A stretch of DNA of 64,000 bases. It comes from Planctomycetota bacterium. Its GTDB lineage: Bacteria > Planctomycetota > Phycisphaerae > WQYP01. This document shows positions 1 through 64,000 of the stretch, one piece after another (the stretch's first letter is position 1; each line of letters starts with the position of its first letter). The position numbers and the translations under genes were made by a program. The DNA is taken from the NCBI GenBank assembly GCA_021831565.1, contig JAKBMM010000002.1, positions 39,440-103,439 of the forward strand, read 5' to 3'. The notes below the pieces were generated by a model. It was not told where the DNA came from. It saw nothing but the letters and a program-made list of their open reading frames with translations, and did no database searches.

Positions 1-786
1 AGAATTCAAAGTGCCGGTGAAGTCCTTGGACGGATCAGCCGTGGGTGTACCAGCGGGCGGAGTTACCGTATTGTTTCCACCATCCGGAGCGACAGCGGTG
101 CTTGCATAATAGGCGGATGGATCGTTGAAGGTCATTACCACCGCATCCGGAGGCGCGGTCTGGAGGGTGGGCAGAGTGCTGGAAGGAGTGGTCCATTGTG
201 TATTTAAGACCGTCGACCCCGCAGAGTTCAATGTTTCGCCCGCATACCAAACCCAACTGGCTCCATTGCCCACAGCCAAGTAAGAAATCCTGGTATTAAA
301 AGTTGTGGCGGGATTTCCAGCAACTCCGCTGCCGCTATAGCCATTGCTTGAGTTACCGGGTACCGTATCAGTGATCCCAACACCCGTGTGAATTCCAAGC
401 GTAAAACCGCCGTTGACGGTGGAACTGGTTGAAGCAGCGAACGATTGGGAAAATTGCACTACGAATGTCGCACCAGGACTGACTGTCGCCAGAACTACGG
501 GACCGGGTACGGATACAGCATCCGTTACCCATGCTGGTTCGAATGGCGTGAGATAGTAATGCCCGCTCCCGGTCTGGCCATTGGCGGGGCTTGAGAATGA
601 ATATCCGGCGTTGCTGTTCAGCTCGCCTGCCCAGTTAGCGGCGGAATAACCGCCGAGACTGCTATCGGTACTGACAATATGGTTGGCGTAGGCATAAACA
701 TTCGCGTGCGCGACCGGAACTTGACCGCAGTAAACACCGGTGGAAAACAACAGGACGGGAACGCCAATTGTGGAAAACCGTTTCAT
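1..786 (-). CDS. Secreted Ser/Thr/Gly-rich protein; N-terminal 262 codons in window (ATG at 786), gene continues past window start
   Basis: Minus-strand frame is open with no stop from 786 down to 1 (checked triplet by triplet). Begins MKRFSTIGVPVLLFSTGVYCGQVPVAHA, a signal-peptide-like start, followed by low-complexity S/T/G/N-rich sequence. Not in the ORF track because the frame runs off the window. Confidence 0.5.
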   Translation of the reverse strand, partial: MKRFSTIGVPVLLFSTGVYCGQVPVAHANVYAYANHIVSTDSSLGGYSAANWAGELNSNAGYSFSSPANGQTGSGHYYLTPFEPAWVTDAVSVPGPVVLATVSPGATFVVQFSQSFAASTSSTVNGGFTLGIHTGVGITDTVPGNSSNGYSGSGVAGNPATTFNTRISYLAVGNGASWVWYAGETLNSAGSTVLNTQWTTPSSTLPTLQTAPPDAVVMTFNDPSAYYASTAVAPDGGNNTVTPPAGTPTADPSKDFTGTLNS

Positions 787-1421
787 AAAAACTCTCCTTG
801 CCGGCAAATCCATCCGAGTTCCGCCGCCGGCGGCGGAGTTTGAAGTCCGGGAGTCGCGGGAGCGACAATTTCCGGATATATCAACACATGTTTGCTTAAA
901 CCCAAGGTTGCGGGCAGGTTTTTTCGGGTGGCTCCCGGCGCGGCGGCTCCCCGCGGCGAGCACGGCCGCACTGGAGCTAAGCCGTGATCAGAGTCGGTGG
1001 AAATGCACCGGCTCGGAAGAATACGCCCCAAAGTTAAACCGCTAAAAACATCACGATGCCCAGAGTCCCAAATCGCGAGGACCAGCAAACATCGACAGGC
1101 AGGTCTTCTGGCTTAAGGGCTATGGATCGGCGCGGCCTTCCCAAACTTCTGTTTCCCGATCCGCGGGAGCGGATCAACCAGCGGGCGCTGGTGAAACTGG
1201 TTCAGTGGCCGACGCCCAAGCTGCCCCTTACAGCGGCGCGTCCGCGGCGGAATCCAACCGCCTTCCCTTTTCATCCGTCAACGCAACGGACACCTGTCGC
1301 CGACTATATTACCACGGCCGGGAGAAAATGCAAGCGGAGAAATTTTGCGGCGAATTTTTCGCCAGGTGTCATATACCGCGATCCCCGCCGTTGCCAGGCT
1401 CACTGTTTCGACCTGGCTCCG

Positions 1422-2384
1422 TCAAAACGCGGCGATCTGAACCCGCGGTTGAATTCTTTGTATTTCGGCGGGACGAATCGCGGAAAAATCTTCCGAAATC
1501 GCCCGCGCCGTCGCCACAGCCAGGGCATAAGCCAAGGAGTCCGGCGGCGACAAGTTCCGCATCTTTCCGGCAATGAAACCAGCCAATAGATAATCGCCGC
1601 AACCCACGGTGCGTACAATCCTCCCTGGATTTTTCACCCACCCCGTCCAGGCGCCGCCGGCGCTGATGAGCACCGCGCCCGCCGCTCCCCGGCTTACCAG
1701 CGCGTTCTCCAGGCGCGGGGCGACCTGCCGGACCAGATCAATGATCGCTATTGGATCATCGCGCAGCCCCTGCGTCCAGGCGCCGGTCCGCCCACCCGCG
1801 GTGGAAATCTCATCCGCATTCGGCTTGACCGCCCAGATCGCCCGCGTCATGGCGCCGGCCAGCGCCGGCCCGGCAACGTCCACCGCCACTTGTACGTTTC
1901 GGGCCAGGAGCGTGTCGATCATGCTTAGAAAATCGGCTATGGCAATACCCGCCGGCAAACTGCCGGCAATAACCACGATGTCTCCGTGCGCTGGCGCGGC
2001 TCTCAGAAAATTTCCCAGGGAGGTCCATGCGGCCGAACCGACGGTAAACCCGGTCTCACGCAAGTGAGTTTCCCCGCCGCCGCGGGTTTCCAGAATAGTC
2101 ACATTTTCCCGCGTAGGCTGGTCGATTTCGATGAAGCGGCAGGTGATTTTCCCCGGCCCCGGCGCCGCCAGTTCCTCGCCGAAAAATCCCGCCTCGCGCC
2201 GGCCCACGAAACCGGTGGCGGTGGAATCCACGCCCAACTGCGCCAACGCCCGGCTGACATTGGCGGCCTTGCCGGCCGCCAGGCGGGCGACGAGCCTCAT
2301 TTTCTGATGAGATCCCGGCCGCAGGACATCACATTCAAGGATGCGATCGACCGCTGGATTCAGGCCGACGGTAAATACCGTCAT
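1422..2384 (-). CDS. PfkB-family carbohydrate kinase (1-phosphofructokinase / tagatose-6-phosphate kinase-like)
   Basis: ORF 1422..2693; conserved part starts MTVFTVGLNPAVDR (ATG at 2384). PfkB/ribokinase-fold motifs are present, including the C-terminal GCGDxxxAGF anion-hole-like segment (VGCGDYLLAGF). Confidence 0.7.
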   Translation of the reverse strand: MTVFTVGLNPAVDRILECDVLRPGSHQKMRLVARLAAGKAANVSRALAQLGVDSTATGFVGRREAGFFGEELAAPGPGKITCRFIEIDQPTRENVTILETRGGGETHLRETGFTVGSAAWTSLGNFLRAAPAHGDIVVIAGSLPAGIAIADFLSMIDTLLARNVQVAVDVAGPALAGAMTRAIWAVKPNADEISTAGGRTGAWTQGLRDDPIAIIDLVRQVAPRLENALVSRGAAGAVLISAGGAWTGWVKNPGRIVRTVGCGDYLLAGFIAGKMRNLSPPDSLAYALAVATARAISEDFSAIRPAEIQRIQPRVQIAAF

Positions 2385-2410
2385 CAGTGCTTCCTTTTCC
2401 AAGAGCGTGT

Positions 2411-3925
2411 TTAAGGTTCCATCGCCGCCGCGACAAGGGCCTGGACTTTTGCGCCAATCTCCGCATATTCCCGCACCGGATCGCTTTGGGCCACAATGCC
2501 CGCCCCGCCGCAAAAAGTAACGCGATCGCCCGTCAGATGCGCCGTGCGTATGGCGATGTTCAACGCCCCATCTCCCTCCGGCCCGATCCAACCGATATTT
2601 CCACAGTAAATGCCGCGCGGAACCGCTTCCAGTTCTCCGATAATCTGCATCGCCCGGATCTTCGGCACACCCGTGATGGAGCCACCCGGACATGTGGCGC
2701 GAATGATTTCATTCCAACCCATTTTATCCGAACGAAGCCTTCCGCTGACGCTCGCCGAGGTATGCCAGAGCGTCGGCAGCGCCTCGAGTTGGCGGGACGA
2801 ATCCACCCGCACGCCGCCGGGGCGGCAAATCCGGCCCAGGTCGTTGCGCAACAGATCAACAATCATCGCCAACTCCGCCTGGTCCTTCTCACTGGCCAGC
2901 AGGTCGCAGGCCAGGGCCTGGTCCGCCGGCGAGTCCACCGCCGGTCGCGCCCGAGTTCCTTTGATCGGGCGGGTATAAATTCGATCGCCCCGCCGCCGCA
3001 GGAACAACTCCGGCGAAATGGACGCGATCGCCTCGTTTGCGAACCGCACAAAAGCCCCATATTCGCCCGGACTGATCCGGCTCATCCGGCGATAGAGATG
3101 CTCCGGCCTTTGCCGCAGCGGCAGCACCCAGCGATCGGCAAGATTGGCCTGATAAATGTCGCCGGCGCTGATGTATTCCAGCGCTCGGCGTACTTGCCCT
3201 TCGTATTCTTGCGGTACCGGATATTCACCTGGAAAAGCCGTGGCCATCGGACCGGTCGGTTCAGCGCCGCCGGCAGGAGACTCAATATATTCCATTCGCA
3301 CCGGTTCGCTGGTGTTGCGACGTCGATTCCCAACCCGTCCCAATCCCGATGGCCATCGGGATTGGGAGATGGCCGGCGGGATCGCGCTCACCAGAAGGAG
3401 CCGGCAATTTCGCTCTGGCGCGTCCCAAAGGTAATACTCGCTGAAAATCTGCCATCGCAATAGCGGTGCGGGCGCGGCAATATCGGCGAAGAGTTGCGGC
3501 AATTCCAGCATTATGCCGGCGTCGTAACTGACAAAACCAATCCACCCCACCAAATCGGGAATGGGCGCGGGCGAGACGAATCGGACTTCATTCATCAGCC
3601 GCTGCCAGAGATCCAGCGCCTGGCCGATTTCGATCGGTTCGCCGGGAATTTCCGGCAACTCCGTCTGGATCATCGGAACGGCCTCCAACTCCACGCGACA
3701 CTTGGCGCCGCGGCGCCGGGCGCAAAAAGTAATCAAGGGCCGATGCGCCAAAACGCTTGGCCCCGGCCGGGTCCCCGCCGTTCCGGCGGTATGCAGCAGG
3801 GCGATATCGCCCGGTTGCGCCGCCAGACGATCCAGCAGGTCCAGCATGTCGATGGCATCCGGGGCAACCCGGTCATCTACCCGCAAACGAAGCGTTGTGG
3901 TCATACCTGCTCGAAAAGGCGACAT
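2411..3925 (-). CDS. Chorismate-binding enzyme, aminodeoxychorismate synthase / anthranilate synthase component I family
   Basis: C-terminal GIYCGNIGWIGPEGDGALNIAIRT...FCGGAGIVAQSDPVREYAEI is the TrpE/PabB chorismate-binding signature. Alternative start MTTTLRL at 3904. Confidence 0.7.
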   Translation of the reverse strand: MSPFRAGMTTTLRLRVDDRVAPDAIDMLDLLDRLAAQPGDIALLHTAGTAGTRPGPSVLAHRPLITFCARRRGAKCRVELEAVPMIQTELPEIPGEPIEIGQALDLWQRLMNEVRFVSPAPIPDLVGWIGFVSYDAGIMLELPQLFADIAAPAPLLRWQIFSEYYLWDAPERNCRLLLVSAIPPAISQSRWPSGLGRVGNRRRNTSEPVRMEYIESPAGGAEPTGPMATAFPGEYPVPQEYEGQVRRALEYISAGDIYQANLADRWVLPLRQRPEHLYRRMSRISPGEYGAFVRFANEAIASISPELFLRRRGDRIYTRPIKGTRARPAVDSPADQALACDLLASEKDQAELAMIVDLLRNDLGRICRPGGVRVDSSRQLEALPTLWHTSASVSGRLRSDKMGWNEIIRATCPGGSITGVPKIRAMQIIGELEAVPRGIYCGNIGWIGPEGDGALNIAIRTAHLTGDRVTFCGGAGIVAQSDPVREYAEIGAKVQALVAAAMEP

Positions 3926-3954
3926 CTACGAATGCCACCTTTTCCTTTCCCATT

Positions 3955-5442
3955 TCACCATAAAAAAATCAGCCACACCAATACCAATACCGGCAACAAC
4001 ACGGGAATCGCGTAGCGTGCGATATACGTGAAAAAGCCGGGACATTGAACTCCTTCGTGTTCGGCAAGACTCTTGATAATGAGATTCGGCCCATTGCCGA
4101 TCCAGGTGCAAGCGCCAAAAAACACGGCGCCCAGGGAAATCGCCAACAGGTAAATGCCGCCGTTGGGCTGCGCCAAAACGGCTGTTCCAGCCGGAGAGAC
4201 CGCCGGGCGTGGCATAGAGGCGGACCGGTGAGCTGTTCCAACGGTCCCGGCCGCCGCCCGGCTCTGGAGACAGGCCGCATAGGTCGGCGCGTTGTCCAAA
4301 ACCGCTGAAAGTGCGCCGGTCAGAAAATAACAGCGGCCCGGCGTGGCCGTAAATGTCGTCAATTGACCTCTCGCCGCGCGGCTGGCCAGTAAATTCAGCA
4401 CTGGGGCCAGCGTCAGGAAAATGCCCAGAAACAGGACGGCCATTTCCCGCAACGGCTTGAAGCTCAAGCGATTCGCGACACGAACACTGTTCGGTGTCAG
4501 CAGCAGCGACAGGCCCGCGGCCAGCACCAGGACCATCTCCCGCCAGGGAGCGGGAACAAACAGGCTGCCGAGCACCGGTAAAATCAGCGCCAATTGCCCC
4601 AGGCCGGCAATGGCGACGGCCTGGCTCTCTTGAACCGACGCATCGCGCGGGCAGCGCCGATCCAGAAGGTAAAATACCGCCAGCGGCAAACCCACTGCCA
4701 GCAGCCAGGCCAGCCAGGCGTGTTGCAGCATCCACCAGAAGGGAACACCCATCAGGTAACCGAGCAACAAAGGCGGATCGCCCAGCGGCGTGAGCGCGCC
4801 GCCGATGTTGGCCACAAGGAAAACAAAAAATATGACATGGAACGGCCGAATGTGCCCGCGGTTCATCTGTAGATAGGGCCGAATCAGCACGATGCCGGCG
4901 CCGGTCGTGCCCAGGATGTTGGCCAGCACCGCGCCTGCCAGTAAAACCGCAACATTGACCGCAGGCGTGGCCGGCCGCCGCACCCGCACCAGAATTCCCG
5001 AGGAAATAATGAAAAGCGCGCCGACCAGGCTCATAAATTTCAGATACAAGCCCAGACTTGCCGCCACCGGCCCCGCCGCTTGAAACCACACACCATAACC
5101 GATGGCCGCCGCAGCCCCCAGGCCAATGGCAATGACGGCATAAAATCGATCCCACAGTTTGGCCGCCAGAGCCGGCAACACGCTCATCGCCAGCAGCATG
5201 AGAACGAACGGAGCGGCCCAGAGAATATTCACCGCCGGCGGAACGGTTTGTTTACCCACCGCCGCCAGAACCCGGGTAAATCCCGCCACGCCGATCAACG
5301 CCAATGCGATCAGAACAATCACCAGGCGCGGATGCAGGCGCGACGGCCCTTCGTCGGCGGCCTGCGTCCGCCGGTCGGGATACCCAAGGTGAACGGACAG
5401 CCGGCCGCGCCCGCGCTCTGCTGGAAGAAACGATCCGACCAT
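3955..5442 (-). CDS. Polytopic membrane transporter (about 12-13 TM; ArsB/NhaD-like ion-transporter superfamily suspected)
   Basis: 495-aa ORF with ATG start and hydrophobic helices throughout. Product assignment is weak. The overlapping 409-aa ORF in another frame is judged an artefact. Confidence 0.5.
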   Translation of the reverse strand: MVGSFLPAERGRGRLSVHLGYPDRRTQAADEGPSRLHPRLVIVLIALALIGVAGFTRVLAAVGKQTVPPAVNILWAAPFVLMLLAMSVLPALAAKLWDRFYAVIAIGLGAAAAIGYGVWFQAAGPVAASLGLYLKFMSLVGALFIISSGILVRVRRPATPAVNVAVLLAGAVLANILGTTGAGIVLIRPYLQMNRGHIRPFHVIFFVFLVANIGGALTPLGDPPLLLGYLMGVPFWWMLQHAWLAWLLAVGLPLAVFYLLDRRCPRDASVQESQAVAIAGLGQLALILPVLGSLFVPAPWREMVLVLAAGLSLLLTPNSVRVANRLSFKPLREMAVLFLGIFLTLAPVLNLLASRAARGQLTTFTATPGRCYFLTGALSAVLDNAPTYAACLQSRAAAGTVGTAHRSASMPRPAVSPAGTAVLAQPNGGIYLLAISLGAVFFGACTWIGNGPNLIIKSLAEHEGVQCPGFFTYIARYAIPVLLPVLVLVWLIFLW

Positions 5443-5692
5443 GAGGACCCATCATGTCGGCAATTGTCGTTTATGACCAGCCCGGCCCCGCGCCTGCTTC
5501 GAAAGATTATTCCGCTTCTTCGTGACGACGGCCCCATCTATCACCTCCCAGCGAGGAAGCCAGGGACATTTTCAGAACGATTTTCAAACACGGTAAAACG
5601 AAAGTTGCCAGGCCGAGGCCGGGGTCGGCGGGCGGGGGCGGGTTGGTGGCTAAATGATGCCACCCCTCGCCGGTCAGTTGACCGCGGTCCGG

Positions 5693-5974
5693 CTATTTGT
5701 GTCCCACAGGTCCACCGGCGGTAAGGTATTTCCGCTCCACCGCCTGCGCCAAGTCAATATCGTGGATATTCGCCAGCGTGCAGAGCCAGGCCAGAACATC
5801 GGCGAATTCCTCCTCCTGGTTTTTCCGATTTTTGCCCTGCAGCGCCGTGGCCAGCTCGCCGACTTCCTCCACAAACCACATGAACGTGGCGGCGGTTCCG
5901 CGCTCGCAATCGCGTTGCGAATATTTGTTCCGGATATGCCCCTGGAATCCGGCGATACTCAGAGAATCCACCAT
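5693..5974 (-). CDS. MazG-like nucleotide pyrophosphohydrolase (small single-domain)
   Basis: MVDSLSIAGFQ...FVEEVGELATAL...EEEFADVLAWLCTLANIHDIDL matches the MazG EExxE / ADVL helix motifs. Start taken at internal ATG 5974 of ORF 5693..6061. Confidence 0.65.
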   Translation of the reverse strand: MVDSLSIAGFQGHIRNKYSQRDCERGTAATFMWFVEEVGELATALQGKNRKNQEEEFADVLAWLCTLANIHDIDLAQAVERKYLTAGGPVGHK

Positions 5975-6057
5975 GAGAACCCTTTCATTTCCGCGCCTTG
6001 ATTCACCGGCGCTGCGGGCTGGGAGCAACGAACGCCGCCGCTCGCGCCGCCGCGCCT

Positions 6058-6798
6058 TCACCCCTCGCGGGCACGGAGGATGACTTGTTTCATCCGGGCC
6101 ACCGCTTCGCGCAAGCCGATGAATACAGCCTGGCTGACAATGGCGTGGCCGATATGCAACTCGCCAACGTGCGGCAGCGCCGCGATTGCCCCGACATTGC
6201 GTTCATCCAGCCCGTGGCCGGCGTTGAATTGCATGCCGGAGTTCAAAATATATTCACCCGCGGCGCGCACTTTTTCCAGTTGAACCCGCCGGGCGGCCGG
6301 GGTGGCGGCATTGGCGTAAGGGCCGGTGTGGACTTCACAGATCTCCAGGCCCGCCTTTTTCGCGGCGGCGACCTGGCGCGGCTGGGCATCAATGAAAGCG
6401 CTAACCAGAATGCCGGCGTCGCGCAGGCGGTGAACCACGCGGCGAACGGCCTGGAACCGCCCTGCCACATCCAAGCCGCCTTCGGTGGTAACTTCGGTCC
6501 TCTTTTCCGGCACCAGGGTGGCCATGGCCGGCCGCAGGCGAAGCGCTATGGCGAGCATCTCCTGCACCGCCGCCATCTCCAGGTTCAAGGGAACGCGTAC
6601 GCTTTGAACCAGCAGTTGCACATCCCGGTCCTGAATATGCCGGCGATCTTCGCGCAGGTGAACGGTGATCAGATCGGCCCCGCCGAGCTGCGCTTCCACC
6701 GCGGCCCAGAGAGGGTCCGGTTCCCGGGCGCGCCGGACTTGACGCAGCGTCGCGACGTGGTCGATATTGACGCCGAGTTTCACCATATTTATACCCAT
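6058..6798 (-). CDS. pdxJ: Pyridoxine 5'-phosphate synthase
   Basis: MVKLGVNIDHVATLRQVRR...ITVHLREDRRHIQDRD...NLEMA...EVHTGPYA is the canonical PdxJ sequence. Start at 6798 or 6786. Confidence 0.85.
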   Translation of the reverse strand: MGINMVKLGVNIDHVATLRQVRRAREPDPLWAAVEAQLGGADLITVHLREDRRHIQDRDVQLLVQSVRVPLNLEMAAVQEMLAIALRLRPAMATLVPEKRTEVTTEGGLDVAGRFQAVRRVVHRLRDAGILVSAFIDAQPRQVAAAKKAGLEICEVHTGPYANAATPAARRVQLEKVRAAGEYILNSGMQFNAGHGLDERNVGAIAALPHVGELHIGHAIVSQAVFIGLREAVARMKQVILRAREG

Positions 6799-7505
6799 AA
6801 TTTCGCGGGATTGGTCTGCGTAAGCGTGCAAACCTGCTCGCGGCCAACCAGTTCGATCGCCCGCTCCAATCCGGCCAGCCGCGTGGGCAGATGGTCCGGC
6901 CGATGGCAATCCGAACCGAGCATAAAATAGAGGCCACGGGTCAGGAATTGTTCGGCAAGCGCGCGGATCGGCTCCGGTTCCGACCCGCCCAGCGGCCCCA
7001 GATTTCCCTGGAACAACACCCCCCGGTCCGCCAGAGTCTCAATCAGGGAGGGATTGGCGCGTATGGCATCCATTCGTTCCGGGTGGGCCAGGATTACCGT
7101 CAGACCGCGGCTTTGCAGAGAGTCGATCGCCTCGTCGGCCCAGTGCGGCCAGTCCGGCTCCCATGAATCCGCCAGACAGTACGCCGTGTTCAGGCCATAC
7201 GTGGGTATGCGGTCCATATCGTCCCACCGCAACAGTTGCCGCGAGAGCCGCAGTTCCCCCCCCGGCCGGAATTGCGCCGCCACCCCCCGCTGCTCCATCT
7301 GTCGCTGAAAAACCTCCACCGCTCGCCGCGTCTGCTCCGGCGTAACATCGCCATATTCCGTGCAGCCGGTGTGCGGGGTAAGAAAAAAACGATCGTAGCC
7401 GTGCTGCACCATCGCCCGGACGCACGCGAACGAATCGTCCAAGCCGACGCAGCCGTCGTCCATTCCCGGCAGAAAATGATTATGTACGTCAATCCGGTTC
7501 ATCAT
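6789..7505 (-). CDS. PHP-family tyrosine-protein phosphatase (CpsB/YwqE-like)
   Basis: [18 protein letters not shown]...LAHPER...GSDCH match the CpsB metal-binding motifs. Overlaps pdxJ start and typA stop by a few nt. Confidence 0.7.
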   Translation of the reverse strand: MMNRIDVHNHFLPGMDDGCVGLDDSFACVRAMVQHGYDRFFLTPHTGCTEYGDVTPEQTRRAVEVFQRQMEQRGVAAQFRPGGELRLSRQLLRWDDMDRIPTYGLNTAYCLADSWEPDWPHWADEAIDSLQSRGLTVILAHPERMDAIRANPSLIETLADRGVLFQGNLGPLGGSEPEPIRALAEQFLTRGLYFMLGSDCHRPDHLPTRLAGLERAIELVGREQVCTLTQTNPAKLWV

Positions 7506-9364
7506 CCGGGCGTCGCCGCCTCCGACCGGTCCAGGCGTTTGCGCTGATTTTCCTTCAGGTAACGCTTGCGCAGGCGGATGTTCCGCGGCGTAATTTCCAA
7601 TAATTCGTCATCCTCAATGTATTCCAGCGCGATTTCCAGCGACATGTCGCGCGGCGGCTTGAGAATAATGTTCTTGTCGCTGGCCGTCGTGCGCATGTTG
7701 GTAAGCCTTTTCTCGCGGCACACGTTAACCGTAATGTCATTGTCCTTGTTGTATTCGCCGACAATCATCCCTTCATAGACCGCGTCGCCCGGCTGAACAA
7801 ACATCATGCCCCGTTCCTGGAGCGAGTCGAGTGCGTAGGCGTTGGCCGCGCCGTTTTCCATGCTTACCATCACGCCGTTGAGCCGCCCCGGCAGCGCACC
7901 GCGGATCAACTGATAATCATGAAACGTGTGGTGCATCACCGCTTCGCCCTGCGTGGCATTGAGCAGCCGCGTGCGCAGACCGATCAGCCCCCGCGCCGGT
8001 AGCAGGAATTCCAGGTGCGTCATCGTCCCCTTCGTGTCCATACGGACCAGCTCGCCGCGGCGATTGCCCACCGCCTCCATCACCGCCCCGACAAATTTTT
8101 CCGGCACGTCGATCGTGAGATTTTCCACCGGCTCACATTTGCGGCCGTTGAGCTCCTTGAAAATCACCTTCGGCTTGCCCACCTGCAGCTCGTAACCTTC
8201 CCGCCGCATGTTTTCCAGGAGCACTCCCAGGTGCAGAAGCCCGCGGCCGCTGACCCGCAGGGAATCCGGCGAGGCGGTGTCCTCCACCCGCAGCGCCACG
8301 TTGCTTTGCAGTTCATGGTATAGCCTTTCCCGCAGGTTCCGGCTGGTGACGAACTTGCCTTCCCGCCCGGCGAACGGGGAATCGTTCACACTGAAAATCA
8401 TGCTCAGCGTCGGTTCGTCGACGTCGATCAGCGGCAGCGCTTCGGGCCTGTCCAGCGCGGCGATGGTGTCGCCGATATCCACGTCCGGAATCCCGACGAC
8501 GGCGCAGATGTCGCCGGCCTGCACATGGTCCGTCTTTTCCCGCGCCAGTCCGGAAAACAGATAAAGTTCGTTGGGGACGTGCGCTTCGATTTTCCCGCTG
8601 CGCTTGACGAGGGCGATTTTCTCGCCGCGCCGCAGATAGCCGTTGAATACCCGCCCGATGCCGATCCGCCCCACGTATTCGTTGTAGTCGATGTTGGTCA
8701 CCTGCATCTGCAGCGGCTTGTCCGCATCCGCCACCGGTCCGGGAATTTTCTGAACAATGATTTCCAGCAGCGGGCGCATGTCGCTATCGGAATGGGCCGG
8801 ATCCAGCCGGGCGAAACCCTCCCGCCCGGAGGCATACACCACCGGAAAGTCCAGCGCGTCGTCATCCGCTTCCAGCTCCACGAATAAATCGAAAATCTCG
8901 TTGAGCACTTCGTTCGGCCGCGCATCCGGGCGGTCGATCTTATTGATCACCACGATCGGTTTGATGTGGTAATGAAATGCCTTCTTGAGCACGAAGCGGG
9001 TCTGCGGCATGGGGCCTTCGAAGGCGTCAACCAGCAACAGAACGCCATCGGCCATTTTCAGCACGCGTTCCACCTCGCCGCCGAAATCGGCGTGGCCGGG
9101 GGTGTCGATGATGTTGATTTTCCGCGCGGCGCCCCGCACATCGGTGTAGTTCATCGCCACATTCTTGGCCAGAATGGTGATGCCGCGCTCCCGTTCCAGG
9201 GGGTTGTTGTCCAGGATCAGCGTGCGAACATCGAACTGGCCGGTGTGAAACATGCCCGACTGGCGGAGCAGGGCGTCCACCAGCGTGGTTTTGCCGTGAT
9301 CCACATGGGCGATAATGGCGATATTTCGTAACTCGTCGCGACGTTTCATATTATTGTTTTTCAT
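7502..9364 (-). CDS. typA: Ribosome-binding translational GTPase TypA/BipA
   Basis: [31 protein letters not shown] and NKIDRPDAR GTPase motifs; full-length about 620 aa. ATG at 9364 ([12 protein letters not shown]); alternative start at 9349. Confidence 0.9.
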
Positions 9365-9486
9365 CTTAAGCGGTCGGCGGAGCAAGCCCGGCCAAACCAT
9401 GTATCATACGGCATTTGATCTTCCGCACCAAGCGAACCCGATTCTTTCAACCTTGGAAAACTCAACATTCGCCCACGGCGGCGGGT

Positions 9487-9515
9487 TTGACGAACCGGCG
9501 CCACCGGCCTAATCT
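9487..9515 (+). promoter_or_regulatory. Sigma70-like promoter TTGACG-N17-TAATCT for the small basic-peptide gene
   Basis: TTGACG at 9487..9492, 17-nt spacer, TAATCT at 9510..9515. Lies about 125 nt upstream of the ATG at 9642, in the divergent region from typA. Confidence 0.3.
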
Positions 9516-9641
9516 ATCCCCAGTGCGATTTTCCGCCCGGCCCGCCCCTTGCCGTTACGGCCCGTCCCGATAACTATTCGGAATGGCCGTTGGGCTTCGC
9601 AAAGGGACGGGCAACAGGCTCGTTAACGCAGGAGAACCTTG

Positions 9642-9722
9642 ATGCCCAAACCCCGTCGCCGCCGTAAGATCGGCAGTAAGAAACGTCACGCCAAGTGGAA
9701 AGCCCGCCATCACCAACAATAA
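9642..9722 (+). CDS. 26-aa extremely basic peptide MPKPRRRRKIGSKKRHAKWKARHHQQ, possible bTHX-like small ribosomal protein
   Basis: GGAG RBS at 9631..9634 ending 7 nt upstream of the ATG; TAA stop at 9720..9722. Below the ORF-track size cut-off. The RRxRR-KI segment resembles ribosomal protein THX. Confidence 0.4.
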   Translation: MPKPRRRRKIGSKKRHAKWKARHHQQ

Positions 9723-9726
9723 GAAC

Positions 9727-9742
9727 CTATCTATTGAGATAG
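9727..9742 (+). terminator. Short hairpin CTATCT-ATTG-AGATAG immediately after the small peptide gene (carries the shared motif TCTATTGAGATAGT)
   Basis: Perfect 6-bp stem with 4-nt loop, followed by TTTC AAAAA. AT-rich stem, so a weak terminator or a protein-binding site. Confidence 0.3.
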
Positions 9743-9824
9743 TTTCAAAAACCCGCTTGTTCCACCCGCGGACCGCGGATCTCGGGATAACGCCGGCACC
9801 CGCGCCGCGGGCCGCCGCAGAAGG

Positions 9825-11408
9825 TCATTCTTCCAGCGGCGTACCCTGGTCCACCGTGCGCCGCGCGATGGTTCGCACGCGATTAATCGCCGCCAGGTAC
9901 GCCTTGGCGGAAGCTTCCAGAATATCCGTGCTCAAGCCCCGGCCACGCACTTTCCGGTCGCTGTGTGTTAATTCCACAATCGCCTCGCCCTGTGCCTCGC
10001 GACCGCCGGTGAGGCTGCGCACCTGGTAGGAATCCAGGCGGGCGCTGATGCGCGTCAGCCGTTGGATAGCCGCGAACATGGCGTCCACCGGCCCGTCGCC
10101 GGTGGCGGCGTCGGTGATTTGGGCGCCCGCGCTGTCGACCAGCGTGACCATGGCCGTGGCCACGCCCTGCGTGCCGGCCATCACCTGCAAAGCCTTCAAC
10201 TGGAACAACTGCTGATCCGAGGCGAGCTGCTCTTCGGCCAGCGCTTCGAGGTCTTCATCGTAAATCTCTTTTTTCTTGTCGCAGAGAACCTTGAACTTCT
10301 CGAACGCCCGATCCAGCGCCGCTTCATCCAGGCGAAGGCTCAATTCCTCCAGCCGCTGGCGGAAGGCGTGCCGCCCGCTGTGTTTGCCCAGCACCAGCGT
10401 GTTCCGCACCAGACCAACATCTTCCGGCGACATGATCTCGTAGGTGCGGCGCTCCTTGAGCACCCCGTCCTGGTGAATGCCCGCCTCGTGCGCAAAGGCG
10501 TTCTCTCCCACGATGGCCTTGTTTCGCTGTACGTGCAGCCCGGTGAGCGTGCTGACCAGGCGGGAACAGGGCACGAGCCGGCGCGTGTGGATGCCGGTGG
10601 CGAAGGGGAAACGATCCTGGCGGGTGTGGATCGCCATGACGATCTCTTCCAGCGCCGCGTTGCCGGCCCTTTCCCCGATGCCGTTGATGGTGCATTCAAT
10701 CTGCCGGGCGCCGCCAAGGACCGCGGCCAGCGAATTGGCCACGGCCAACCCCAGGTCGTCGTGGCAGTGGGCGCTCCAGACGACATCTTTCGCGCCTGGC
10801 ACGCGGGCGAGGAGATCCTTAAACATGGCCAGGTACTCCGGCGGCGTGGCGTAGCCCACGGTGTCCGGGCAGTTGATGGTGGTGGCGCCGGCTTCCATCG
10901 CCGCCTGAACGATCTCGGCCAGGAAGTCCGGTTCCGTGCGGCTGGCGTCTTCCGGAGAAAATTCGACATCGGGTACGTACTCGCGGGCCAGTTTCACATT
11001 TTGAACCGCCAGGCGGATGATTTCCTCCTTGGCTTTTTTGAGCTTGAACTCGCGATGAATTTTGCTGGTGGCGCAGAACACGTGCACCCGCCCGCGGGCG
11101 GCATACCGCACCGCTTCGCCGGCCCGGCGAACATCTTTATCCGTACAGCGGGCCAGGGCAGCGACGGTGGAACCGGTGATTTCCGAAGCAATGGTGCGGA
11201 CCGCCTCAAAATCGCCGGGGCTGGTGATCGGAAACCCCGCCTCAATCACATCCACGCCCAGTTGTTCCAGGGCATGGGCAATTTCCAGCTTTTCCTGCAA
11301 ATTCAGCGATGCGCCCGGCGACTGCTCGCCGTCGCGCAGCGTCGTGTCGAAAATGATCAGGCGTGTTTTATCGCCTGGAAGCGGTTGCGTTTTTTCGTCC
11401 TTAGCCAT
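9825..11408 (-). CDS. leuA: 2-isopropylmalate synthase
   Basis: LRDGEQSPGASL, HCHDDLGLAVANSLAAV and the C-terminal LeuA regulatory domain are all present. Confidence 0.9.
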   Translation of the reverse strand: MAKDEKTQPLPGDKTRLIIFDTTLRDGEQSPGASLNLQEKLEIAHALEQLGVDVIEAGFPITSPGDFEAVRTIASEITGSTVAALARCTDKDVRRAGEAVRYAARGRVHVFCATSKIHREFKLKKAKEEIIRLAVQNVKLAREYVPDVEFSPEDASRTEPDFLAEIVQAAMEAGATTINCPDTVGYATPPEYLAMFKDLLARVPGAKDVVWSAHCHDDLGLAVANSLAAVLGGARQIECTINGIGERAGNAALEEIVMAIHTRQDRFPFATGIHTRRLVPCSRLVSTLTGLHVQRNKAIVGENAFAHEAGIHQDGVLKERRTYEIMSPEDVGLVRNTLVLGKHSGRHAFRQRLEELSLRLDEAALDRAFEKFKVLCDKKKEIYDEDLEALAEEQLASDQQLFQLKALQVMAGTQGVATAMVTLVDSAGAQITDAATGDGPVDAMFAAIQRLTRISARLDSYQVRSLTGGREAQGEAIVELTHSDRKVRGRGLSTDILEASAKAYLAAINRVRTIARRTVDQGTPLEE

Positions 11409-11451
11409 GGTCGTCTGCTCCGATGATGTTCCGCCGCTTGATAAAAACCAT

Positions 11452-11491
11452 AAAAAAACCCTGCGAGGTTCGCTCGCAGGGTCTTGTTTTC
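11452..11491 (-). terminator. Bidirectional intrinsic terminator (stem CCCTGCGAG / CTCGCAGGG, loop GTTCG, flanked by A7 and T-rich tracts)
   Basis: 9-bp GC-rich stem at 11459..11481. The minus-strand reading has a TTTTTTT run after the hairpin, downstream of the cyclodeaminase gene. Confidence 0.55.
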
Positions 11492-11643
11492 AAACAAAAT
11501 TGCGCACCCTAGGAGCGATTCCCGATGGCGATCGGGATAAGCACCAGATCCGGAAGGTTCAGCCGTGTGGCATGTTGCGTCATGAAAGAACCCAACCTCG
11601 TTTCCACATAAAACATTAAATTTATTGCAGGCGAAATGGAAAG

Positions 11644-12285
11644 TCAAGCGATCAGCCGCTGGAATATGTCCCGCCATAACGTGTCGGCGGCCAGGCGCTG
11701 CGCTGCGGATTCCCGCGCCATGAGCCGGGCTTGTGCCTGGTCGTCCAACAGCTCCAGGTTTACCCGCACGTTCAACTGGCAAGCTTCCACCGCCGCGCGC
11801 GCCAGGCCGGCGGCGACGCCCAGATCGGAAAGAAGCGGGGGGTTGGTTTTGTCCACCAGCCCGCGGCAGATTTCCAGAACTTGCAGAGCCAAAACGCCAA
11901 CTGTTTGCGGAATGAGGATCGCTGCCCGCAGCGCCGGAGCGAAATCCGCCGCCAGGCGTTTTTCCGGGGGCAACTTAAGCAGTGGATGGAGCGTTTCGTA
12001 AGCGGCCTGGTCTTCTTCCATGAGTTCTTCCAGCAGGGCCATCGCTTTGCCGAGGCGGGCGGAATAATCGCGCAATTCCGGTTCCACGGCGGCAAAACGC
12101 CGCTTGCCAATGGTGTACGCCACGGCCATCTGCGCTTGTGCGGCGGCGAGCGCCCCGGTCAAGGCGGCCAGCGAGCCGCCGCCGGGGGTGGGGGTTTTCG
12201 CCGCCAGAAGCTGGAGAAACGCATGAATGGTCTGGTCCGTCAGTGGGACGCGGGAGGCCGGTTCGGAAGTTGCGATCTTCTGCAC
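11644..12285 (-). CDS. Formimidoyltetrahydrofolate cyclodeaminase / methenyl-THF cyclohydrolase family protein
   Basis: 213 aa. FLQLLAAKTPTPGGGSLAALTGALAAAQAQMAVAYT is typical of the FtcD/FchA cyclodeaminase domain. GTG start with AGGTGA RBS. Confidence 0.65.
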   Translation of the reverse strand: MQKIATSEPASRVPLTDQTIHAFLQLLAAKTPTPGGGSLAALTGALAAAQAQMAVAYTIGKRRFAAVEPELRDYSARLGKAMALLEELMEEDQAAYETLHPLLKLPPEKRLAADFAPALRAAILIPQTVGVLALQVLEICRGLVDKTNPPLLSDLGVAAGLARAAVEACQLNVRVNLELLDDQAQARLMARESAAQRLAADTLWRDIFQRLIA

Positions 12286-12560
12286 GATTCACCTTGGAGC
12301 GCCGGGATTTTTTCAACGACCCGGCAAACAACGAATATTCGCCGCGGGCTGTTTTTGTCGCCAAAACACAGAATATGATTTTACCGCCTCGGCGCCCCAT
12401 GCACAGCGCAGCGCCCGGCGCCGGCCCGGAGGTCCGGAGAGGCCGGCCTGCTCTCCATCTGAAATTTCAAACCTCCAATACCGGGGCAAGAGTCTTGCGC
12501 CGGATGGATTTTCTGGTTAAACTGTCGGAGTAATTGATCGGCCTTTTCGTGGAGACGAAA

Positions 12561-13661
12561 ATGGTGGAAAAACGCGCCCGCAAGAAAAAATCAAACCACG
12601 CCGGAAAACAACGCCCGGCCGCCGCGGTAGCTGACCGGACGGGCGGCGCCTCCGTAACCGCCGGAGAAAGCCCGGCTGCCGAGCGCCCCGCGCCTGTTGC
12701 CGGGATGGGGCTGGCATTTGAGCAGCCGATTCTGAAACTGGAGCGGCAAATTCAGGACCTGCTGGTTCTGCAGGAGGAAAAAGGCGTCGACTACAACGCC
12801 GAAATCATGCAGTTGCGGGACAATCGCACGGCGCTGCTGAAGAAAACCTACCAGAATCTGACCGCGTGGGAGATCGTCCAGGTGGCGCGTCATCCGAGCC
12901 GGCCGCAGACGCGCGATTACATTGAACTGCTGGTTAAAGATTTTGAGGAACTCCACGGCGACCGGCGCTTCGGCGACGACAAGGCAATTGTGACGGGAAC
13001 GGGGCGCATCACCGGTCATAAGGTGATGCTGGTGGGCCATCAAAAAGGGCGGGACACGAAGGAAAAGGTGGCGTGCAATTTCGGCTGCGCCCATCCGGAA
13101 GGATACCGCAAGGCGCTGCGGAAAATGCAATTGGCCGCAAAATTCGGCCTGCCGATCGTCACGTTCATTGATACGCCCGGCGCCTATCCGGGGTTGGGAT
13201 CGGAAGAACGTGGCGTGGCCGAGGCCATCGCGGTCAACCTGCGGGAAATGGCTCTGTTGCCGACGCCGATCGTCTGCATTGTGATCGGCGAGGGCGGTTC
13301 GGGCGGGGCGCTGGGCATCGGCGTGGGCGACCGGCTGGCAATGATGGAGTTCGCCTGGTACAGCGTGATCTCGCCGGAAGGGTGCAGCGGAATTCTCTGG
13401 AAAGGTTCCCAGAACGCACCCGACGCGGCCGAAGCGCTCAAACTCACCAGCGGGGAACTGCGCAAGCTGGAGGTGGTGGACGAAGTGATCCGTGAACCGC
13501 TCGGCGGGGCGCATCGCAATCCGCGCGCCGCGGCCGACGCCCTGGAAAGATATATCGACCGATCCCTGCGGGAACTCGGGGCGTTGGACGCGGCGCGCCT
13601 TGTCGAAGAACGCTACCAGCGTTTGCGGCGCCAGGGTTGCCGGGCGCTGCAAGCGGATTAA
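12561..13661 (+). CDS. accA: Acetyl-CoA carboxylase carboxyltransferase alpha subunit
   Basis: Canonical AccA from MGLAFEQPILKLERQIQ onward, with the TFIDTPGAYPG...EERG motif. ATG at 12561 with GGAGA RBS gives a 48-aa basic low-complexity N-terminal extension; alternative start 12705. Confidence 0.8.
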   Translation: MVEKRARKKKSNHAGKQRPAAAVADRTGGASVTAGESPAAERPAPVAGMGLAFEQPILKLERQIQDLLVLQEEKGVDYNAEIMQLRDNRTALLKKTYQNLTAWEIVQVARHPSRPQTRDYIELLVKDFEELHGDRRFGDDKAIVTGTGRITGHKVMLVGHQKGRDTKEKVACNFGCAHPEGYRKALRKMQLAAKFGLPIVTFIDTPGAYPGLGSEERGVAEAIAVNLREMALLPTPIVCIVIGEGGSGGALGIGVGDRLAMMEFAWYSVISPEGCSGILWKGSQNAPDAAEALKLTSGELRKLEVVDEVIREPLGGAHRNPRAAADALERYIDRSLRELGALDAARLVEERYQRLRRQGCRALQAD

Positions 13662-13710
13662 TCGCCGGTGGAAGAAGTTAAAGAGAACGGTTTGGATACC
13701 TCATCCAGAA

Positions 13711-13742
13711 AGACTCCAAATAGAAAAGACTCCAAATAGAAA
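13711..13742. repeat. Tandem direct repeat 2 x 16 bp (AGACTCCAAATAGAAA) directly upstream of the pyrE start
   Basis: Two perfect adjacent copies at 13711..13726 and 13727..13742. Confidence 0.6.
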
Positions 13743-14276
13743 GTGAGCGGCATCATGATGGACATTCCAACGCTGGCCAGGCGAATAAAAGAAATTGCTT
13801 ATCTGGAGGGCGATTTCACGTTGCGATCGGGAAAAAAATCCCCTTACTATCTGGACAAATATCTTTTTGAAACGCAGCCGGACATCCTGGCGGCGCTGGG
13901 CGCTCATCTGGCCGGGCGGCGCTCGGGGGCGACGGTCCGCATCGGTGGCGCCGAGCTGGGCGGCGTGGCGTTGGCGGCCGCCGCCAGCCTGGCCAGCGGT
14001 CTGCCTTTCTTTATCGTGCGCAACGCCCGGAAAGGCCACGGCACGAACAGGGTCATCGAAGGGACTATGGCGGCGGGAGATGCGGTGCTGCTGGTGGAGG
14101 ACATCGCCACCACCGGCGGGGCGGTGCTGGCGGCGGCGAAGATCATTACCGCCGCCGGCGGGCGGGTGGAGAAGGTTGTGGCGGTGATCGACCGGCAGGA
14201 AGGGGCCAGGGAAAATATCGAAAAAGAGGGGTTTATATTTGAATCGATTTTGACCCGTCAGGACCTGGGTATTTAG
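13743..14276 (+). CDS. pyrE: Orotate phosphoribosyltransferase
   Basis: The PRPP-binding motif VLLVEDIATTGGAV is present and the length is typical. GTG at 13743 or ATG at 13755/13758. Confidence 0.85.
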   Translation: MSGIMMDIPTLARRIKEIAYLEGDFTLRSGKKSPYYLDKYLFETQPDILAALGAHLAGRRSGATVRIGGAELGGVALAAAASLASGLPFFIVRNARKGHGTNRVIEGTMAAGDAVLLVEDIATTGGAVLAAAKIITAAGGRVEKVVAVIDRQEGARENIEKEGFIFESILTRQDLGI

Positions 14277-14282
14277 AGCTTG

Positions 14283-14296
14283 TCTATTGAGATAGT
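14283..14296 (+). repeat. Second copy of the motif TCTATTGAGATAGT, 7 nt after the pyrE stop
   Basis: Identical 14-mer to 9730..9743, followed by a T-rich tract (TTAAGTTTTTTCG). Confidence 0.5.
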
Positions 14297-14333
14297 CTCT
14301 TAAGTTTTTTCGACCGTTCCGGCGCGAGACGTA

Positions 14334-15668
14334 ATGATGGATCAGAAAAACCACCGCCGGCATCGCGTCCGAAAATGGATCACGACGACGCTCAAGATTC
14401 TTATTGCGGTCGTGGGGTTATGGTACGTCATATCGCGCATTTCCTGGAGCGATCGCGTAATTATCCCCAGAGGAATGGTGATCCGGAACGTCACTTTTGT
14501 CCATCCCGCCGTGGTGGAACTTCTGGGCTGGCGGGGCAAACTGGCGCGGGTGCGGTTTAAGAACCAAACGATCACCGTGCGCCTGCCTTCCGGCCGGGTG
14601 GTTCGCGGCTTGGCGACTCGCGCTCCGCTTGATTTTCCGTCGGTGCTTCTGTTGCCGCGTAATTACCTGGCGCATTCCAGCGGCAAGCTGGAAATAAAAT
14701 TCGGTTTGGAGCACCTTCTCACCACGGCCAACCCGTGGCCGCTGGTTGCGGCGCTGCTGCTGCTGGGACTGCCCTTTCTGATTACGACATGGCGCTGGCG
14801 GAAACTCCTGGCGGTGCAGGGGCTGAACCTATCCTATGGAAAATGCCTGACGCTGACTTTCGTGGGGCAGTTCTACTCAACCTTTTTGCCCGGGACCACC
14901 AGCGGCGACGTGGTGAAAATCATCTACACGGGGCGGATCACCGGTCAGAAGACCAAAAGCGCTATTACCGTTCTGCTGGACCGTGTGATCGGGCTGGTGG
15001 GGTTGATGATCGTCGGCGGCTTGGCGGCGGGGGGGCAACTGCTCTTGGATCTGACGTATCGCCGCGCCGGAGTCGGACGGTCGGCGGATCCCCTGCTGCT
15101 GCATGTGCTGGGTCTTATTGCGCTCCTGCTGCTGGCGCTGGGGGCGGGGGCGATGGTCTATTTTTCCACCCGCCTGCGGCGGTGGCTGGGGATGGACGCC
15201 CTGCTCGCCCGGCTGCCGTTGCCGGAATTCATCAAACATGCCGACCGCACGCTGCGCGCTTACCGCGGTCATAAAGGCGTGCTGGCCGCGACGCTGCTGG
15301 CGAGCATGGTTTCCCAGGCCCTTCTGCCACTGGCCGGATGGCTGGCGGGACAGGCCTTCGGGATGCGCGCCCCCTTCGGATTTTACATGGCTTATATACC
15401 GGTGGCGGTGCTGGCGTCGAGTCTGCCGATTGTCCCGCCGCAGGGTCTCGGAGTGCTCGACGCGCTGATCTTGCACTTCTTCGTGATACGGGGCGTGGAC
15501 ACCGCCAGCCAGGCGTTCGCTCTGGCCCAGGCCATCCGTTTCATGCCGATTTTCTGGAACATGCTCGGAGCGTACTGGGTGGTCCACGATCACTACTCAC
15601 GACCCCATCTGGAAAGCCTCCAAGAATTGGCGCCGGAGAATGGCGCGGCCGCACCGGCGGGAATGTGA
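14334..15668 (+). CDS. Integral membrane protein, flippase-like / lysyl-phosphatidylglycerol-synthase TM-region family (UPF0104)
   Basis: About 8 TM helices; FVGQFYSTFLPGTTSGDVVKIIY matches the conserved UPF0104 loop. Confidence 0.5.
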   Translation: MMDQKNHRRHRVRKWITTTLKILIAVVGLWYVISRISWSDRVIIPRGMVIRNVTFVHPAVVELLGWRGKLARVRFKNQTITVRLPSGRVVRGLATRAPLDFPSVLLLPRNYLAHSSGKLEIKFGLEHLLTTANPWPLVAALLLLGLPFLITTWRWRKLLAVQGLNLSYGKCLTLTFVGQFYSTFLPGTTSGDVVKIIYTGRITGQKTKSAITVLLDRVIGLVGLMIVGGLAAGGQLLLDLTYRRAGVGRSADPLLLHVLGLIALLLLALGAGAMVYFSTRLRRWLGMDALLARLPLPEFIKHADRTLRAYRGHKGVLAATLLASMVSQALLPLAGWLAGQAFGMRAPFGFYMAYIPVAVLASSLPIVPPQGLGVLDALILHFFVIRGVDTASQAFALAQAIRFMPIFWNMLGAYWVVHDHYSRPHLESLQELAPENGAAAPAGM

Positions 15669-15684
15669 ACGAGATTATCGCAGT

Positions 15685-15800
15685 ATGGTTTACGGTTACG
15701 GAAGGACGGCCGTGGATTTCCATCCACGGCTGCGGGGGGGGCGACCATGGAGCAGCCGCGAGGATCGCAATCCCGCGGCCGTTTTGTGCGCCGCCGCGAG
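15685..15800. repeat. Copy A of a roughly 115-bp structured repeat element (three consecutive hairpins)
   Basis: About 95% identical to the reverse complement of 57431..57547. Contains hairpins CCGTGGAT-TTCC-ATCCACGG, CGGCTGC...GCAGCCG and CCGCGAGGAT / ATCCCGCGG. Confidence 0.65.
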
Positions 15801-15820
15801 CAATCATATTTGATATGTTG

Positions 15821-15850
15821 TTGGCAAAAATCGGCATCTAACACTAAAAT
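15821..15850 (+). promoter_or_regulatory. Putative promoter TTGGCA-N18-TAAAAT for hipBA
   Basis: TTGGCA at 15821..15826, TAAAAT at 15845..15850, about 30 nt upstream of the hipB ATG. Confidence 0.3.
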
Positions 15851-15879
15851 ATGATCCTTATATTGCCGATGGAGATGGT

Positions 15880-16194
15880 ATGGACGCGGCACCGGTCCAA
15901 CTGCACAGCCCTAACGAGATTGCCCGCCAACTGGCGCAGCACGTCCGCACCGAACGTCTCCGCCGCCAATGGAAACAGGAGACGCTGGCCAGGCGTTCGG
16001 GCGTGTCGGTGGCAACCATTCGCCGGTACGAACGTACCGGCCACACGTCGCTTGTGAACCTGCTGAAGCTCTGCCACGCGTTGGGCCGGCTGGATGAGTT
16101 CGCCGGCTTGCTCCAACCGCCACCCGCCACGTCGCTGGCCCAACTCGAATCCCGTGCCACCAAGGTCCGGGGGCGCAAACGAGGTGTGCGATGA
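15880..16194 (+). CDS. hipB: HipB-like HTH (XRE-family) antitoxin
   Basis: HTH segment ETLARRSGVSVATIRRYE. Stop overlaps the hipA start (ATGA). Confidence 0.7.
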   Translation: MDAAPVQLHSPNEIARQLAQHVRTERLRRQWKQETLARRSGVSVATIRRYERTGHTSLVNLLKLCHALGRLDEFAGLLQPPPATSLAQLESRATKVRGRKRGVR

Positions 16195-17441
16195 GGCAAC
16201 TGACGGTCAAACTGCAACGCCGGCCAGGCGACGCTCTGACGGTCGGCACGCTGGCAGAGCATGATCGACACACATACTTCGAGTACGACCCCACATTTCT
16301 CAACACCGGCTTTGAGCTCTCGCCCTTCAAGCTGCCCGCCCGGCCCGGCTTGATCGAACATACCGACCGCGCGTTCGGTCCGCTGCCCGGCGTGTTCGAC
16401 GACTCCCTGCCCGACGGTTGGGGTCTGCTATTGATGGATCGTCACTTCCGCCGCCAGGGTGTCGACCCCATGACGTTGTCCCCGCTCGATCGGCTCGCCC
16501 ACCTCGGCGCCCGCACCATGGGCGCTCTGGTCTACCATCCGCCGTCCCGCCAACTGCCCGAGCGCGACGAGCAACTGATCAATCTCTACGATCTTGGCCG
16601 CAATGCCGAGGATGTGCTCGAAGGCGACGCCGCCGAGGTGCTGCCCGAACTGATGCGGGCTGGCGGGTCGCCAGGCGGCGCCCGCCCCAAGGTACTCGTG
16701 GGCGTCCAGGGCGACCGCATCATCTCGGGCGCAGAGGATCTGCCCGAGAGATTCCTTGGTGGCGGGGGCGAGCATTGGATCGTCAAGTTCGCCGCCAAGG
16801 CGGACGCTCCCGCGGCCGGTCCCGTCGAATACGCGTATAGCCTGATGGCCCGGGCCGCCGGGGCGGACATGCCGCCGACTCGCCTATTCGAGGTCAGGCG
16901 CGGCCGCAGTGTCCGGCGGTACTTTGGCGTCAAACGGTTCGACCGCGCCGCTGAAAACCGGCGCGTTCACATGCACACCTTCGCCAACCTGGTGCACGTG
17001 AACTTCCGCATCCCCGCGACCGACTACGCTGATCTGTTGAAGGTGACGCGGGCGCTGACACGCAACCATGCCGACCTGCTGCGCCTGTTTCGGCTGATGC
17101 TGTTCAACATCGCCGCCCACAACCGCGACGATCACGCCAAGAACTTCGCCTTTACGCTCGACGATCAGACCGGCGAATGGTCGCTCGCCCCCGCCTACGA
17201 CCTGACTTACTCGCCCGGCCCCGGTGGCGAGCACACCACCACCATCCTCGGCGAGGGCCGCCAGCCAACACGCGGCCATTGCTTGAAGCTGGCCGATCAG
17301 TTCGGACTCAAACCCGGCGAAACTCGTCCCATCATCGACCAGGTCAACACCGCCATCAGCCACTGGCGCCGGTTCGCCGAGCAGGCGGGCTGCGCGAAGA
17401 AGATGGTTGTCGCGATCGGCAAGGCAATCGCCGCAATCTAA
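16191..17441 (+). CDS. hipA: HipA-family serine/threonine kinase toxin
   Basis: HipA N- and C-terminal domains. GGARPK ATP-binding motif (SPGGARPKVLV) and catalytic HNRDDHAKNFAF loop. Confidence 0.85.
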   Translation: MRQLTVKLQRRPGDALTVGTLAEHDRHTYFEYDPTFLNTGFELSPFKLPARPGLIEHTDRAFGPLPGVFDDSLPDGWGLLLMDRHFRRQGVDPMTLSPLDRLAHLGARTMGALVYHPPSRQLPERDEQLINLYDLGRNAEDVLEGDAAEVLPELMRAGGSPGGARPKVLVGVQGDRIISGAEDLPERFLGGGGEHWIVKFAAKADAPAAGPVEYAYSLMARAAGADMPPTRLFEVRRGRSVRRYFGVKRFDRAAENRRVHMHTFANLVHVNFRIPATDYADLLKVTRALTRNHADLLRLFRLMLFNIAAHNRDDHAKNFAFTLDDQTGEWSLAPAYDLTYSPGPGGEHTTTILGEGRQPTRGHCLKLADQFGLKPGETRPIIDQVNTAISHWRRFAEQAGCAKKMVVAIGKAIAAI

Positions 17442-17528
17442 CCCAGCGTGAGATGGTTCGTCGTACCGTTGTGGTGAATCAACCTCTCCGCGGCTCCGTG
17501 TGAGTTCGTTGTTGTCCTCATCAGCGTT

Positions 17529-17720
17529 TCACATGCCGGCGTTCATAGGTGTCCAGGATACTGTGGTACACGTGGTATCTGGGATTTTAAACGCGTAGGA
17601 ATATCTTTCGACTTGCTTGGACTGTTCGGCAGCGTAAATTGTTCGCGATACAGAGAGGCTGTGGTCGTGCTCGGCTACAGCGGCCAACCCCGTCTCCAAT
17701 TTCTGAAGATCAGCGTCCAT
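17529..17720 (-). CDS. Small hypothetical protein (63 aa) with strong RBS, downstream of the 329-aa islet gene
   Basis: AGGAGA RBS 6 nt upstream of ATG. Low GC like the islet; co-directional with the 329-aa gene, 77 nt after its stop. Confidence 0.45.
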   Translation of the reverse strand: MDADLQKLETGLAAVAEHDHSLSVSRTIYAAEQSKQVERYSYAFKIPDTTCTTVSWTPMNAGM

Positions 17721-17797
17721 CTGATTTCTCCTTCGGTAGCGAAAGTGGTTCGCTCGAATCCGATAACAAATCGATTTTCCGCCTCATTTCTCAGTGC

Positions 17798-18787
17798 CTA
17801 CCACTTCGCCTCACGGAGTTTGGAAGCAATTTCCTTGACGTTCGATGGGTCGATATTGGTTTTGGGGATTACCTCCCGCAGGTCGTGGAAAAGGGGACCC
17901 TGGATTGCATAAGGCGAGTCCTTTCTGTACTCCGTTTGCTCGGGGACTCCACAGAAGAAGCGATGGCCAGTTGAGACCTCCCATCCAAGGTCTTTCTTGG
18001 CCGCGTTTATTATGCCGATTATTTTGCTGTCGTATTCGGTTGTTTCGCGCCCGTCGACCAGCGTCTTGGTGAGGCGATCATTGACATATTCCGCGTCATA
18101 AATTGAGTCAACTGCCCAGATGCACGGCACATTTTTTTGTGCATATATTCCTAGAAATTTGTGTTTTCTATAGCCGCGATCTTGCGCATGGAAATAGACG
18201 CCGAATTGCTGGTTAATTTTTACCGTTTCGCTGCACGGAACGATTCGGAGGAGGAATTTCGATTCATCGAACAGCCCCGTGTCACTGCAATAGTCTATAT
18301 AATCTTCCACTAACGCAAGCATCTGCGGCTCGTGTTCCTTGAACATCGACTTAATTTCGTGGCAAATATCCTCGTAGGTGATGTTGCGAAAAACGAGGCT
18401 GGGAACTTGTTTTGCGATTTTGCCCCCCTCTATGGCGGATAACTGTTGTCGTTGTCGGGTTAGCAGGAGAAGTATTTTCTGGGACTCATTTGAAAAGCTA
18501 GTTGCATGCCGGGAGAGTTGGTCTAGGTTGACACCACTGTTGACCTTCGATTCCACAAGAATCTTGAAGCTCCGTTGGATTATGGCGCCATCAGGCACCG
18601 ATTGTTTGTTGCGCGGCTGCTGGTTGACTTCGATTCCCACAACTATTTCCTCCCCGCAAAGCTTGGTTAGCAGATTCGACAGGTGCTGCGGGGAATAATC
18701 GTATATGCGAGCGAGGAGTTGGAGCGTGTTATTTGTGACAGTATTCTCTTGGCCTGAATATCGCGGAAAATAATGGATTTTAGACAC
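17798..18787 (-). CDS. Hypothetical protein (329 aa) in a low-GC islet, with an N-terminal PD-(D/E)xK-like motif (VPDGAII...ILVESKV)
   Basis: Long ATG-initiated ORF with codon usage clearly different from its surroundings. No family recognised beyond the nuclease-like PD...ESK spacing. Confidence 0.6.
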   Translation of the reverse strand: MSKIHYFPRYSGQENTVTNNTLQLLARIYDYSPQHLSNLLTKLCGEEIVVGIEVNQQPRNKQSVPDGAIIQRSFKILVESKVNSGVNLDQLSRHATSFSNESQKILLLLTRQRQQLSAIEGGKIAKQVPSLVFRNITYEDICHEIKSMFKEHEPQMLALVEDYIDYCSDTGLFDESKFLLRIVPCSETVKINQQFGVYFHAQDRGYRKHKFLGIYAQKNVPCIWAVDSIYDAEYVNDRLTKTLVDGRETTEYDSKIIGIINAAKKDLGWEVSTGHRFFCGVPEQTEYRKDSPYAIQGPLFHDLREVIPKTNIDPSNVKEIASKLREAKW

Positions 18788-19280
18788 GTGTGGCTCCTTT
18801 CGCGCTCCCCGTTAAGACGATGTGACTGGGTGCATTGCGGGGACGGCATGCACCTTCACGGGTTATTCTGATGATGGCACCATCATATTTCACTTGCCCC
18901 AAATGCGACTCTAACTGGGATCCCTATTGCCCGCAAGCTTTATGCGCTAATGTTCTGTTAAACCGGCTCCCATCATTTCCGCCAGCGCCTGCGGCGTGGC
19001 GACTTTTTCTCGTCCATCAGCAGCGTGTTTTTATCTGTTGGAGTGTACCCGGTACGGTGAAACCGGAATTTGACCCAACCGCATATAAAACAAGCACTTA
19101 CGGTTTTTTATGCGTAGAACTTCGGATTAAGTTAACGCTTATGGTGAGGACGCCCCGCACTCCCAGGGGCGTCCGAAAAATTACCGCGCCCGTCGCACCG
19201 CGGCGAACCCCGGATAGGCAAGCGGGCTTCGCCCCCCGCGCTTTGGCAAACGCATGGATATAACGTCATTGGCGCCGCAA

Positions 19281-19368
19281 CGGAGAGAGTGGGATTCGAA
19301 CCCACGGTGGGGTCATCCCCCACACACGACTTCCAATCGTGCTCCTTAAGCCGCTCGGACATCTCTCC
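19281..19368 (-). tRNA. tRNA-Ser (anticodon GGA)
   Basis: Minus-strand sequence GGAGAGATGTCCGAGCGG...GTGGGTTCGAATCCCACTCTCTCCG. Perfect 7-bp acceptor stem, T-arm GTGGG-TTCGAAT-CCCAC, long variable arm, anticodon loop TTGGAAG. No encoded CCA. Confidence 0.9.
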
Positions 19369-19398
19369 AGAATCCCGGCGATCCGGGATACCTGTAAA

Positions 19399-20262
19399 CT
19401 ACCGTTCGTCCGAAGGTACGTCAATTTTCTCCCGATTTACCCCGGCGGCGGGCGACCGGGAAGGATCGGGATTCCGCCGGCCGTCGATCCGGCCGATCAG
19501 CCGCAACAGACCGTCGAGGATGGTCAGGGGATGCGGCGGGCAGCCGGGAACGAAAAGATCAACGGGCACAATGGAATCGGCGCCATGGTGGACCTGGGGA
19601 TGATCGCGGTACGGTCCGCCGGAAATGGCGCACGCGCCGATGGCGATGACTATTTTCGGTCCGGGCACGGCATCATAGGTTTGTACAAGGGCGGATTTCA
19701 TGTTCCGGGTAACCGGGCCGGTGATCAACAGACCGTCGGCATGGCGGGGCGAGGCGACAAAATCAATTCCGAAACGTCCCAGATCCCAGCCAATGGTGGT
19801 AAGCACATTGACATCGGCCTCGCAGGCATTGCAGCCGCCGGCCGAGACCACGCGCAATTTCAGCGAGCGGCCCAGGAGTTTGCGGAGTTTATCGTCCAGG
19901 GCCGCGGCGAGCGCCGGCTCGCCGTCGGGGCCTACCAGCAAGTCCGCGCGCCGCCGAACCGCCAGGCGATAATCACGCGAATATTGAATCGCGCCCGTCG
20001 GGCAGGCTTCGGCGCAATCGACGCAGAACAGGCAGCGGCCCAGATCCAGTTCGATGCGGCCGGCGGCGATGGTGATGGCCCGCGTGGGACAGGCCTGGGC
20101 GCACAGGTCGCATGAATCGGGGCACCGGGCGGCATCGAATACGGGCCGGGCACGGAAATGCGGCGCCAGCGCCGGCGGAGCGCCGTCGGGATAGGCCATG
20201 GTCTGATGGCCCTGTTGGAATCGGGCTTTGACAATATCGAACATAAAACGTTCCTTCACCAA
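19399..20262 (-). CDS. Fused 2x[4Fe-4S] ferredoxin (NuoI/HycF-like) + NuoB/HycG-like small subunit of a complex-I / group-4-hydrogenase-like module
   Basis: N-terminal CPDSCDLCAQACP and CLFCVDCAEACP. NuoB-like part has GGCNACE (hydrogenase-type CxxC), IGACAISGGPY and PGCPP proximal-cluster ligands. Confidence 0.8.
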   Translation of the reverse strand: MVKERFMFDIVKARFQQGHQTMAYPDGAPPALAPHFRARPVFDAARCPDSCDLCAQACPTRAITIAAGRIELDLGRCLFCVDCAEACPTGAIQYSRDYRLAVRRRADLLVGPDGEPALAAALDDKLRKLLGRSLKLRVVSAGGCNACEADVNVLTTIGWDLGRFGIDFVASPRHADGLLITGPVTRNMKSALVQTYDAVPGPKIVIAIGACAISGGPYRDHPQVHHGADSIVPVDLFVPGCPPHPLTILDGLLRLIGRIDGRRNPDPSRSPAAGVNREKIDVPSDER

Positions 20263-20268
20263 TCCGAA

Positions 20269-21786
20269 TTATAGATCGTGACCGCAGTAAGAAAGACTAA
20301 AACTCTTATTGCAGAGCGGGAAATCGGAAATTTGCCCGCCGCGCATCGCCAGGGCCAGCCCCATCCAGTTATGGAACGACGGATCAACCACTTTATAACG
20401 CTCGAAGCGGCCGGCGGCGTCGGTCAACGCCAGATGGCATATTTCGCCGCGCCACCCTTCCACCAATGCTACGGCCAGATGATCGGGCGCCAAATTTCCC
20501 ACCGGGGAGCTTATGGTTCCGGGCGGGAGGGATCGAAGCTGTGTCCGGACAAAGTCCAGGGATCGCTGAATTTCCAACCAGCGGACATAAGCGCGGGCGA
20601 AGACATCGCCGCCGTCCCAGGAAGAAACGGGGATATGTATAAACCGGAATAAGCCGGAGGGATGGTCCTGCCGGGCGTCGCGGGTAAGTCCGCAGGCGCG
20701 GGCCACCGGTCCGACCATGCCCAGTTCAACGACCGCGCGGCGCGTCACCGGGCCGATGCCCTCGAAGCGGGCCATCACCGAGGACGAATTCCAGAGCAAT
20801 TCGACGGCCTGGCGGGTCTGCCGGCCGCAAATATCCAGTTTCGCCAGCAGATCGTTCACGGTACAAGTGGCCGGATCAAAACGCACGCCACCCGGTCGAA
20901 TCAGTCCGCGTCCGAACCGGCTGCCGCAAAGAGCGGCCGTCATGTTCAGGAATTCACCGCGCAGGCGTCCGCAATAAGAGGCGGTGGGAAGAAAGCCCAC
21001 GTCGCCGCTGAGCGCCCCCAGGTCTCCCACGTGATTGGCCAACCTTTCCAGTTCCAGGGCGATGCCGCGAATGCTCTGCGCCCGCGGCGACTTCTGTTTG
21101 CGGGCCAACGCTTCGAGCACCTGGCAGTAAGCGGTGGCGTGTCCGATGGTGGTGTCGCCGGCGAGCGTTTCGGCGTAATGGATGGTGCGATGATTCGGAC
21201 CGCCGAGCAGTGCTTGCTCCACTCCTCGATGCTGGTATCCCAGCGCCATCTCCAGGTGAAACACAACTTCTCCGTGGCACTGGAAGCGGAAATGTCCCGG
21301 CTCAATGACGCCCGCGTGGACCGGTCCCACGGCCACCTCGTGCACTTCCTCCCCCCGCACCTGGTAGAAATCCATCACTCCCGGCGGCGCGACGCGATCG
21401 TTCCCGGGCCGGCCCGATGGAAACAATGGCGGATGAAAACGGAGCGGTTTGAGCCAGGGATGTCCGACGATATCCAAACCACACTGTTCGGCGATTTCCC
21501 GTTCAAAGAGATGTACCTGCGGACACCGGGGCGTTAAAGAAGGGTAGTGCCGGCCCGCCAGCGTGGAAGCGACCCGGAGAATGGATTGGGTATCGTCCGC
21601 CAGAACCACATACAGGCGCAGGCGATCCGGTGCTTCGAGCGAACCAAACAGGCTTGCCACCCGCCGGCCCGTGCGTACCGCATCCAGAATGACTTGCTGG
21701 AAGTTGTCCAGGGCCAGGTCGGGAATCAAACGACGGCTGATGGCGCGTCCGGCGCCGAGCAGGGGTAAAGAGTCGGCCTGATTCAT
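20269..21786 (-). CDS. Fused NuoC-like + NuoD/[NiFe]-large-subunit-like protein lacking all Ni-Fe-ligating cysteines (Ehr-type)
   Basis: NuoC motif FEREIAEQCGLDIVGHP; NuoD-like GPVHAGVIEPGHFRF...HRGVEQ. No CxxC anywhere; the C-terminus has DPSFHNW where hydrogenases have DPCxxC. Confidence 0.8.
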   Translation of the reverse strand: MNQADSLPLLGAGRAISRRLIPDLALDNFQQVILDAVRTGRRVASLFGSLEAPDRLRLYVVLADDTQSILRVASTLAGRHYPSLTPRCPQVHLFEREIAEQCGLDIVGHPWLKPLRFHPPLFPSGRPGNDRVAPPGVMDFYQVRGEEVHEVAVGPVHAGVIEPGHFRFQCHGEVVFHLEMALGYQHRGVEQALLGGPNHRTIHYAETLAGDTTIGHATAYCQVLEALARKQKSPRAQSIRGIALELERLANHVGDLGALSGDVGFLPTASYCGRLRGEFLNMTAALCGSRFGRGLIRPGGVRFDPATCTVNDLLAKLDICGRQTRQAVELLWNSSSVMARFEGIGPVTRRAVVELGMVGPVARACGLTRDARQDHPSGLFRFIHIPVSSWDGGDVFARAYVRWLEIQRSLDFVRTQLRSLPPGTISSPVGNLAPDHLAVALVEGWRGEICHLALTDAAGRFERYKVVDPSFHNWMGLALAMRGGQISDFPLCNKSFSLSYCGHDL

Positions 21787-23216
21787 GGCTTGGCTCCCAG
21801 ATATCGGCTGGCCTGGTGCAAAAGGTCCCGCAGCGGCGGCGGCAGATACAGCCCCAGCAACAATACCATCAGCAGAGCACCCAGCGCCGGCAGACCACTC
21901 AGCAGGCCATCGCGGTAATTGTTCCGCGCGGCGGCTACGGGCGCCCGGCCCAGCACGGCGGCGAGCACGGTTCGCCCCATTCCCAGGAAAATCACCAGCA
22001 GCAGAAACAGAAACGCCGCGCCGATCAGGAAATGCCCGGCGGCAAAGGCGCCGTTAAGAATCATGAACTCACTGATAAACGGGCCGAACGGAGGCGATCC
22101 GGTGATGGCCAGAAAACCCAGCATAAACACCGTGCCCGAGAGAGGCAGCCGTCGCATGGCGCCGTGCACCTGCGGTATGGTTTTGCCGCCGTAGGCCCGG
22201 TCGATGTTGCCGACGGAAAGAAACAGCGATCCCTTGGTCAGGCCGTTGTTGATCACGTGCAGCATGGCGCCCAGCAGAGCGATACCGCCGATTCCCAGTC
22301 CCAGCGCAAGAATTCCCATGTGTTCCACACTGGAATAGGCGAGCATCCGCTTGAGGTCCTTCTGGCCGATCATAAATATCGCCGCGAAAAGCATGGATAA
22401 AAGCCCCAGAAATATCAGGAGCCTGGAGGCATAAGCGCCATCGCCGGCGGCATACAGGATGTGCTCGGATCGCACCACCATAAGAAAAGCGCTGCTGATG
22501 AGCGCTCCGGAAAACATGGCCGAAACCGGAGCCGGGCTTTCGCCATGGGCGTCCGGCAGCCAGGAGTGCATCGGGGCCAGGCCCATTTTGGTTCCATAGC
22601 CGACCAGCAGCAGGACAAATCCGGCCTGAAGCCAGACCTTGTTGAGCCGGGGCGCCTGGCGAAGCAGGTCGATGATTTTCAGGGAAGGCGTCATTCCCCG
22701 GCTCACGGCGGAGTAAGCCACGAAAAATGATCCGAGCAAGGCCAGAGCGATGCCCACGGAGCAGATCAGGAGATATTTCCAGGTGGCTTCGATGGACTGC
22801 GGCGTGCGGTTGAAATATATCAAAGGCGCGGAGCTAAGGGTGGTGGCTTCCATGGCCACCCACATCAGGCCGAGGTTGTCCGTGCAGATGACCAGGGTCA
22901 TGGCGCCCAGAAACAGCAGGAAGCACGAGCAGAAGACGCGATTGGCATGATCGGCGCGGGAGCACAGGTATCCCGCCAAATAAAAAGAACACAGCAGGAA
23001 CAACACGCTCACCAGAAGCAGCACCACGCGCCCGGGCGGATCGATCTCCAGCCAGCCCCCGCGCGCGCCGCCGCCATATCCGGCCAGAATGGCCAGGACC
23101 AGGCCCAGGTGGGCGATCGCCACGGGCGGCAGGAGCCAGGGCCGCCGGCGGTTGGAGGGCAGCAGCGCCGCCAGGGCGGCGGCGAGAGGACATAGAATAA
23201 TAAGTGCAATGTACAT
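21783..23216 (-). CDS. NuoN/NuoM/MrpD-like antiporter-type membrane subunit (HyfF-like)
   Basis: 477 aa, 14 TM. Conserved WLPDAHGESPAPVSA and LAYSSVEHMG motifs. Start overlaps the previous gene by 4 nt. Confidence 0.8.
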   Translation of the reverse strand: MYIALIILCPLAAALAALLPSNRRRPWLLPPVAIAHLGLVLAILAGYGGGARGGWLEIDPPGRVVLLLVSVLFLLCSFYLAGYLCSRADHANRVFCSCFLLFLGAMTLVICTDNLGLMWVAMEATTLSSAPLIYFNRTPQSIEATWKYLLICSVGIALALLGSFFVAYSAVSRGMTPSLKIIDLLRQAPRLNKVWLQAGFVLLLVGYGTKMGLAPMHSWLPDAHGESPAPVSAMFSGALISSAFLMVVRSEHILYAAGDGAYASRLLIFLGLLSMLFAAIFMIGQKDLKRMLAYSSVEHMGILALGLGIGGIALLGAMLHVINNGLTKGSLFLSVGNIDRAYGGKTIPQVHGAMRRLPLSGTVFMLGFLAITGSPPFGPFISEFMILNGAFAAGHFLIGAAFLFLLLVIFLGMGRTVLAAVLGRAPVAAARNNYRDGLLSGLPALGALLMVLLLGLYLPPPLRDLLHQASRYLGAKP

Positions 23217-23223
23217 ACGTTAA

Positions 23224-23865
23224 TTATCCCTTCAAGGAAGAAAGCCGCCGGGTGTCCAGCGAAGCGAACTCGCGATTGATGTGATGCATGATGATGCTGA
23301 TGACAAAAATGCCGACAAACAGGTCCAGCAGTACGCCCAGCTCCACCAGGGACGGGATCGCGCCGAGCAGAAGCAGACCGAAAACGAAAATGCCGTTTTC
23401 CAGCAGCAGAAAACCGATGGTTTGCGTAAGGGCCTTCACCCGCGTGGTCAAAAGCAGAAAGCCGGTGAAAAGCATGGAGATGGAAGTGGGAATCACCAAC
23501 AGACCCAGAGGGCTTGCGGAAGGCGTGATCCGTCCGGCCAGCACCAGGGCGGCGCCGGTGGCGGCGGCGCCCAGAAGAATGCAGGGCATGAATCCGATGA
23601 TCGGTTCCACCTCCCGTTTGACGTGGGCGTCGCGCAGGGCCTTGAGCAGCATATTGGGAATCACGACGCCTTTGAGCACAACCGTCATCAAGGCCATGAA
23701 CAGCGGTACGAATTGCGCCTCCCGGAGCACCAGGGGAGGCAGCAATCCCAGCAAGATGCCCTGGAGCGCCGCGGCGTGTATCAAAGCCTTCATGCGGCCG
23801 GCGCCCAGGACAAACAGGTTGATCAGAATCACCAGTACAAAAATGGCGTTGAGGGTCATCATCAT
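23224..23865 (-). CDS. HyfE-like small membrane subunit of the complex
   Basis: 213 aa, about 6 TM; size and hydropathy are those of hydrogenase-4 component E. 7-nt gap to the neighbouring genes. Confidence 0.6.
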   Translation of the reverse strand: MMMTLNAIFVLVILINLFVLGAGRMKALIHAAALQGILLGLLPPLVLREAQFVPLFMALMTVVLKGVVIPNMLLKALRDAHVKREVEPIIGFMPCILLGAAATGAALVLAGRITPSASPLGLLVIPTSISMLFTGFLLLTTRVKALTQTIGFLLLENGIFVFGLLLLGAIPSLVELGVLLDLFVGIFVISIIMHHINREFASLDTRRLSSLKG

Positions 23866-23871
23866 GGTCGG

Positions 23872-24810
23872 TCACCGCAGCAGCAAAAGAAATCCAAAAC
23901 CGTTCAAAAGACAGGCGGCAACCAGAAGCGTCGGCACCAGTCGAAGCTGCAGCCGGGCCATGATGGATTCCACCACGCCAATCACACCCGCCACCGCCAG
24001 CAGGCCGGGTATGGTCATCGCCCAGTTTTCCCAGATCCATCCCTGATTCAGCGGGAGCAGCACATGGAGCAGCAGGGCGCCGAGGACCAGAAGTTTGACG
24101 GCTGATCCGTAAATCTGCGCCGCCAGCAGGGGGCCGCTGTTGTCCAGCACCAGCACCTCATGTATCATTGTCAATTCGAGATGTGTATTTGGATCATCAA
24201 TGGGCAGACGGGAGGTCTCCGCCAGGAGCACCACGAACAATCCGAACGCCGTGAGCACCAGCGCCGCCGCGGCCGTGGAATCAATAGCGACATGTGTCGC
24301 GGGCGCCAGCATGGTGCTCAGGCTCAAGGTTCCGGAGAGTTTCACCAGCACCAGCAGCGCCAGAAACAACGCCGGTTCCGAAAAGGAGGCGAAGGTGAGT
24401 TCCCGGGCGGCCCCCATCCCCTCAAACGATGAGCCGGTATCCAGCGCCGCCAGAATGGTGAAAAATCTCCCCAGCGCCAGCAGGTAAGCAAACAGGATCA
24501 GATCGCCGGTGAAATGCACGGGAGCCGCGGTCGGTCCCAGCGGAACAAGCAACCCCGCCAGCAAGACGCTGGCCAGGGAAATCAGCGGCGCGGCCGAAAA
24601 CACCCAGGTTGTGGTGGAACTCAGCACGACGCCTTTGCGCATGAGCCGAAGCAGATCGTAGTAAGTCTGGAAAAGCGGCGGGCCGACGCGCCCGGCGAAC
24701 CAGGCCTTGGTTTTGTTGATAACGCCCGGCAGCAATGGCGGCAGAAGCACCAGCAGCAGGATCTGAAAAGCAATCGAAATAAGCGTATTCATAAAGTCAA
24801 TAGCTCGCAA
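23872..24810 (-). CDS. NuoH/HycD/HyfC-like membrane subunit
   Basis: 312 aa with 8 TM. Conserved IDDPNTHLELTMIHEVLVLDNSGP-type loop (the E/D-rich quinone-channel loop region). Confidence 0.75.
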   Translation of the reverse strand: MRAIDFMNTLISIAFQILLLVLLPPLLPGVINKTKAWFAGRVGPPLFQTYYDLLRLMRKGVVLSSTTTWVFSAAPLISLASVLLAGLLVPLGPTAAPVHFTGDLILFAYLLALGRFFTILAALDTGSSFEGMGAARELTFASFSEPALFLALLVLVKLSGTLSLSTMLAPATHVAIDSTAAAALVLTAFGLFVVLLAETSRLPIDDPNTHLELTMIHEVLVLDNSGPLLAAQIYGSAVKLLVLGALLLHVLLPLNQGWIWENWAMTIPGLLAVAGVIGVVESIMARLQLRLVPTLLVAACLLNGFGFLLLLR

Positions 24811-24828
24811 ATATCGTGCGACCGCCCC

Positions 24829-26796
24829 TCAAACCAGCAACAGCACCAGAACAATCAGCAAGACGTAAAGCAGATACAACTGCACCGTACCGCTCTGAAA
24901 AATCCTGGCGGATTTAAGGGTATTCCCGGCCTTGTGCAACGCCGGTTGCACAACGCTCTCCAGCAGCGGGTCCGGGGTATGAGAGGCATAGTTCGATGGT
25001 TGGGGAAAAACGCCCTGAATCCGCGGTTGTCGCCGGGTGGACCACACAAGCCAGCGCAGCATTTCTGTGAGCGCTTGCGTGAGCGATGAGCCGGTGTACT
25101 GCATGCGCTGGTTGGGAGAGACGTAACCACAACCCCATGTCCGGCCGGGGTTACGGATCCGGGCGTGCCGCCAGGGTATGGCCAGCACCCCGATCAGTCC
25201 GCCCGCGAAGAACAGGGCCAGGGCCACAGCGGTAAAACAGCCCAGGGGAATAATGGTTTCCAGGGGGATGGGCGCGTTCCAAGGCGTCCAGGCTCGAATC
25301 GCATGATCCAGAAGTCCTGTGAACAACTGCGGAAAAATGCCGACGATCGCACAGCCGGCGGCCAGCAGCAGCATGGGCGCCAGCATCATGGACCCCGGCT
25401 CATGGGCGTTGGCGGCCGCCGCGGTTCGCGGTTGGCCGGCGAATGATGTCGCCGTGAACTTGATAAACGTCGTCATGGCCAAAGCCCCGACCATGGCCAA
25501 CAGGGGAACGGCCAGTGCGGCCCAGCCGGCGGGTGTTCCCCCCTGGAGCGTTTTGAATAATCCCAGGTAAATGAACAGTTCGCTGACAAAGCCATTCCAT
25601 GGCGGCAGAGCCGAGATGGAGGCCGCTCCAACCAGCATCAGCCAGAAAAGCGTCGGCATTCGTCGGGCCAGGCCGCCCAAAGCCTCCAGATCGCGGGCGC
25701 CCGTGCCGTGTATGATTCCGCCGGCGCCCATGAACAGGAGCGGTTTGAACAGGCTATGATTGAACATGTGAAGCAGCGATCCCCCCAGTCCCAGCGCCAC
25801 CCAAAGCGGGTGTTGCAGGGATAGTCCCAACACGGCCAGCCCCAGACCCGTCATGAGAATGCCGATATTTTCAATGCTGCTGTAGGCCAGAAGCCGCTTG
25901 CAGTCCCTCTGCGCACAGGCCCATACAATTCCCAGGAAAGCCGAGAGCATTCCACAACTGAGCAGCACCGCTCCCCACCAGATCGGTGGATGACCCGCGA
26001 TGGCGGCCACCCGCACGATGCCGTAAACGCCCATGTTCAGCAGCACACCGGAAAACAGCGCCGATACGTGGCTAGGGGCATTGGCGTGCGCCCCCGGCAG
26101 CCAGACATGCAGCGGGACCAGACCGGCCTTGCAGCCAAATCCCACCAGCCCCAGAATAAACAGAGCCGCCAGCATCGCTCTCGGCAGGTGCGTCAGGCCG
26201 GTCGGCCAGAGATTTAGCGAACCGGACCCGACTCGGAGCAATACGAAAAAGGCGATCAGACAGAGTGTGGCAATATGGGTGGCGATGAGGTAGACCCATC
26301 CCGCCTGTTGCACTTGCGGCCGACGGTCCTCGGTTATCAGAAGAAAGTAGCCCGCCATCGCCATGATTTCCCAGGCGATGAGGAATTCCACGCTGTTGGC
26401 GGCGAGAACCACCAGGATCATTCCGGCGGTCGTGATTCCCCAGAATAAACGGAGTTTGCGTCCATCCGCGGGATGCCGCCGCTGCGGCCAATAGCCCAGG
26501 CCATAGACGGACCCCAGGGCGGAAATCAGAAAAATGGGAAGTAAAAACCAGGCGCTTAAGTCATCCAGTTGCAAGGCGGGCTTGCCGATCGGAAAGCGGT
26601 ATGTCGTGGCCCAATGCAACGGAGCGGCCGCCGCTAGATCATGGCGCAACAGTACCGCGATGCCGAGGGCGCTGGCCAGCACATGGATGGCCATCGATAG
26701 TACCGGCCCGCGCGCGCTGCGCCGGCCGGACACCAGCGAAGGCAAGCCGCTTCCAGCGATCAATAGAGCGGCGAGAATCAGAAGAAACATGGTCAT
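24829..26796 (-). CDS. NuoL/MrpA/HyfB-like antiporter-type subunit, paralog 1
   Basis: Start taken at MTMFLLI (ATG 26796; GGAG RBS 9 nt upstream). Conserved HVWLPGAHANAPSHVSALFSG and KRLLAYSSIENIG motifs. Confidence 0.8.
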   Translation of the reverse strand: MTMFLLILAALLIAGSGLPSLVSGRRSARGPVLSMAIHVLASALGIAVLLRHDLAAAAPLHWATTYRFPIGKPALQLDDLSAWFLLPIFLISALGSVYGLGYWPQRRHPADGRKLRLFWGITTAGMILVVLAANSVEFLIAWEIMAMAGYFLLITEDRRPQVQQAGWVYLIATHIATLCLIAFFVLLRVGSGSLNLWPTGLTHLPRAMLAALFILGLVGFGCKAGLVPLHVWLPGAHANAPSHVSALFSGVLLNMGVYGIVRVAAIAGHPPIWWGAVLLSCGMLSAFLGIVWACAQRDCKRLLAYSSIENIGILMTGLGLAVLGLSLQHPLWVALGLGGSLLHMFNHSLFKPLLFMGAGGIIHGTGARDLEALGGLARRMPTLFWLMLVGAASISALPPWNGFVSELFIYLGLFKTLQGGTPAGWAALAVPLLAMVGALAMTTFIKFTATSFAGQPRTAAAANAHEPGSMMLAPMLLLAAGCAIVGIFPQLFTGLLDHAIRAWTPWNAPIPLETIIPLGCFTAVALALFFAGGLIGVLAIPWRHARIRNPGRTWGCGYVSPNQRMQYTGSSLTQALTEMLRWLVWSTRRQPRIQGVFPQPSNYASHTPDPLLESVVQPALHKAGNTLKSARIFQSGTVQLYLLYVLLIVLVLLLV

Positions 26797-26840
26797 CAAC
26801 AACGACTCCAGACGACTCCATCCCGGCACGCCGGGATCGG

Positions 26841-28823
26841 TTAAAACAGGATCTTCCAGAGCGCTCCCAACGGGAGCGTAATCAGAAGCAGAAAAAGTAA
26901 CATCAAAAGCATATAAAAAAGATAGCTCTGAACGTTGCCCCGCTGGAACACGCGGCCATTGGCCAGCACGGATCGCAAACGCCGCCACCCGGGTTCCAGA
27001 ACGTTTTTCAGGACCGGATCATCCACATGCGAATGGAATTGACCGGGACCGGCAAAGAGGCCCGATAGCCGCGGTTCGCGACGGCGCATGCGCAGCAGCG
27101 GCCGCAATGTACCCAGCAGCATTTGTGCCAGGGAGGAGGCGGTGTACTGCATACGGCTGGAAGACCCGGCGTAACCGCAATTCCACGTCGGTTGGGTCCG
27201 CGCCTGGCGCGCCAGGAACCGCCGGAGAAGGAAAGCGACCAGGAGGACCGCGGCCAGAGACAGATTCATTATGGTCAAGGCGGTTAGCGGAGTCAGCGCA
27301 ACCAGCGCCGGCAGTCCCCGGTGGGCCCAGGCGCTGGTGGTTCGGTTCAACGGCGTTGCCACCAGCGTGGGCGCCATTCCGATCAACAGACATCCGCCGG
27401 CGAGAATCATCATCGGCAGCCAAAACGCCGGGCCGGCTTCGCGCACCCGGCGCAGCTTGGTGCGGGCTGTTCCAAGAAAGACCGCGCCGCAGACCTTGGT
27501 GAAGCACGCCGCCGCCAGCGCCCCGACCATGGCCAGCACTCCGGCAGCCAGAGCCAGTATCGGCAGCACGGTCATTGTTCGCAGAAGCCCCACGTAAATG
27601 AAAAGTTCACTGACAAATCCATTCAGCGGCGGCAGGCCGCAGATGGCGATGGCTCCGAGCAAAAACAGGTTGGAAGTAAGCGGCATGGATTGGGCCAGCC
27701 CGCCGAGCCGATCGATTTTCCGCGTTCCGGCGGCATGGATGACACTGCCCGCGGAAAGGAACAAAAGCGACTTGAACAATCCGTGATTCCAGACGTGCAG
27801 AAGACATCCGGCCATTCCCAGGATGATCCATATCGGCTGATGTTTTGCCTCGCCGATCAGCGCCAGTCCCAGTCCCAACAGGATGATTCCGATGTTTTCC
27901 ACACTGTGATACGCCAGGAGTTTTTTCAGATCGTGCTGACCGATCGCCCATAACACACCGAGAAATGCGCTAAGTGCGCCGAGCGTCATAACCAGAATGC
28001 CCCAGCCGAGCGGTCTGGCCGGAAGCAGCGGCAACACGCGCAGCAGCCCGAAAATGCCCATCTTAATTGTGGTTCCCGATAACGTTGCGGATACATGACT
28101 CGGAGCGTTCGCGTGGGCTTCGGGCAGCCAGAAATGCAGCGGCACCATGCCGGCCTTAACGCCGAAGGCCCCCAGGGCCAGTAGAAATAACGCCGTCTGC
28201 AATCCCATACCGGCCTGTTCCGGCGAAAGCGGACGCAGAAGAAATGATCCCGACGCCATACGCAGCAAGGCAAAAAAGGCGAACAGCAGCAAGGTGCTTA
28301 TGTGTGCCGCCGCCAGATAAACCCAGGCGGCCTGGCGGGAGTCGGGCTTGAAGTCTTCCGTGGCTATAAGGAAAAACGTGCTGATCGCCATGAGTTCCCA
28401 CGCAAACAGAAAGCAAATGCCGTTGTTGCTCAACGTAATCATCGCCATGCTGGAAATGAGTATTCCGTACCAGAATCGCAGTTTCCGGCCGGTCCGGGGA
28501 TGATGACTTTGTTTCCAGTAACCGATGCCATAGAGCGAACATAGGCCGCCGATAAGAAAAATGGGGACCAGAAAAAATGCCGCCAGCGGATCAAGCCGGA
28601 GGTTGGTGGTCATGACCGGCGCCGGTCCGGGACCGGCCAGAGATTCAACCGGGGCGCCAAGCAGTATGGCCATAGCGGCCGTGAGGCCGCACAGCGCGGC
28701 CAGGACGGCCACCAACACCGAAAGCCAATGTCCCCAATTGCGGCGGCGATTGCCCACCATACCTATCAGGCCGCTGGCGGCAAAGCCGCCCGCGCCCAGC
28801 AATGTCATGGTCAGCCACATCAC
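26841..28823 (-). CDS. NuoL/MrpA/HyfB-like antiporter-type subunit, paralog 2
   Basis: 660 aa. HFWLPEAHANAPSHVSATLSG and KKLLAYHSVENIG. First gene of the structural part of the operon. Confidence 0.8.
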   Translation of the reverse strand: MMWLTMTLLGAGGFAASGLIGMVGNRRRNWGHWLSVLVAVLAALCGLTAAMAILLGAPVESLAGPGPAPVMTTNLRLDPLAAFFLVPIFLIGGLCSLYGIGYWKQSHHPRTGRKLRFWYGILISSMAMITLSNNGICFLFAWELMAISTFFLIATEDFKPDSRQAAWVYLAAAHISTLLLFAFFALLRMASGSFLLRPLSPEQAGMGLQTALFLLALGAFGVKAGMVPLHFWLPEAHANAPSHVSATLSGTTIKMGIFGLLRVLPLLPARPLGWGILVMTLGALSAFLGVLWAIGQHDLKKLLAYHSVENIGIILLGLGLALIGEAKHQPIWIILGMAGCLLHVWNHGLFKSLLFLSAGSVIHAAGTRKIDRLGGLAQSMPLTSNLFLLGAIAICGLPPLNGFVSELFIYVGLLRTMTVLPILALAAGVLAMVGALAAACFTKVCGAVFLGTARTKLRRVREAGPAFWLPMMILAGGCLLIGMAPTLVATPLNRTTSAWAHRGLPALVALTPLTALTIMNLSLAAVLLVAFLLRRFLARQARTQPTWNCGYAGSSSRMQYTASSLAQMLLGTLRPLLRMRRREPRLSGLFAGPGQFHSHVDDPVLKNVLEPGWRRLRSVLANGRVFQRGNVQSYLFYMLLMLLFLLLITLPLGALWKILF

Positions 28824-29548
28824 TCGCCTTGCCCCGGTGAGTTGCCATGGGCCGCCGCAGGACCTTGCCCTGTCGTCAAAATACCGGACTCCGCCCGTCG
28901 CAGGGATTCCAGAACCTCTTCCCGGGCGGCCTGCTCCAGCACGACCTTCTTGAATCCCGGATCACGCAGGACAAAACCCAGCCGCGAAAGCAATTGCAGA
29001 TGCGCCCGCACAGTGGGACTGATAAGCGTAAAGAGAGTACTTACCGGCTGCCCGTCGAGTGCCCCAAAGTCCACGGGCTTTTCCAGGAAACACAGCACGA
29101 TCATGGGACCGGACAGGTGCAACACGATGGGATTGCGGACATGCGGAATCGCGATTCCTTCTCCAATGCCGGTCGAGCCGAGAGCTTCCCGGGCCAGCAA
29201 CACCTGATAGAGAAATTCGCGGTCCACTTCCTCCGGCAGCCGCATGATTTCCACCACGCTGCGCAGCACGGAACTTTTATCGACGCCGCTGATCCGGTAG
29301 TAGATGCCGCCATCGCGCAGCGCATCGGTTAGCGATGGCGCCGGCGTTTCACCTCCCTCCGGTTCAAGGAAGATTTCCGGGGAAACATGAATTTTTCGTG
29401 AGGTGGACCACTCAAGCAGCTCAGCCCGGTTGAATCGGTATTGCTCGTTAACCTGGTAGGCGGGAATGATCCCCTGCTTAATCCAGCGGTACACGCTTTT
29501 TTCCGATACATTAAGTAGTCGAGCGGCATCGCGGACGGTGAGTTTCAT
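28820..29548 (-). CDS. HTH (excisionase/MerR-like HTH_17) + PTS EIIA(Ntr/Fru type-2) two-domain protein, translationally coupled to the complex operon
   Basis: MKLTVRDAARLLNVSEKSVYRWIKQG HTH; EIIA-2 domain with phosphorylatable His in GEGIAIPHVRNP. Its stop overlaps the next start (ATGA). ATG 29548 with AAGGG RBS. Confidence 0.75.
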   Translation of the reverse strand: MKLTVRDAARLLNVSEKSVYRWIKQGIIPAYQVNEQYRFNRAELLEWSTSRKIHVSPEIFLEPEGGETPAPSLTDALRDGGIYYRISGVDKSSVLRSVVEIMRLPEEVDREFLYQVLLAREALGSTGIGEGIAIPHVRNPIVLHLSGPMIVLCFLEKPVDFGALDGQPVSTLFTLISPTVRAHLQLLSRLGFVLRDPGFKKVVLEQAAREEVLESLRRAESGILTTGQGPAAAHGNSPGQGE

Positions 29549-29588
29549 ATCATGCCCTTCATACAACCATTGTGTCGCATTATTACCC

Positions 29589-29617
29589 ACTATAAAACAA
29601 ATGTCCTAAAAAGTCAA
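29589..29617 (-). promoter_or_regulatory. Near-consensus sigma70 promoter TTGACT-N17-TATAGT driving the HTH-EIIA/complex operon
   Basis: On the minus strand: TTGACT (plus coordinates 29612..29617), 17-nt spacer, TATAGT (29589..29594), about 40 nt upstream of ATG 29548. Confidence 0.5.
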
Positions 29618-29640
29618 TCGGATGGCAAAAAAAAGGACAT

Positions 29641-31458
29641 TCACCTGTTTTTTTCATTCCGCACCGCTGATTTTCCGGGGATACGCCGAGTTTTACCAGC
29701 GGACTCCTTGCCGTCTGCCGCATTCCGCGATGCCAGCGCGAGTAACTCTTTGGCCTGTGCCAGCGCGGTGTCGGTGACGTTTTTACCGGTGGTCATTTCA
29801 GCCAATTCGCGAACCCGCGTCTCGCCCTCTAACATCGTTATTGAGGTAAAGCTTTCTCCGTCCCGAACGCTCTTATGGATGCTGATATGCTGGTCGGCGA
29901 AAGCTGCTATCTGGGGCAAATGCGTGATGCAGAGCACCTGATGATGCGCCGCAAGTCTCCGGAGTTTTTCACCGATAAGAGTTCCCATGCGTCCGCCGAC
30001 ATTGGCATCGATTTCATCAAATACCAGCACGCTCACGCGGTCCGAGGCGGCCAGAATGGACTTGAGCGCCAGCATCACGCGTGAAAGTTCACCCCCGCTG
30101 GCTATTTTCCGCAGCGGGCGCGCCTCTTGACCCGGGTTGGGCGCGATCATGAACTCAACCGTTTCCAGACCCTGGGGCGAGGGGAATGAATCCGCCGGCG
30201 ACGCGCCGGGATCGGCTGGTCCGACGTGGTCCGGAGTCTCCGCTGCGATCGGCTGCAATTCCACGGCGAAGCGGGCGTCTTTCATTCCCAAATCGATCAG
30301 TTGCCCGTGTACCAGCGGCACGAGTTTTTGGGCCGCCGCCCGGCGCTTTTTAGACAATTCTTGACCGATTTTAGTCAACTGTTCGTTCCCGTCGGCCAGA
30401 CGGGCGTTGCATGAGGCGGAGTCATGATCGGCCGCGAGCAAACTTGCCATGTCCCGGCCGATTTGCCGGCGATACTCCAGCAGTTGAGAGAGCGAGCCGC
30501 CGGCGCCAACATATTTGTTGATAAGCCGGTGCAGCAGATTCAGGCGTTCGCGTACGTTGGCGAGTTCGTCGGGATCCAGTTCAAGCCGGTCACGGGTGCG
30601 GCGGAGAGCGAAGGCCGCATCGTCCAGCGATACCGCCGCGTCGCGTACCTGCGTCGCGATGGCCGCCAAGTCGGGATTGAGTTCGGCGATTTCGAGCAGA
30701 ACCGCCGTGATGGTTTTAATCCGTTCGACGACTGCGCCCTCGTCCTCATAAAGCGCTTCATAAGCCGCCCCCGCCTGCCGTTTGATCTTTTCCGCATTGG
30801 CCAGCAACTTGTGGCGGTTTTCGAGCTGTTCCTGTTCGTCGGGTTGGAAATCGGCCTGATCGATTTCACCGATCTGGAATTCGTAAAGTTCCAGTTGCTG
30901 GCGGCGAAGTGTTTGCGACGTCTCTCCCTTGCGCTTGCGATCCAGGAGATCGCGCCGCTGCTGGTGCAACCGGCGGAACTGTTCCGCTTCCGCCGCCGCG
31001 CCCCCAAATTCGTCGAGCACCGCCAGTTGGTTGCCCGGTTGGAGCAGAAACTGTGCGTCGTGCCGGCCATGGATGTCGGCCAACGCTTCGCCCAGCGCCT
31101 TGAGCATGGTTCCCGTCAACGGATGGCCGTTAAGCGACGCCGACGTGCGCCCGCTTTTATGCAGGCGGCGAACGAGAATCATTTCAGGTTCATCGGCCAG
31201 GGGCAGGTCGGTGAGGGCCGCCAACTCCTGGCGCAGGCGGGGGGCGGCAATGTGAAATACGCCCGTGACCCGGCCCTCCACGGCGCCGGCGCGGAGCATA
31301 TTTCCCGGGGAACGAAGCGCCAGCAGCAGTTCCAGCGCGCCGATCACCAGCGACTTGCCGGCGCCGGTCTGTCCGGTAAAGCAGGTAAGCCCCGCGTCCA
31401 ACTCGATATGGACATCGGCGATAATCGCCAGATTGGAGATGTGCAATTCGCGCAGCAC
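29641..31458 (-). CDS. recN: DNA repair protein RecN
   Basis: LRELHISNLAIIADVHIEL...FTGQTGAGKS N-terminal Walker A and C-terminal ABC signature region. GTG start inferred at 31458. Confidence 0.85.
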   Translation of the reverse strand: MLRELHISNLAIIADVHIELDAGLTCFTGQTGAGKSLVIGALELLLALRSPGNMLRAGAVEGRVTGVFHIAAPRLRQELAALTDLPLADEPEMILVRRLHKSGRTSASLNGHPLTGTMLKALGEALADIHGRHDAQFLLQPGNQLAVLDEFGGAAAEAEQFRRLHQQRRDLLDRKRKGETSQTLRRQQLELYEFQIGEIDQADFQPDEQEQLENRHKLLANAEKIKRQAGAAYEALYEDEGAVVERIKTITAVLLEIAELNPDLAAIATQVRDAAVSLDDAAFALRRTRDRLELDPDELANVRERLNLLHRLINKYVGAGGSLSQLLEYRRQIGRDMASLLAADHDSASCNARLADGNEQLTKIGQELSKKRRAAAQKLVPLVHGQLIDLGMKDARFAVELQPIAAETPDHVGPADPGASPADSFPSPQGLETVEFMIAPNPGQEARPLRKIASGGELSRVMLALKSILAASDRVSVLVFDEIDANVGGRMGTLIGEKLRRLAAHHQVLCITHLPQIAAFADQHISIHKSVRDGESFTSITMLEGETRVRELAEMTTGKNVTDTALAQAKELLALASRNAADGKESAGKTRRIPGKSAVRNEKNR

Positions 31459-31574
31459 GACGCATAGTTTACACCGGCGCCGCCGTCTTGGTACGAGGGC
31501 GCTCGATCGTCCGAAAAACATTTGAAAAACAAGCAAGGGTCGAGCGCCGCACGATTATCGGAAGGAAAAGAAAA

Positions 31575-32729
31575 ATGCGCATGTCGTTCCAAGCTCGCGC
31601 CCATGATTCGCCGATAGAACGTGCGGGGAAGACGCCGCCGAAGCGGCGCGCCGCCTCGGAAAAAACGGAGATACCCATGTCCCAGATCACCGTCCCCGAT
31701 CCCAAAACCTCCGGACGCGGTACTTTGATTCCGCAGGACGTCAATCGCGCGAATCGCACGCCGGAACTTGCAGCAACGTCGATCCGATTGAACAACAGTT
31801 ATGTTGCGCCGGCAAGCAAACCGGCCCGCGAAGTGTTCCCCCGAAAGTTCTCGACCCCTTTACCGCGCGTGATCTCGTGGGGGAATCTCACCCTGGCGGA
31901 GGCGGGATGTCTGCTGCTCCTGGCCGCGACGTTTTACATGCCCATCCAGGGCGCCGCCGCCAACTGGTGGACGAATCTCAAGATTGGTTCGCCGGTCTAC
32001 AACCTGCCGGTCTTGTTGCGTAACTGGCAAGTGCTTTCCGCCATGATCGGCATGATTCTGCTGCCATTCCTGCGCCCGGGGACCCGCGCCAAGCTTGTGT
32101 TTGGCATCAGCCTTAGTGTGCTGGGGCTGATGACGCTCGCCATCCTGTGCCAATATCGTGTCGGATTCAGCCTGGTATTTCTGCCGACCCTGGGCTTGTT
32201 GAGTCTGGCCGCCCTTTATGCGGTGCTCCGCGCCCGGACGCTCAATCCCCAGGCGGCGTTCCTGCAACGCTGGCAAACCATGACCGCGTCCGCCGCCGTA
32301 GTGCTGTGGTCTCTTCCGGCCCTTGGCAGCTTCTTTGATAACGGGATCCGGAATATTTTTTCCGTGGCCGGCGCTTATTCCCCTTGGCTATCGTTGACGT
32401 TCAGTCTGGGCGCCACCGCGGCGGCGGTTGCGGCGGCGCTGGCCCTGGGCGAGACGAAAGACCACTTCCACCCCCGGCTTAATTGCGCGGCGCGGGCGAT
32501 GGCCGGCGGCGCCATGCTTATGCTTGTCGGCGCGGGATTCGCCGTGGTCAGCATGGTCTCAGAGGCTTTTTTCCCAAGCTTGGGCGCCGGCTGGTTTGGC
32601 GTGGGAACCATGTGGTTGTTCCTGCTGGTCATTGCCTGCATGATGTTGTTTGGATCGGGCATGGTGCAGCAATTCGGGCTGTTAGCCTTGAATTACCGCC
32701 AGGAGGAACCCCTCCCGCGCACCGATTAG
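31575..32729 (+). CDS. Hypothetical polytopic membrane protein
   Basis: ATG at 31575 with GAAGGA RBS; about 8 predicted TM helices; no recognised family. Confidence 0.45.
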   Translation: MRMSFQARAHDSPIERAGKTPPKRRAASEKTEIPMSQITVPDPKTSGRGTLIPQDVNRANRTPELAATSIRLNNSYVAPASKPAREVFPRKFSTPLPRVISWGNLTLAEAGCLLLLAATFYMPIQGAAANWWTNLKIGSPVYNLPVLLRNWQVLSAMIGMILLPFLRPGTRAKLVFGISLSVLGLMTLAILCQYRVGFSLVFLPTLGLLSLAALYAVLRARTLNPQAAFLQRWQTMTASAAVVLWSLPALGSFFDNGIRNIFSVAGAYSPWLSLTFSLGATAAAVAAALALGETKDHFHPRLNCAARAMAGGAMLMLVGAGFAVVSMVSEAFFPSLGAGWFGVGTMWLFLLVIACMMLFGSGMVQQFGLLALNYRQEEPLPRTD

Positions 32730-33047
32730 AGTCGAAGATTCCACGGCATATTATGAACCGGCGGCGATGCGGGGCCGGGATGATATAACGCCAAAGCCCG
32801 CGTCCCCGAGCCGGCGGGTGTAAACATAGTGTTTTCGTGGTTCCCCCTGATCGCAACGGCCATGAACCATCCAGTCGCCACCGAGCCGAATCCGCCATGC
32901 GCCCACACCGGTCCAGCCGGATTGGATCGACCGGATTGGATCGACTCGCCCGCCCCGGGCGATCCCGCTACAATCGGCGGAGATGGAGTTCCGGCTCTTT
33001 TGGAAAATGGTGGATGGCTCGGCTATCTTAGAAATATAGATTATTGC

Positions 33048-34754
33048 ATGTATAAGCTATTTCTCTGTTTCCGCTATCTCACCCGCAAGGGGATTGTGGT
33101 TTTCCCCATTTTGGCCGTGTGGCTGTGCGTACTGATGCTCATCGTCGTCAACAGCATTATGACCGGCTTTGTGAACCGCGTGCGCAACGCCGGCCGCGGC
33201 CTGATGGGCGATGTGGTTATTCAAAGTCGAAACATGGCCGGTTTTCCCTATTACCGCCAACTGGAGAAGAAAATCGGCGAATTGCCGCAGGTGGCGGCCA
33301 GCACCCCGGTGATCACCGCCTACGGCCTGCTGAATCTGCCGGAGTTCCAGGCGGATAAGGGCGTGGAAATCGTGGGGATCCATCCAGCGGGAAAAACGCG
33401 GTGCAGCGCGTTCGGAAAAAGCCTCTTCTGGCAGCACCAGGCGCCCTTGGAGGCGGTAAAAGACTTGGACGGAATCGGCTTTCCCGTCACCCGCGCCGCG
33501 CTGCTGGCCGAAGCGCACAAGCGGCTGGTTGCGGCGCTGGCCGTCGAACGAAAAAAGCGGCGGGCCTATCTGGCTCTTAAGCCGATTCCATCTTCCGCCT
33601 GGTTCGCCTCTCTGCGCCGCCACTGGCAGGTCATCGCCCGCGAAGATTACCGGCAGTCCATCTATTCATTCAACCGCGCCTACCGGGATCTGCGATTCGT
33701 CAAGCAGCTTCCCCGCGGCGTGCGATTGATGAATCGCCGGGCGCTCATCCAGGCGCTGGTGCCGGCCGTTCCCTCTTTGCGCCCGCCGCCGCGGGCCGTG
33801 GATCGCTATGGAACCGTCGCGGCGATGCCGAAAAACGGCTGCATTGTCGGTGTGGACATCGGGCTTTACCGGCGCAATCGTTTCGGCCACTACCATCGTC
33901 CCGCGTACGTGCGCTTCGCCCCGGCGATTCTCACGGTGGTGCCGGTGACCATCAAGGGTACGCTGGCCATGCCGCAAAGCCGCCGTTTTCTGATCGTCGA
34001 CGATTCCGACACCAAGGTGTTTTCGGTCGATTCGAAAACCGTCTACGCGCCCTTCCGGGTCGTTCAAAAAATGGCCTTCATGCAAAAGCAGGAACTGCTC
34101 AACGGGGGTTTCCGGCCCGCGCACTGCAGCCAGATTCAGATTCGCATCCATGACGACTCGAATCCCCGGACCGTGCGCGCCGCCCGCAACGCCATCGCCG
34201 CCGTGGTGGCCCGCTTCGAGCGACTGCACCCGGAGATGGCCATGGCGGGCCTGCAGGTGAAAACATGGGATCAGATGCAGGCCGAATTCATCCATGCGGT
34301 GGATAAGGAACGCGATCTGATCACGTTTCTCCTGGGACTGATGAGCCTGGTTGTGGTCATCGTGATATTTCTAATTTTTTACATGATCGTGCGCGACAAG
34401 ACCCGCGACATCGGCATCATCAAGGCCATCGGCGGCAGCGAATTCGGCGTGGGCGGCATTTTCGTTCTCTACGGCATGTTGATCAGCGCCGCCGGGGCGC
34501 TGCTGGGGCTGGCCAGCGGCGTGGCGTTCGTCCGCAACGACAACTGGATTCATGACGATATTCTCTGGCGGATTTTCGGCATTTCCATCTGGAACAGACG
34601 TATTTATATATTTTCGCGTATACCAGATCAGGTCGATCCCCACGCCGCGGCCGCCATCGTGATTCTGGCGATCGCCGCGGGGCTTCTCGGCGCGCTGATC
34701 CCCGCTTTTATTGCCGCAGCGCGGGATCCGGTCGCAGCGCTGCGTTACGAGTAA
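33048..34754 (+). CDS. FtsX/MacB/LolE-family ABC transporter permease with a large periplasmic domain (no adjacent ATPase)
   Basis: Starts MYKLFLCFRYLTRKG (typical LolE/MacB N-terminus). C-terminal FtsX 3-TM bundle. 568 aa. Confidence 0.65.
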   Translation: MYKLFLCFRYLTRKGIVVFPILAVWLCVLMLIVVNSIMTGFVNRVRNAGRGLMGDVVIQSRNMAGFPYYRQLEKKIGELPQVAASTPVITAYGLLNLPEFQADKGVEIVGIHPAGKTRCSAFGKSLFWQHQAPLEAVKDLDGIGFPVTRAALLAEAHKRLVAALAVERKKRRAYLALKPIPSSAWFASLRRHWQVIAREDYRQSIYSFNRAYRDLRFVKQLPRGVRLMNRRALIQALVPAVPSLRPPPRAVDRYGTVAAMPKNGCIVGVDIGLYRRNRFGHYHRPAYVRFAPAILTVVPVTIKGTLAMPQSRRFLIVDDSDTKVFSVDSKTVYAPFRVVQKMAFMQKQELLNGGFRPAHCSQIQIRIHDDSNPRTVRAARNAIAAVVARFERLHPEMAMAGLQVKTWDQMQAEFIHAVDKERDLITFLLGLMSLVVVIVIFLIFYMIVRDKTRDIGIIKAIGGSEFGVGGIFVLYGMLISAAGALLGLASGVAFVRNDNWIHDDILWRIFGISIWNRRIYIFSRIPDQVDPHAAAAIVILAIAAGLLGALIPAFIAAARDPVAALRYE

Positions 34755-34782
34755 CCAGCCGCCCGCCCCGGCCGGCAGGCTC

Positions 34783-36189
34783 TTAGCGCGCCCCGGCCGT
34801 ACCGGTGGGAATCGGCTGGAGGACAAATTCGCGCGGATCGGTAATGTGGCCGGTCAGGGCGCTGGCCGCCACCGTCAGCGGGCTGGCCAGGTACACCGCG
34901 GCGGCCATGCTGCCCATGCGGCCGGGAAAATTGCGATTGGTGGTGCTGATGCACACCGCACCGGATTGAAGCCGGCCGAAAGTGTCCGGTGGGCCGCCCA
35001 GACACGCGCTGCAGCCGCTGGGACCGACGCGGCAACCGGCCTCCCGCAGAACCTCCTCGATGCTTTTTTCATTCGGACCCCGCGCGGCGCCGGCGAGATT
35101 GAGCCGTCTCATGTCGGCATGCACTTCGGTGGAGCCGGGAACCACGTAGGTGGGAACTTTTACCCGGTGACCCTTGAGAATACCGGCGGCGAAAATCATG
35201 TCGGTGATCTTGCCGCCCGTGCAACTGCCGATGTACGCCTGGTCAATCCGCACATGCCGGCAGTTTCCGGCCGTATCCTTGTTATCCGGCGAGTGCGGCT
35301 TGGCCACCAGCGGTTCCAGCGCGGCCAGGTCCCATTGCTTTTGATAACAGTATTCGGCGTTTTTGTCGTCCTCGAAAACATCCCAGGACTGGTTGCGGCT
35401 GCGGTGGCGAACGTATTGGAGCGTTTTTTCATCCACGTCGCAGATGCCGTTCTTACCGCCCGCCTCAATGGCCATGTTGGTCAGCGTCATGCGGTCTTCC
35501 AGCGTCAGCGAACGAATGGCGTCTCCGGTAAAGTACATGGTTTTGTAGGTGGCGCCGGCCACGCCGATCTCGCCAATGACGGCGAGGATCATGTCTTTGG
35601 CGGTCAGATAAGGAGGAATCTGACCGTGGAAGACGAATTTCATTGTCGGCGGAACCTTGAGCCACGTCTTGCCGGTACCCAAGGTGAAAGCGGCGTCGGT
35701 GTTGCCGACGCCTGTGGCAAATTGTCCGAAGGCGCCGGCGGTGCATGTGTGGCTGTCGGTGCCGAGAAGAATTTCCCCTGGCCGCACGTGTCCTTCTTCC
35801 GGCAGAACCTTGTGACAAACACCCCGATAATGAGTCTGGGTCGGATCAATATAGGGATTGGGCATACCCGGTTCGTTTTTGACGAATTCCGGATCGTAAT
35901 AGTACTCCAGAGCCTGCTCACGAACGAAATCACGCAAAATCTGCACGTTTCGGTGACATTTCTCATCGGCGGTGAAAATGTAATGATCGGGGATGATCAC
36001 CACCCGCTTCTTATCCCACACTTTCGCGGCGCGTCCGAATTTTTCGTGAAAAATACCAATGGTTCCCGGTCCGCATACGTCGTGGGTCATCAGAACATCC
36101 ACATCGACCCACACGTTTTCCCCGGGCCGAACCTGGGCGCGGCCGGCGTGTCTGGCGATTATTTTTTCCGTCATGGTCATGCCGGGCAT
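34783..36189 (-). CDS. leuC: 3-isopropylmalate dehydratase large subunit (aconitase family)
   Basis: Aconitase-family motifs GTDSHT and IGSCTGG plus cluster cysteines (SGCSACLG). AGGAG RBS. Confidence 0.85.
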   Translation of the reverse strand: MPGMTMTEKIIARHAGRAQVRPGENVWVDVDVLMTHDVCGPGTIGIFHEKFGRAAKVWDKKRVVIIPDHYIFTADEKCHRNVQILRDFVREQALEYYYDPEFVKNEPGMPNPYIDPTQTHYRGVCHKVLPEEGHVRPGEILLGTDSHTCTAGAFGQFATGVGNTDAAFTLGTGKTWLKVPPTMKFVFHGQIPPYLTAKDMILAVIGEIGVAGATYKTMYFTGDAIRSLTLEDRMTLTNMAIEAGGKNGICDVDEKTLQYVRHRSRNQSWDVFEDDKNAEYCYQKQWDLAALEPLVAKPHSPDNKDTAGNCRHVRIDQAYIGSCTGGKITDMIFAAGILKGHRVKVPTYVVPGSTEVHADMRRLNLAGAARGPNEKSIEEVLREAGCRVGPSGCSACLGGPPDTFGRLQSGAVCISTTNRNFPGRMGSMAAAVYLASPLTVAASALTGHITDPREFVLQPIPTGTAGAR

Positions 36190-36391
36190 GATGGGAATCT
36201 CCTTCTTTTCAAGGCCTTGTCGCTTGCCGGGAAAACGAAACCATGTACTTGGACATTTTTTTCCCGAAGACTTAAGTACGGCAGCGCTACTTTTTATCCG
36301 AAGGGGCCTTTAGGGGATCGAAAACAGCAATCCAATGGGTCAGAGCACTTCGCAAAATAAGCACTTACGGACAATCCAGCGCTCGCGCAAT

Positions 36392-36414
36392 AGAGCCTAT
36401 CCAGATAGGCCTCT
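36392..36414. repeat. Palindrome AGAGCCTATC-CA-GATAGGCCTCT abutting the stop of the HTH regulator gene
   Basis: Perfect 7-bp arms GCCTATC / GATAGGC with a 2-nt centre, extended by AGAG / CTCT. Shares the CTATC...GATAG core with the TCTATTGAGATAG motif. Confidence 0.5.
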
Positions 36415-36845
36415 TAAAGCGATTCGAGCCGCCTTTGGGCCTCTCTCTTTCCGATCCCGCGCACCGCGAGGTACTTGGCGAATTGCGCCTGCCGGGGTCG
36501 CGTCTTGCCTGTTTCCCAATTATAGATCGTAAGGTCGCTCACTCCAACCAGTTTTCCATAGTCCGCCGCGGATACGCCGAGTTTCTTGCGGTGCGAACGC
36601 AGTCCGTCCGCCCGGAAACGCACGCCTTCCACTGTCTCGGGCTCCGGCGGCCGGCCCAGTCGCTTCTTTTCCTGGCGATCCAGAAACGTGACGGTCTTGG
36701 ACATCCCCGCCACCCGCCGCTTGAGTGCGGCGATATCCCGCCGATATTGTGCGGTCAGATGCCGCGTCGATCGGGTCATGGCGTTGATTTCACGCCGGGC
36801 CAGGCGGCGGATGTGTTGGTTGAGAATGGCATGGATGTTGGGCAT
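36414..36845 (-). CDS. Small HTH (XRE-like) transcriptional regulator
   Basis: ATG 36845 with GGAGG RBS 8 nt upstream. C-terminal HTH LGVSAADYGKLVGVSDLTIYNWETGKTRP. Confidence 0.6.
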   Translation of the reverse strand: MPNIHAILNQHIRRLARREINAMTRSTRHLTAQYRRDIAALKRRVAGMSKTVTFLDRQEKKRLGRPPEPETVEGVRFRADGLRSHRKKLGVSAADYGKLVGVSDLTIYNWETGKTRPRQAQFAKYLAVRGIGKREAQRRLESL

Positions 36846-36913
36846 TGGTAAAATCCTCCATAAGGGACATAAGAGTAAATCTAAACGTGATTGTATTATC
36901 AACGTTGGCGAGT

Positions 36914-37960
36914 TTATTTCAAATCGCCAAGAAGTTCCTCGACCAGGTCCTTCATGGTCGCCAGGCCAATGACCCGCCCCTGGCGATTCACCACCAGGGC
37001 AATGGTGTGGCGGGCGGCCTGCAGGAGCTTGATGGCCGAGCGCACCGACTGCTCGGGCAGAAGCGTCATGGCGGGCTGGAGATGGCGCAGCAAATCCGGC
37101 GGCCCGGGATCGCCCAATGCGTCGACGACGTTGACAATTCCCAGAACATCTTCGGCGCTGCGCCCCAACACCGCCAGGCGCGACACGTGGTAACGCCGCA
37201 CCAGCGCCTCGAAACCCTTGCGGCTGATTCCCACCGGCAGTCCGATGACCCGGTTCCACTCCACCATCACATCGCCCACCGTCACATGCGCCATGCGCAG
37301 TCCGCGGCGGATCAGGTCGTGCTGGGTGTCGCTGATGAAGCCGCCGGCGGTGGATTCCTCCGCGAACGCCAGGAGTCGCGGCGGCGTGGCGATATTTTCA
37401 TTCGGATGGGAACGGAACATCCGGCGCGTAAGCCAGTCCAGCCCCCGCAGCAGAGGCAGCAGGGGAAGCACGGTAATGACGGCCAAAGCCCATTGCAAAG
37501 GACGAACCAGGCGGTACATCCAGCGATCGGCGTGCGTCAAGAAAAGATCCTTGGGAATAATTTCACCGAAGATCAGCAGGAGAGGCAGCGCCACCGCGGC
37601 GGCTCTTAGCGCCTGCGCCGCGCTGCCTACGTGCCGCTGCTGCAGGAGCGCGGCGATGGCCGCCGAAAGACTGAAATTGCATATATTCTGCCAGATCAAA
37701 AGGCCGGCGATCACGCCGGCCGGGCGCTTGAGCCAGCCGGCCAGACGCAATGCCGCCGGGTCTTTTTTCCAGCAGCGAATTTCCAGCCGCGGCCGGGACA
37801 ACATATAGAATCCGGTTTCCAGACCGCTGAAAAAGATCGAACCGACCAATCCGAGCACGGCCAGCGTCAACCACGCCAGCGATGCCGGCGACATACCCGC
37901 CGTGATCGCGGCCATTACGCGGCCAGCCATTTCTATTATTTTCAGCGTCAATATGTTCAT
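36914..37960 (-). CDS. CNNM/CorC-HlyC family protein (DUF21 TM domain + CBS pair)
   Basis: MNILTLKIIEMAG start, then DUF21 helices and a CBS-domain region. Confidence 0.65.
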   Translation of the reverse strand: MNILTLKIIEMAGRVMAAITAGMSPASLAWLTLAVLGLVGSIFFSGLETGFYMLSRPRLEIRCWKKDPAALRLAGWLKRPAGVIAGLLIWQNICNFSLSAAIAALLQQRHVGSAAQALRAAAVALPLLLIFGEIIPKDLFLTHADRWMYRLVRPLQWALAVITVLPLLPLLRGLDWLTRRMFRSHPNENIATPPRLLAFAEESTAGGFISDTQHDLIRRGLRMAHVTVGDVMVEWNRVIGLPVGISRKGFEALVRRYHVSRLAVLGRSAEDVLGIVNVVDALGDPGPPDLLRHLQPAMTLLPEQSVRSAIKLLQAARHTIALVVNRQGRVIGLATMKDLVEELLGDLK

Positions 37961-38010
37961 GATCCGTTCCGACAAACCATTCGCAGCGCGACCGCACCGG
38001 TCGACAGGTT

Positions 38011-39303
38011 CTAAGTCCCTCCTGGAGAGCCGACGGAAGGAAGGTGGGTGAGGCGAATACGAACCTGCTCCACCCGCGGGCCGCGCATGGACTGGACGGT
38101 CAACTGAACGTGCGGCAAACGCACGCAGTCGCCGGGCCGGGGAATGCGGCCCAATTCCGCGTAAATCAGTCCGCCGACCGTGGCCACCCGTGTCGTCGGG
38201 ACGCGCTCGCGGAGCAATTCGGCGCAATCCAGCAGCGACACGTTGCCCGCGGCCAACCATTCGTCCGGTCCTACCGGCGACATGACATCGGTAACCACGT
38301 CGTGCGGTTCATAAATTTCCCCGATCAGTTGCTCCACCACGTCTTCCAGCGACACCAGGCCCGCTATGCCGCCGTATTCATCGACCACCATCGCCATCTG
38401 GGTGTGATTTGCACGGAATGAGCCCAGCAGCCGATCCACAGTTTGCAGTTCCGGCGCGAACGGCGCCGGTTTGAGCAATGTCCGCAGCGCGGCCGAAGTC
38501 GCTGGCTTTTCCAGCAGAAAGGTTTTGGCGTAAATGACGCCCAGTATGCTGTCCACCTGGCGTTCGTAAACCGGAATCTTGGACCGATGGGTTCGTTGAA
38601 ACAGCTCGCGCAGTTCCGTCATCGGCTGCTGGATGTCAAAGCAGGTCATGTTGACGCGCGGGACCATGATTTGCCGCACCAGGATGTCCTTCAGGCGCAA
38701 CACCTGCTGCAAAAGCTGGCCTTCGCCGGCGTCGATCACGCCCTGCTGCTGGGACATGCGTAAAAATTCGCGTAATTCCGGAGCGCTGATTGCGCCGGCA
38801 GCGCCCGGCGGCGCCAAGAGCCGCCCGGCGGGCCGGATCACCAGTCTTTCCAGAGCCTCCGCCACGGGATGAAGCCCGCGCACCAGACCCGCCAGCGGCA
38901 GCGCCAGCAGCGGCGCCAGGCGGCGGTTGAAATTGCGGCCGAGCATCTTCGGAAGCACCTCGCCGAAATAAGCCACAATCAATACCGGCGCCAGGGAAAG
39001 GGCCAGAACCGCGCCTTCCCCGATCCGCCGCGCCAGGCGCTCCAGCAGCAGCGCGCTGAAAATGAATACCAGCGTGGTGCAGAGCATGTTCAGCAGAAGA
39101 ATGATGGTCAACAGCGAACGGCTCTTCTCGCGCAGCGCCGCCACCAGCACCTGGCGTCGTTTGCCGCTGCGGCGAAACAGATACAGATCGTGGCGGGTAA
39201 GGGAGAACAAGACGGTTTCCGCGCACGAAAACAGTGCGGCCGCCAGTAGCAGGAGCAGGCTCGGCACAAGGATGGCCAGGTTATCCAGCAGGAAGTTGCG
39301 CAT
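38011..39303 (-). CDS. CNNM/CorC-HlyC family protein (DUF21 + CBS pair + CorC_HlyC C-terminal domain)
   Basis: DUF21 TM region, then the CBS pair (RQIMVPRVNM...), then the C-terminal transporter-associated domain. Confidence 0.7.
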   Translation of the reverse strand: MRNFLLDNLAILVPSLLLLLAAALFSCAETVLFSLTRHDLYLFRRSGKRRQVLVAALREKSRSLLTIILLLNMLCTTLVFIFSALLLERLARRIGEGAVLALSLAPVLIVAYFGEVLPKMLGRNFNRRLAPLLALPLAGLVRGLHPVAEALERLVIRPAGRLLAPPGAAGAISAPELREFLRMSQQQGVIDAGEGQLLQQVLRLKDILVRQIMVPRVNMTCFDIQQPMTELRELFQRTHRSKIPVYERQVDSILGVIYAKTFLLEKPATSAALRTLLKPAPFAPELQTVDRLLGSFRANHTQMAMVVDEYGGIAGLVSLEDVVEQLIGEIYEPHDVVTDVMSPVGPDEWLAAGNVSLLDCAELLRERVPTTRVATVGGLIYAELGRIPRPGDCVRLPHVQLTVQSMRGPRVEQVRIRLTHLPSVGSPGGT

Positions 39304-39404
39304 CGATTCTCACCGCCGCACCGTTGCCAAAGCTCTATTTTCTCTCACCATGGCTATTGCGGGAAACTGTCAAATTATCCGTTGACGCGGTTATACTGGC
39401 AATC

Positions 39405-40172
39405 ATGAATTCTTGTCGCGTGAGCGTAAGCGTAATTGTTCCGACTTATGGCGAGGCGGAGAATCTGCCGCGACTGGTTCCGCTGATCGCCCAGGCTTTT
39501 CACGCCCGCGGATGGAAGTGGGAAATCATTGTTATCGACGACAATTCACCGGATTCCACGCCGCAGGTGCTGGAGACTCTCGTTCGCCAATGGCCGCAAA
39601 TGCGGTATTTGATTCGCAAAGAACAGCGCGGTCTTTCCTCCGCGGTGCTCGCCGGTTTTGCACTGGCGAGCCATGAATATTTACTGGTCATGGACGCGGA
39701 CCTGAGCCATCCGCCCGAAGCCGCTCCCGGCTTGATCGATCCCTTGCTGGCCGGCACGGCGGATTTCGTGATCGGGTCGCGTTATGTCGCCGGCGGGCGA
39801 ACCGAAAAATGGAGCGTATTTCGCCGGCTCAACAGCGCCCTGGCCACTTTATTGTGCCGGCCGTTCTGCGGCGGCGTCAAAGATCCCATGGCCGGCTTTT
39901 TCGCCTTGGCGCGCCAAACCTGGCGGAACGCCGATGAACTCAATCCCGTCGGCTACAAAATTGGATTGGAACTGCTGGTCAAATGTCGCGTGTCGCGCGT
40001 GGTGGAAACGCCCATCGTGTTTCGCAACCGCACCCACGGAACAAGCAAGTTGACCTTGCGGGAACAGTTCCGCTATCTGGAGCATCTCCGGCGGCTGTTT
40101 GCCTATCAATTTTCCCGGTCGGCCATGTTCCGTAGAATTATGTTCTATCGACGGCGAAGATGCGGAATATGA
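39405..40172 (+). CDS. Family-2 glycosyltransferase, polyprenol-phosphate mannosyl/glucosyl-transferase-like
   Basis: VSVIVPTYGEAENL...IVIDDNSPDST...LVMDADLSHPP are the GT2 DxD-type motifs. Confidence 0.75.
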   Translation: MNSCRVSVSVIVPTYGEAENLPRLVPLIAQAFHARGWKWEIIVIDDNSPDSTPQVLETLVRQWPQMRYLIRKEQRGLSSAVLAGFALASHEYLLVMDADLSHPPEAAPGLIDPLLAGTADFVIGSRYVAGGRTEKWSVFRRLNSALATLLCRPFCGGVKDPMAGFFALARQTWRNADELNPVGYKIGLELLVKCRVSRVVETPIVFRNRTHGTSKLTLREQFRYLEHLRRLFAYQFSRSAMFRRIMFYRRRRCGI

Positions 40173-40888
40173 TGACCGGCGGTTGTGTGATTTTTGATTT
40201 CGACGGTGTGGTGGCCGACACCGAAAACCTGCACCTGGCGGCCCACAACCAGGCGCTGGCGGAGCTGGCGCCGCGGATCGGCACGCGCATCGAACTGACG
40301 CCCCAGATCTACTTTTCGCGCTACGTGGTGTATGGAAATCACGAAGGCTTCCAGCGGATGCTCCAGGATGCCGGCGCGGCGGCCGGCCCACCGCTGATCG
40401 AAGAGCTCTGCCGCGTGAAAGACCGGATCATGGACAGCCGGCTGGCGGAATTGGCCGCTCCCCTTCCGGGCGTTCGCCGGCTGCTGGCGCATCTGGCGCG
40501 GCGGCGGGTGCCCTGCGGTATTTGCAGCGGCGCCCGGCGAAGTGAAATCGAGGACCTGCTGCGGGCTTTCGATCTGGCCCGCCATTTTCCGGTGATTGTG
40601 GCCATTGAGGACGTGCGCCGGTGCAAACCCGACCCGGAAGGCTATTCTCTGGCGTGGGAGCGTTTAAGGAATGCCGCCCGCGTACCGATCGAGAAAAATA
40701 TGAGTCTGGTTATTGAAGACACGGCCGGCGGCGCCGCCGCCGCGCGCGCCGCCGGTCTGCGCGTGCTCGGCCTGGCTACCAGCAGTTCCCTGCCAGCCGT
40801 CCGCCAATGGGCGGACTACGTCGCGGCGGATTTGTCCAGCCTCAATTTGCGGCAATTCGACGCCTGGCTTGGTCTGACCGGTCCCTGA
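40160..40888 (+). CDS. HAD-superfamily hydrolase (beta-phosphoglucomutase-like subfamily IA)
   Basis: VIFDFDGVVADTE motif I and the C-terminal LVIEDTAGG...AAGLRV motif III/IV. Overlaps the GT2 gene by 13 nt. Confidence 0.7.
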   Translation: MRNMMTGGCVIFDFDGVVADTENLHLAAHNQALAELAPRIGTRIELTPQIYFSRYVVYGNHEGFQRMLQDAGAAAGPPLIEELCRVKDRIMDSRLAELAAPLPGVRRLLAHLARRRVPCGICSGARRSEIEDLLRAFDLARHFPVIVAIEDVRRCKPDPEGYSLAWERLRNAARVPIEKNMSLVIEDTAGGAAAARAAGLRVLGLATSSSLPAVRQWADYVAADLSSLNLRQFDAWLGLTGP

Positions 40889-41003
40889 CCCCGGCGCGTT
40901 ACGAAAGCGTCCGGCGCCAAGCCGGGCCGCCGCGGCGGCCCGCGTCGCGGGGTGCGCCCGGCGGAGACCACGGATCGGGAGTATAAAATACCAGGGGTGT
41001 CCC

Positions 41004-43730
41004 ATGGATCAGATGCGTCCGGATCCCGATGCTCTTCTGGACCGGATCAACGCCGAGGAAGCGAAAAAAAAACGCGGAAAACTCAAAGTGTTTTTCGGCG
41101 CCGCCCCCGGTGTGGGCAAAACCTACGCCATGCTGGAAGAAGCGCGGCGGCAGGCCGAGCAGGGGCAAGACGTCCTGATCGGGTACGCCGAGCCGCACAT
41201 TCGTCCCGACACCGAGATGCTGTTGCTGGGCCTGCGAATTCTGCCCTATAAAATGGTCGAGTACAAAGGCGTCACGCTCAAGGAATTTGATCTGGACGCC
41301 GCCCTGGCGCGCCGGCCGGCGCTGATTTGCGTGGACGAATTGGCGCATTCCAACGCCCCGGGCCTGCGCCACGCCAAGCGTTATCAGGACGTTCTGGAAC
41401 TGCTCGGGGCGGGGCTGGATGTATGGACCACCTTGAACGTCCAGCATTTGGAATCCGTCCAGGACATCGTGGAGCGCGTTTCCGGCGTGAAGGTGCGCGA
41501 GACCCTGCCCGACTGGGTGCTGGAGCAGGCCGACGATATCCAACTTGTTGATATATCCCCGGAAAAACTTATTGAGCGGATCGCCGAGGGGAAAATATAC
41601 ACCCATCACTCTGTGGATTATCTGACGCGGCAATTTTTCAACCGGGGAAATCTCGCCGCGCTGCGGGAACTCGCGCTGCGGCGCCTGGCGGATCGCGTGG
41701 ACGTGCAGATGGAAACGTTCCGGCGCCAACACGCGGTCGCGGAATCGTGGCCCGCGGCGGAACGCATCCTGGTGTGCATCGGTCCAAGCCCGTTTTCCGC
41801 CCGGCTGGTTCGCGCGGCGCGCCGCATGGCCATGGCGTTTCGAACGAACTGGATCGCTCTCTATGTCGAAACGCCGGGAACGGCGCGACTGCCCGCCCCT
41901 GCCCGCGAACGGGCCTTCGCCACCCTGCGGCTGGCCGAAGAGCTCGGCGGGCAAGCGGTTACGCTCAGCGGCGACGATCCGGCGCAGGAGATACTCGCCT
42001 ACGCCCGCGGGAAAAACGTCGCCCGGATTATTGTCGGCAAGCCGCTGCGCCGCCGGAGCGCGCCTTTCCAGCGCTCCCTGGTGGACCAGTTGATCCGCCG
42101 GGCGGGGCCTATCGACATATATATCATTAGAGATTCATCCGAACCAGTGCTTCCCGAGGGACCCGCCGGCCGGGCGCCGCGCCCGCGACCGGCCGGCTAT
42201 GGCTGGGCCGTGGCGATCACGGCGTTGGCAACCATCCTCGGCGCGGGGCTTTATCATGGCCTGCATCTGTCCAACAGCAACGTGCTGATGCTCGATCTGC
42301 TGGGCGTTTTGTGGGTGGCGATACGGTTCGGCCGCGGCCCGGCCGCGCTGGCTTCGGTATTGAGCGTGGCCGCGTTTGACTATACCGTTGTTCCTCCCTA
42401 CTACAGTTTCGCCGTCAGCGACACGCAATATGGCATCACCTTCGCCGTCATGCTGGTCGCGGCGCTGCTGCTGAGCACTCTGACCGATCGCCTGCACCGG
42501 CAGTCCGAGGCCGCGCGTCATCGCGAGCGGCGGACCGCGGCTCTGCTGGCGCTGTCGCGCGACCTCGCCGGAACGAGCGAAAAAGAAAAAAGCATGCAAA
42601 CCGCCGTACGCCACATCTCGCAAATGTTCCGCTGCGCCGCGGCGGTGCTCCTGCCGGGCCCAGACTCTCCGGGGCGGCCGGGACTCGTCGTCGCGGCCGG
42701 CGCCGGCCCGGCGCCGGGGGATGAAAAAGAAATGAGTGTGGCCCAATGGGTTTTTGAACACAATCAACCCGCCGGCAGAACCACTTGCACCTTGCCGTCC
42801 GCCGCGGGAATGTACGTACCGCTGCGGATCGGTCCGAAAACCAGCGGGGTGCTGGCGCTGACCGGTGAAGCGGTCGAACACTTTTGCGACCCCGACCACC
42901 GGCACTTTATGGAGGCTTTCGCCAATCAGACGGCGCTGGCCCTGGAGCGGGCGAATCTGGCCGAAGAGACGCGCCGCGCCTGGCGACGCGTGGAGACGGA
43001 ATCCATCCGCAACACGCTTCTTTCGGGTGTTTCCCATGATCTGCGCACGCCGCTGGCGGTCATTACCGGATCGGCGACGGCCTTGCTGGAGGGCGGCCTG
43101 GATCGCGATTCGCCCGCCGGCGCGCAAATGCTCGCGGCCATTGTGCAAGAGGCGGAGCGCATGGAGCGGCTGATCGCCAACCTGCTCGACATGAGCCGGC
43201 TGGAATCCGGAGCCGTGCAACCGCGGCTGGAAATTTTCCCGCTTAACGAACTGGTGGCATCCGCCCTGGCCCGGCTCAAACGCCGGGTGGCCGGCCGAGA
43301 CATTCATATTGCGATCCCGGCGGACATGCCCCTGTTGCGAGTGGACGGGCTTCTCTTCGAGCAGGCGCTGACGAATCTTATCGAGAACGCCGTGGAGCAT
43401 ACGCCGCCGGAGACTCCCCTGGAAATCAGCGCCGCCGCGTCCGGGCGGGGGGCCACGATTCAAGTCGCCGACCGGGGACCGGGGCTGCCGGACGAACAGC
43501 GCGAGCGGATATTTGAAAAATTCTTTCGGGCTCCGGCGGCGCGCGGTCGGCGCGGCGCGGGATTGGGATTGGCGCTGGTGCGGGCCATCGTTCAGATGCA
43601 CGCGGGATCCGTCACGGCCGACAACCGGCCGGGCGGCGGCGCGGAATTTACCATTACCCTGCCGCCAACTTGTACGTATGCGGACGGCGGGGATATTCTC
43701 CAGAATGAAGATTCCGGGACAAACGCATGA
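41004..43730 (+). CDS. kdpD: Sensor histidine kinase KdpD (KdpD N-terminal/Usp domain, TM, GAF-like, HisKA, HATPase)
   Basis: KVFFGAAPGVGKTYAML N-terminal P-loop. H-box VSHDLRTPL; G-boxes DRGPGLP and GLGLAL. Confidence 0.85.
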   Translation: MDQMRPDPDALLDRINAEEAKKKRGKLKVFFGAAPGVGKTYAMLEEARRQAEQGQDVLIGYAEPHIRPDTEMLLLGLRILPYKMVEYKGVTLKEFDLDAALARRPALICVDELAHSNAPGLRHAKRYQDVLELLGAGLDVWTTLNVQHLESVQDIVERVSGVKVRETLPDWVLEQADDIQLVDISPEKLIERIAEGKIYTHHSVDYLTRQFFNRGNLAALRELALRRLADRVDVQMETFRRQHAVAESWPAAERILVCIGPSPFSARLVRAARRMAMAFRTNWIALYVETPGTARLPAPARERAFATLRLAEELGGQAVTLSGDDPAQEILAYARGKNVARIIVGKPLRRRSAPFQRSLVDQLIRRAGPIDIYIIRDSSEPVLPEGPAGRAPRPRPAGYGWAVAITALATILGAGLYHGLHLSNSNVLMLDLLGVLWVAIRFGRGPAALASVLSVAAFDYTVVPPYYSFAVSDTQYGITFAVMLVAALLLSTLTDRLHRQSEAARHRERRTAALLALSRDLAGTSEKEKSMQTAVRHISQMFRCAAAVLLPGPDSPGRPGLVVAAGAGPAPGDEKEMSVAQWVFEHNQPAGRTTCTLPSAAGMYVPLRIGPKTSGVLALTGEAVEHFCDPDHRHFMEAFANQTALALERANLAEETRRAWRRVETESIRNTLLSGVSHDLRTPLAVITGSATALLEGGLDRDSPAGAQMLAAIVQEAERMERLIANLLDMSRLESGAVQPRLEIFPLNELVASALARLKRRVAGRDIHIAIPADMPLLRVDGLLFEQALTNLIENAVEHTPPETPLEISAAASGRGATIQVADRGPGLPDEQRERIFEKFFRAPAARGRRGAGLGLALVRAIVQMHAGSVTADNRPGGGAEFTITLPPTCTYADGGDILQNEDSGTNA

Positions 43731-44428
43731 ATCCAACCCTGGCGCCGGTGATCCTGGTTATTGAGGATGATCCGGCCATACAAAAAGTCCTTCGCGTATC
43801 GCTGGAAGCCGGGGGCTATCAAGTGGTGGAGGCGCGCACCGGCCAGGACGGTGTTTTGCAGGCCGCCACGCGATCTCCGGACGTGATCATTCTCGATTTG
43901 GGTTTGCCCGACATGGCCGGCGAGGCGACGGCCCGCGAGATTCGCCAGTGGTCCAGCGTACCGATTCTTGTGGTTTCCGCGCGGGGAAAGGAATTCGACA
44001 AAGTCGCCGTATTGGACGCCGGGGTGGACGATTACCTGACCAAGCCGTTTTCGATCCAGGAATTGCTCGCCCGGCTCCGCGCGCTGTTGCGGCGCCGGCG
44101 GCCGGTGGATCATGCGCAACCGGCGGTTTTCCAGGCGGGCGATCTGGTGCTGGATGTGGCGCAACGCCGGGTTACGCTCGCCGATCGGCCCGTGCATCTG
44201 ACGCGCCATGAATACCGGCTGCTGTGTCTGCTGATGCGCCACGCGGGGCGCGTGCTGACCCATTCGTACCTGCTGCGGGAAATATGGGGGCCGGACGCCG
44301 CGGAACAGACGCATTATATTCGCGTGTATATTAATCAACTTCGCCGGAAGATTGAAGCCGATCCCAGCCGACCGCGCCATATTCTCACCGAACCGGGCGT
44401 CGGCTACCGTTGGGCCGAGTCGCCCTGA
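43727..44428 (+). CDS. kdpE: OmpR-family response regulator KdpE
   Basis: REC domain (ILVIEDD...DVIILDLGLPD) plus winged-helix output domain. ATGA overlap with kdpD. Confidence 0.8.
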   Translation: MNPTLAPVILVIEDDPAIQKVLRVSLEAGGYQVVEARTGQDGVLQAATRSPDVIILDLGLPDMAGEATAREIRQWSSVPILVVSARGKEFDKVAVLDAGVDDYLTKPFSIQELLARLRALLRRRRPVDHAQPAVFQAGDLVLDVAQRRVTLADRPVHLTRHEYRLLCLLMRHAGRVLTHSYLLREIWGPDAAEQTHYIRVYINQLRRKIEADPSRPRHILTEPGVGYRWAESP

Positions 44429-45858
44429 TCGCCCGGAGATGATTCGAGCATCGCGGCCGGGTCGAGCAGCTCCGCGAGCCGCTCCGGCGGGAGCCTGGTT
44501 TTCACCGCCGCCACTTCGCGGATGGTTTTTCCGGTGGCGGCGGCTTCCTTGGCGATGGCCGCGGCCTGTTCATAGCCGATCACCGGCGCCAGCGCCGTGG
44601 CCAGCATCAGCCCCGCTTCGACCAGTTGCGGCCCCCGCCGCGTCGGCTGGACGCCGTCCACGCATTGGACGGCGAAATTCTCCGCCGCCCGGCCCAGGAG
44701 CGTGCTGGATTCCAACAGCGCCTCGGCCGCGACCGGCAGCGCCACGATTAATTCAAAATTGCCGCTGGTCGCGGCCGCCGTGATGGTCGCATCGTTGCCG
44801 ATGACCCTCTGGCAGACCATCAAAAGGCTTTCCGCAATGACGGGGTTCACCTTGCCGGGCATGATGGAACTGCCCGGCTGCACCGGAGGGATTTCAATTT
44901 CGCCCAAACCCGCCCGGGGGCCGCAACCCATCCAGCGAAGGTCGTTGGCGATCTTGGTCAGGCTGATGGCGATGGTTTTGAGAACACCGGAGGCGAACGC
45001 CGCCGCGTCCAGCGTGGCCTGCGCCTGAAAATGATTCGTGCTTTCATATATCTCAATCTCCAGCCATTGCGCCAACAGCGCGCACACCCGCCCGGCGAAG
45101 CGCGGATGGGTGTTCAGGCCGGTTCCCACGGCGGTGCCCCCCAGCGCCACTTCGGCCAGTTCGCTCTCCGCCGCCGCCCAGCGCCGCCGCGCGCGTTCCA
45201 CCTGCCCGGCGAATCCCAGAAATTCCTGTCCCATGCGGATCGGCGTGGCGTCCTGCAAGTGCGTCCGGCCGGTTTTGATGATATTCCATGTTTCCTGACT
45301 CTTCTTGTTCAGCGACGCCTCCAGCTTCGCCAGCCCCGGCCGCAGAACCCGCCGGCCTTGCGCCAGCGCCGCCACGTGCAACGACGTGGGAATGGTATCG
45401 TTGCTGGACTGACCCATGTTGACGTGATCGTTCGGATGCACCGGCGATTTATCGCCCCGTCGGCCGCCGAGCATTTCATTGGCCCGGCTGGCGATTACCT
45501 CATTGAGGTTCATGTTCGTGCTGGTGCCCGAACCGGTCTGGTAGACATCCACGGGAAACTGATCCGCCAGATCGCCCGCGGCGATTTCATCCGCCGCGCG
45601 GGCGATCGCCTGGGACCGTTTTTCATCCAGCAGGCCCAGTTCACGGTTGGCGATGGCCGCGGCTTTTTTCAGCAGGGCGTGCGCATGAATAAACGCCGGT
45701 GGCAGCGGCTTGCCGGAAAGAGGAAAGTTCCGTAAAGCCCGCAGGGTCTGCACCCCGTAATAAGCCTCGGCCGGGACCTCCAGCGGACCGATCGAATCTT
45801 TTTCGATGCGAAAAGCGGGTTGGTCGTCACTTGTCGTCATGTTTTTCTCCTGGTTCAA
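44404..45858 (-). CDS. Aspartate ammonia-lyase / class-II fumarase family lyase
   Basis: GSSIMPGKVNPVIAE signature (VNPV variant favours aspartase) and TGSGTSTNMN. About 25-aa C-terminal extension overlapping the kdpE 3' end. Confidence 0.75.
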   Translation of the reverse strand: MNQEKNMTTSDDQPAFRIEKDSIGPLEVPAEAYYGVQTLRALRNFPLSGKPLPPAFIHAHALLKKAAAIANRELGLLDEKRSQAIARAADEIAAGDLADQFPVDVYQTGSGTSTNMNLNEVIASRANEMLGGRRGDKSPVHPNDHVNMGQSSNDTIPTSLHVAALAQGRRVLRPGLAKLEASLNKKSQETWNIIKTGRTHLQDATPIRMGQEFLGFAGQVERARRRWAAAESELAEVALGGTAVGTGLNTHPRFAGRVCALLAQWLEIEIYESTNHFQAQATLDAAAFASGVLKTIAISLTKIANDLRWMGCGPRAGLGEIEIPPVQPGSSIMPGKVNPVIAESLLMVCQRVIGNDATITAAATSGNFELIVALPVAAEALLESSTLLGRAAENFAVQCVDGVQPTRRGPQLVEAGLMLATALAPVIGYEQAAAIAKEAAATGKTIREVAAVKTRLPPERLAELLDPAAMLESSPGDQGDSAQR

Positions 45859-45933
45859 TTTCTCCCATAGCCATCGGAATTACCTGTAATCTATGTCGGA
45901 AAATACCACCCGTCCACCTATCGAAGGGAGCGG

Positions 45934-45968
45934 GTAACCGTTCACGGCGGCGCGAAAAACGGTTGCAG
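45934..45968. repeat. Partial third copy (terminal about 30 bp) of the structured repeat element
   Basis: GGTAACCGTTCACGGCGGCGCG-AAAACGG matches the end of copy B (TAACCGTTCACGGCGGCGCGGAAAACGG). Confidence 0.45.
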
Positions 45969-46063
45969 GCTCCCTCTCTCCGATGTTCACGACGCCTCGG
46001 CGGCGATACCGCTTCGCATCACCGGTTTGGCCGCCGCCGTCGTCCTGGCTACAATAACCGGGT

Positions 46064-46243
46064 ATGAAGTTTTTGACGGTATTAGAGCGCGACGAAAATG
46101 GAGTTTGGGTGGTTGAGTGCCCCTCCATTCCGGGCTGTGTCAGCCAAGGGGCCACCCGCGAACAAGCCATGGCCAATATTCGCGAGGCCATTGCCGCCTG
46201 CCTGGAAGTTCGTGCCGAACAGGGTATGCCGTTAACTGCCTAA
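46064..46243 (+). CDS. hicB: HicB-like antitoxin (UPF0150 family), 59 aa, with no recognisable hicA
   Basis: MKFLTVLERDENGVWVVECPSIPGCVSQGATREQAMANIREAIAACLE matches the HicB N-terminal fold. Missed by the ORF track (<60 aa). Confidence 0.6.
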   Translation: MKFLTVLERDENGVWVVECPSIPGCVSQGATREQAMANIREAIAACLEVRAEQGMPLTA

Positions 46244-46425
46244 AAAAAAGTCTGGCACAATTCTCAAAAAAGAGCCGATAATCCATTCAGGGCATTTTTT
46301 GGAGTTGGCTCTCGCCAACCGGGCCATTCCGCCCCAGCAAGAAGTGCCCATTAGCGTTATCTGGCCGAATCGTCGCCGCGCAAGAGCAGACAGAACAGGG
46401 TGTTGAGTATTTTTCCGGCGATCCG

Positions 46426-49400
46426 TTGGCGTTGCGCGTTTCAGGTATTGTCATGGGTAAAAAAGTTAGAGAATGGGCCGCCATTGGGGAATATCAGTCC
46501 ATAACGAGTCTGTGCGCCCTGGCGGTTTGTCTGATCGCGCTGCTGGTGCTGCTGGGATGGACACTTCAAAATAATACGCTGATCAGTTTAATTCCCGGCA
46601 GCGTTCCGATGAACCCCGTGGCGGCGCTGCTGTTCCTGGCCTGCGGCGCGGCGTTGTTTTTGGAGGAGCCGGCCGAAAAAAATCGCCGCCTCGTCCCGGT
46701 GGCAGCCATTCTCGGCTCGGCGACGGTGTTGCTGGCCGGCGTCCGCCAATGGCGTTATCTGACCGGCGCCCCGCTGTACGTGGATCGCTGGCTGTTCGCC
46801 AACCGGCTCAATCGTGTTCCCTTTGCTCCCAATCGGATAGCGCCGGATAGCGCGACGGCGTTTGTTCTAATCGGACTGGCGCTGCTGGCCGGTTTGTTCC
46901 CGCGGCCGCGAAGAAAGCAACTCCTGATGCAGAGTTTGACCCTCATGCTGGGGCTGGTCACGGTCTTCGGGCTGATCAGTTATCTGTTTGCCTTTTCCCA
47001 GCCAACCAGCGCCGGCGCCATCGACAGATTTATGCCCATGCCTATTCCCACCGGCTTGGCTTTTACTCTGCTGACAACGGGTTTGCTGAGCATCCAGCGG
47101 GATTATGGACTGGTGAAGCGTCTGGCGAGTCCTTTGCCCGGCGGCACGGTGATGCGGTATTTTCTGCCGGGGATCATTATGGCGCCGACTCTGCTGGTCG
47201 GGGTGGCCCTCCAGGCGTTCTATCTGCGCCTGGTCGGTCCCGGAGAAGCCGCGGGGCTGGCGGCGGTGGCCGTGATCGCGGTGCTTGGCGCGATGGGTTG
47301 GGCGACGGCGGCAATGTTCGACCAAAACGCCCTGGCGCGGCAGGAAACCATAGCGAAATTGCATTTTCTGCAGAACGATCTGGTCAAGGCCCGCTTCGCC
47401 GCGGAAGAGGCCGCGAAAGCCAAGGGCCAGTTTCTGGCCAACATGAGCCATGAAATCCGTACGCCCCTGCACGGGGTGCTCGCCATGCTGGATATTCTCG
47501 GCGAGACGCCGCTGGATCAGCGGCAGAAAAACTACGTCCATATCGCCCATTCTTCCGCCGATACTCTCTTGTCCGTGATCAACGACATTCTCGACTTTTC
47601 CAAGATCGAGGCCGGGCGGATGGAGTTGAACGTCCAGGATTTCGACCTGCGCGCCTGGACGGAAAACACTATTTCCATGCTCGCCCCATTGGCGACGGCC
47701 AAGGGATTGGACCTCATCTGTCATATCGCGCCCGAATTGCCTTCGCTGGCGCGCGGCGATCCGGTACGGCTGCGGCAGGTGCTGATTAACCTGATCAACA
47801 ATGCGATCAAATTCACCGCCGCCGGCACAGTGGCGGTGCAAGCCGCTCTTGTTTCGGCGAATGAAAACGACATGGTGGTGAAGTTTGAGGTGTGCGACAC
47901 CGGCATCGGGATATCGCCGGAGCAGGGTCGGAGACTTTTTACGGCCTTCTCACAGGTACACACGGGGGGCGGGGGCACCGGCCTGGGCCTGGCGATATGC
48001 AAACAACTGGTGGAGATGATGGGCGGCGCCATCAGCTTCGAGAGCCAACCGGGCCGAAGCGGTTGCTCTCTCCCCGGCTGTTGTTCCTCCGCGAAATCTC
48101 CCGCAGGCGGCGAGAGTCAATCCCGGTGGCTCTCGGGAGGCAGTTGTTTCCGGTTCACGGTGAAACTGGGCCGGCGCCAGAGCGTCTGGCTGGATCAGCA
48201 GGCGATACCGGAGGCGATCCGGAAGTTGCAAGTTGTTCTGATGATTCCCAACGCCGCGATCCGCGCGGGGATCACGGAGCCGTTGACCTATTGGCGCGTG
48301 CGCGTCCGCCAGGCCGAGACCGCGGACGCCTGCCTGCAAACGCTCGGCGAGATGCGGCGCGCCGGCGCGCCGGCGGATATTTTGTTTATCGATCATCAAC
48401 CCGATGCAACGGATGCGCTGGAACTGGCCAGGCGGATTCATACCCAAACGGAACTCCCATGCCCGGCGATGGTGCTGCTGGCGCGCGTCGGTGCGGAACC
48501 GCCGCCGCAAAAGCTGCGCGAGCTTGGCATCGTCGGTGTGTTAAACAAGCCGGTGCGGCAATCCCAGCTTTTCGACGCGATCATGCACATTGTCGGCAAC
48601 GGCACACCCTCCGCGGATACGGGCCAGACGCAACCCGTTCCGGCGGTTCCGACCGCCTCCGGGATGCAACTGCGGCCGGACCTGAAAGATATTCCGGTCC
48701 TGGTGGCGGAAGACAACGCGATCAATCAGTTCGTGATCCGCGAAATTTTGCAGGGACTCGGCGTGCAATGCCGGGTGGTGTCCCATGGAGGGGAATGCCT
48801 GGAGGCGCTGGAAAAAGAAAAGTTCGCCCTGGTATTGATGGATTGTTTTATGCCGGTTCTCAACGGGTTCGACACCGCCCGGGAAATTCGCCGGCGCGAG
48901 GCGGCGGGAAATCGTTTCGCCACCCCGCAACAAGAACGCGCCACGGAAAGAATCCCGATTATTGCGCTGACGGCCAACGCCACGCAGGGAGATCGCGACG
49001 CCTGCCTGGCGACGGGGATGGATGGTTATCTGACCAAGCCGCTGGACCGGCGGGCGCTGATCGAGGAAATCGAAAGGCTCGTGGCGCCGGCGACTTGCGG
49101 CGAAGGCGCCGGCGCGCCGGGGCCGACACCCGCCGGGAATCCATTGGCGGCGGAGCCTATCGACATCAAACAATTGTTGTCCTACTGCCAGGACGCAGCG
49201 TTCGCGGAGGATTTGCTCAAAAAATTCATTTCCCAGGGCCGCTCGGAAATTCAAAACCTGCACGCGCACATCACGGCCGGCGAGTGGGACGCGGCGTCGC
49301 GCGCGGCGCATGGCATCAAGGGAACAGCGGCTTATCTTTTCGCCCAGCCGCTTCGCCAGGCCGCCCGGCGGGTGGAAGAACTTTGCAAGGAATCCCGCCG

Positions 49401-49491
49401 GCCCGAGAGCGTCCGGGAGGCGCTGGGGGTGGTGGAAACGGAAATGGGTCGATGTCTACAATGGATTGAGGATCGCGCCAAGAAAGCATGA
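46426..49491 (+). CDS. Hybrid sensor histidine kinase / response regulator (N-terminal multi-TM sensor, HisKA, HATPase_c, degenerate REC, REC, Hpt)
   Basis: H-box MSHEIRTPL; N/G boxes NLINNAIKFT and GTGLGLAI; receiver with DCFMP...LTKP; Hpt AHGIKGTAAYL. Confidence 0.8.
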   Translation: MALRVSGIVMGKKVREWAAIGEYQSITSLCALAVCLIALLVLLGWTLQNNTLISLIPGSVPMNPVAALLFLACGAALFLEEPAEKNRRLVPVAAILGSATVLLAGVRQWRYLTGAPLYVDRWLFANRLNRVPFAPNRIAPDSATAFVLIGLALLAGLFPRPRRKQLLMQSLTLMLGLVTVFGLISYLFAFSQPTSAGAIDRFMPMPIPTGLAFTLLTTGLLSIQRDYGLVKRLASPLPGGTVMRYFLPGIIMAPTLLVGVALQAFYLRLVGPGEAAGLAAVAVIAVLGAMGWATAAMFDQNALARQETIAKLHFLQNDLVKARFAAEEAAKAKGQFLANMSHEIRTPLHGVLAMLDILGETPLDQRQKNYVHIAHSSADTLLSVINDILDFSKIEAGRMELNVQDFDLRAWTENTISMLAPLATAKGLDLICHIAPELPSLARGDPVRLRQVLINLINNAIKFTAAGTVAVQAALVSANENDMVVKFEVCDTGIGISPEQGRRLFTAFSQVHTGGGGTGLGLAICKQLVEMMGGAISFESQPGRSGCSLPGCCSSAKSPAGGESQSRWLSGGSCFRFTVKLGRRQSVWLDQQAIPEAIRKLQVVLMIPNAAIRAGITEPLTYWRVRVRQAETADACLQTLGEMRRAGAPADILFIDHQPDATDALELARRIHTQTELPCPAMVLLARVGAEPPPQKLRELGIVGVLNKPVRQSQLFDAIMHIVGNGTPSADTGQTQPVPAVPTASGMQLRPDLKDIPVLVAEDNAINQFVIREILQGLGVQCRVVSHGGECLEALEKEKFALVLMDCFMPVLNGFDTAREIRRREAAGNRFATPQQERATERIPIIALTANATQGDRDACLATGMDGYLTKPLDRRALIEEIERLVAPATCGEGAGAPGPTPAGNPLAAEPIDIKQLLSYCQDAAFAEDLLKKFISQGRSEIQNLHAHITAGEWDAASRAAHGIKGTAAYLFAQPLRQAARRVEELCKESRRPESVREALGVVETEMGRCLQWIEDRAKKA

Positions 49492-49528
49492 AGTCGGGAA
49501 GGGTCTCTCGTGAAGGAGGACGTCGCCG

Positions 49529-50647
49529 ATGCAATTGCGGAATGTTCTGGTCGTGGACGATGATCCGATCGCGCGGGAAATGCTGCGGAGCGCGCTGGAA
49601 AGACTCGGCCACACGGTGCTGTGCGCCGGCGGTGGAGACGAAGCGCTGGAACAATTGACCCAGAACCACGTCCGCATGGTGATCACCGACTGGATGATGG
49701 AACCGATGGACGGTTTGCGGTTGTGCCGGGCGATTCGCGAACGCCGTTTCAGCCATTATGTGTACATCATCATGTTGAGCGCGCGGGACGACCCGGTGGA
49801 CATCGCCCAGGGGATGGATGCGGGCGCGGACGATTTTGTCACCAAGCCGTTTCATCCCGTGGAACTGGCGGCGCGGATCAAGGCCGGCGTGCGAACGCTT
49901 TCGCTCGAGACGCGCGACGTGACGATTTTCGCCCTGGCCCGCCTGGCCGAGTCGCGCGACAGTGAAACCGGCATGCACCTGGAACGGGTTCGCAATTATG
50001 TGCGGATCCTGGCGGAACAACTCGCTCAATCCCCCACCCTTTTCCCGGCGGTCACCGGCGATTTTGTCCAGATGCTTTACGACACCAGCCCGCTGCACGA
50101 CATCGGCAAGGTGGCGATTCCGGACGCGATTCTTCTCAAGCCGGGCAAGCTCAACGCTTCGGAATATGAAATCATGAAGCGCCACGTCGTCATCGGGGCC
50201 GCCACGCTGGATGAAGCGCTGACGCTTTATCCGGAAGCGAAGTTCCTGGAAATGGCCCGCGACATCGCCGCCACGCATCACGAAAAATATGACGGCACGG
50301 GCTACCCGGCGGGCCTGGCCGGCGAGCGGATACCTTTGTGCGGCCGCATTATGGCGCTGGCGGACGTTTACGACGCGATCACCTCCAAGCGGGTTTACAA
50401 GGAGGCGCATTCCCACGAATTCGCCTGCCAGGAGATTCAAAAAGAGGCCGGCAAACATTTTGATCCGCGCCTCGTGGAGGCCTTCTTCCAAAAAGAAAAG
50501 GACATCCTGGTGCTGCGCGAGTACTTCCTGGAACTCGAACAGGCGCAGAAAACCTTTTCCCTGGCCAAGTCCGATTGGCTGCCGCTGGTTAAGGCGGCCC
50601 ACGCCCTGGCGGCTACGGAGCCGCTGGTGTCCGAGCCGCGAACCTGA
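49529..50647 (+). CDS. Response regulator with HD-GYP phosphodiesterase output domain
   Basis: REC (VLVVDDDPIAREML...DWMMEPMDG), then HD (LHDIGKVAIPD) and GYP (HHEKYDGTGYPAGL). Confidence 0.85.
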   Translation: MQLRNVLVVDDDPIAREMLRSALERLGHTVLCAGGGDEALEQLTQNHVRMVITDWMMEPMDGLRLCRAIRERRFSHYVYIIMLSARDDPVDIAQGMDAGADDFVTKPFHPVELAARIKAGVRTLSLETRDVTIFALARLAESRDSETGMHLERVRNYVRILAEQLAQSPTLFPAVTGDFVQMLYDTSPLHDIGKVAIPDAILLKPGKLNASEYEIMKRHVVIGAATLDEALTLYPEAKFLEMARDIAATHHEKYDGTGYPAGLAGERIPLCGRIMALADVYDAITSKRVYKEAHSHEFACQEIQKEAGKHFDPRLVEAFFQKEKDILVLREYFLELEQAQKTFSLAKSDWLPLVKAAHALAATEPLVSEPRT

Positions 50648-50767
50648 TCAGGCCCCGCGTGGCCGCGGCGGCGCCGCATATCTACGGATTGCCCGTGATA
50701 TATGGACCGTTTATGATCGCCCCGTATTAGCTGGACACTTGGCGATTCCAGGCGGAGATTCTGGTCG

Positions 50768-51670
50768 ATGAAAATCTCACTGATGCTGGGAAATTTGCGG
50801 CAGCCTTTCGAAGAATCCCTCCATACCGTCCAACGATTGAATATCCCCGCGATTCATCTTTCGGCTGGAGGGATGTGGAATCCGGCAACCTGCGACGCGG
50901 CTTGCCGCAAGCGGTTGCGGGCGCTGCTGCGCCGGCGGGGGCTGGTGATTTCAGCGCTCTCGCGCTGGGGCGGCGAGGTCGATCTGGGCGAGGTCTCGCA
51001 AGCCGATCAAAATATCGCCGATGCCCGGCGCACCCTGGAAATGGCCGCTGATTTGATGGCGGAAAATGGCGGCCCGGGCATCTGGCAGGCGCACATCGGC
51101 GTTATGCCGCGCACGGCCGACGGGCCGCGCTGGGATTCGTTTGTGCATTGCGCCCGGGCCATTGCCCGGCACGGCGAAAAGGTCGGCGCCTGCCTGGCGG
51201 TTGAAACCGGTCCGGAACCGCCGGCCGTAGTGGAAAAATTGATGCGCGCCGTGGAAAGTCCGGGGCTGCGCGTCAACTACGATCCCGCCAATCTCATTCT
51301 CTGGCCGGCTCTGTTGCACACGGTTGGGCGCCTGGTTGAGAAGTTCGGCAAACCGCCAACGCCTTATGATAAGGAAACGGCGATCCGCGAATTCGAGCCG
51401 GTCGAGGGCGTCCGGCGGCTGGGTCGATACATCGTGCATACCCATGCCAAAGACGCCCGGGTGGAAGGTGGTGTGGATCGGGAATCGCCGCTGGGCCAGG
51501 GCTGGGTCGATTGGCCGCGTTATTTACGGCTGCTGAAGGAAAACGGCTACCAGGGATATCTGGCCATCGAGCGGGAAACCGGCGCCGACCCGGTTGCGGA
51601 TATCGCGGCGGCGGCGGAGTTCCTCCGCGCGCAACTGCGCCTTTTGCAATCCGGCGGAACGGAAAATTAA
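50768..51670 (+). CDS. Sugar-phosphate isomerase/epimerase (xylose-isomerase-like TIM barrel)
   Basis: TIM-barrel family pattern with conserved LAVETGPEP and HTHAKDA metal-binding segments. Confidence 0.65.
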   Translation: MKISLMLGNLRQPFEESLHTVQRLNIPAIHLSAGGMWNPATCDAACRKRLRALLRRRGLVISALSRWGGEVDLGEVSQADQNIADARRTLEMAADLMAENGGPGIWQAHIGVMPRTADGPRWDSFVHCARAIARHGEKVGACLAVETGPEPPAVVEKLMRAVESPGLRVNYDPANLILWPALLHTVGRLVEKFGKPPTPYDKETAIREFEPVEGVRRLGRYIVHTHAKDARVEGGVDRESPLGQGWVDWPRYLRLLKENGYQGYLAIERETGADPVADIAAAAEFLRAQLRLLQSGGTEN

Positions 51671-51826
51671 ATCGCCCACAGACCGCGGGTTGGTTGCAAT
51701 TCTCCCGCCATGATCCGATACTAAACCGGTATTTGTGCCAATCGGCCCGAGGCCCCCGTGCGTACCTCCGGCTGGATTGGAAAACGAGGCGAATATTGCA
51801 CAAGAAGTTTTAGAAAAGGTAGTGCC

Positions 51827-52960
51827 ATGGCGACAGTGGAGTTTTCCAACGTATCGAAGATTTATCCCGGCGGCGTACGCGCGGTGAACAACATCTCGCT
51901 GGCGATCCACGATCGTGAATTCGTCGTGCTGGTCGGCCCGTCGGGCTGCGGTAAAACCACTACACTGCGAATGGTGGCGGGACTGGAGGAAATCTCCGAG
52001 GGGACTCTGGCCATCGACGGCCGGGTGATCAACCACGTGGCCCCGAAAGACCGCGATATCGCCATGGTGTTCCAGAATTACGCCCTGTACCCGCACATGA
52101 CGGTGTACAAGAACATGGCGTTTTCCCTGCAACTTCGGCGGCGCGAACTGAAATTAACCCGCCGGCAGATTGATGAGCGCGTGCGCCAGGCGGCGGGTAT
52201 TCTCGGTTTGTCCGATTACCTGAACCGCAAACCCAAGGCGCTCTCCGGCGGACAGCGGCAGCGCGTCGCGGTCGGACGGGCCATTGTCCGTAACCCCAAG
52301 GCTTTTCTCTTCGACGAACCGCTCTCGAATCTCGACGCCAAGCTGCGGGTGGAAACGCGGGCGGAAATCAAGAAACTGCATCTGCGGCTCAACACCACCA
52401 CCATTTATGTCACGCACGATCAGGAAGAGGCCATGACGCTCGGTGATCGCGTGGTGGTCATGAAAGACGGAGTGGTTCAGCAATGCGCCCGGCCGCTGGA
52501 AGTCTATGAACGCCCCGTCAATCAGTTCGTGGCGGGCTTCGTCGGCACGCCGCCGATGAATTTTTTCACCGGCAAGATTATTGACGGAAAGTATTTTGTT
52601 TTCGGCCACCAGCGCATGGCGTTGCCGCCCGTGCTTCTTCAGGCGCTGCAAGGACGGTCCAACGGTCCGATTATTCTGGGCGCCCGCCCGGAAGCACTTT
52701 CGCTGGTTCCCGAGGGGCGATTCGCCGGACAGGAGAACAGCATTACCGGAACGGCCAGCGTGGTCGAACCACTGGGCGACCGGATGGATGTGTATTTTTC
52801 CAGCGACGAACATTCGCATCTGATCTGCCGAACCGACGCCACGCATGCAACGGAGATAGCCCCGCTATCGCCTCTGCGGGTTTACCTGGCGCTGGATAGA
52901 TGCCACCTCTTCGATGCCGACAGCGCCGGCCGCAATATTTCCCTGGCGGTCAAGGGGTGA
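51827..52960 (+). CDS. Carbohydrate-type ABC transporter ATP-binding protein (MalK/UgpC/MsiK-like), no adjacent permease
   Basis: Walker A GPSGCGKTT, signature LSGGQRQRVAVGRA, Walker B FLFDEPLSNLD. C-terminal MalK-like TOBE domain. Confidence 0.85.
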   Translation: MATVEFSNVSKIYPGGVRAVNNISLAIHDREFVVLVGPSGCGKTTTLRMVAGLEEISEGTLAIDGRVINHVAPKDRDIAMVFQNYALYPHMTVYKNMAFSLQLRRRELKLTRRQIDERVRQAAGILGLSDYLNRKPKALSGGQRQRVAVGRAIVRNPKAFLFDEPLSNLDAKLRVETRAEIKKLHLRLNTTTIYVTHDQEEAMTLGDRVVVMKDGVVQQCARPLEVYERPVNQFVAGFVGTPPMNFFTGKIIDGKYFVFGHQRMALPPVLLQALQGRSNGPIILGARPEALSLVPEGRFAGQENSITGTASVVEPLGDRMDVYFSSDEHSHLICRTDATHATEIAPLSPLRVYLALDRCHLFDADSAGRNISLAVKG

Positions 52961-53181
52961 GCCGCGCCGGCGCGCCGCAACGGGCCGGGGAGTCAAAAGG
53001 AATAGCCGAATACCATGCGGCGGGGGACGGACGCGCGCCGCGGCATCGTCTGGCATGACGAGCGGGACGCGGTCGCAAAGCAACCGCTTTTGATCCATCA
53101 TACGCGGGGAAAAAATGGCAAAAGCCGGTATCCCGCGCCGGCGACCTTGTGGCGAATCGCCGGGGATCGGTGAGACTCAGC

Positions 53182-56139
53182 ATGGCCGATTCTCTTTACA
53201 TCATTGATGGACATGCGCAAATCTATCGTGCTTACTACGCTCTGCCGGGGCTGCGGAACCGGGCGGGCGAACCGACCGGCGCCGTCTATGGATTTGTCTG
53301 GGCGCTGCTCAAACTTCTTCAGGCGCGAAAGCCCGCCGGCCTGGCGCTGGCCATGGATGCCGGCTCCAGCCGGCGCGAGCGGATCGACAGCCGGTACAAG
53401 GCGCACCGCCAACCCATGCCCGAGGACCTGCCGCCGCAGATCGAGCGCATCAGCCAGATCATGCAGATTCTGGGCGTCCCGATTTTGCGCGTGGAAGGAT
53501 TCGAAGCCGACGACGTGATCGCCACGCTGGTGGAACAACTGCGAAAAAGTCCCGCGGGGAGCGACCTGGAAATTTTCATCTGCTCGCGCGACAAAGACCT
53601 CGATCAACTTATTGATCCCGCCACGCGGCTCTACGACATTCAAACCGGCGAAGTTCTCGACGCCGCCGCCCTGTATCAGAAAAAGGGCTACCGGCCCCAG
53701 CAGGCCGCCGACGTACTGGCGCTGGCCGGCGACGCGGCCGACAATATTTTCGGCATACCCGGCGTGGGTCCGAAAACCGCGGCCAAATGGATCGCCGAAT
53801 ATGGAACGCTCGATAATCTCCTGGCTCATGCCGATCGGCTCCCGGGCAAAGTCGGCCAGGCGCTGCGCGAAAATCTGCCGGTTCTGGCCCAGTCGCGCCA
53901 ACTCGTGCGGCTGCGTGTGGACCTGCCGTTGGCGGCGGATTTAACCGCCATGCGTTTGCAATCCGCGAACCTGGATCGTCTGGCGCCGATCTTTCAAGAG
54001 CTCGATTTCCAGAAACTCGCGCCCCTGCTCCAGCAAGCGCGGCAAGGACTCGCCGCGCCATCGCCCTGGTCATCCCCGCCGGTCCCGATGGCTCCGGGGA
54101 TCAAGAAGATAGGCCCGGGACGGTCCAAACGGACCGATGGCGGCGGGGCAACTCTTTTCGGCCCGGAGCCGGTCGCCACTGATGACAAGCCGCCCCCGAT
54201 AGTTATCTCTCCCGTACAGCAGTCGGGACAATCGGGATCGGGACAGGCCGGGATGCCGGCGGGGGTGTCCCCACCCACCGGCGATGCCGACCTGGCAGCG
54301 CGGGTGTCCGCACCCGCCATAGGCGTGGCGGGCGACTATCGGCTGGTCCATACCGTCGCCTTGTTGGAACAAATGCTTGTCGATCTGGCCCGGATCCTCA
54401 AGCAACAGGAAAATTGCTGGCTCGCGGTCGATACGCAAACCGATTCGCTCGGGGCGATGCGGTCGAATCTCTGCGGCATTTCGCTCTGCGCCCGCGAAGG
54501 TCTGGCTTGGTACGTGGCCGTTAAAGGAATGGGGGAATGCCTGCCGGTGGAGCTGGTTCGCCGCCGTCTGGGGCCGCTGCTGCAAGACCCCGGGGTGAAA
54601 AAGATCGGCCAGAATCTTAAGTACGACATCAACGTGCTGCGTAAAGACCACCTGCCGCTGGATGGTGTTTTCCTGGACACCATGGTGGCCAGTTACGTTC
54701 TGGACGCGTCGCGGCGCAGCCATTCCCTGGATTCGCTGGCGCGGGATTATCTGGGGCTGACCACCACGGCCATTTCCGATCTGATCGGCAAAGGCGCCCG
54801 GCAAATCAGCTTCGCCCAGGTTCCGCTGGACCGCGCCTGCCGTTATTCCGCCGAAGACGCCGACGCAACTTTCCGCCTGGCGCGGCTGCTGCATGGACGA
54901 ATTTTGCGGGAAGGATTGCAGCAACTTTTCTTCGATCTGGAAATGCCGATGGTTTGCATTCTGGCCGACATGGAATATGCCGGGGTCAAGGTGGACGTGG
55001 AGCGGCTTAAAAAATTGGAACGGGACATCGGCAATAAACTCGACGATCTCCGCCGGCGGATTCCGGCCGCGGCCGGGGTGGATTTTAATCCGGATTCGCC
55101 CCGGCAGTTGGCGGACGTGCTATTCAACCGTCTGGGTCTGCCTGTGCTCAGAAAAACCAAGACCGGTCCCGGCACCGATATGGACGTATTGGAAGCCCTG
55201 GCCGATCAACACGCCGTTCCCGCCTTGATCCTCGAATATCGCCAACTGGCAAAACTAAAAAATACATATCTGGAAGCGCTGGCCGGACAAGTACTGCCCC
55301 GCGATGGCCGGGTCCACGCCAGTTTCAACCAGACCATCGCGGAAACGGGCCGGCTCTCCAGCAGCGATCCCAACCTGCAGAATATTCCCATCCGGACGGA
55401 ATTGGGCCGGGAGATACGCCGGGCGTTCGTCGCCGCGGACGCCGATTTCGTTCTGCTGGCGGCGGACTATTCCCAGATTGAGTTGCGCGTGCTGGCCCAT
55501 TTCTGCCGCGAACCGGCCCTGCTGGCCGCGTTTGCCGCCGACCAGGACATTCATCAGTTTGTGGCCGCGCAAATTTATCACATCGCGCCGGAGCAAGTGA
55601 CGCCGGAGATGCGCCGCCTGGCCAAAACCGTGAATTTTGGAATCATTTATGGGCAGAGCGCCTTCGGATTGGCGCAGGTGCTGAAAATTCCGCGGCGGGA
55701 AGCGGAAGCCTTCATTCACGCGTACCGGGAGCGCTTCTCCCAGATCGGGCAATTCACCCGGCAATGCATTCAGGAAGCGCTGGAGCGCGGCTACGTGACG
55801 ACGATTCTGGGCCGCCGCAGAAAAATTCCCGAAATTCAATCGCCCAATCCATCCCTGCGCCGCTTCGGCGAGCGGGCGGCGGTCAACACCGTGGTGCAGG
55901 GTTCCGCGGCCGATCTGATAAAAACGGCCATGGTCCATATCCAGCGGCGGCTCGGGGCCGAGGGTGAAAAAATCCGCCTGATTCTCCAAGTGCACGACGA
56001 ATTGGTTTTTGAATGCCGGCGCCGCGCTGTTGCGGGTTATGCCGAGCTGATTCGCGGTGAAATGCAAAACGCCATGTCGTTAACCGTGCCGCTGAAGGTG
56101 GACATCGGCTGGGGCGAGAACTGGCTGGAGGCGAAATAA
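53182..56139 (+). CDS. polA: DNA polymerase I
   Basis: 5'-3' exonuclease N-terminus (LYIIDGHAQIYRAYYA), 3'-5' exonuclease region, pol domain motifs RRxAKTVNFGIIYG and QVHDELVFE. Carries a Pro/Ser/Gly-rich insertion of about 80 aa. Confidence 0.9.
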   Translation: MADSLYIIDGHAQIYRAYYALPGLRNRAGEPTGAVYGFVWALLKLLQARKPAGLALAMDAGSSRRERIDSRYKAHRQPMPEDLPPQIERISQIMQILGVPILRVEGFEADDVIATLVEQLRKSPAGSDLEIFICSRDKDLDQLIDPATRLYDIQTGEVLDAAALYQKKGYRPQQAADVLALAGDAADNIFGIPGVGPKTAAKWIAEYGTLDNLLAHADRLPGKVGQALRENLPVLAQSRQLVRLRVDLPLAADLTAMRLQSANLDRLAPIFQELDFQKLAPLLQQARQGLAAPSPWSSPPVPMAPGIKKIGPGRSKRTDGGGATLFGPEPVATDDKPPPIVISPVQQSGQSGSGQAGMPAGVSPPTGDADLAARVSAPAIGVAGDYRLVHTVALLEQMLVDLARILKQQENCWLAVDTQTDSLGAMRSNLCGISLCAREGLAWYVAVKGMGECLPVELVRRRLGPLLQDPGVKKIGQNLKYDINVLRKDHLPLDGVFLDTMVASYVLDASRRSHSLDSLARDYLGLTTTAISDLIGKGARQISFAQVPLDRACRYSAEDADATFRLARLLHGRILREGLQQLFFDLEMPMVCILADMEYAGVKVDVERLKKLERDIGNKLDDLRRRIPAAAGVDFNPDSPRQLADVLFNRLGLPVLRKTKTGPGTDMDVLEALADQHAVPALILEYRQLAKLKNTYLEALAGQVLPRDGRVHASFNQTIAETGRLSSSDPNLQNIPIRTELGREIRRAFVAADADFVLLAADYSQIELRVLAHFCREPALLAAFAADQDIHQFVAAQIYHIAPEQVTPEMRRLAKTVNFGIIYGQSAFGLAQVLKIPRREAEAFIHAYRERFSQIGQFTRQCIQEALERGYVTTILGRRRKIPEIQSPNPSLRRFGERAAVNTVVQGSAADLIKTAMVHIQRRLGAEGEKIRLILQVHDELVFECRRRAVAGYAELIRGEMQNAMSLTVPLKVDIGWGENWLEAK

Positions 56140-56209
56140 AATCTCCGCACATGACGCTTTCCACGTCAGGGAGGTCTGTTTCCACACGGCCATGCGGTTT
56201 TCCACGGTT

Positions 56210-56827
56210 TTAGCTCCATTCGAATTGCGATTGGCGTTCCTTAAGCCATTGCAGCAAGCGCCGCAGCGTCTTGCCGCGATGACTGATCCGGGCCTTTTCC
56301 TCCGGAGAAAGCTCGGCTGTGGTCCGGCCAATTTCCGGAATGAAAAACAGCGGATCATAACCGAATCCGCCTGTTCCCCGCGGCGCCAGGGCGATCATTC
56401 CCTCCAGTTGGTCGCTCATTGTCACCAGCGTCGCCCGCGGATGCGCCAGCGCCGCGGCGCAAACAAACCGCGCCGTGCGCCGGGCGGGCGGAACGTCCCG
56501 CAATGCCGCCAGAAGCTTGCGATTATTGGCCAGATCGTCGCAGGGTTCGCCCGCGTAGCGCGCGCTGAACACCCCCGGCGCGCCGCCCAGCGCGTCCACA
56601 CACAGGCCGGAATCTTCCGCCAGCGTCAGCAGGCCTGTGTCCAGGGCGAATGCCCGCGCTTTTTTCACGGCGTTTCCCACAAAGTCCGGCTGGTCTTCGT
56701 TTACCGATGGGCCGCCGCCGATTTGCCCCGGCAAGATCATGGCAACTCCGGTCAGTTCCGCTCGTTCCAGTTCGCGGCGTATCTCCCGCACTTTTCCCTC
56801 GTTGCCTGTCGCCACCAGCAGTCGCAT
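56210..56827 (-). CDS. rdgB: Non-canonical purine NTP pyrophosphatase (dITP/XTP; RdgB/Ham1)
   Basis: MRLLVATGNEGKVREI...GYDPLFFIPE matches the Ham1 family. Confidence 0.85.
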   Translation of the reverse strand: MRLLVATGNEGKVREIRRELERAELTGVAMILPGQIGGGPSVNEDQPDFVGNAVKKARAFALDTGLLTLAEDSGLCVDALGGAPGVFSARYAGEPCDDLANNRKLLAALRDVPPARRTARFVCAAALAHPRATLVTMSDQLEGMIALAPRGTGGFGYDPLFFIPEIGRTTAELSPEEKARISHRGKTLRRLLQWLKERQSQFEWS

Positions 56828-56897
56828 GGCCTTTCTCCTATAGCTTTCCTATAATTGCCCCAAGGCAACAAGGCAACTGGTATTCAGCGAGGTTGAT

Positions 56898-57416
56898 ATG
56901 GCTCTTGACCATCCCGCCGCGGCGCGGCTCAAAACACGGTTTCCCGGCCTGGCGCTGAAGGGCGCGTCCTTGAGCGGCCAGAGTCAGATATGGATTCCCC
57001 GCGAACACCTGGCGGAAATTGTTCTTTTTCTCCGCGATGATCCGACCCTGCGCTACGATATGCTCTGCGATATCAGTTGCGTGGACTATCTGAATTTTCC
57101 CGGCTGGGACAAACCACGTTTTGGGCTGGTTTATGTATTCAACAGTGTCGCCGGGGGCAATCCCCGGCTGATTCTGCGCGTGTTTCTCGCTGAAAACGAA
57201 TTGGAAGTCGATTCACTCACGCCGCTATTCGCCGGCGCCGAATGGCTCGAACGCGAAGTCTTCGACATGTTCGGCGTTCGTTTCACCGGCCATCCCGATC
57301 TGCGCCGCATCCTCACCTGGGATGGTTTTTCCGCGCACCCGCTGCGCAAGGATTACCCGGTAATCGGACGCGGCGAGCGCGAGAACTATCCCGTCATTTC
57401 CCGCGATTCCGCCTGA
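56898..57416 (+). CDS. nuoC: NADH-quinone oxidoreductase subunit C (30 kDa subunit), solitary
   Basis: EREVFDMFGVRFTGHPDLRRILT canonical NuoC motif. No other nuo genes adjacent. Confidence 0.8.
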   Translation: MALDHPAAARLKTRFPGLALKGASLSGQSQIWIPREHLAEIVLFLRDDPTLRYDMLCDISCVDYLNFPGWDKPRFGLVYVFNSVAGGNPRLILRVFLAENELEVDSLTPLFAGAEWLEREVFDMFGVRFTGHPDLRRILTWDGFSAHPLRKDYPVIGRGERENYPVISRDSA

Positions 57417-57430
57417 GCGCACCAGTGAGC

Positions 57431-57547
57431 TAACCGTTCACGGCGGCGCGGAAAACGGCCGCGGGATTGCGATCCTCGCGGCTGCCCCATGGTCGCCCCC
57501 CCGCAGCCGTGGATGGAAATCCACGGCCGTCCGTAACCGCAAACCAT
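57431..57547. repeat. Copy B of the structured repeat element (inverted relative to copy A)
   Basis: Reverse complement is about 95% identical to 15685..15800, including all three hairpins. Confidence 0.65.
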
Positions 57548-57615
57548 CATGCCTCGTAATCCAACCACCGCTCTATTACCATCCCCGACCGTGAAAAGCC
57601 GCCCGGAGGTGGACG

Positions 57616-57946
57616 CAAAACGGCTGCGGGATTCCACCTCGCGGCTGCATAACTGGCGCGGCTTGCGGTTCATCGCCTGAAGCTCGGCGAAGTAGGTCTT
57701 GCCGTCAGCGGCAGTTGTTGCAAAATCTGTAACAACTACCCCAGGAATCAGTTCCCCCTCCTCAAAGATATTCGCTATGTGCCGCGAAATCACGGACTTA
57801 TCGCGCCCGAACAGGTCCGTCATCTGGGTCAGGGACAGCCAGACGGTCTCGCCTTTTATGCGAACCTCAATCCGACTTCGCCCGTCAGAAGATTCGTAGA
57901 ATAGAAAATCAGACGGTATCTGCGTTGATTCGCATTTTAGATTCAC
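57616..57946 (-). pseudogene. N-terminal fragment of a RhuM-family (virulence-protein RhuM-like) gene, truncated at the repeat element
   Basis: SDGRSRIEVRIKGETVWLSLTQMTDLFGRDKSVISRHIANIFEEGEL...TTAADGKTY matches the RhuM N-terminal region only. The ORF then reads into repeat copy B; lower GC than neighbours. Confidence 0.5.
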
Positions 57947-59835
57947 TTGGCGGCGCGGGCCGGCGCGGCGGCGAGTTGCAGAACCAGGTTGGATGGGACG
58001 CTGGTCCGATCGGGCGGGTCGATGGTCACGGCGCGAATCAACAGCGGCTTGCCGGGGGCAAGCGTCACCCGGATGGGAGAACTATAGAAGTCCGAATATA
58101 TATATCCGCCATTGAGCGTATAGAAAATCATCGCGCCGGGAACCGGTTGCGTCAGGCGCACCCATCCGGTCAAAGAGGTGGTGTGAATATGAATGGAATT
58201 GTGGCTGGGATGGCGGGTGACGGTCGTGCGCCCGCCCGCGCCGCTGAAGCGGAAGGCCGGCGGCGGAGTCCGAAAATTATAACCATTGGCCCGCAACCAG
58301 AGATACTGCCGGGCCGTGCGCTGCACAAAACTGGAATAGCGCTGCTCTTGCAACGGTGTCCAGCAGATTTCCGCCAGGGCCAGGGCATGCGGTAAGAGCA
58401 TGTAAAAAAGGTGGTGGGCGGAGAAAACATATTCCGTCCACAGGCACCCCTCGGCGCCGAAAAGGCGATTTTTCAAGGCCGGCGGCAGCAGGGACGATGG
58501 ATTGCAGTTGTAGGTTTCCCGCAAAGTGGTAAGCCCGCCTATGGCCGGCGGTTCATAGCGGGGATCGCCCTGGTAATGATCGAAATAGAGTTTTCCCGTT
58601 TGCGCGACAATGACATCGTGCCCCCATCGGGCATCGTGCTTAACCACGCGCGAGCTGTTCCAACACTCCACCACGGCGCTGGCCGGGAGGCCTTGGACGG
58701 GTACATCATTCCAGACCACGGCGCGCCGCCCCCGGGCGGCCAGAAAGCGGGCCATTTTTCTGGCGAAATAATCGTGGACTTGCTGAAGGTTTGTCCAATG
58801 CCGTTGTCGCATCAGCTTTTGCACGACGGGGTTATGCGCCCAGGCCTGCACATTGACCTCATCTCCGCCGATATGAATGAATTTACCGGGGAAAAGCGAG
58901 ACCAGGTCGCCAAAGACGGTTTTTAGGAATCGGAACGTTTGGGGACCGGGACTCAGCAGGGAACCACCCTTCCTGGGACCAGAGAGCCATGGATATGCGG
59001 CAATCGCCGCGCCACAGTGGCCGGGAATGTCTATTTCCGGCACGATGGTGACGCAACGCTGTTGGGCATAAGCGACAATCTCTCTGATCTGGGCTTGGGT
59101 GTAATAGCCGCCATAGCGCGGCCCATGGGCCGGAGCGGGTGGACCGCAAAAAGGAGAGGAATTAGGCCGCCAGGCGCCGATTTTCGTCAGAAGCGGATAT
59201 TGCGGTATTTGGATGCGCCAACCCTGGTTATCGGATAAGTGCCAGTGCAAGCGATTGAGCTTGTAATGAGCCGCCACGCGAATGAATTTTTCGACCACGG
59301 GCAAAGGGAAAAAATGCCGCACCGAATCCAGCATGATTCCCCGCCAGCGGTACCGCGGCCAATCGGTAATCACCACCTGGTGAATGGCGTTGTCCGCCGG
59401 CAAGGCGGGGTTGAACAACTCTTCAAAGGTTTGCAACCCGTAGAACAGACCGGGACCGGCGTTGGCGGTAATGGCGGCCCCCCGGCTGGTTACGGCGAGT
59501 CGATAGCCTTGGCGGCCAAGCTGGGGATTATCCGCATGGGTGGCAAGGGTAATCTGCACCCGGCCGGTTGCAACAATCTTCGCCTGGATGCCGCGCTTAT
59601 TGAGAAAACGCTCAAGAAATCGGGCCATACGCCGATCCGCGGCGCCGGCGGCGGCGATGCGCAGCCTGGGCGGCAGGCTCCATTTAGCGGCATAAGCTCG
59701 GATATGTCGTGGTTGTGGAACAAGGCCAAGTTTATTAACGGGAAAAGAATCCGCGTTTCCCGCGGCCCGGGCGATCCCCGGCGCAAGGCCCGCGGCGAGC
59801 CATAAGCACGCGATTATGCCATGTGATGGACGCAT
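57943..59835 (-). CDS. Secreted beta-N-acetylhexosaminidase (GH20)
   Basis: Signal peptide, then GH20 catalytic motif HIGGDEV and RWRGIMLDSVRHF. Confidence 0.8.
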   Translation of the reverse strand: MRPSHGIIACLWLAAGLAPGIARAAGNADSFPVNKLGLVPQPRHIRAYAAKWSLPPRLRIAAAGAADRRMARFLERFLNKRGIQAKIVATGRVQITLATHADNPQLGRQGYRLAVTSRGAAITANAGPGLFYGLQTFEELFNPALPADNAIHQVVITDWPRYRWRGIMLDSVRHFFPLPVVEKFIRVAAHYKLNRLHWHLSDNQGWRIQIPQYPLLTKIGAWRPNSSPFCGPPAPAHGPRYGGYYTQAQIREIVAYAQQRCVTIVPEIDIPGHCGAAIAAYPWLSGPRKGGSLLSPGPQTFRFLKTVFGDLVSLFPGKFIHIGGDEVNVQAWAHNPVVQKLMRQRHWTNLQQVHDYFARKMARFLAARGRRAVVWNDVPVQGLPASAVVECWNSSRVVKHDARWGHDVIVAQTGKLYFDHYQGDPRYEPPAIGGLTTLRETYNCNPSSLLPPALKNRLFGAEGCLWTEYVFSAHHLFYMLLPHALALAEICWTPLQEQRYSSFVQRTARQYLWLRANGYNFRTPPPAFRFSGAGGRTTVTRHPSHNSIHIHTTSLTGWVRLTQPVPGAMIFYTLNGGYIYSDFYSSPIRVTLAPGKPLLIRAVTIDPPDRTSVPSNLVLQLAAAPARAAK

Positions 59836-59867
59836 AGGAGCACCTTATAAAAAAAAGCGATGCACCG

Positions 59868-61607
59868 TTACCGGTCCGCTTTTATACCCCGAAAGCCCGC
59901 TTCAATCTCTTCGAGTGTTTTATTTCTGGTTTCCGGCAACCACAGCGTGGCGGTTAGGAAATAGATTACTGTAAATCCGGCGAAGGTAAAGAATATTGTG
60001 GCGTATCCGTATTTTCCGACCACCGGCAGAAACACCGCCGCAATCATGGTGGAGACCGCCTGGTTGATCAACAGCGCAATGCTCATACCCGTGGAACGAA
60101 TGCGGGTGGGCATCAGCTCGGAGAGCGCCAGCCACACGCATACTCCGGGGCCGGCGGCGAAAAAAGCGACAAAAGCAAACAGGCTCATGGCCGTGAGTAT
60201 TCCGTTTCGCCTGGTGGGCGCCGGAGTAATCCAGGCGTGTTCTATTTTCAGCGGCGCGTGGCGCGCCACCGCCAGATTGGCCAGTGGATTGGAGAAAAAA
60301 GCAATCACCGCATTGGCCGGTACGCACTCGGCGCGCGTAATGACCACCGGTTCGGCGGTCCGGCTCGCGGAACGCACGGTGTTGGTCATCCCGTGGAAAC
60401 CCCCGTAGGAATAAATGACCGTCAAGGTTACCGGATGCCGGCTCATGGCGTTGGGGTTCATTTTTCCGGGCGAGAGAAGCCTTGCGGCCATGGTTTGATT
60501 GAAAGGTATGGAAAGAGTCTGATTCGGCCGGACCAGGGCCTGCAGAGACTTGGCGCAGTCGATGCGCCCCTCCTGCGCATGGTGAAACAGAAGTCCCGTG
60601 CAGACCAGCGAGACAATGATGCCCGCGCTGCCGGCGGATAAGAGAGCCTTTCGCCCGACACGATCCACCAGTACAACACCCACGATGGTCATCAGGAAAT
60701 TCACCGTGGTAAACAGGAGGTAACCCCAGTGGGCCTGCACGTCGCTCAGGCCGGCCTGGATGAGAATCGTCGCGTTGTAGCCAATGATGGAATTGATGCC
60801 GGTGGCCTGATTGCAAGCGAGAATCACGCACGCCAGAAGAAACGGTATTACATAGCGGCGTTGCCAGAGCGATTCCCTTGACGCGGGTGGGGTATTGTCG
60901 GCGGACGGCGGCTCGGGCGCAGCGAGCTTTTCCATCTCCTCCATCTCGCGGGCCGCCTGCGGAGGGGTGCGCGATCGCCGCAGCGCGGCGCGAGCCGCCG
61001 GCTTATCGCCTCGTTTAAAAAGCCAGCGCGGCGACTCGGCCACGTACAAGCTGCCACAGACGAAGAGAATACCCGGCGGCAGCGTGGACCAGAAAATGCC
61101 GCGCCACGCCGCATCCTTAAAGGCGAAAAGTTTGGCGGCATTGTTCAGCCGGGCGACCGCTTGCACGCGTATGCTAAAGTACATGGCAATGACCGCCGCG
61201 GCCACAATGCCCAGCGTCAGCAGCCATTGAAAGACGGCGGTTCCCCGCCCCCGGCCGGCGGGGGTCAGGCACTCGGCAAGGTAGAGCGGAACCACCACGC
61301 CGATCAATCCCGCACTAACCCCCTGTAAGAGCCGCCCCAGCAGCAACGGGCCGTAACCATGCGACATGGCAATCAGAGGAATGCTCAGAACAAACAGCGT
61401 CCCGCTGAGCGTCATCAATTTTTTGCGGCCCATCCAATCGGCGAGCACGCCTGCAAAAAGTGTGGAGAACACGCTGCCGAGCAGAACGGCGGCAACGATC
61501 ATGGAAAGTTGGCCGGCGTTGAGACCGCAAGTCGCCTCCAGGTACGGCAGCGCCCCGGAAATGATGCCGACATCCACCCCGTAGAGCAGACCGCCGAGGC
61601 CGGCCAC
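59868..61607 (-). CDS. MFS sugar-porter family transporter (with a roughly 90-aa insertion in the central loop)
   Basis: LGGLLYGVDVGIISGALPY, PESPRWL and PETRNKTLEEIE sugar-porter motifs. Start codon uncertain (GTG 61607, or ATT 61661 behind a GGAGG RBS). Confidence 0.75.
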   Translation of the reverse strand: MAGLGGLLYGVDVGIISGALPYLEATCGLNAGQLSMIVAAVLLGSVFSTLFAGVLADWMGRKKLMTLSGTLFVLSIPLIAMSHGYGPLLLGRLLQGVSAGLIGVVVPLYLAECLTPAGRGRGTAVFQWLLTLGIVAAAVIAMYFSIRVQAVARLNNAAKLFAFKDAAWRGIFWSTLPPGILFVCGSLYVAESPRWLFKRGDKPAARAALRRSRTPPQAAREMEEMEKLAAPEPPSADNTPPASRESLWQRRYVIPFLLACVILACNQATGINSIIGYNATILIQAGLSDVQAHWGYLLFTTVNFLMTIVGVVLVDRVGRKALLSAGSAGIIVSLVCTGLLFHHAQEGRIDCAKSLQALVRPNQTLSIPFNQTMAARLLSPGKMNPNAMSRHPVTLTVIYSYGGFHGMTNTVRSASRTAEPVVITRAECVPANAVIAFFSNPLANLAVARHAPLKIEHAWITPAPTRRNGILTAMSLFAFVAFFAAGPGVCVWLALSELMPTRIRSTGMSIALLINQAVSTMIAAVFLPVVGKYGYATIFFTFAGFTVIYFLTATLWLPETRNKTLEEIEAGFRGIKADR

Positions 61608-61720
61608 GAGCAGCAGAATACGGTTGTAAGTCGGGGGGGCGATGGGAGGGGACGAAAAAATAATTTACCTCCCCGGCGGCGTCCATTTCGCCGGCAAATA
61701 TGAAATATGTTCCTTAGTTT

Positions 61721-63871
61721 TCAATGCTCCGCGATGAAATGACTGGGCATTCCCTTGGTAAGGGATGCGTAAACCAAGGGGCGCTGCAGCATCATCGCCT
61801 GGCGATTGAGAACCTGCGGCGTGAGGTTCCGCCCCGCCAGAAAACGGAATCGGAAAGTATGCTCGCCGCGATCCGCATACTGCCGGCGCGGCGCCGCGCC
61901 CGCGTGGGGAACGTGGTGCGCCATGATCGGACTGCGCAACAGCGTCAGCCGCGCCCGCGACGCGGTGGAGTCCAGGGCATAGGTGTCCGGGCTGACAATT
62001 CCGATATGGTTCCCGTCCCGGACGCGCAGCAGGGTAAAATCGCGACACGGCGCTTCTTTGCCGTTATTCGGGCGATCCAACTGCCCGCCGGGAATACCGT
62101 CGATCCGCCCCTCCAAATCGCCGGTCGCAACCACGATCAGTTTGAGCATTTTCTGTTCTTCCCGCCATTCCACCCGCATGATCAATTCCACATAAGGTTC
62201 GCCGGCGTAGAGGCGCCACTCCCAGCTTACCGGCGAGGAACCGATCCGGCCGGTTTGAATCATGGCCGCGCGCAGCGGGCCGGCTTCAATGGTGGCCGGA
62301 TAGTTCCAACATGCGGAAACAGCCGGTCCTTCGGTGTAACGATCCACCCCGTGCGACCAGGTGTCGGTCGGATCGGAAAGCAGCGCCAGGCGCGGCAATG
62401 GCAATTGAAGTTCTCCCAGGGATAACCGCCGATTGACGATATCCACAGCCGCGTTGGCTTCATTGCGCATCACCCCTTCCCCCGCGACCACCCGGTCGCC
62501 ACGCGCCGATTCTTCGCCCGGTTGCTTGCCGATGCGCAACACCCGGATTTGGCCCGGCGCCGCCACGATGCGGCAGATCAAATGCGGCGAAACTCCATAC
62601 GCAATCGCTTCCCCTTCCACCGCCTGGCACGCAATCGCCTGATTTGTTTCATCGATCAACTGGTGTTCTTTGGTCCACGGCTTGAGCCAGGGGTCGAATT
62701 CGGTATAGCCCTCATACGGTTCATCGGACGCGTTGAACAATACCACGCGCTGTTGGAGATCATCGGGCAGCGTTTGTATTTTTTTCCGCAGCGTCAGATG
62801 GATCGTATCGTCGGCAATGGCCAGCGCCTGACCAAGCTGCGCTTCCATCTGGGGATAGGCGGAGGGAATGCAGGTTCCACCGAGCGTGTCGTGAAAATGG
62901 TTGAACGCCACACGCTCCCACGCCGCTTCCAGGGAGGCAAGATCCTCCGGCGGCGCGGGCGCGATCCGCTGCGCTATCTGGGCCTGCGCCAGACCGTGCT
63001 CGGCCCGCCGCAGCGCCGTCTTGATGCCGCGATGCACACTGTAACAGCCGATCGCGTGCATCTGCAGTTCCCCGGTCACCAACGGTAACCGCGCCACCTG
63101 CGGCTGCACCGCCTCGAAAAATCGCCGCGGGCTGGAGAATACCAGCCGCAGGCCGTCTAGGGCTGACTCATGCCGGCGGCAAATATCGATCAGATGCTCC
63201 GTTGGGCCGCCGCCGTGATCGCCGACGCCCAAAAAACACATCGTATGTTCAATTCCCGCCGGCAACTCCGTGGTGGCGGCGCGCACGTGCCCGATGAAAC
63301 CCTCCCTGGAAACCGCACCCGGGCTGCCATAAGACCGTGCGATCCGAAAAGTCACAATTTCCGGCGAACCTTCGTAACCCCGCCAGCGGAACAATCGGGC
63401 CGGCAATGGCATTTCATGTTCCTGCGGGCGCATCATGACGTAATACCGCTGGCCGGCCTCATGGATGTAACCGGGCAGGGTGGCGGCATGGCCGAAGCTG
63501 TCCACGTTATACGCCACCTGCGGGCACACGCCGAAGGTTTGCTGGAAATAGTTGCGGCCCAGTTCGATCTGTTTTTTCATCGCCCAGCCGCTGGGCTGGT
63601 TGCAGTCGGGCTGAATCCACCAGCCCCCGACGATTTCCCATCGTCCGGCCTCCACATGCCGGCGAATCCGTGCGAACAGCGCCGGATCCAACCGCTCCAC
63701 CATGCGATAAGCCCACGCTTCTCCGCGACTGAAGATCAGATCGGGATGGGCGTCGAGCCGGTTGCAGGCGCTGCGGCACGTGGCCAATATTTCATCCACG
63801 CCGGCCGTCCAGGGCCAGAGCCATACGGGGTCTATGTGGGAATTGAAAATCAGGTGAACGGTAAGGGGCAT
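61721..63871 (-). CDS. Alpha-mannosidase (GH38)
   Basis: N-terminal HLIFNSHIDPVWLW (the GH38 HxHxDxGW-type motif) and full-length GH38 architecture. Confidence 0.8.
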   Translation of the reverse strand: MPLTVHLIFNSHIDPVWLWPWTAGVDEILATCRSACNRLDAHPDLIFSRGEAWAYRMVERLDPALFARIRRHVEAGRWEIVGGWWIQPDCNQPSGWAMKKQIELGRNYFQQTFGVCPQVAYNVDSFGHAATLPGYIHEAGQRYYVMMRPQEHEMPLPARLFRWRGYEGSPEIVTFRIARSYGSPGAVSREGFIGHVRAATTELPAGIEHTMCFLGVGDHGGGPTEHLIDICRRHESALDGLRLVFSSPRRFFEAVQPQVARLPLVTGELQMHAIGCYSVHRGIKTALRRAEHGLAQAQIAQRIAPAPPEDLASLEAAWERVAFNHFHDTLGGTCIPSAYPQMEAQLGQALAIADDTIHLTLRKKIQTLPDDLQQRVVLFNASDEPYEGYTEFDPWLKPWTKEHQLIDETNQAIACQAVEGEAIAYGVSPHLICRIVAAPGQIRVLRIGKQPGEESARGDRVVAGEGVMRNEANAAVDIVNRRLSLGELQLPLPRLALLSDPTDTWSHGVDRYTEGPAVSACWNYPATIEAGPLRAAMIQTGRIGSSPVSWEWRLYAGEPYVELIMRVEWREEQKMLKLIVVATGDLEGRIDGIPGGQLDRPNNGKEAPCRDFTLLRVRDGNHIGIVSPDTYALDSTASRARLTLLRSPIMAHHVPHAGAAPRRQYADRGEHTFRFRFLAGRNLTPQVLNRQAMMLQRPLVYASLTKGMPSHFIAEH

Positions 63872-64000
63872 GGCGTAATTCCTTGTGCATCTGTAACCTT
63901 GGCAAAAATACCCTTGAAATTCGCACCACTCGGCGAGCAGTTGTTCCAGAAAATTTCGCGACAGTGAGGTCTACGGATTTATCAATACCCATATAACCAT

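Follow-up and report, generated by a model that had tools for sequence, protein, structure and literature searches.

PtsN (EIIA-Ntr) acts on TrkA and KdpD and regulates ion-transport proteins by phospho-dependent binding. To our knowledge, work on the regulatory 'nitrogen' PTS comes almost exclusively from Proteobacteria and deals with it solely as a system that regulates through protein-protein contacts. In the Firmicutes, DNA binding and a type 2 EIIA domain (PF00359) are combined in one polypeptide in MtlR, LicR and ManR, PRD-containing PTS regulators with a C-terminal EIIA(Mtl)-like domain that place the transcription of a sugar-utilisation operon under PTS control. Another DNA-binding module, the HTH_17 winged helix, is found in lambda Xis, TorI and BldC, small, MerR-like single-domain DNA binders that have no sensor and multimerise on phased repeats; for Xis and BldC, arrays of short repeats with ~10-bp phasing have been reported. 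Regulator genes encoded together with operons of the group-4-hydrogenase type are represented in E. coli by HyfR (hyf) and FhlA (hyc), which are formate-responsive sigma-54 enhancer-binding proteins. The Ehr (Ech-hydrogenase-related) complexes, which lack the NiFe site, are related to complex I and the group-4 hydrogenases and occur widely; they have been described in Geobacter sulfurreducens (EhrA-1, A-2, B, C, D, L and S) and in Margulisbacteria, and in G. sulfurreducens the abundance of Ehr subunits varies with the electron donor (PMC7894505). The published descriptions of Ehr do not mention a regulator gene, a literature search returned no paper that describes the regulator reported here or ties Ehr or hyf-type operons to an EIIA/PtsN-HTH regulator, and DNA-binding or fused forms are not mentioned in a 2026 review of PTS-Ntr.

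The locus analysed here lies in a 64-kb stretch of Planctomycetota DNA (the window), where a 242-residue protein encoded at the head of an operon joins an HTH_17 domain to a PtsN-like EIIA domain, the architecture that an earlier note on this DNA had claimed (Table 1). The protein, informally named EhrR, is on balance best regarded as a one-component transcription regulator, as part of the explanation developed below. EhrR shares the EIIA-2 fold of PtsN (1a6j; 3urr and 4gqx from Burkholderia; 2a0j from Neisseria) at 28-34% identity and has an identical GxGIAIPH loop, and its role would likewise be regulatory and not one in sugar transport. However, PtsN lacks the N-terminal HTH_17 domain, its gene belongs to an rpoN-ptsN cluster and its output is the binding of a protein partner, whereas ehrR heads the ehr operon and the predicted output of its product is DNA binding. 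The combination of DNA-binding and EIIA-2 domains recalls MtlR, LicR and ManR, although EhrR has no PRD, no EIIB-like domain and no Mga-type HTH, is far shorter than these proteins (~650-700 aa), has an energy-converting membrane complex as its predicted target and occurs in hosts that, unlike theirs, are mostly devoid of PTS transporters. With Xis, TorI and BldC it has in common the HTH_17 winged helix and a predicted target of short phased repeats, but it adds a C-terminal EIIA domain, and its repeats lie over a promoter in two inverted pairs; RacA (5i41) is similar to it in sequence at the weakest level only. HyfR and FhlA contain no domain homologous to EhrR, and the MerR activators differ in having a palindromic operator within a spacer of 19-20 bp and a coiled-coil/effector C-terminus, as opposed to 17 bp and an EIIA domain. 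With its gene, position and DNA target site recurring in >15 phyla, the system looks like an undescribed carbon/energy-state switch for Ehr.

Table 1. Features of the ehrR-ehrS locus, in positions of the window.
Feature	Position	Strand	Remark
ehrR, regulator gene (HTH_17 + EIIA(Ntr)-like, 242 aa)	28820..29548	-	First gene of the operon
HTH_17 (excisionase/MerR-like winged helix), residues 3-47	29408..29542	-	61 bits, cutoff 27
PTS_EIIA_2, PtsN-like, residues 87-217	28898..29290	-	83.7 bits, cutoff 27
Codon CAT of His136, predicted phospho-acceptor	29141..29143	-	Aligns with His73 of E. coli PtsN
GAAGGG, Shine-Dalgarno-like, 6 nt before ATG 29548	29555..29560	-	AAGGAG or GGAG at the same place in relatives
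GTGA stop/start overlap, ehrR/ehrA-1	28820..28823	-	ATGA at the homologous place in L005 and L006
TTGACT, -35 of promoter candidate 1; also half-site F1 of the operator (GAC 29615-29613)	29612..29617	-	
TATAGT, -10 of candidate 1, 17-nt spacer from TTGACT	29589..29594	-	10/12 consensus positions
AGGACAT, -35 of promoter candidate 2; also half-site F2 of the operator (10-bp distance to F1)	29601..29607	-	
AATAAT, -10 of candidate 2, 17-nt spacer from AGGACA	29579..29584	-	
Promoter/operator region (48 nt), top match of the family-wide operator matrix	29570..29617	-	26.0 bits
ehrA-1 (HyfB/NuoL-like antiporter-type subunit)	26841..28823	-	HyfB NF005086, 543 bits
ehrA-2 (second HyfB/NuoL-like subunit)	24829..26796	-	Start as in an identical public contig
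ehrB (NuoH/HycD-like)	23872..24810	-	NADHdh, 105.8 bits
ehrC (HyfE-like)	23224..23865	-	NF008556, E 3.7e-19
ehrD (HyfF/NuoN-like)	21783..23216	-	Profile matches
ehrL (NuoC-NuoD-type large subunit without NiFe ligands)	20269..21786	-	Alignment to HycE, MbhL
ehrS (NuoI-like 2x[4Fe-4S] domain fused to NuoB-like domain)	19399..20262	-	All Cys ligands present
tRNA-Ser(GGA), downstream boundary of the operon	19280..19369	-	

Both domains of EhrR exceed their Pfam cutoffs. The HTH_17 match (PF12728, E = 1.3e-16) covers a region modelled by AF2 with a pLDDT of 82-89; the 'excisionase family' profile TIGR01764 also matches (49.7 bits, cutoff 28.8), and the MerR profile stays below its cutoff (22.5 vs 28.2 bits). 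A linker of 35 residues leads to the PTS_EIIA_2 match (PF00359, E = 1.7e-23), which takes in profile positions 13-142 of 144, and no PRD or EIIB domain had a Pfam match in the protein at E <= 0.01. The best sequence matches of the EIIA domain in the PDB are the PtsN structures 3urr, 4gqx, 2a0j and 1a6j, PtsN is the best NCBIfam relative of the protein, and the predicted fold aligns with PtsN structures in Foldseek at TM-scores of 0.69-0.80 (normalised to the target); the fold search also returns the cytoplasmic domains of Band 3/SLC4. The equivalog cutoffs for PtsN/EIIA-Ntr are not reached (TIGR01419/NF008145, 66.8 vs 138.7 bits and 57.8 vs 221 bits), and in place of the single domain of ~150-160 aa in an rpoN-hpf-ptsN neighbourhood that characterises PtsN, there is a longer protein with an added HTH_17 domain, whose gene has recN and ehrA as its neighbours. 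The GIAIPH motif occupies residues 131-136. The earlier note would have counted itself refuted had the histidine of this motif failed to align with the EIIA-2 active-site histidine; His136 falls exactly on His73 of E. coli PtsN (PDB 1a6j), the residue that is phosphorylated there, and is invariant in 79/79 orthologues, as is Arg120, which aligns with PtsN Arg57, and His183, aligned with PtsN His120, is conserved. The active-site His and Arg are kept even in relatives of 37-41% identity. Homology with PtsN suggests that His136 would be phosphorylated by HPr or NPr.

The start of ehrR can be placed at ATG 29548, the codon already preferred in the earlier note, because all 79 non-redundant orthologues share the start region M[KQ]L[TS]V[KR]D when aligned there and because the HTH_17 match begins at the third residue counted from it. 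The GTG suggested by automated open reading frame calling (29590-29588) does lie inside the TATAGT element, as had been pointed out, and is ruled out by the N-terminus conserved from ATG 29548. An overlap of the ehrR stop with the first NuoL-like gene had also been claimed, in the form ATGA, and of this the overlap stands while its form does not: the junction reads GAG-TGA-TG, with the stop at TGA 28822-28820 and no literal ATGA in the window. The start of ehrA-1 may be GTG 28823, which gives an overlap of 4 nt (GTGA) that is homologous to a true ATGA in the relatives L005 and L006, or ATG 28820, which gives a 1-nt overlap and is the start called in public assemblies. The distance from the regulator stop to the next start codon is -4 to +50 nt in most loci.

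The seven genes downstream, in the order ehrR-ehrA1-ehrA2-ehrB-ehrC-ehrD-ehrL-ehrS, are an Ehr operon. The NuoL-like respiratory-type complex of the earlier note is more specifically an Ehr complex without a NiFe site, as it unites a subunit set like that of the group-4 hydrogenases with a large subunit that is devoid of NiFe-binding cysteines. The subunits are those of Geobacter and Margulisbacteria, among them a large subunit of the NuoC-NuoD type with no NiFe cysteines and a small subunit fused from NuoI and NuoB. In alignments to HycE (7z0s_E) and MbhL (6cfw_L), EhrL has AGDTTIGH in place of the L1 motif CGICgfaH, and no C-terminal CxxC was found in it. A scan for a terminator after ehrS found none; the tRNA-Ser gene lies there instead.

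The earlier note would equally have been refuted by the absence of the regulator from orthologous operons. The regulator is present, and heads the corresponding operon, in virtually all of the ~78 informative loci from >15 phyla, and this linkage is retained at 37-39% identity and once with a permuted gene order. All-vs-all clustering of the flanking open reading frames yielded no other conserved neighbour, such as formate dehydrogenase or maturation genes. Coupling of the regulator to ehr is the rule inside this Ehr clade; the regulator gene is missing from more distant Ehr-like operons, for example on a Variovorax plasmid and in plasmid operons of Proteobacteria, and a plasmid collection contained no full-length homologue, only matches to the EIIA domain. 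The regulator at one point appeared to be the most conserved gene of the operon, an artefact that arose because loci had been chosen by their similarity to it. When relatives are identified without selection for high similarity, it ranks last or close to last in conservation among the operon genes, and at larger distances it diverges faster than EhrL and EhrS (37-39% vs 48-60% identity).

The near-consensus promoter that had been proposed directly upstream, TTGACT-N17-TATAGT, is found at 29617-29589 with 10 of 12 consensus matches. A second promoter-like site, AGGACA-N17-AATAAT (29607-29579), is shifted 10 nt from the first and so constitutes an overlapping promoter candidate; its AATAAT is homologous to the ATAATG -10 element of close relatives. 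The 1.3-kb region contains these two promoter-like sites compared with 0.5 +/- 0.9 in shuffles. Within the family, the promoter coincides with a conserved operator of four half-sites, GACA-N6-GACA-N12-TGTC-N6-TGTC, that overlaps the -35, spacer, -10 and +1 positions; the consensus, TTGACAT-N4-GGACAT-N6-TATAAT-GTCC-N6-TGTCC, is located ~76 nt before the start codon, and the operator consensus sequence is TTGACATnnnnGGACATnnnnnnTATAATGTCCnnnnnnTGTCC. With the operator matrix, 58 upstream regions exceed the shuffle maximum, and of 91 matrix matches in 2.7 Mb scanned on both strands, 89 are at this promoter and one of the remaining two is in the unusually long ehrR-ehrA gap of locus L069. Counts of 5-mers, which involve no training, agree: half-sites paired at exactly 10 bp number 37 in forward-forward orientation (0.16 in shuffles) and 26 in reverse-reverse orientation (0.22 in shuffles), and at least three of the four half-sites stand in strict register in 36/79 upstream regions, where 0.01 would be expected. 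In nine aligned Tepidisphaerales-type upstream regions, F1 GAC and F2 GACA are invariant, and distant members, whose recognition helix differs, are missing the GGACA operator. A matrix scan of both strands of the window gave a single match of at least 12 bits, that of Table 1 (shuffle maximum 11.8), and thus no further operator copies that might point to a regulon. The downstream pair of half-sites is degenerate in the window, where TAGTGGG replaces ATGTCC and AATGCGA replaces TGTCC, and the gap between the operator halves is longer by ~10 nt, so this site may work differently. In Myxococcota loci, GACA repeats occur ~60 bp further upstream, a placement more typical of activation. The conserved phased GACA/TGTC array is the predicted target of DNA binding by EhrR.

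Taken together, these data allow a model that we hold to be somewhat more probable than its contrary, in which EhrR is an autoregulated and probably repressing one-component regulator of ehr whose DNA binding is set by phosphorylation of His136 by HPr or NPr. The model proposes that ehrR is transcribed as the first gene of the ehrR-ehrS operon from the sigma-70-type promoter directly upstream, and that several copies of EhrR, probably four, arranged as two head-to-tail pairs that face each other, would occupy the GACA/TGTC half-sites phased by 10 bp. Since the array covers the -35, spacer, -10 and start site, EhrR bound there would keep RNA polymerase off the promoter, and the operon as a whole would be under negative autoregulation. 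A transporter-less regulatory PTS would, through HPr~P or NPr~P, reversibly phosphorylate the EIIA domain at His136, and the phosphorylation state of the domain would report the PEP/pyruvate ratio together with the carbon status set through HPr kinase. Phosphorylation may then alter oligomerisation or DNA affinity, such that one phospho-form would be the one that binds DNA, and in this way would set the level of the Ehr complex. The dependence of Ehr abundance on the electron donor in G. sulfurreducens is in keeping with such conditional expression.

It is also conceivable, if unlikely, that the same DNA-binding autoregulator of ehr carries its EIIA-like domain as a PTS-independent sensor, whose conserved His/Arg pocket would serve not in phosphotransfer but in the binding of an ion, a metabolite or a partner protein. 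Pfam annotation of ~40 genes in the window found no EI, HPr/NPr or HprK, and no PTS gene is linked to the operon in 79/80 loci. The window and 84 loci were searched by a motif scan in all six frames and by tblastn with the HPr/NPr of E. coli and B. subtilis, and a single HPr, with His15 and Ser46 motifs, came up in locus L053, a Planctomycetota MAG that has this operon. This HPr makes a phosphodonor for EhrR more plausible, but the linkage does not recur, homologues of this HPr elsewhere adjoin an acetyltransferase, and the association is probably coincidental. A sensor of this kind would also agree with scores far below the PtsN equivalog cutoffs and with the existence of EIIA-2 folds elsewhere as non-phosphorylated regulatory domains, the Band 3/SLC4 domains in the fold search included. 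However, the full GxGxAxPH signature is kept along with the equivalents of Arg57 and His120, and the retention of this catalytic signature, with His and Arg still present at 37% identity, is what would be expected if phosphotransfer had been retained. Further, Planctomycetes and several more of the host phyla have reportedly retained a regulatory EI/HPr chain, which in Planctomycetes comes without PTS transporters (PMC2405797).

Other alternatives concern what EhrR does at the promoter or to the complex. Activation, by MerR-like remodelling of the promoter or by a class I/II mechanism at upstream GACA repeats, is quite unlikely, although HTH_17 belongs to a MerR-like superfamily (with a weak MerR match), the Myxococcota repeats are upstream of the core promoter, and the -35 hexamer TTGACA doubles as a half-site, which might let the regulator and the sigma factor cooperate. 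Against it, the spacer has the optimal 17 bp and not the 19-20 bp of MerR promoters, the -35 and -10 elements are near consensus and an activator therefore seems unneeded, and half-sites over the -10 and +1 form a classical occlusion arrangement. It is improbable that EhrR is instead a post-translational partner-switching regulator or an accessory subunit of Ehr whose HTH domain serves only autoregulation or membrane-proximal tethering to DNA. As the first gene, translationally coupled to that of the first membrane subunit by the GTGA/ATGA overlaps, the regulator would be made together with the complex, and phospho-dependent binding to ion-transport proteins is the established mode of PtsN (PMC9239096). 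However, there is no sign of contact with any Ehr subunit, the faster divergence of the regulator is unlike that of a core subunit, and the linkage is already accounted for by the conserved operator. A combination of both functions, in which EhrR as a dual-output PtsN represses the ehr promoter and docks onto the co-translated Ehr complex according to the state of His136, has a similarly small chance of being correct. Finally, HTH_17 is an 'excisionase family' domain, as the TIGR01764 match illustrates, but that EhrR is an excisionase or another mobile-element protein and a fortuitous neighbour of the operon is hardly credible: no integrase is adjacent, a full EIIA domain is present, and this reading is contradicted by the synteny, which keeps the gene in first place in the Ehr operon throughout >15 phyla.

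A dedicated and deeply conserved regulator with a recognisable input (PTS phosphorylation of the PtsN-like domain) and output (the ehr operator) would offer an experimental handle on when, and to what end, Ehr is produced. Should EhrR have the dual output, the regulatory PTS would control, in >15 phyla, how much of an ion-translocating relative of complex I is made as well as how active it is, and the role of Ehr would be tied to the PEP/pyruvate (carbon/energy) or K+/ion-homeostasis signals of Proteobacterial PtsN. If the favoured model of a phosphorylation-controlled repressor is correct, the regulatory 'nitrogen' PTS would reach DNA, beyond protein-protein regulation, and would extend to Planctomycetota, Myxococcota, Acidobacteriota, Verrucomicrobiota, Spirochaetota and several candidate phyla, which would account for what the transporter-less PTS of these phyla controls.

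The regulator is read on the minus strand, and Pfam finds in the translation of 28820-29590 both domains that the earlier note had claimed, HTH_17 at residues 3-47 as counted from ATG 29548 (E 1.3e-16) and PTS_EIIA_2 at residues 87-217 (E 1.7e-23), each far over its gathering score. By NCBIfam, the N-terminal part belongs among "excisionase family" HTH domains, and PtsN (TIGR01419) is the nearest family for the C-terminal half, whose 66.8 bits fall far short of the 138.7 required of an equivalog; an excisionase identity for the whole protein is excluded by synteny. GAAGGG lies 6 nt upstream of ATG 29548, and M[KQ]L[TS]V[KR]D opens all 79 non-redundant orthologues from that position; translation therefore starts there and the protein comprises 242 residues. 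The competing GTG 29590, which sits within TATAGT and which the orthologue N-termini do not fit, was rejected, in keeping with the preference already expressed for the ATG. At the boundary to the following gene the sequence is GAG-TGA-TG, such that a start at GTG 28823 gives a 4-nt GTGA overlap and a start at ATG 28820 a 1-nt overlap. The proposed stop-start overlap with the first NuoL-like gene stands in either form, but in the window it is not the literal ATGA that the two closest relatives have at the homologous junction. In most loci the ehrA start codon falls -4 to +50 nt from the regulator stop. The earlier observation on the regulator gene is thus confirmed.

Features of the window and of the compared loci
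Sequence	Feature	Position	Strand	Remarks
Window	Cobalamin riboswitch	1081-1312	-	Rfam RF00174, 107.6 bits
Window	HipB/HipA toxin-antitoxin pair	15880-17441	+	comes after the orphan gene
Window	Orphan gene	17798-18787	-	after tRNA-Ser(GGA)
Window	tRNA-Ser(GGA)	19280-19369	-	starts 30 nt after ehrS
Window	HyfB/NuoL-like subunits		-	two genes
Window	NuoH/HycD-like subunit		-	one gene
Window	HyfE-like subunit		-	one gene
Window	HyfF/NuoN-like subunit		-	one gene
Window	ehrL		-	NuoC-NuoD-type large subunit
Window	ehrS		-	NuoI-NuoB-type small subunit, fused
Window	Regulator gene	28820-29548	-	first gene of the ehr operon
Window	TTGACT-N17-TATAGT	29617-29612 + 29594-29589	-	promoter-like, 10/12 consensus positions
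Window	Operator matrix match	29617	-	26 bits, single match in the window
Window	KdpD sensor kinase and KdpE response regulator	41004-44428	+	12 kb from the regulator
Window	Hybrid histidine kinase, then response regulator	46426-50647	+	kinase 1021 aa with receiver and Hpt domains; response regulator with HD-GYP-type HD_5 domain
Window	Stand-alone NuoC-like (Complex1_30kDa) gene	56898-57416	+	no other nuo genes alongside
L053 (Planctomycetota MAG)	HPr gene	20368-20640	+	160 nt after ehrS; GFHARP His15 motif, GKSVMG Ser46 motif
L069 (compared locus)	Second operator copy	7185	-	in the regulator-ehrA gap, about 330 nt
L084 (compared locus)	Orphan regulator copy	10001-10687		good operator; no Ehr genes within 10 kb
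L086 (compared locus)	Permuted regulator-Ehr operon	2595-11118		regulator-ehrL-ehrS-ehrA-ehrB-ehrC-ehrD
L090 (Variovorax plasmid NZ_LR594673.1)	Two tandem Ehr-like operons	519103-542596		EhrL 42% identical

The seven minus-strand genes that follow the regulator form the ehr operon by their domain matches, and recN lies upstream of the regulator. In alignments with HycE of E. coli (7z0s_E) and MbhL of P. furiosus (6cfw_L), EhrL reads L-A-G-D-T-T-I-G-H where the NiFe motif is R-x-C-G-I-C-x-x-x-H, and no C-terminal CxxC was found in it; the FeS ligands of EhrS are all intact. In Geobacter sulfurreducens (PMC7894505), the corresponding subunits go by the names EhrA-1, A-2, B, C, D, L, and S, and NuoCD and NuoIB fusions likewise occur in Margulisbacteria and relatives (PMC6349859, Supplementary Note 4); a regulator is mentioned in neither description. 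Beyond the operon, the orphan gene has no Pfam match, and its GC at third positions is unusually low, at 0.57 compared with about 0.7-0.8; together with HipB/HipA it looks like a small island inserted beside tRNA-Ser(GGA).

A word-indexed search returned more than 7,700 regulator homologues, the best 120 of which all combine HTH_17 and PTS_EIIA_2, with identities of 71-83% outside a 100%-identical cluster, and bear names that point to Tepidisphaerales-type Planctomycetota for the window. Contigs identical to the window occur in three NCBI MAG assemblies (GCA_027343245.1, GCA_027429175.1, and GCA_021801965.1) as well as in a JGI metagenome. Searched exhaustively with HMMER, 1.84 billion cluster representatives yielded 454 at E <= 1e-30, nearly all of 220-240 aa and matching the regulator over its full length. 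Scanning one genome per species gave 80 loci (62-79% identity to the regulator) in Planctomycetota, Myxococcota, Acidobacteriota (Thermoanaerobaculia), Latescibacterota, Krumholzibacteriia, Zixibacteria, Methylomirabilota/Rokubacteria, Binatia, Verrucomicrobiota, Lentisphaeria, Kiritimatiellae, Spirochaetota, Desulfobacterota-type "Deltaproteobacteria," Goldbacteria, and others. By tblastn with the Ehr proteins of the window, the full Ehr operon follows the regulator directly and in the same orientation in essentially all loci that are long enough. The exceptions are two short contigs and the orphan copy of L084, after which come genes unrelated to Ehr, for a Vut_1 transporter, a GreA-like factor, and an agmatine deiminase-like (PAD_porph) protein. 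When 5,000 flanking ORFs were clustered all against all, no further conserved neighbours emerged, and the conserved module is therefore exactly the regulator plus Ehr. The regulator again heads the Ehr operon in two distant representatives (37% and 39% identity), and gene order is permuted in the second of these, L086; its presence in orthologous operons, on which the earlier reading depended, thus holds as their first gene even at 37-39% identity. The HTH-EIIA gene is absent from both Ehr-like operons of the Variovorax plasmid, the first of which has a CopG-family gene upstream, and PLSDB plasmids contain no full-length regulator homologue; the regulator is therefore a feature of one large Ehr clade.

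The promoter that the earlier note had placed directly upstream of the gene was found there, and a second promoter-like element, AGGACA-N17-AATAAT, is shifted from it by 10 nt. Within the 200 nt that precede the orthologues a common element stands out, for which iterative refinement gave a 48-nt matrix with the consensus TTGACAT-N4-GGACAT-N6-TATAAT-GTCC-N6-TGTCC. This putative operator, which usually starts 75-77 nt 5' of the start codon, is a nested palindrome of four half-sites, GACA-N6-GACA-N12-TGTC-N6-TGTC, laid over a TTGACA-N17-TATAAT promoter, and 58 upstream regions outscore the maximum of shuffled controls. In a training-free count of the 5-mers [TG]GAC[AT] and [AT]GTC[CA], pairs spaced at exactly 10 bp numbered 37 forward-forward (0.16 expected) and 26 reverse-reverse (0.22 expected), forward-to-reverse distances clustered at 16-17, 26-27, and 36-37 bp, and at least three of the four half-sites stood in strict register in 36/79 regions, versus 0.01 in shuffles. 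Scanning every locus on both strands (2.7 Mb, cut-off 15 bits) produced 91 matches: 58 at the promoter in forward orientation, 31 at the same sites in reverse, as the operator is a palindrome, and two elsewhere. One of these last lies in L069, where the gap between regulator and ehrA is unusually long, and would agree with ehr having its own regulated promoter where the genes became uncoupled. In the window, the upstream pair is good (TTGACT, with GGACAT 10 bp on), and its GAC and GACA do not vary across nine close relatives; the site also has a degenerate downstream pair and about 10 additional nt, from which the two overlapping promoter candidates arise. The GGACA array is absent from distant members whose recognition helix is SEKQIHQWVDS or DESQVTRWINE rather than SEKS/TV/IYRWIKQ, as expected if the HTH domain reads the half-sites, and upstream of the L086 regulator GGACA is replaced by CGAC(A/G) repeats about 10 bp apart. 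The promoter region is different in the Myxococcota loci (L011, L014, L015, L020, and L037): TCTCAT repeats occur near a TTGA-N17-GAATACT promoter upstream of the regulator, and the GACA repeats are displaced upstream by about 60 bp, both of which suggest that regulation in this phylum follows another logic.

On the input side, the four top phmmer matches among PDB sequences are all PtsN/EIIA-Ntr (3urr, 4gqx, 2a0j, and 1a6j; E 2e-15 to 7e-13). The GIAIPH histidine described in the earlier note as phosphorylatable, His136, pairs with the known phosphorylation site His73 of E. coli PtsN, Arg120 with Arg57, and the histidine of RAHL with His120. Both His136 and Arg120 are invariant in the alignment of the 79 orthologues, with equivalents kept in family members as low as 37-41% identity. 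An AlphaFold2 model (mean pLDDT 71, higher in the HTH domain) predicts an EIIA fold preceded by a winged helix of the order beta-alpha-alpha-beta-beta-alpha, and for this model Foldseek retrieves PtsN structures as best matches (target-normalised TM-scores 0.69-0.80, 28-34% identity). The alignment with the EIIA-2 active-site histidine, on which the earlier reading also depended, is thus borne out.

These data allow a model in which a one-component regulator would bind its own promoter as a multimer, in the simplest reading with one HTH_17 domain per half-site, and would thereby control the whole ehr operon. As the promoter is near consensus, with an optimal 17-bp spacer, and the half-sites extend over its -35 element, its spacer, the end of its -10 element, and its start site, repression by occlusion would be favoured over MerR-type activation, which operates on spacers of 19-20 bp. 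Since the EIIA domain retains every residue for phosphotransfer, the most likely input would be a phosphoryl group passed to His136 from HPr~P or NPr~P. It is possible that the domain instead senses a ligand independently of the PTS, a reading that fits poorly with the invariant catalytic signature. It may also be suggested that the protein acts as a PtsN-like protein-protein regulator or as an accessory Ehr subunit, for which its translational coupling to ehrA would speak; however, at long range it diverges faster than EhrL and EhrS, its seemingly greater conservation than the Ehr genes among the 80 loci being apparent only, as those were picked by similarity to the regulator. Within the reach of sequence analysis, the earlier interpretation of control through the phosphorylation state is supported.

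Regarding the phosphoryl donor, a "regulatory" EI/HPr chain without PTS transporters has been reported for Planctomycetes and several other host lineages (PMC2405797). No EI or HPr genes lie within the 64-kb window; an HPr with His15 and Ser46 motifs is encoded in one Planctomycetota MAG that has the regulator-Ehr operon (L053), where its adjacency to ehrS is probably fortuitous, since its homologues on other contigs adjoin an acetyltransferase. Among Proteobacteria, KdpD is one of the classical targets of PtsN; in the window, no kdpFABC was seen adjoining KdpD/KdpE, whose nearness to the regulator is probably coincidental.

The regulator resembles PtsN on its input side and, on its output side, the PRD-type PTS-controlled regulators with an EIIA(Mtl)-like domain. 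However, it fails the PtsN equivalog cutoffs, differs from PtsN in architecture and context, and has no PRD domains, and is therefore a member of neither family. Public annotation goes no further than "PTS sugar transporter subunit IIA" or "PTS system nitrogen regulatory IIA component," and neither an HTH-fused EIIA regulator nor a link between Ehr and the PTS was found mentioned in full-text searches of open-access papers, a 2026 PTS-Ntr review, or the two Ehr descriptions. Its standing outside both families and this silence would class it as a transcription regulator of minimal HTH-EIIA(Ntr) build, dedicated to Ehr and undescribed in the open-access literature searched. The present analysis newly contributes the identity of the complex that it targets, a synteny that spans phyla, and a defined operator.
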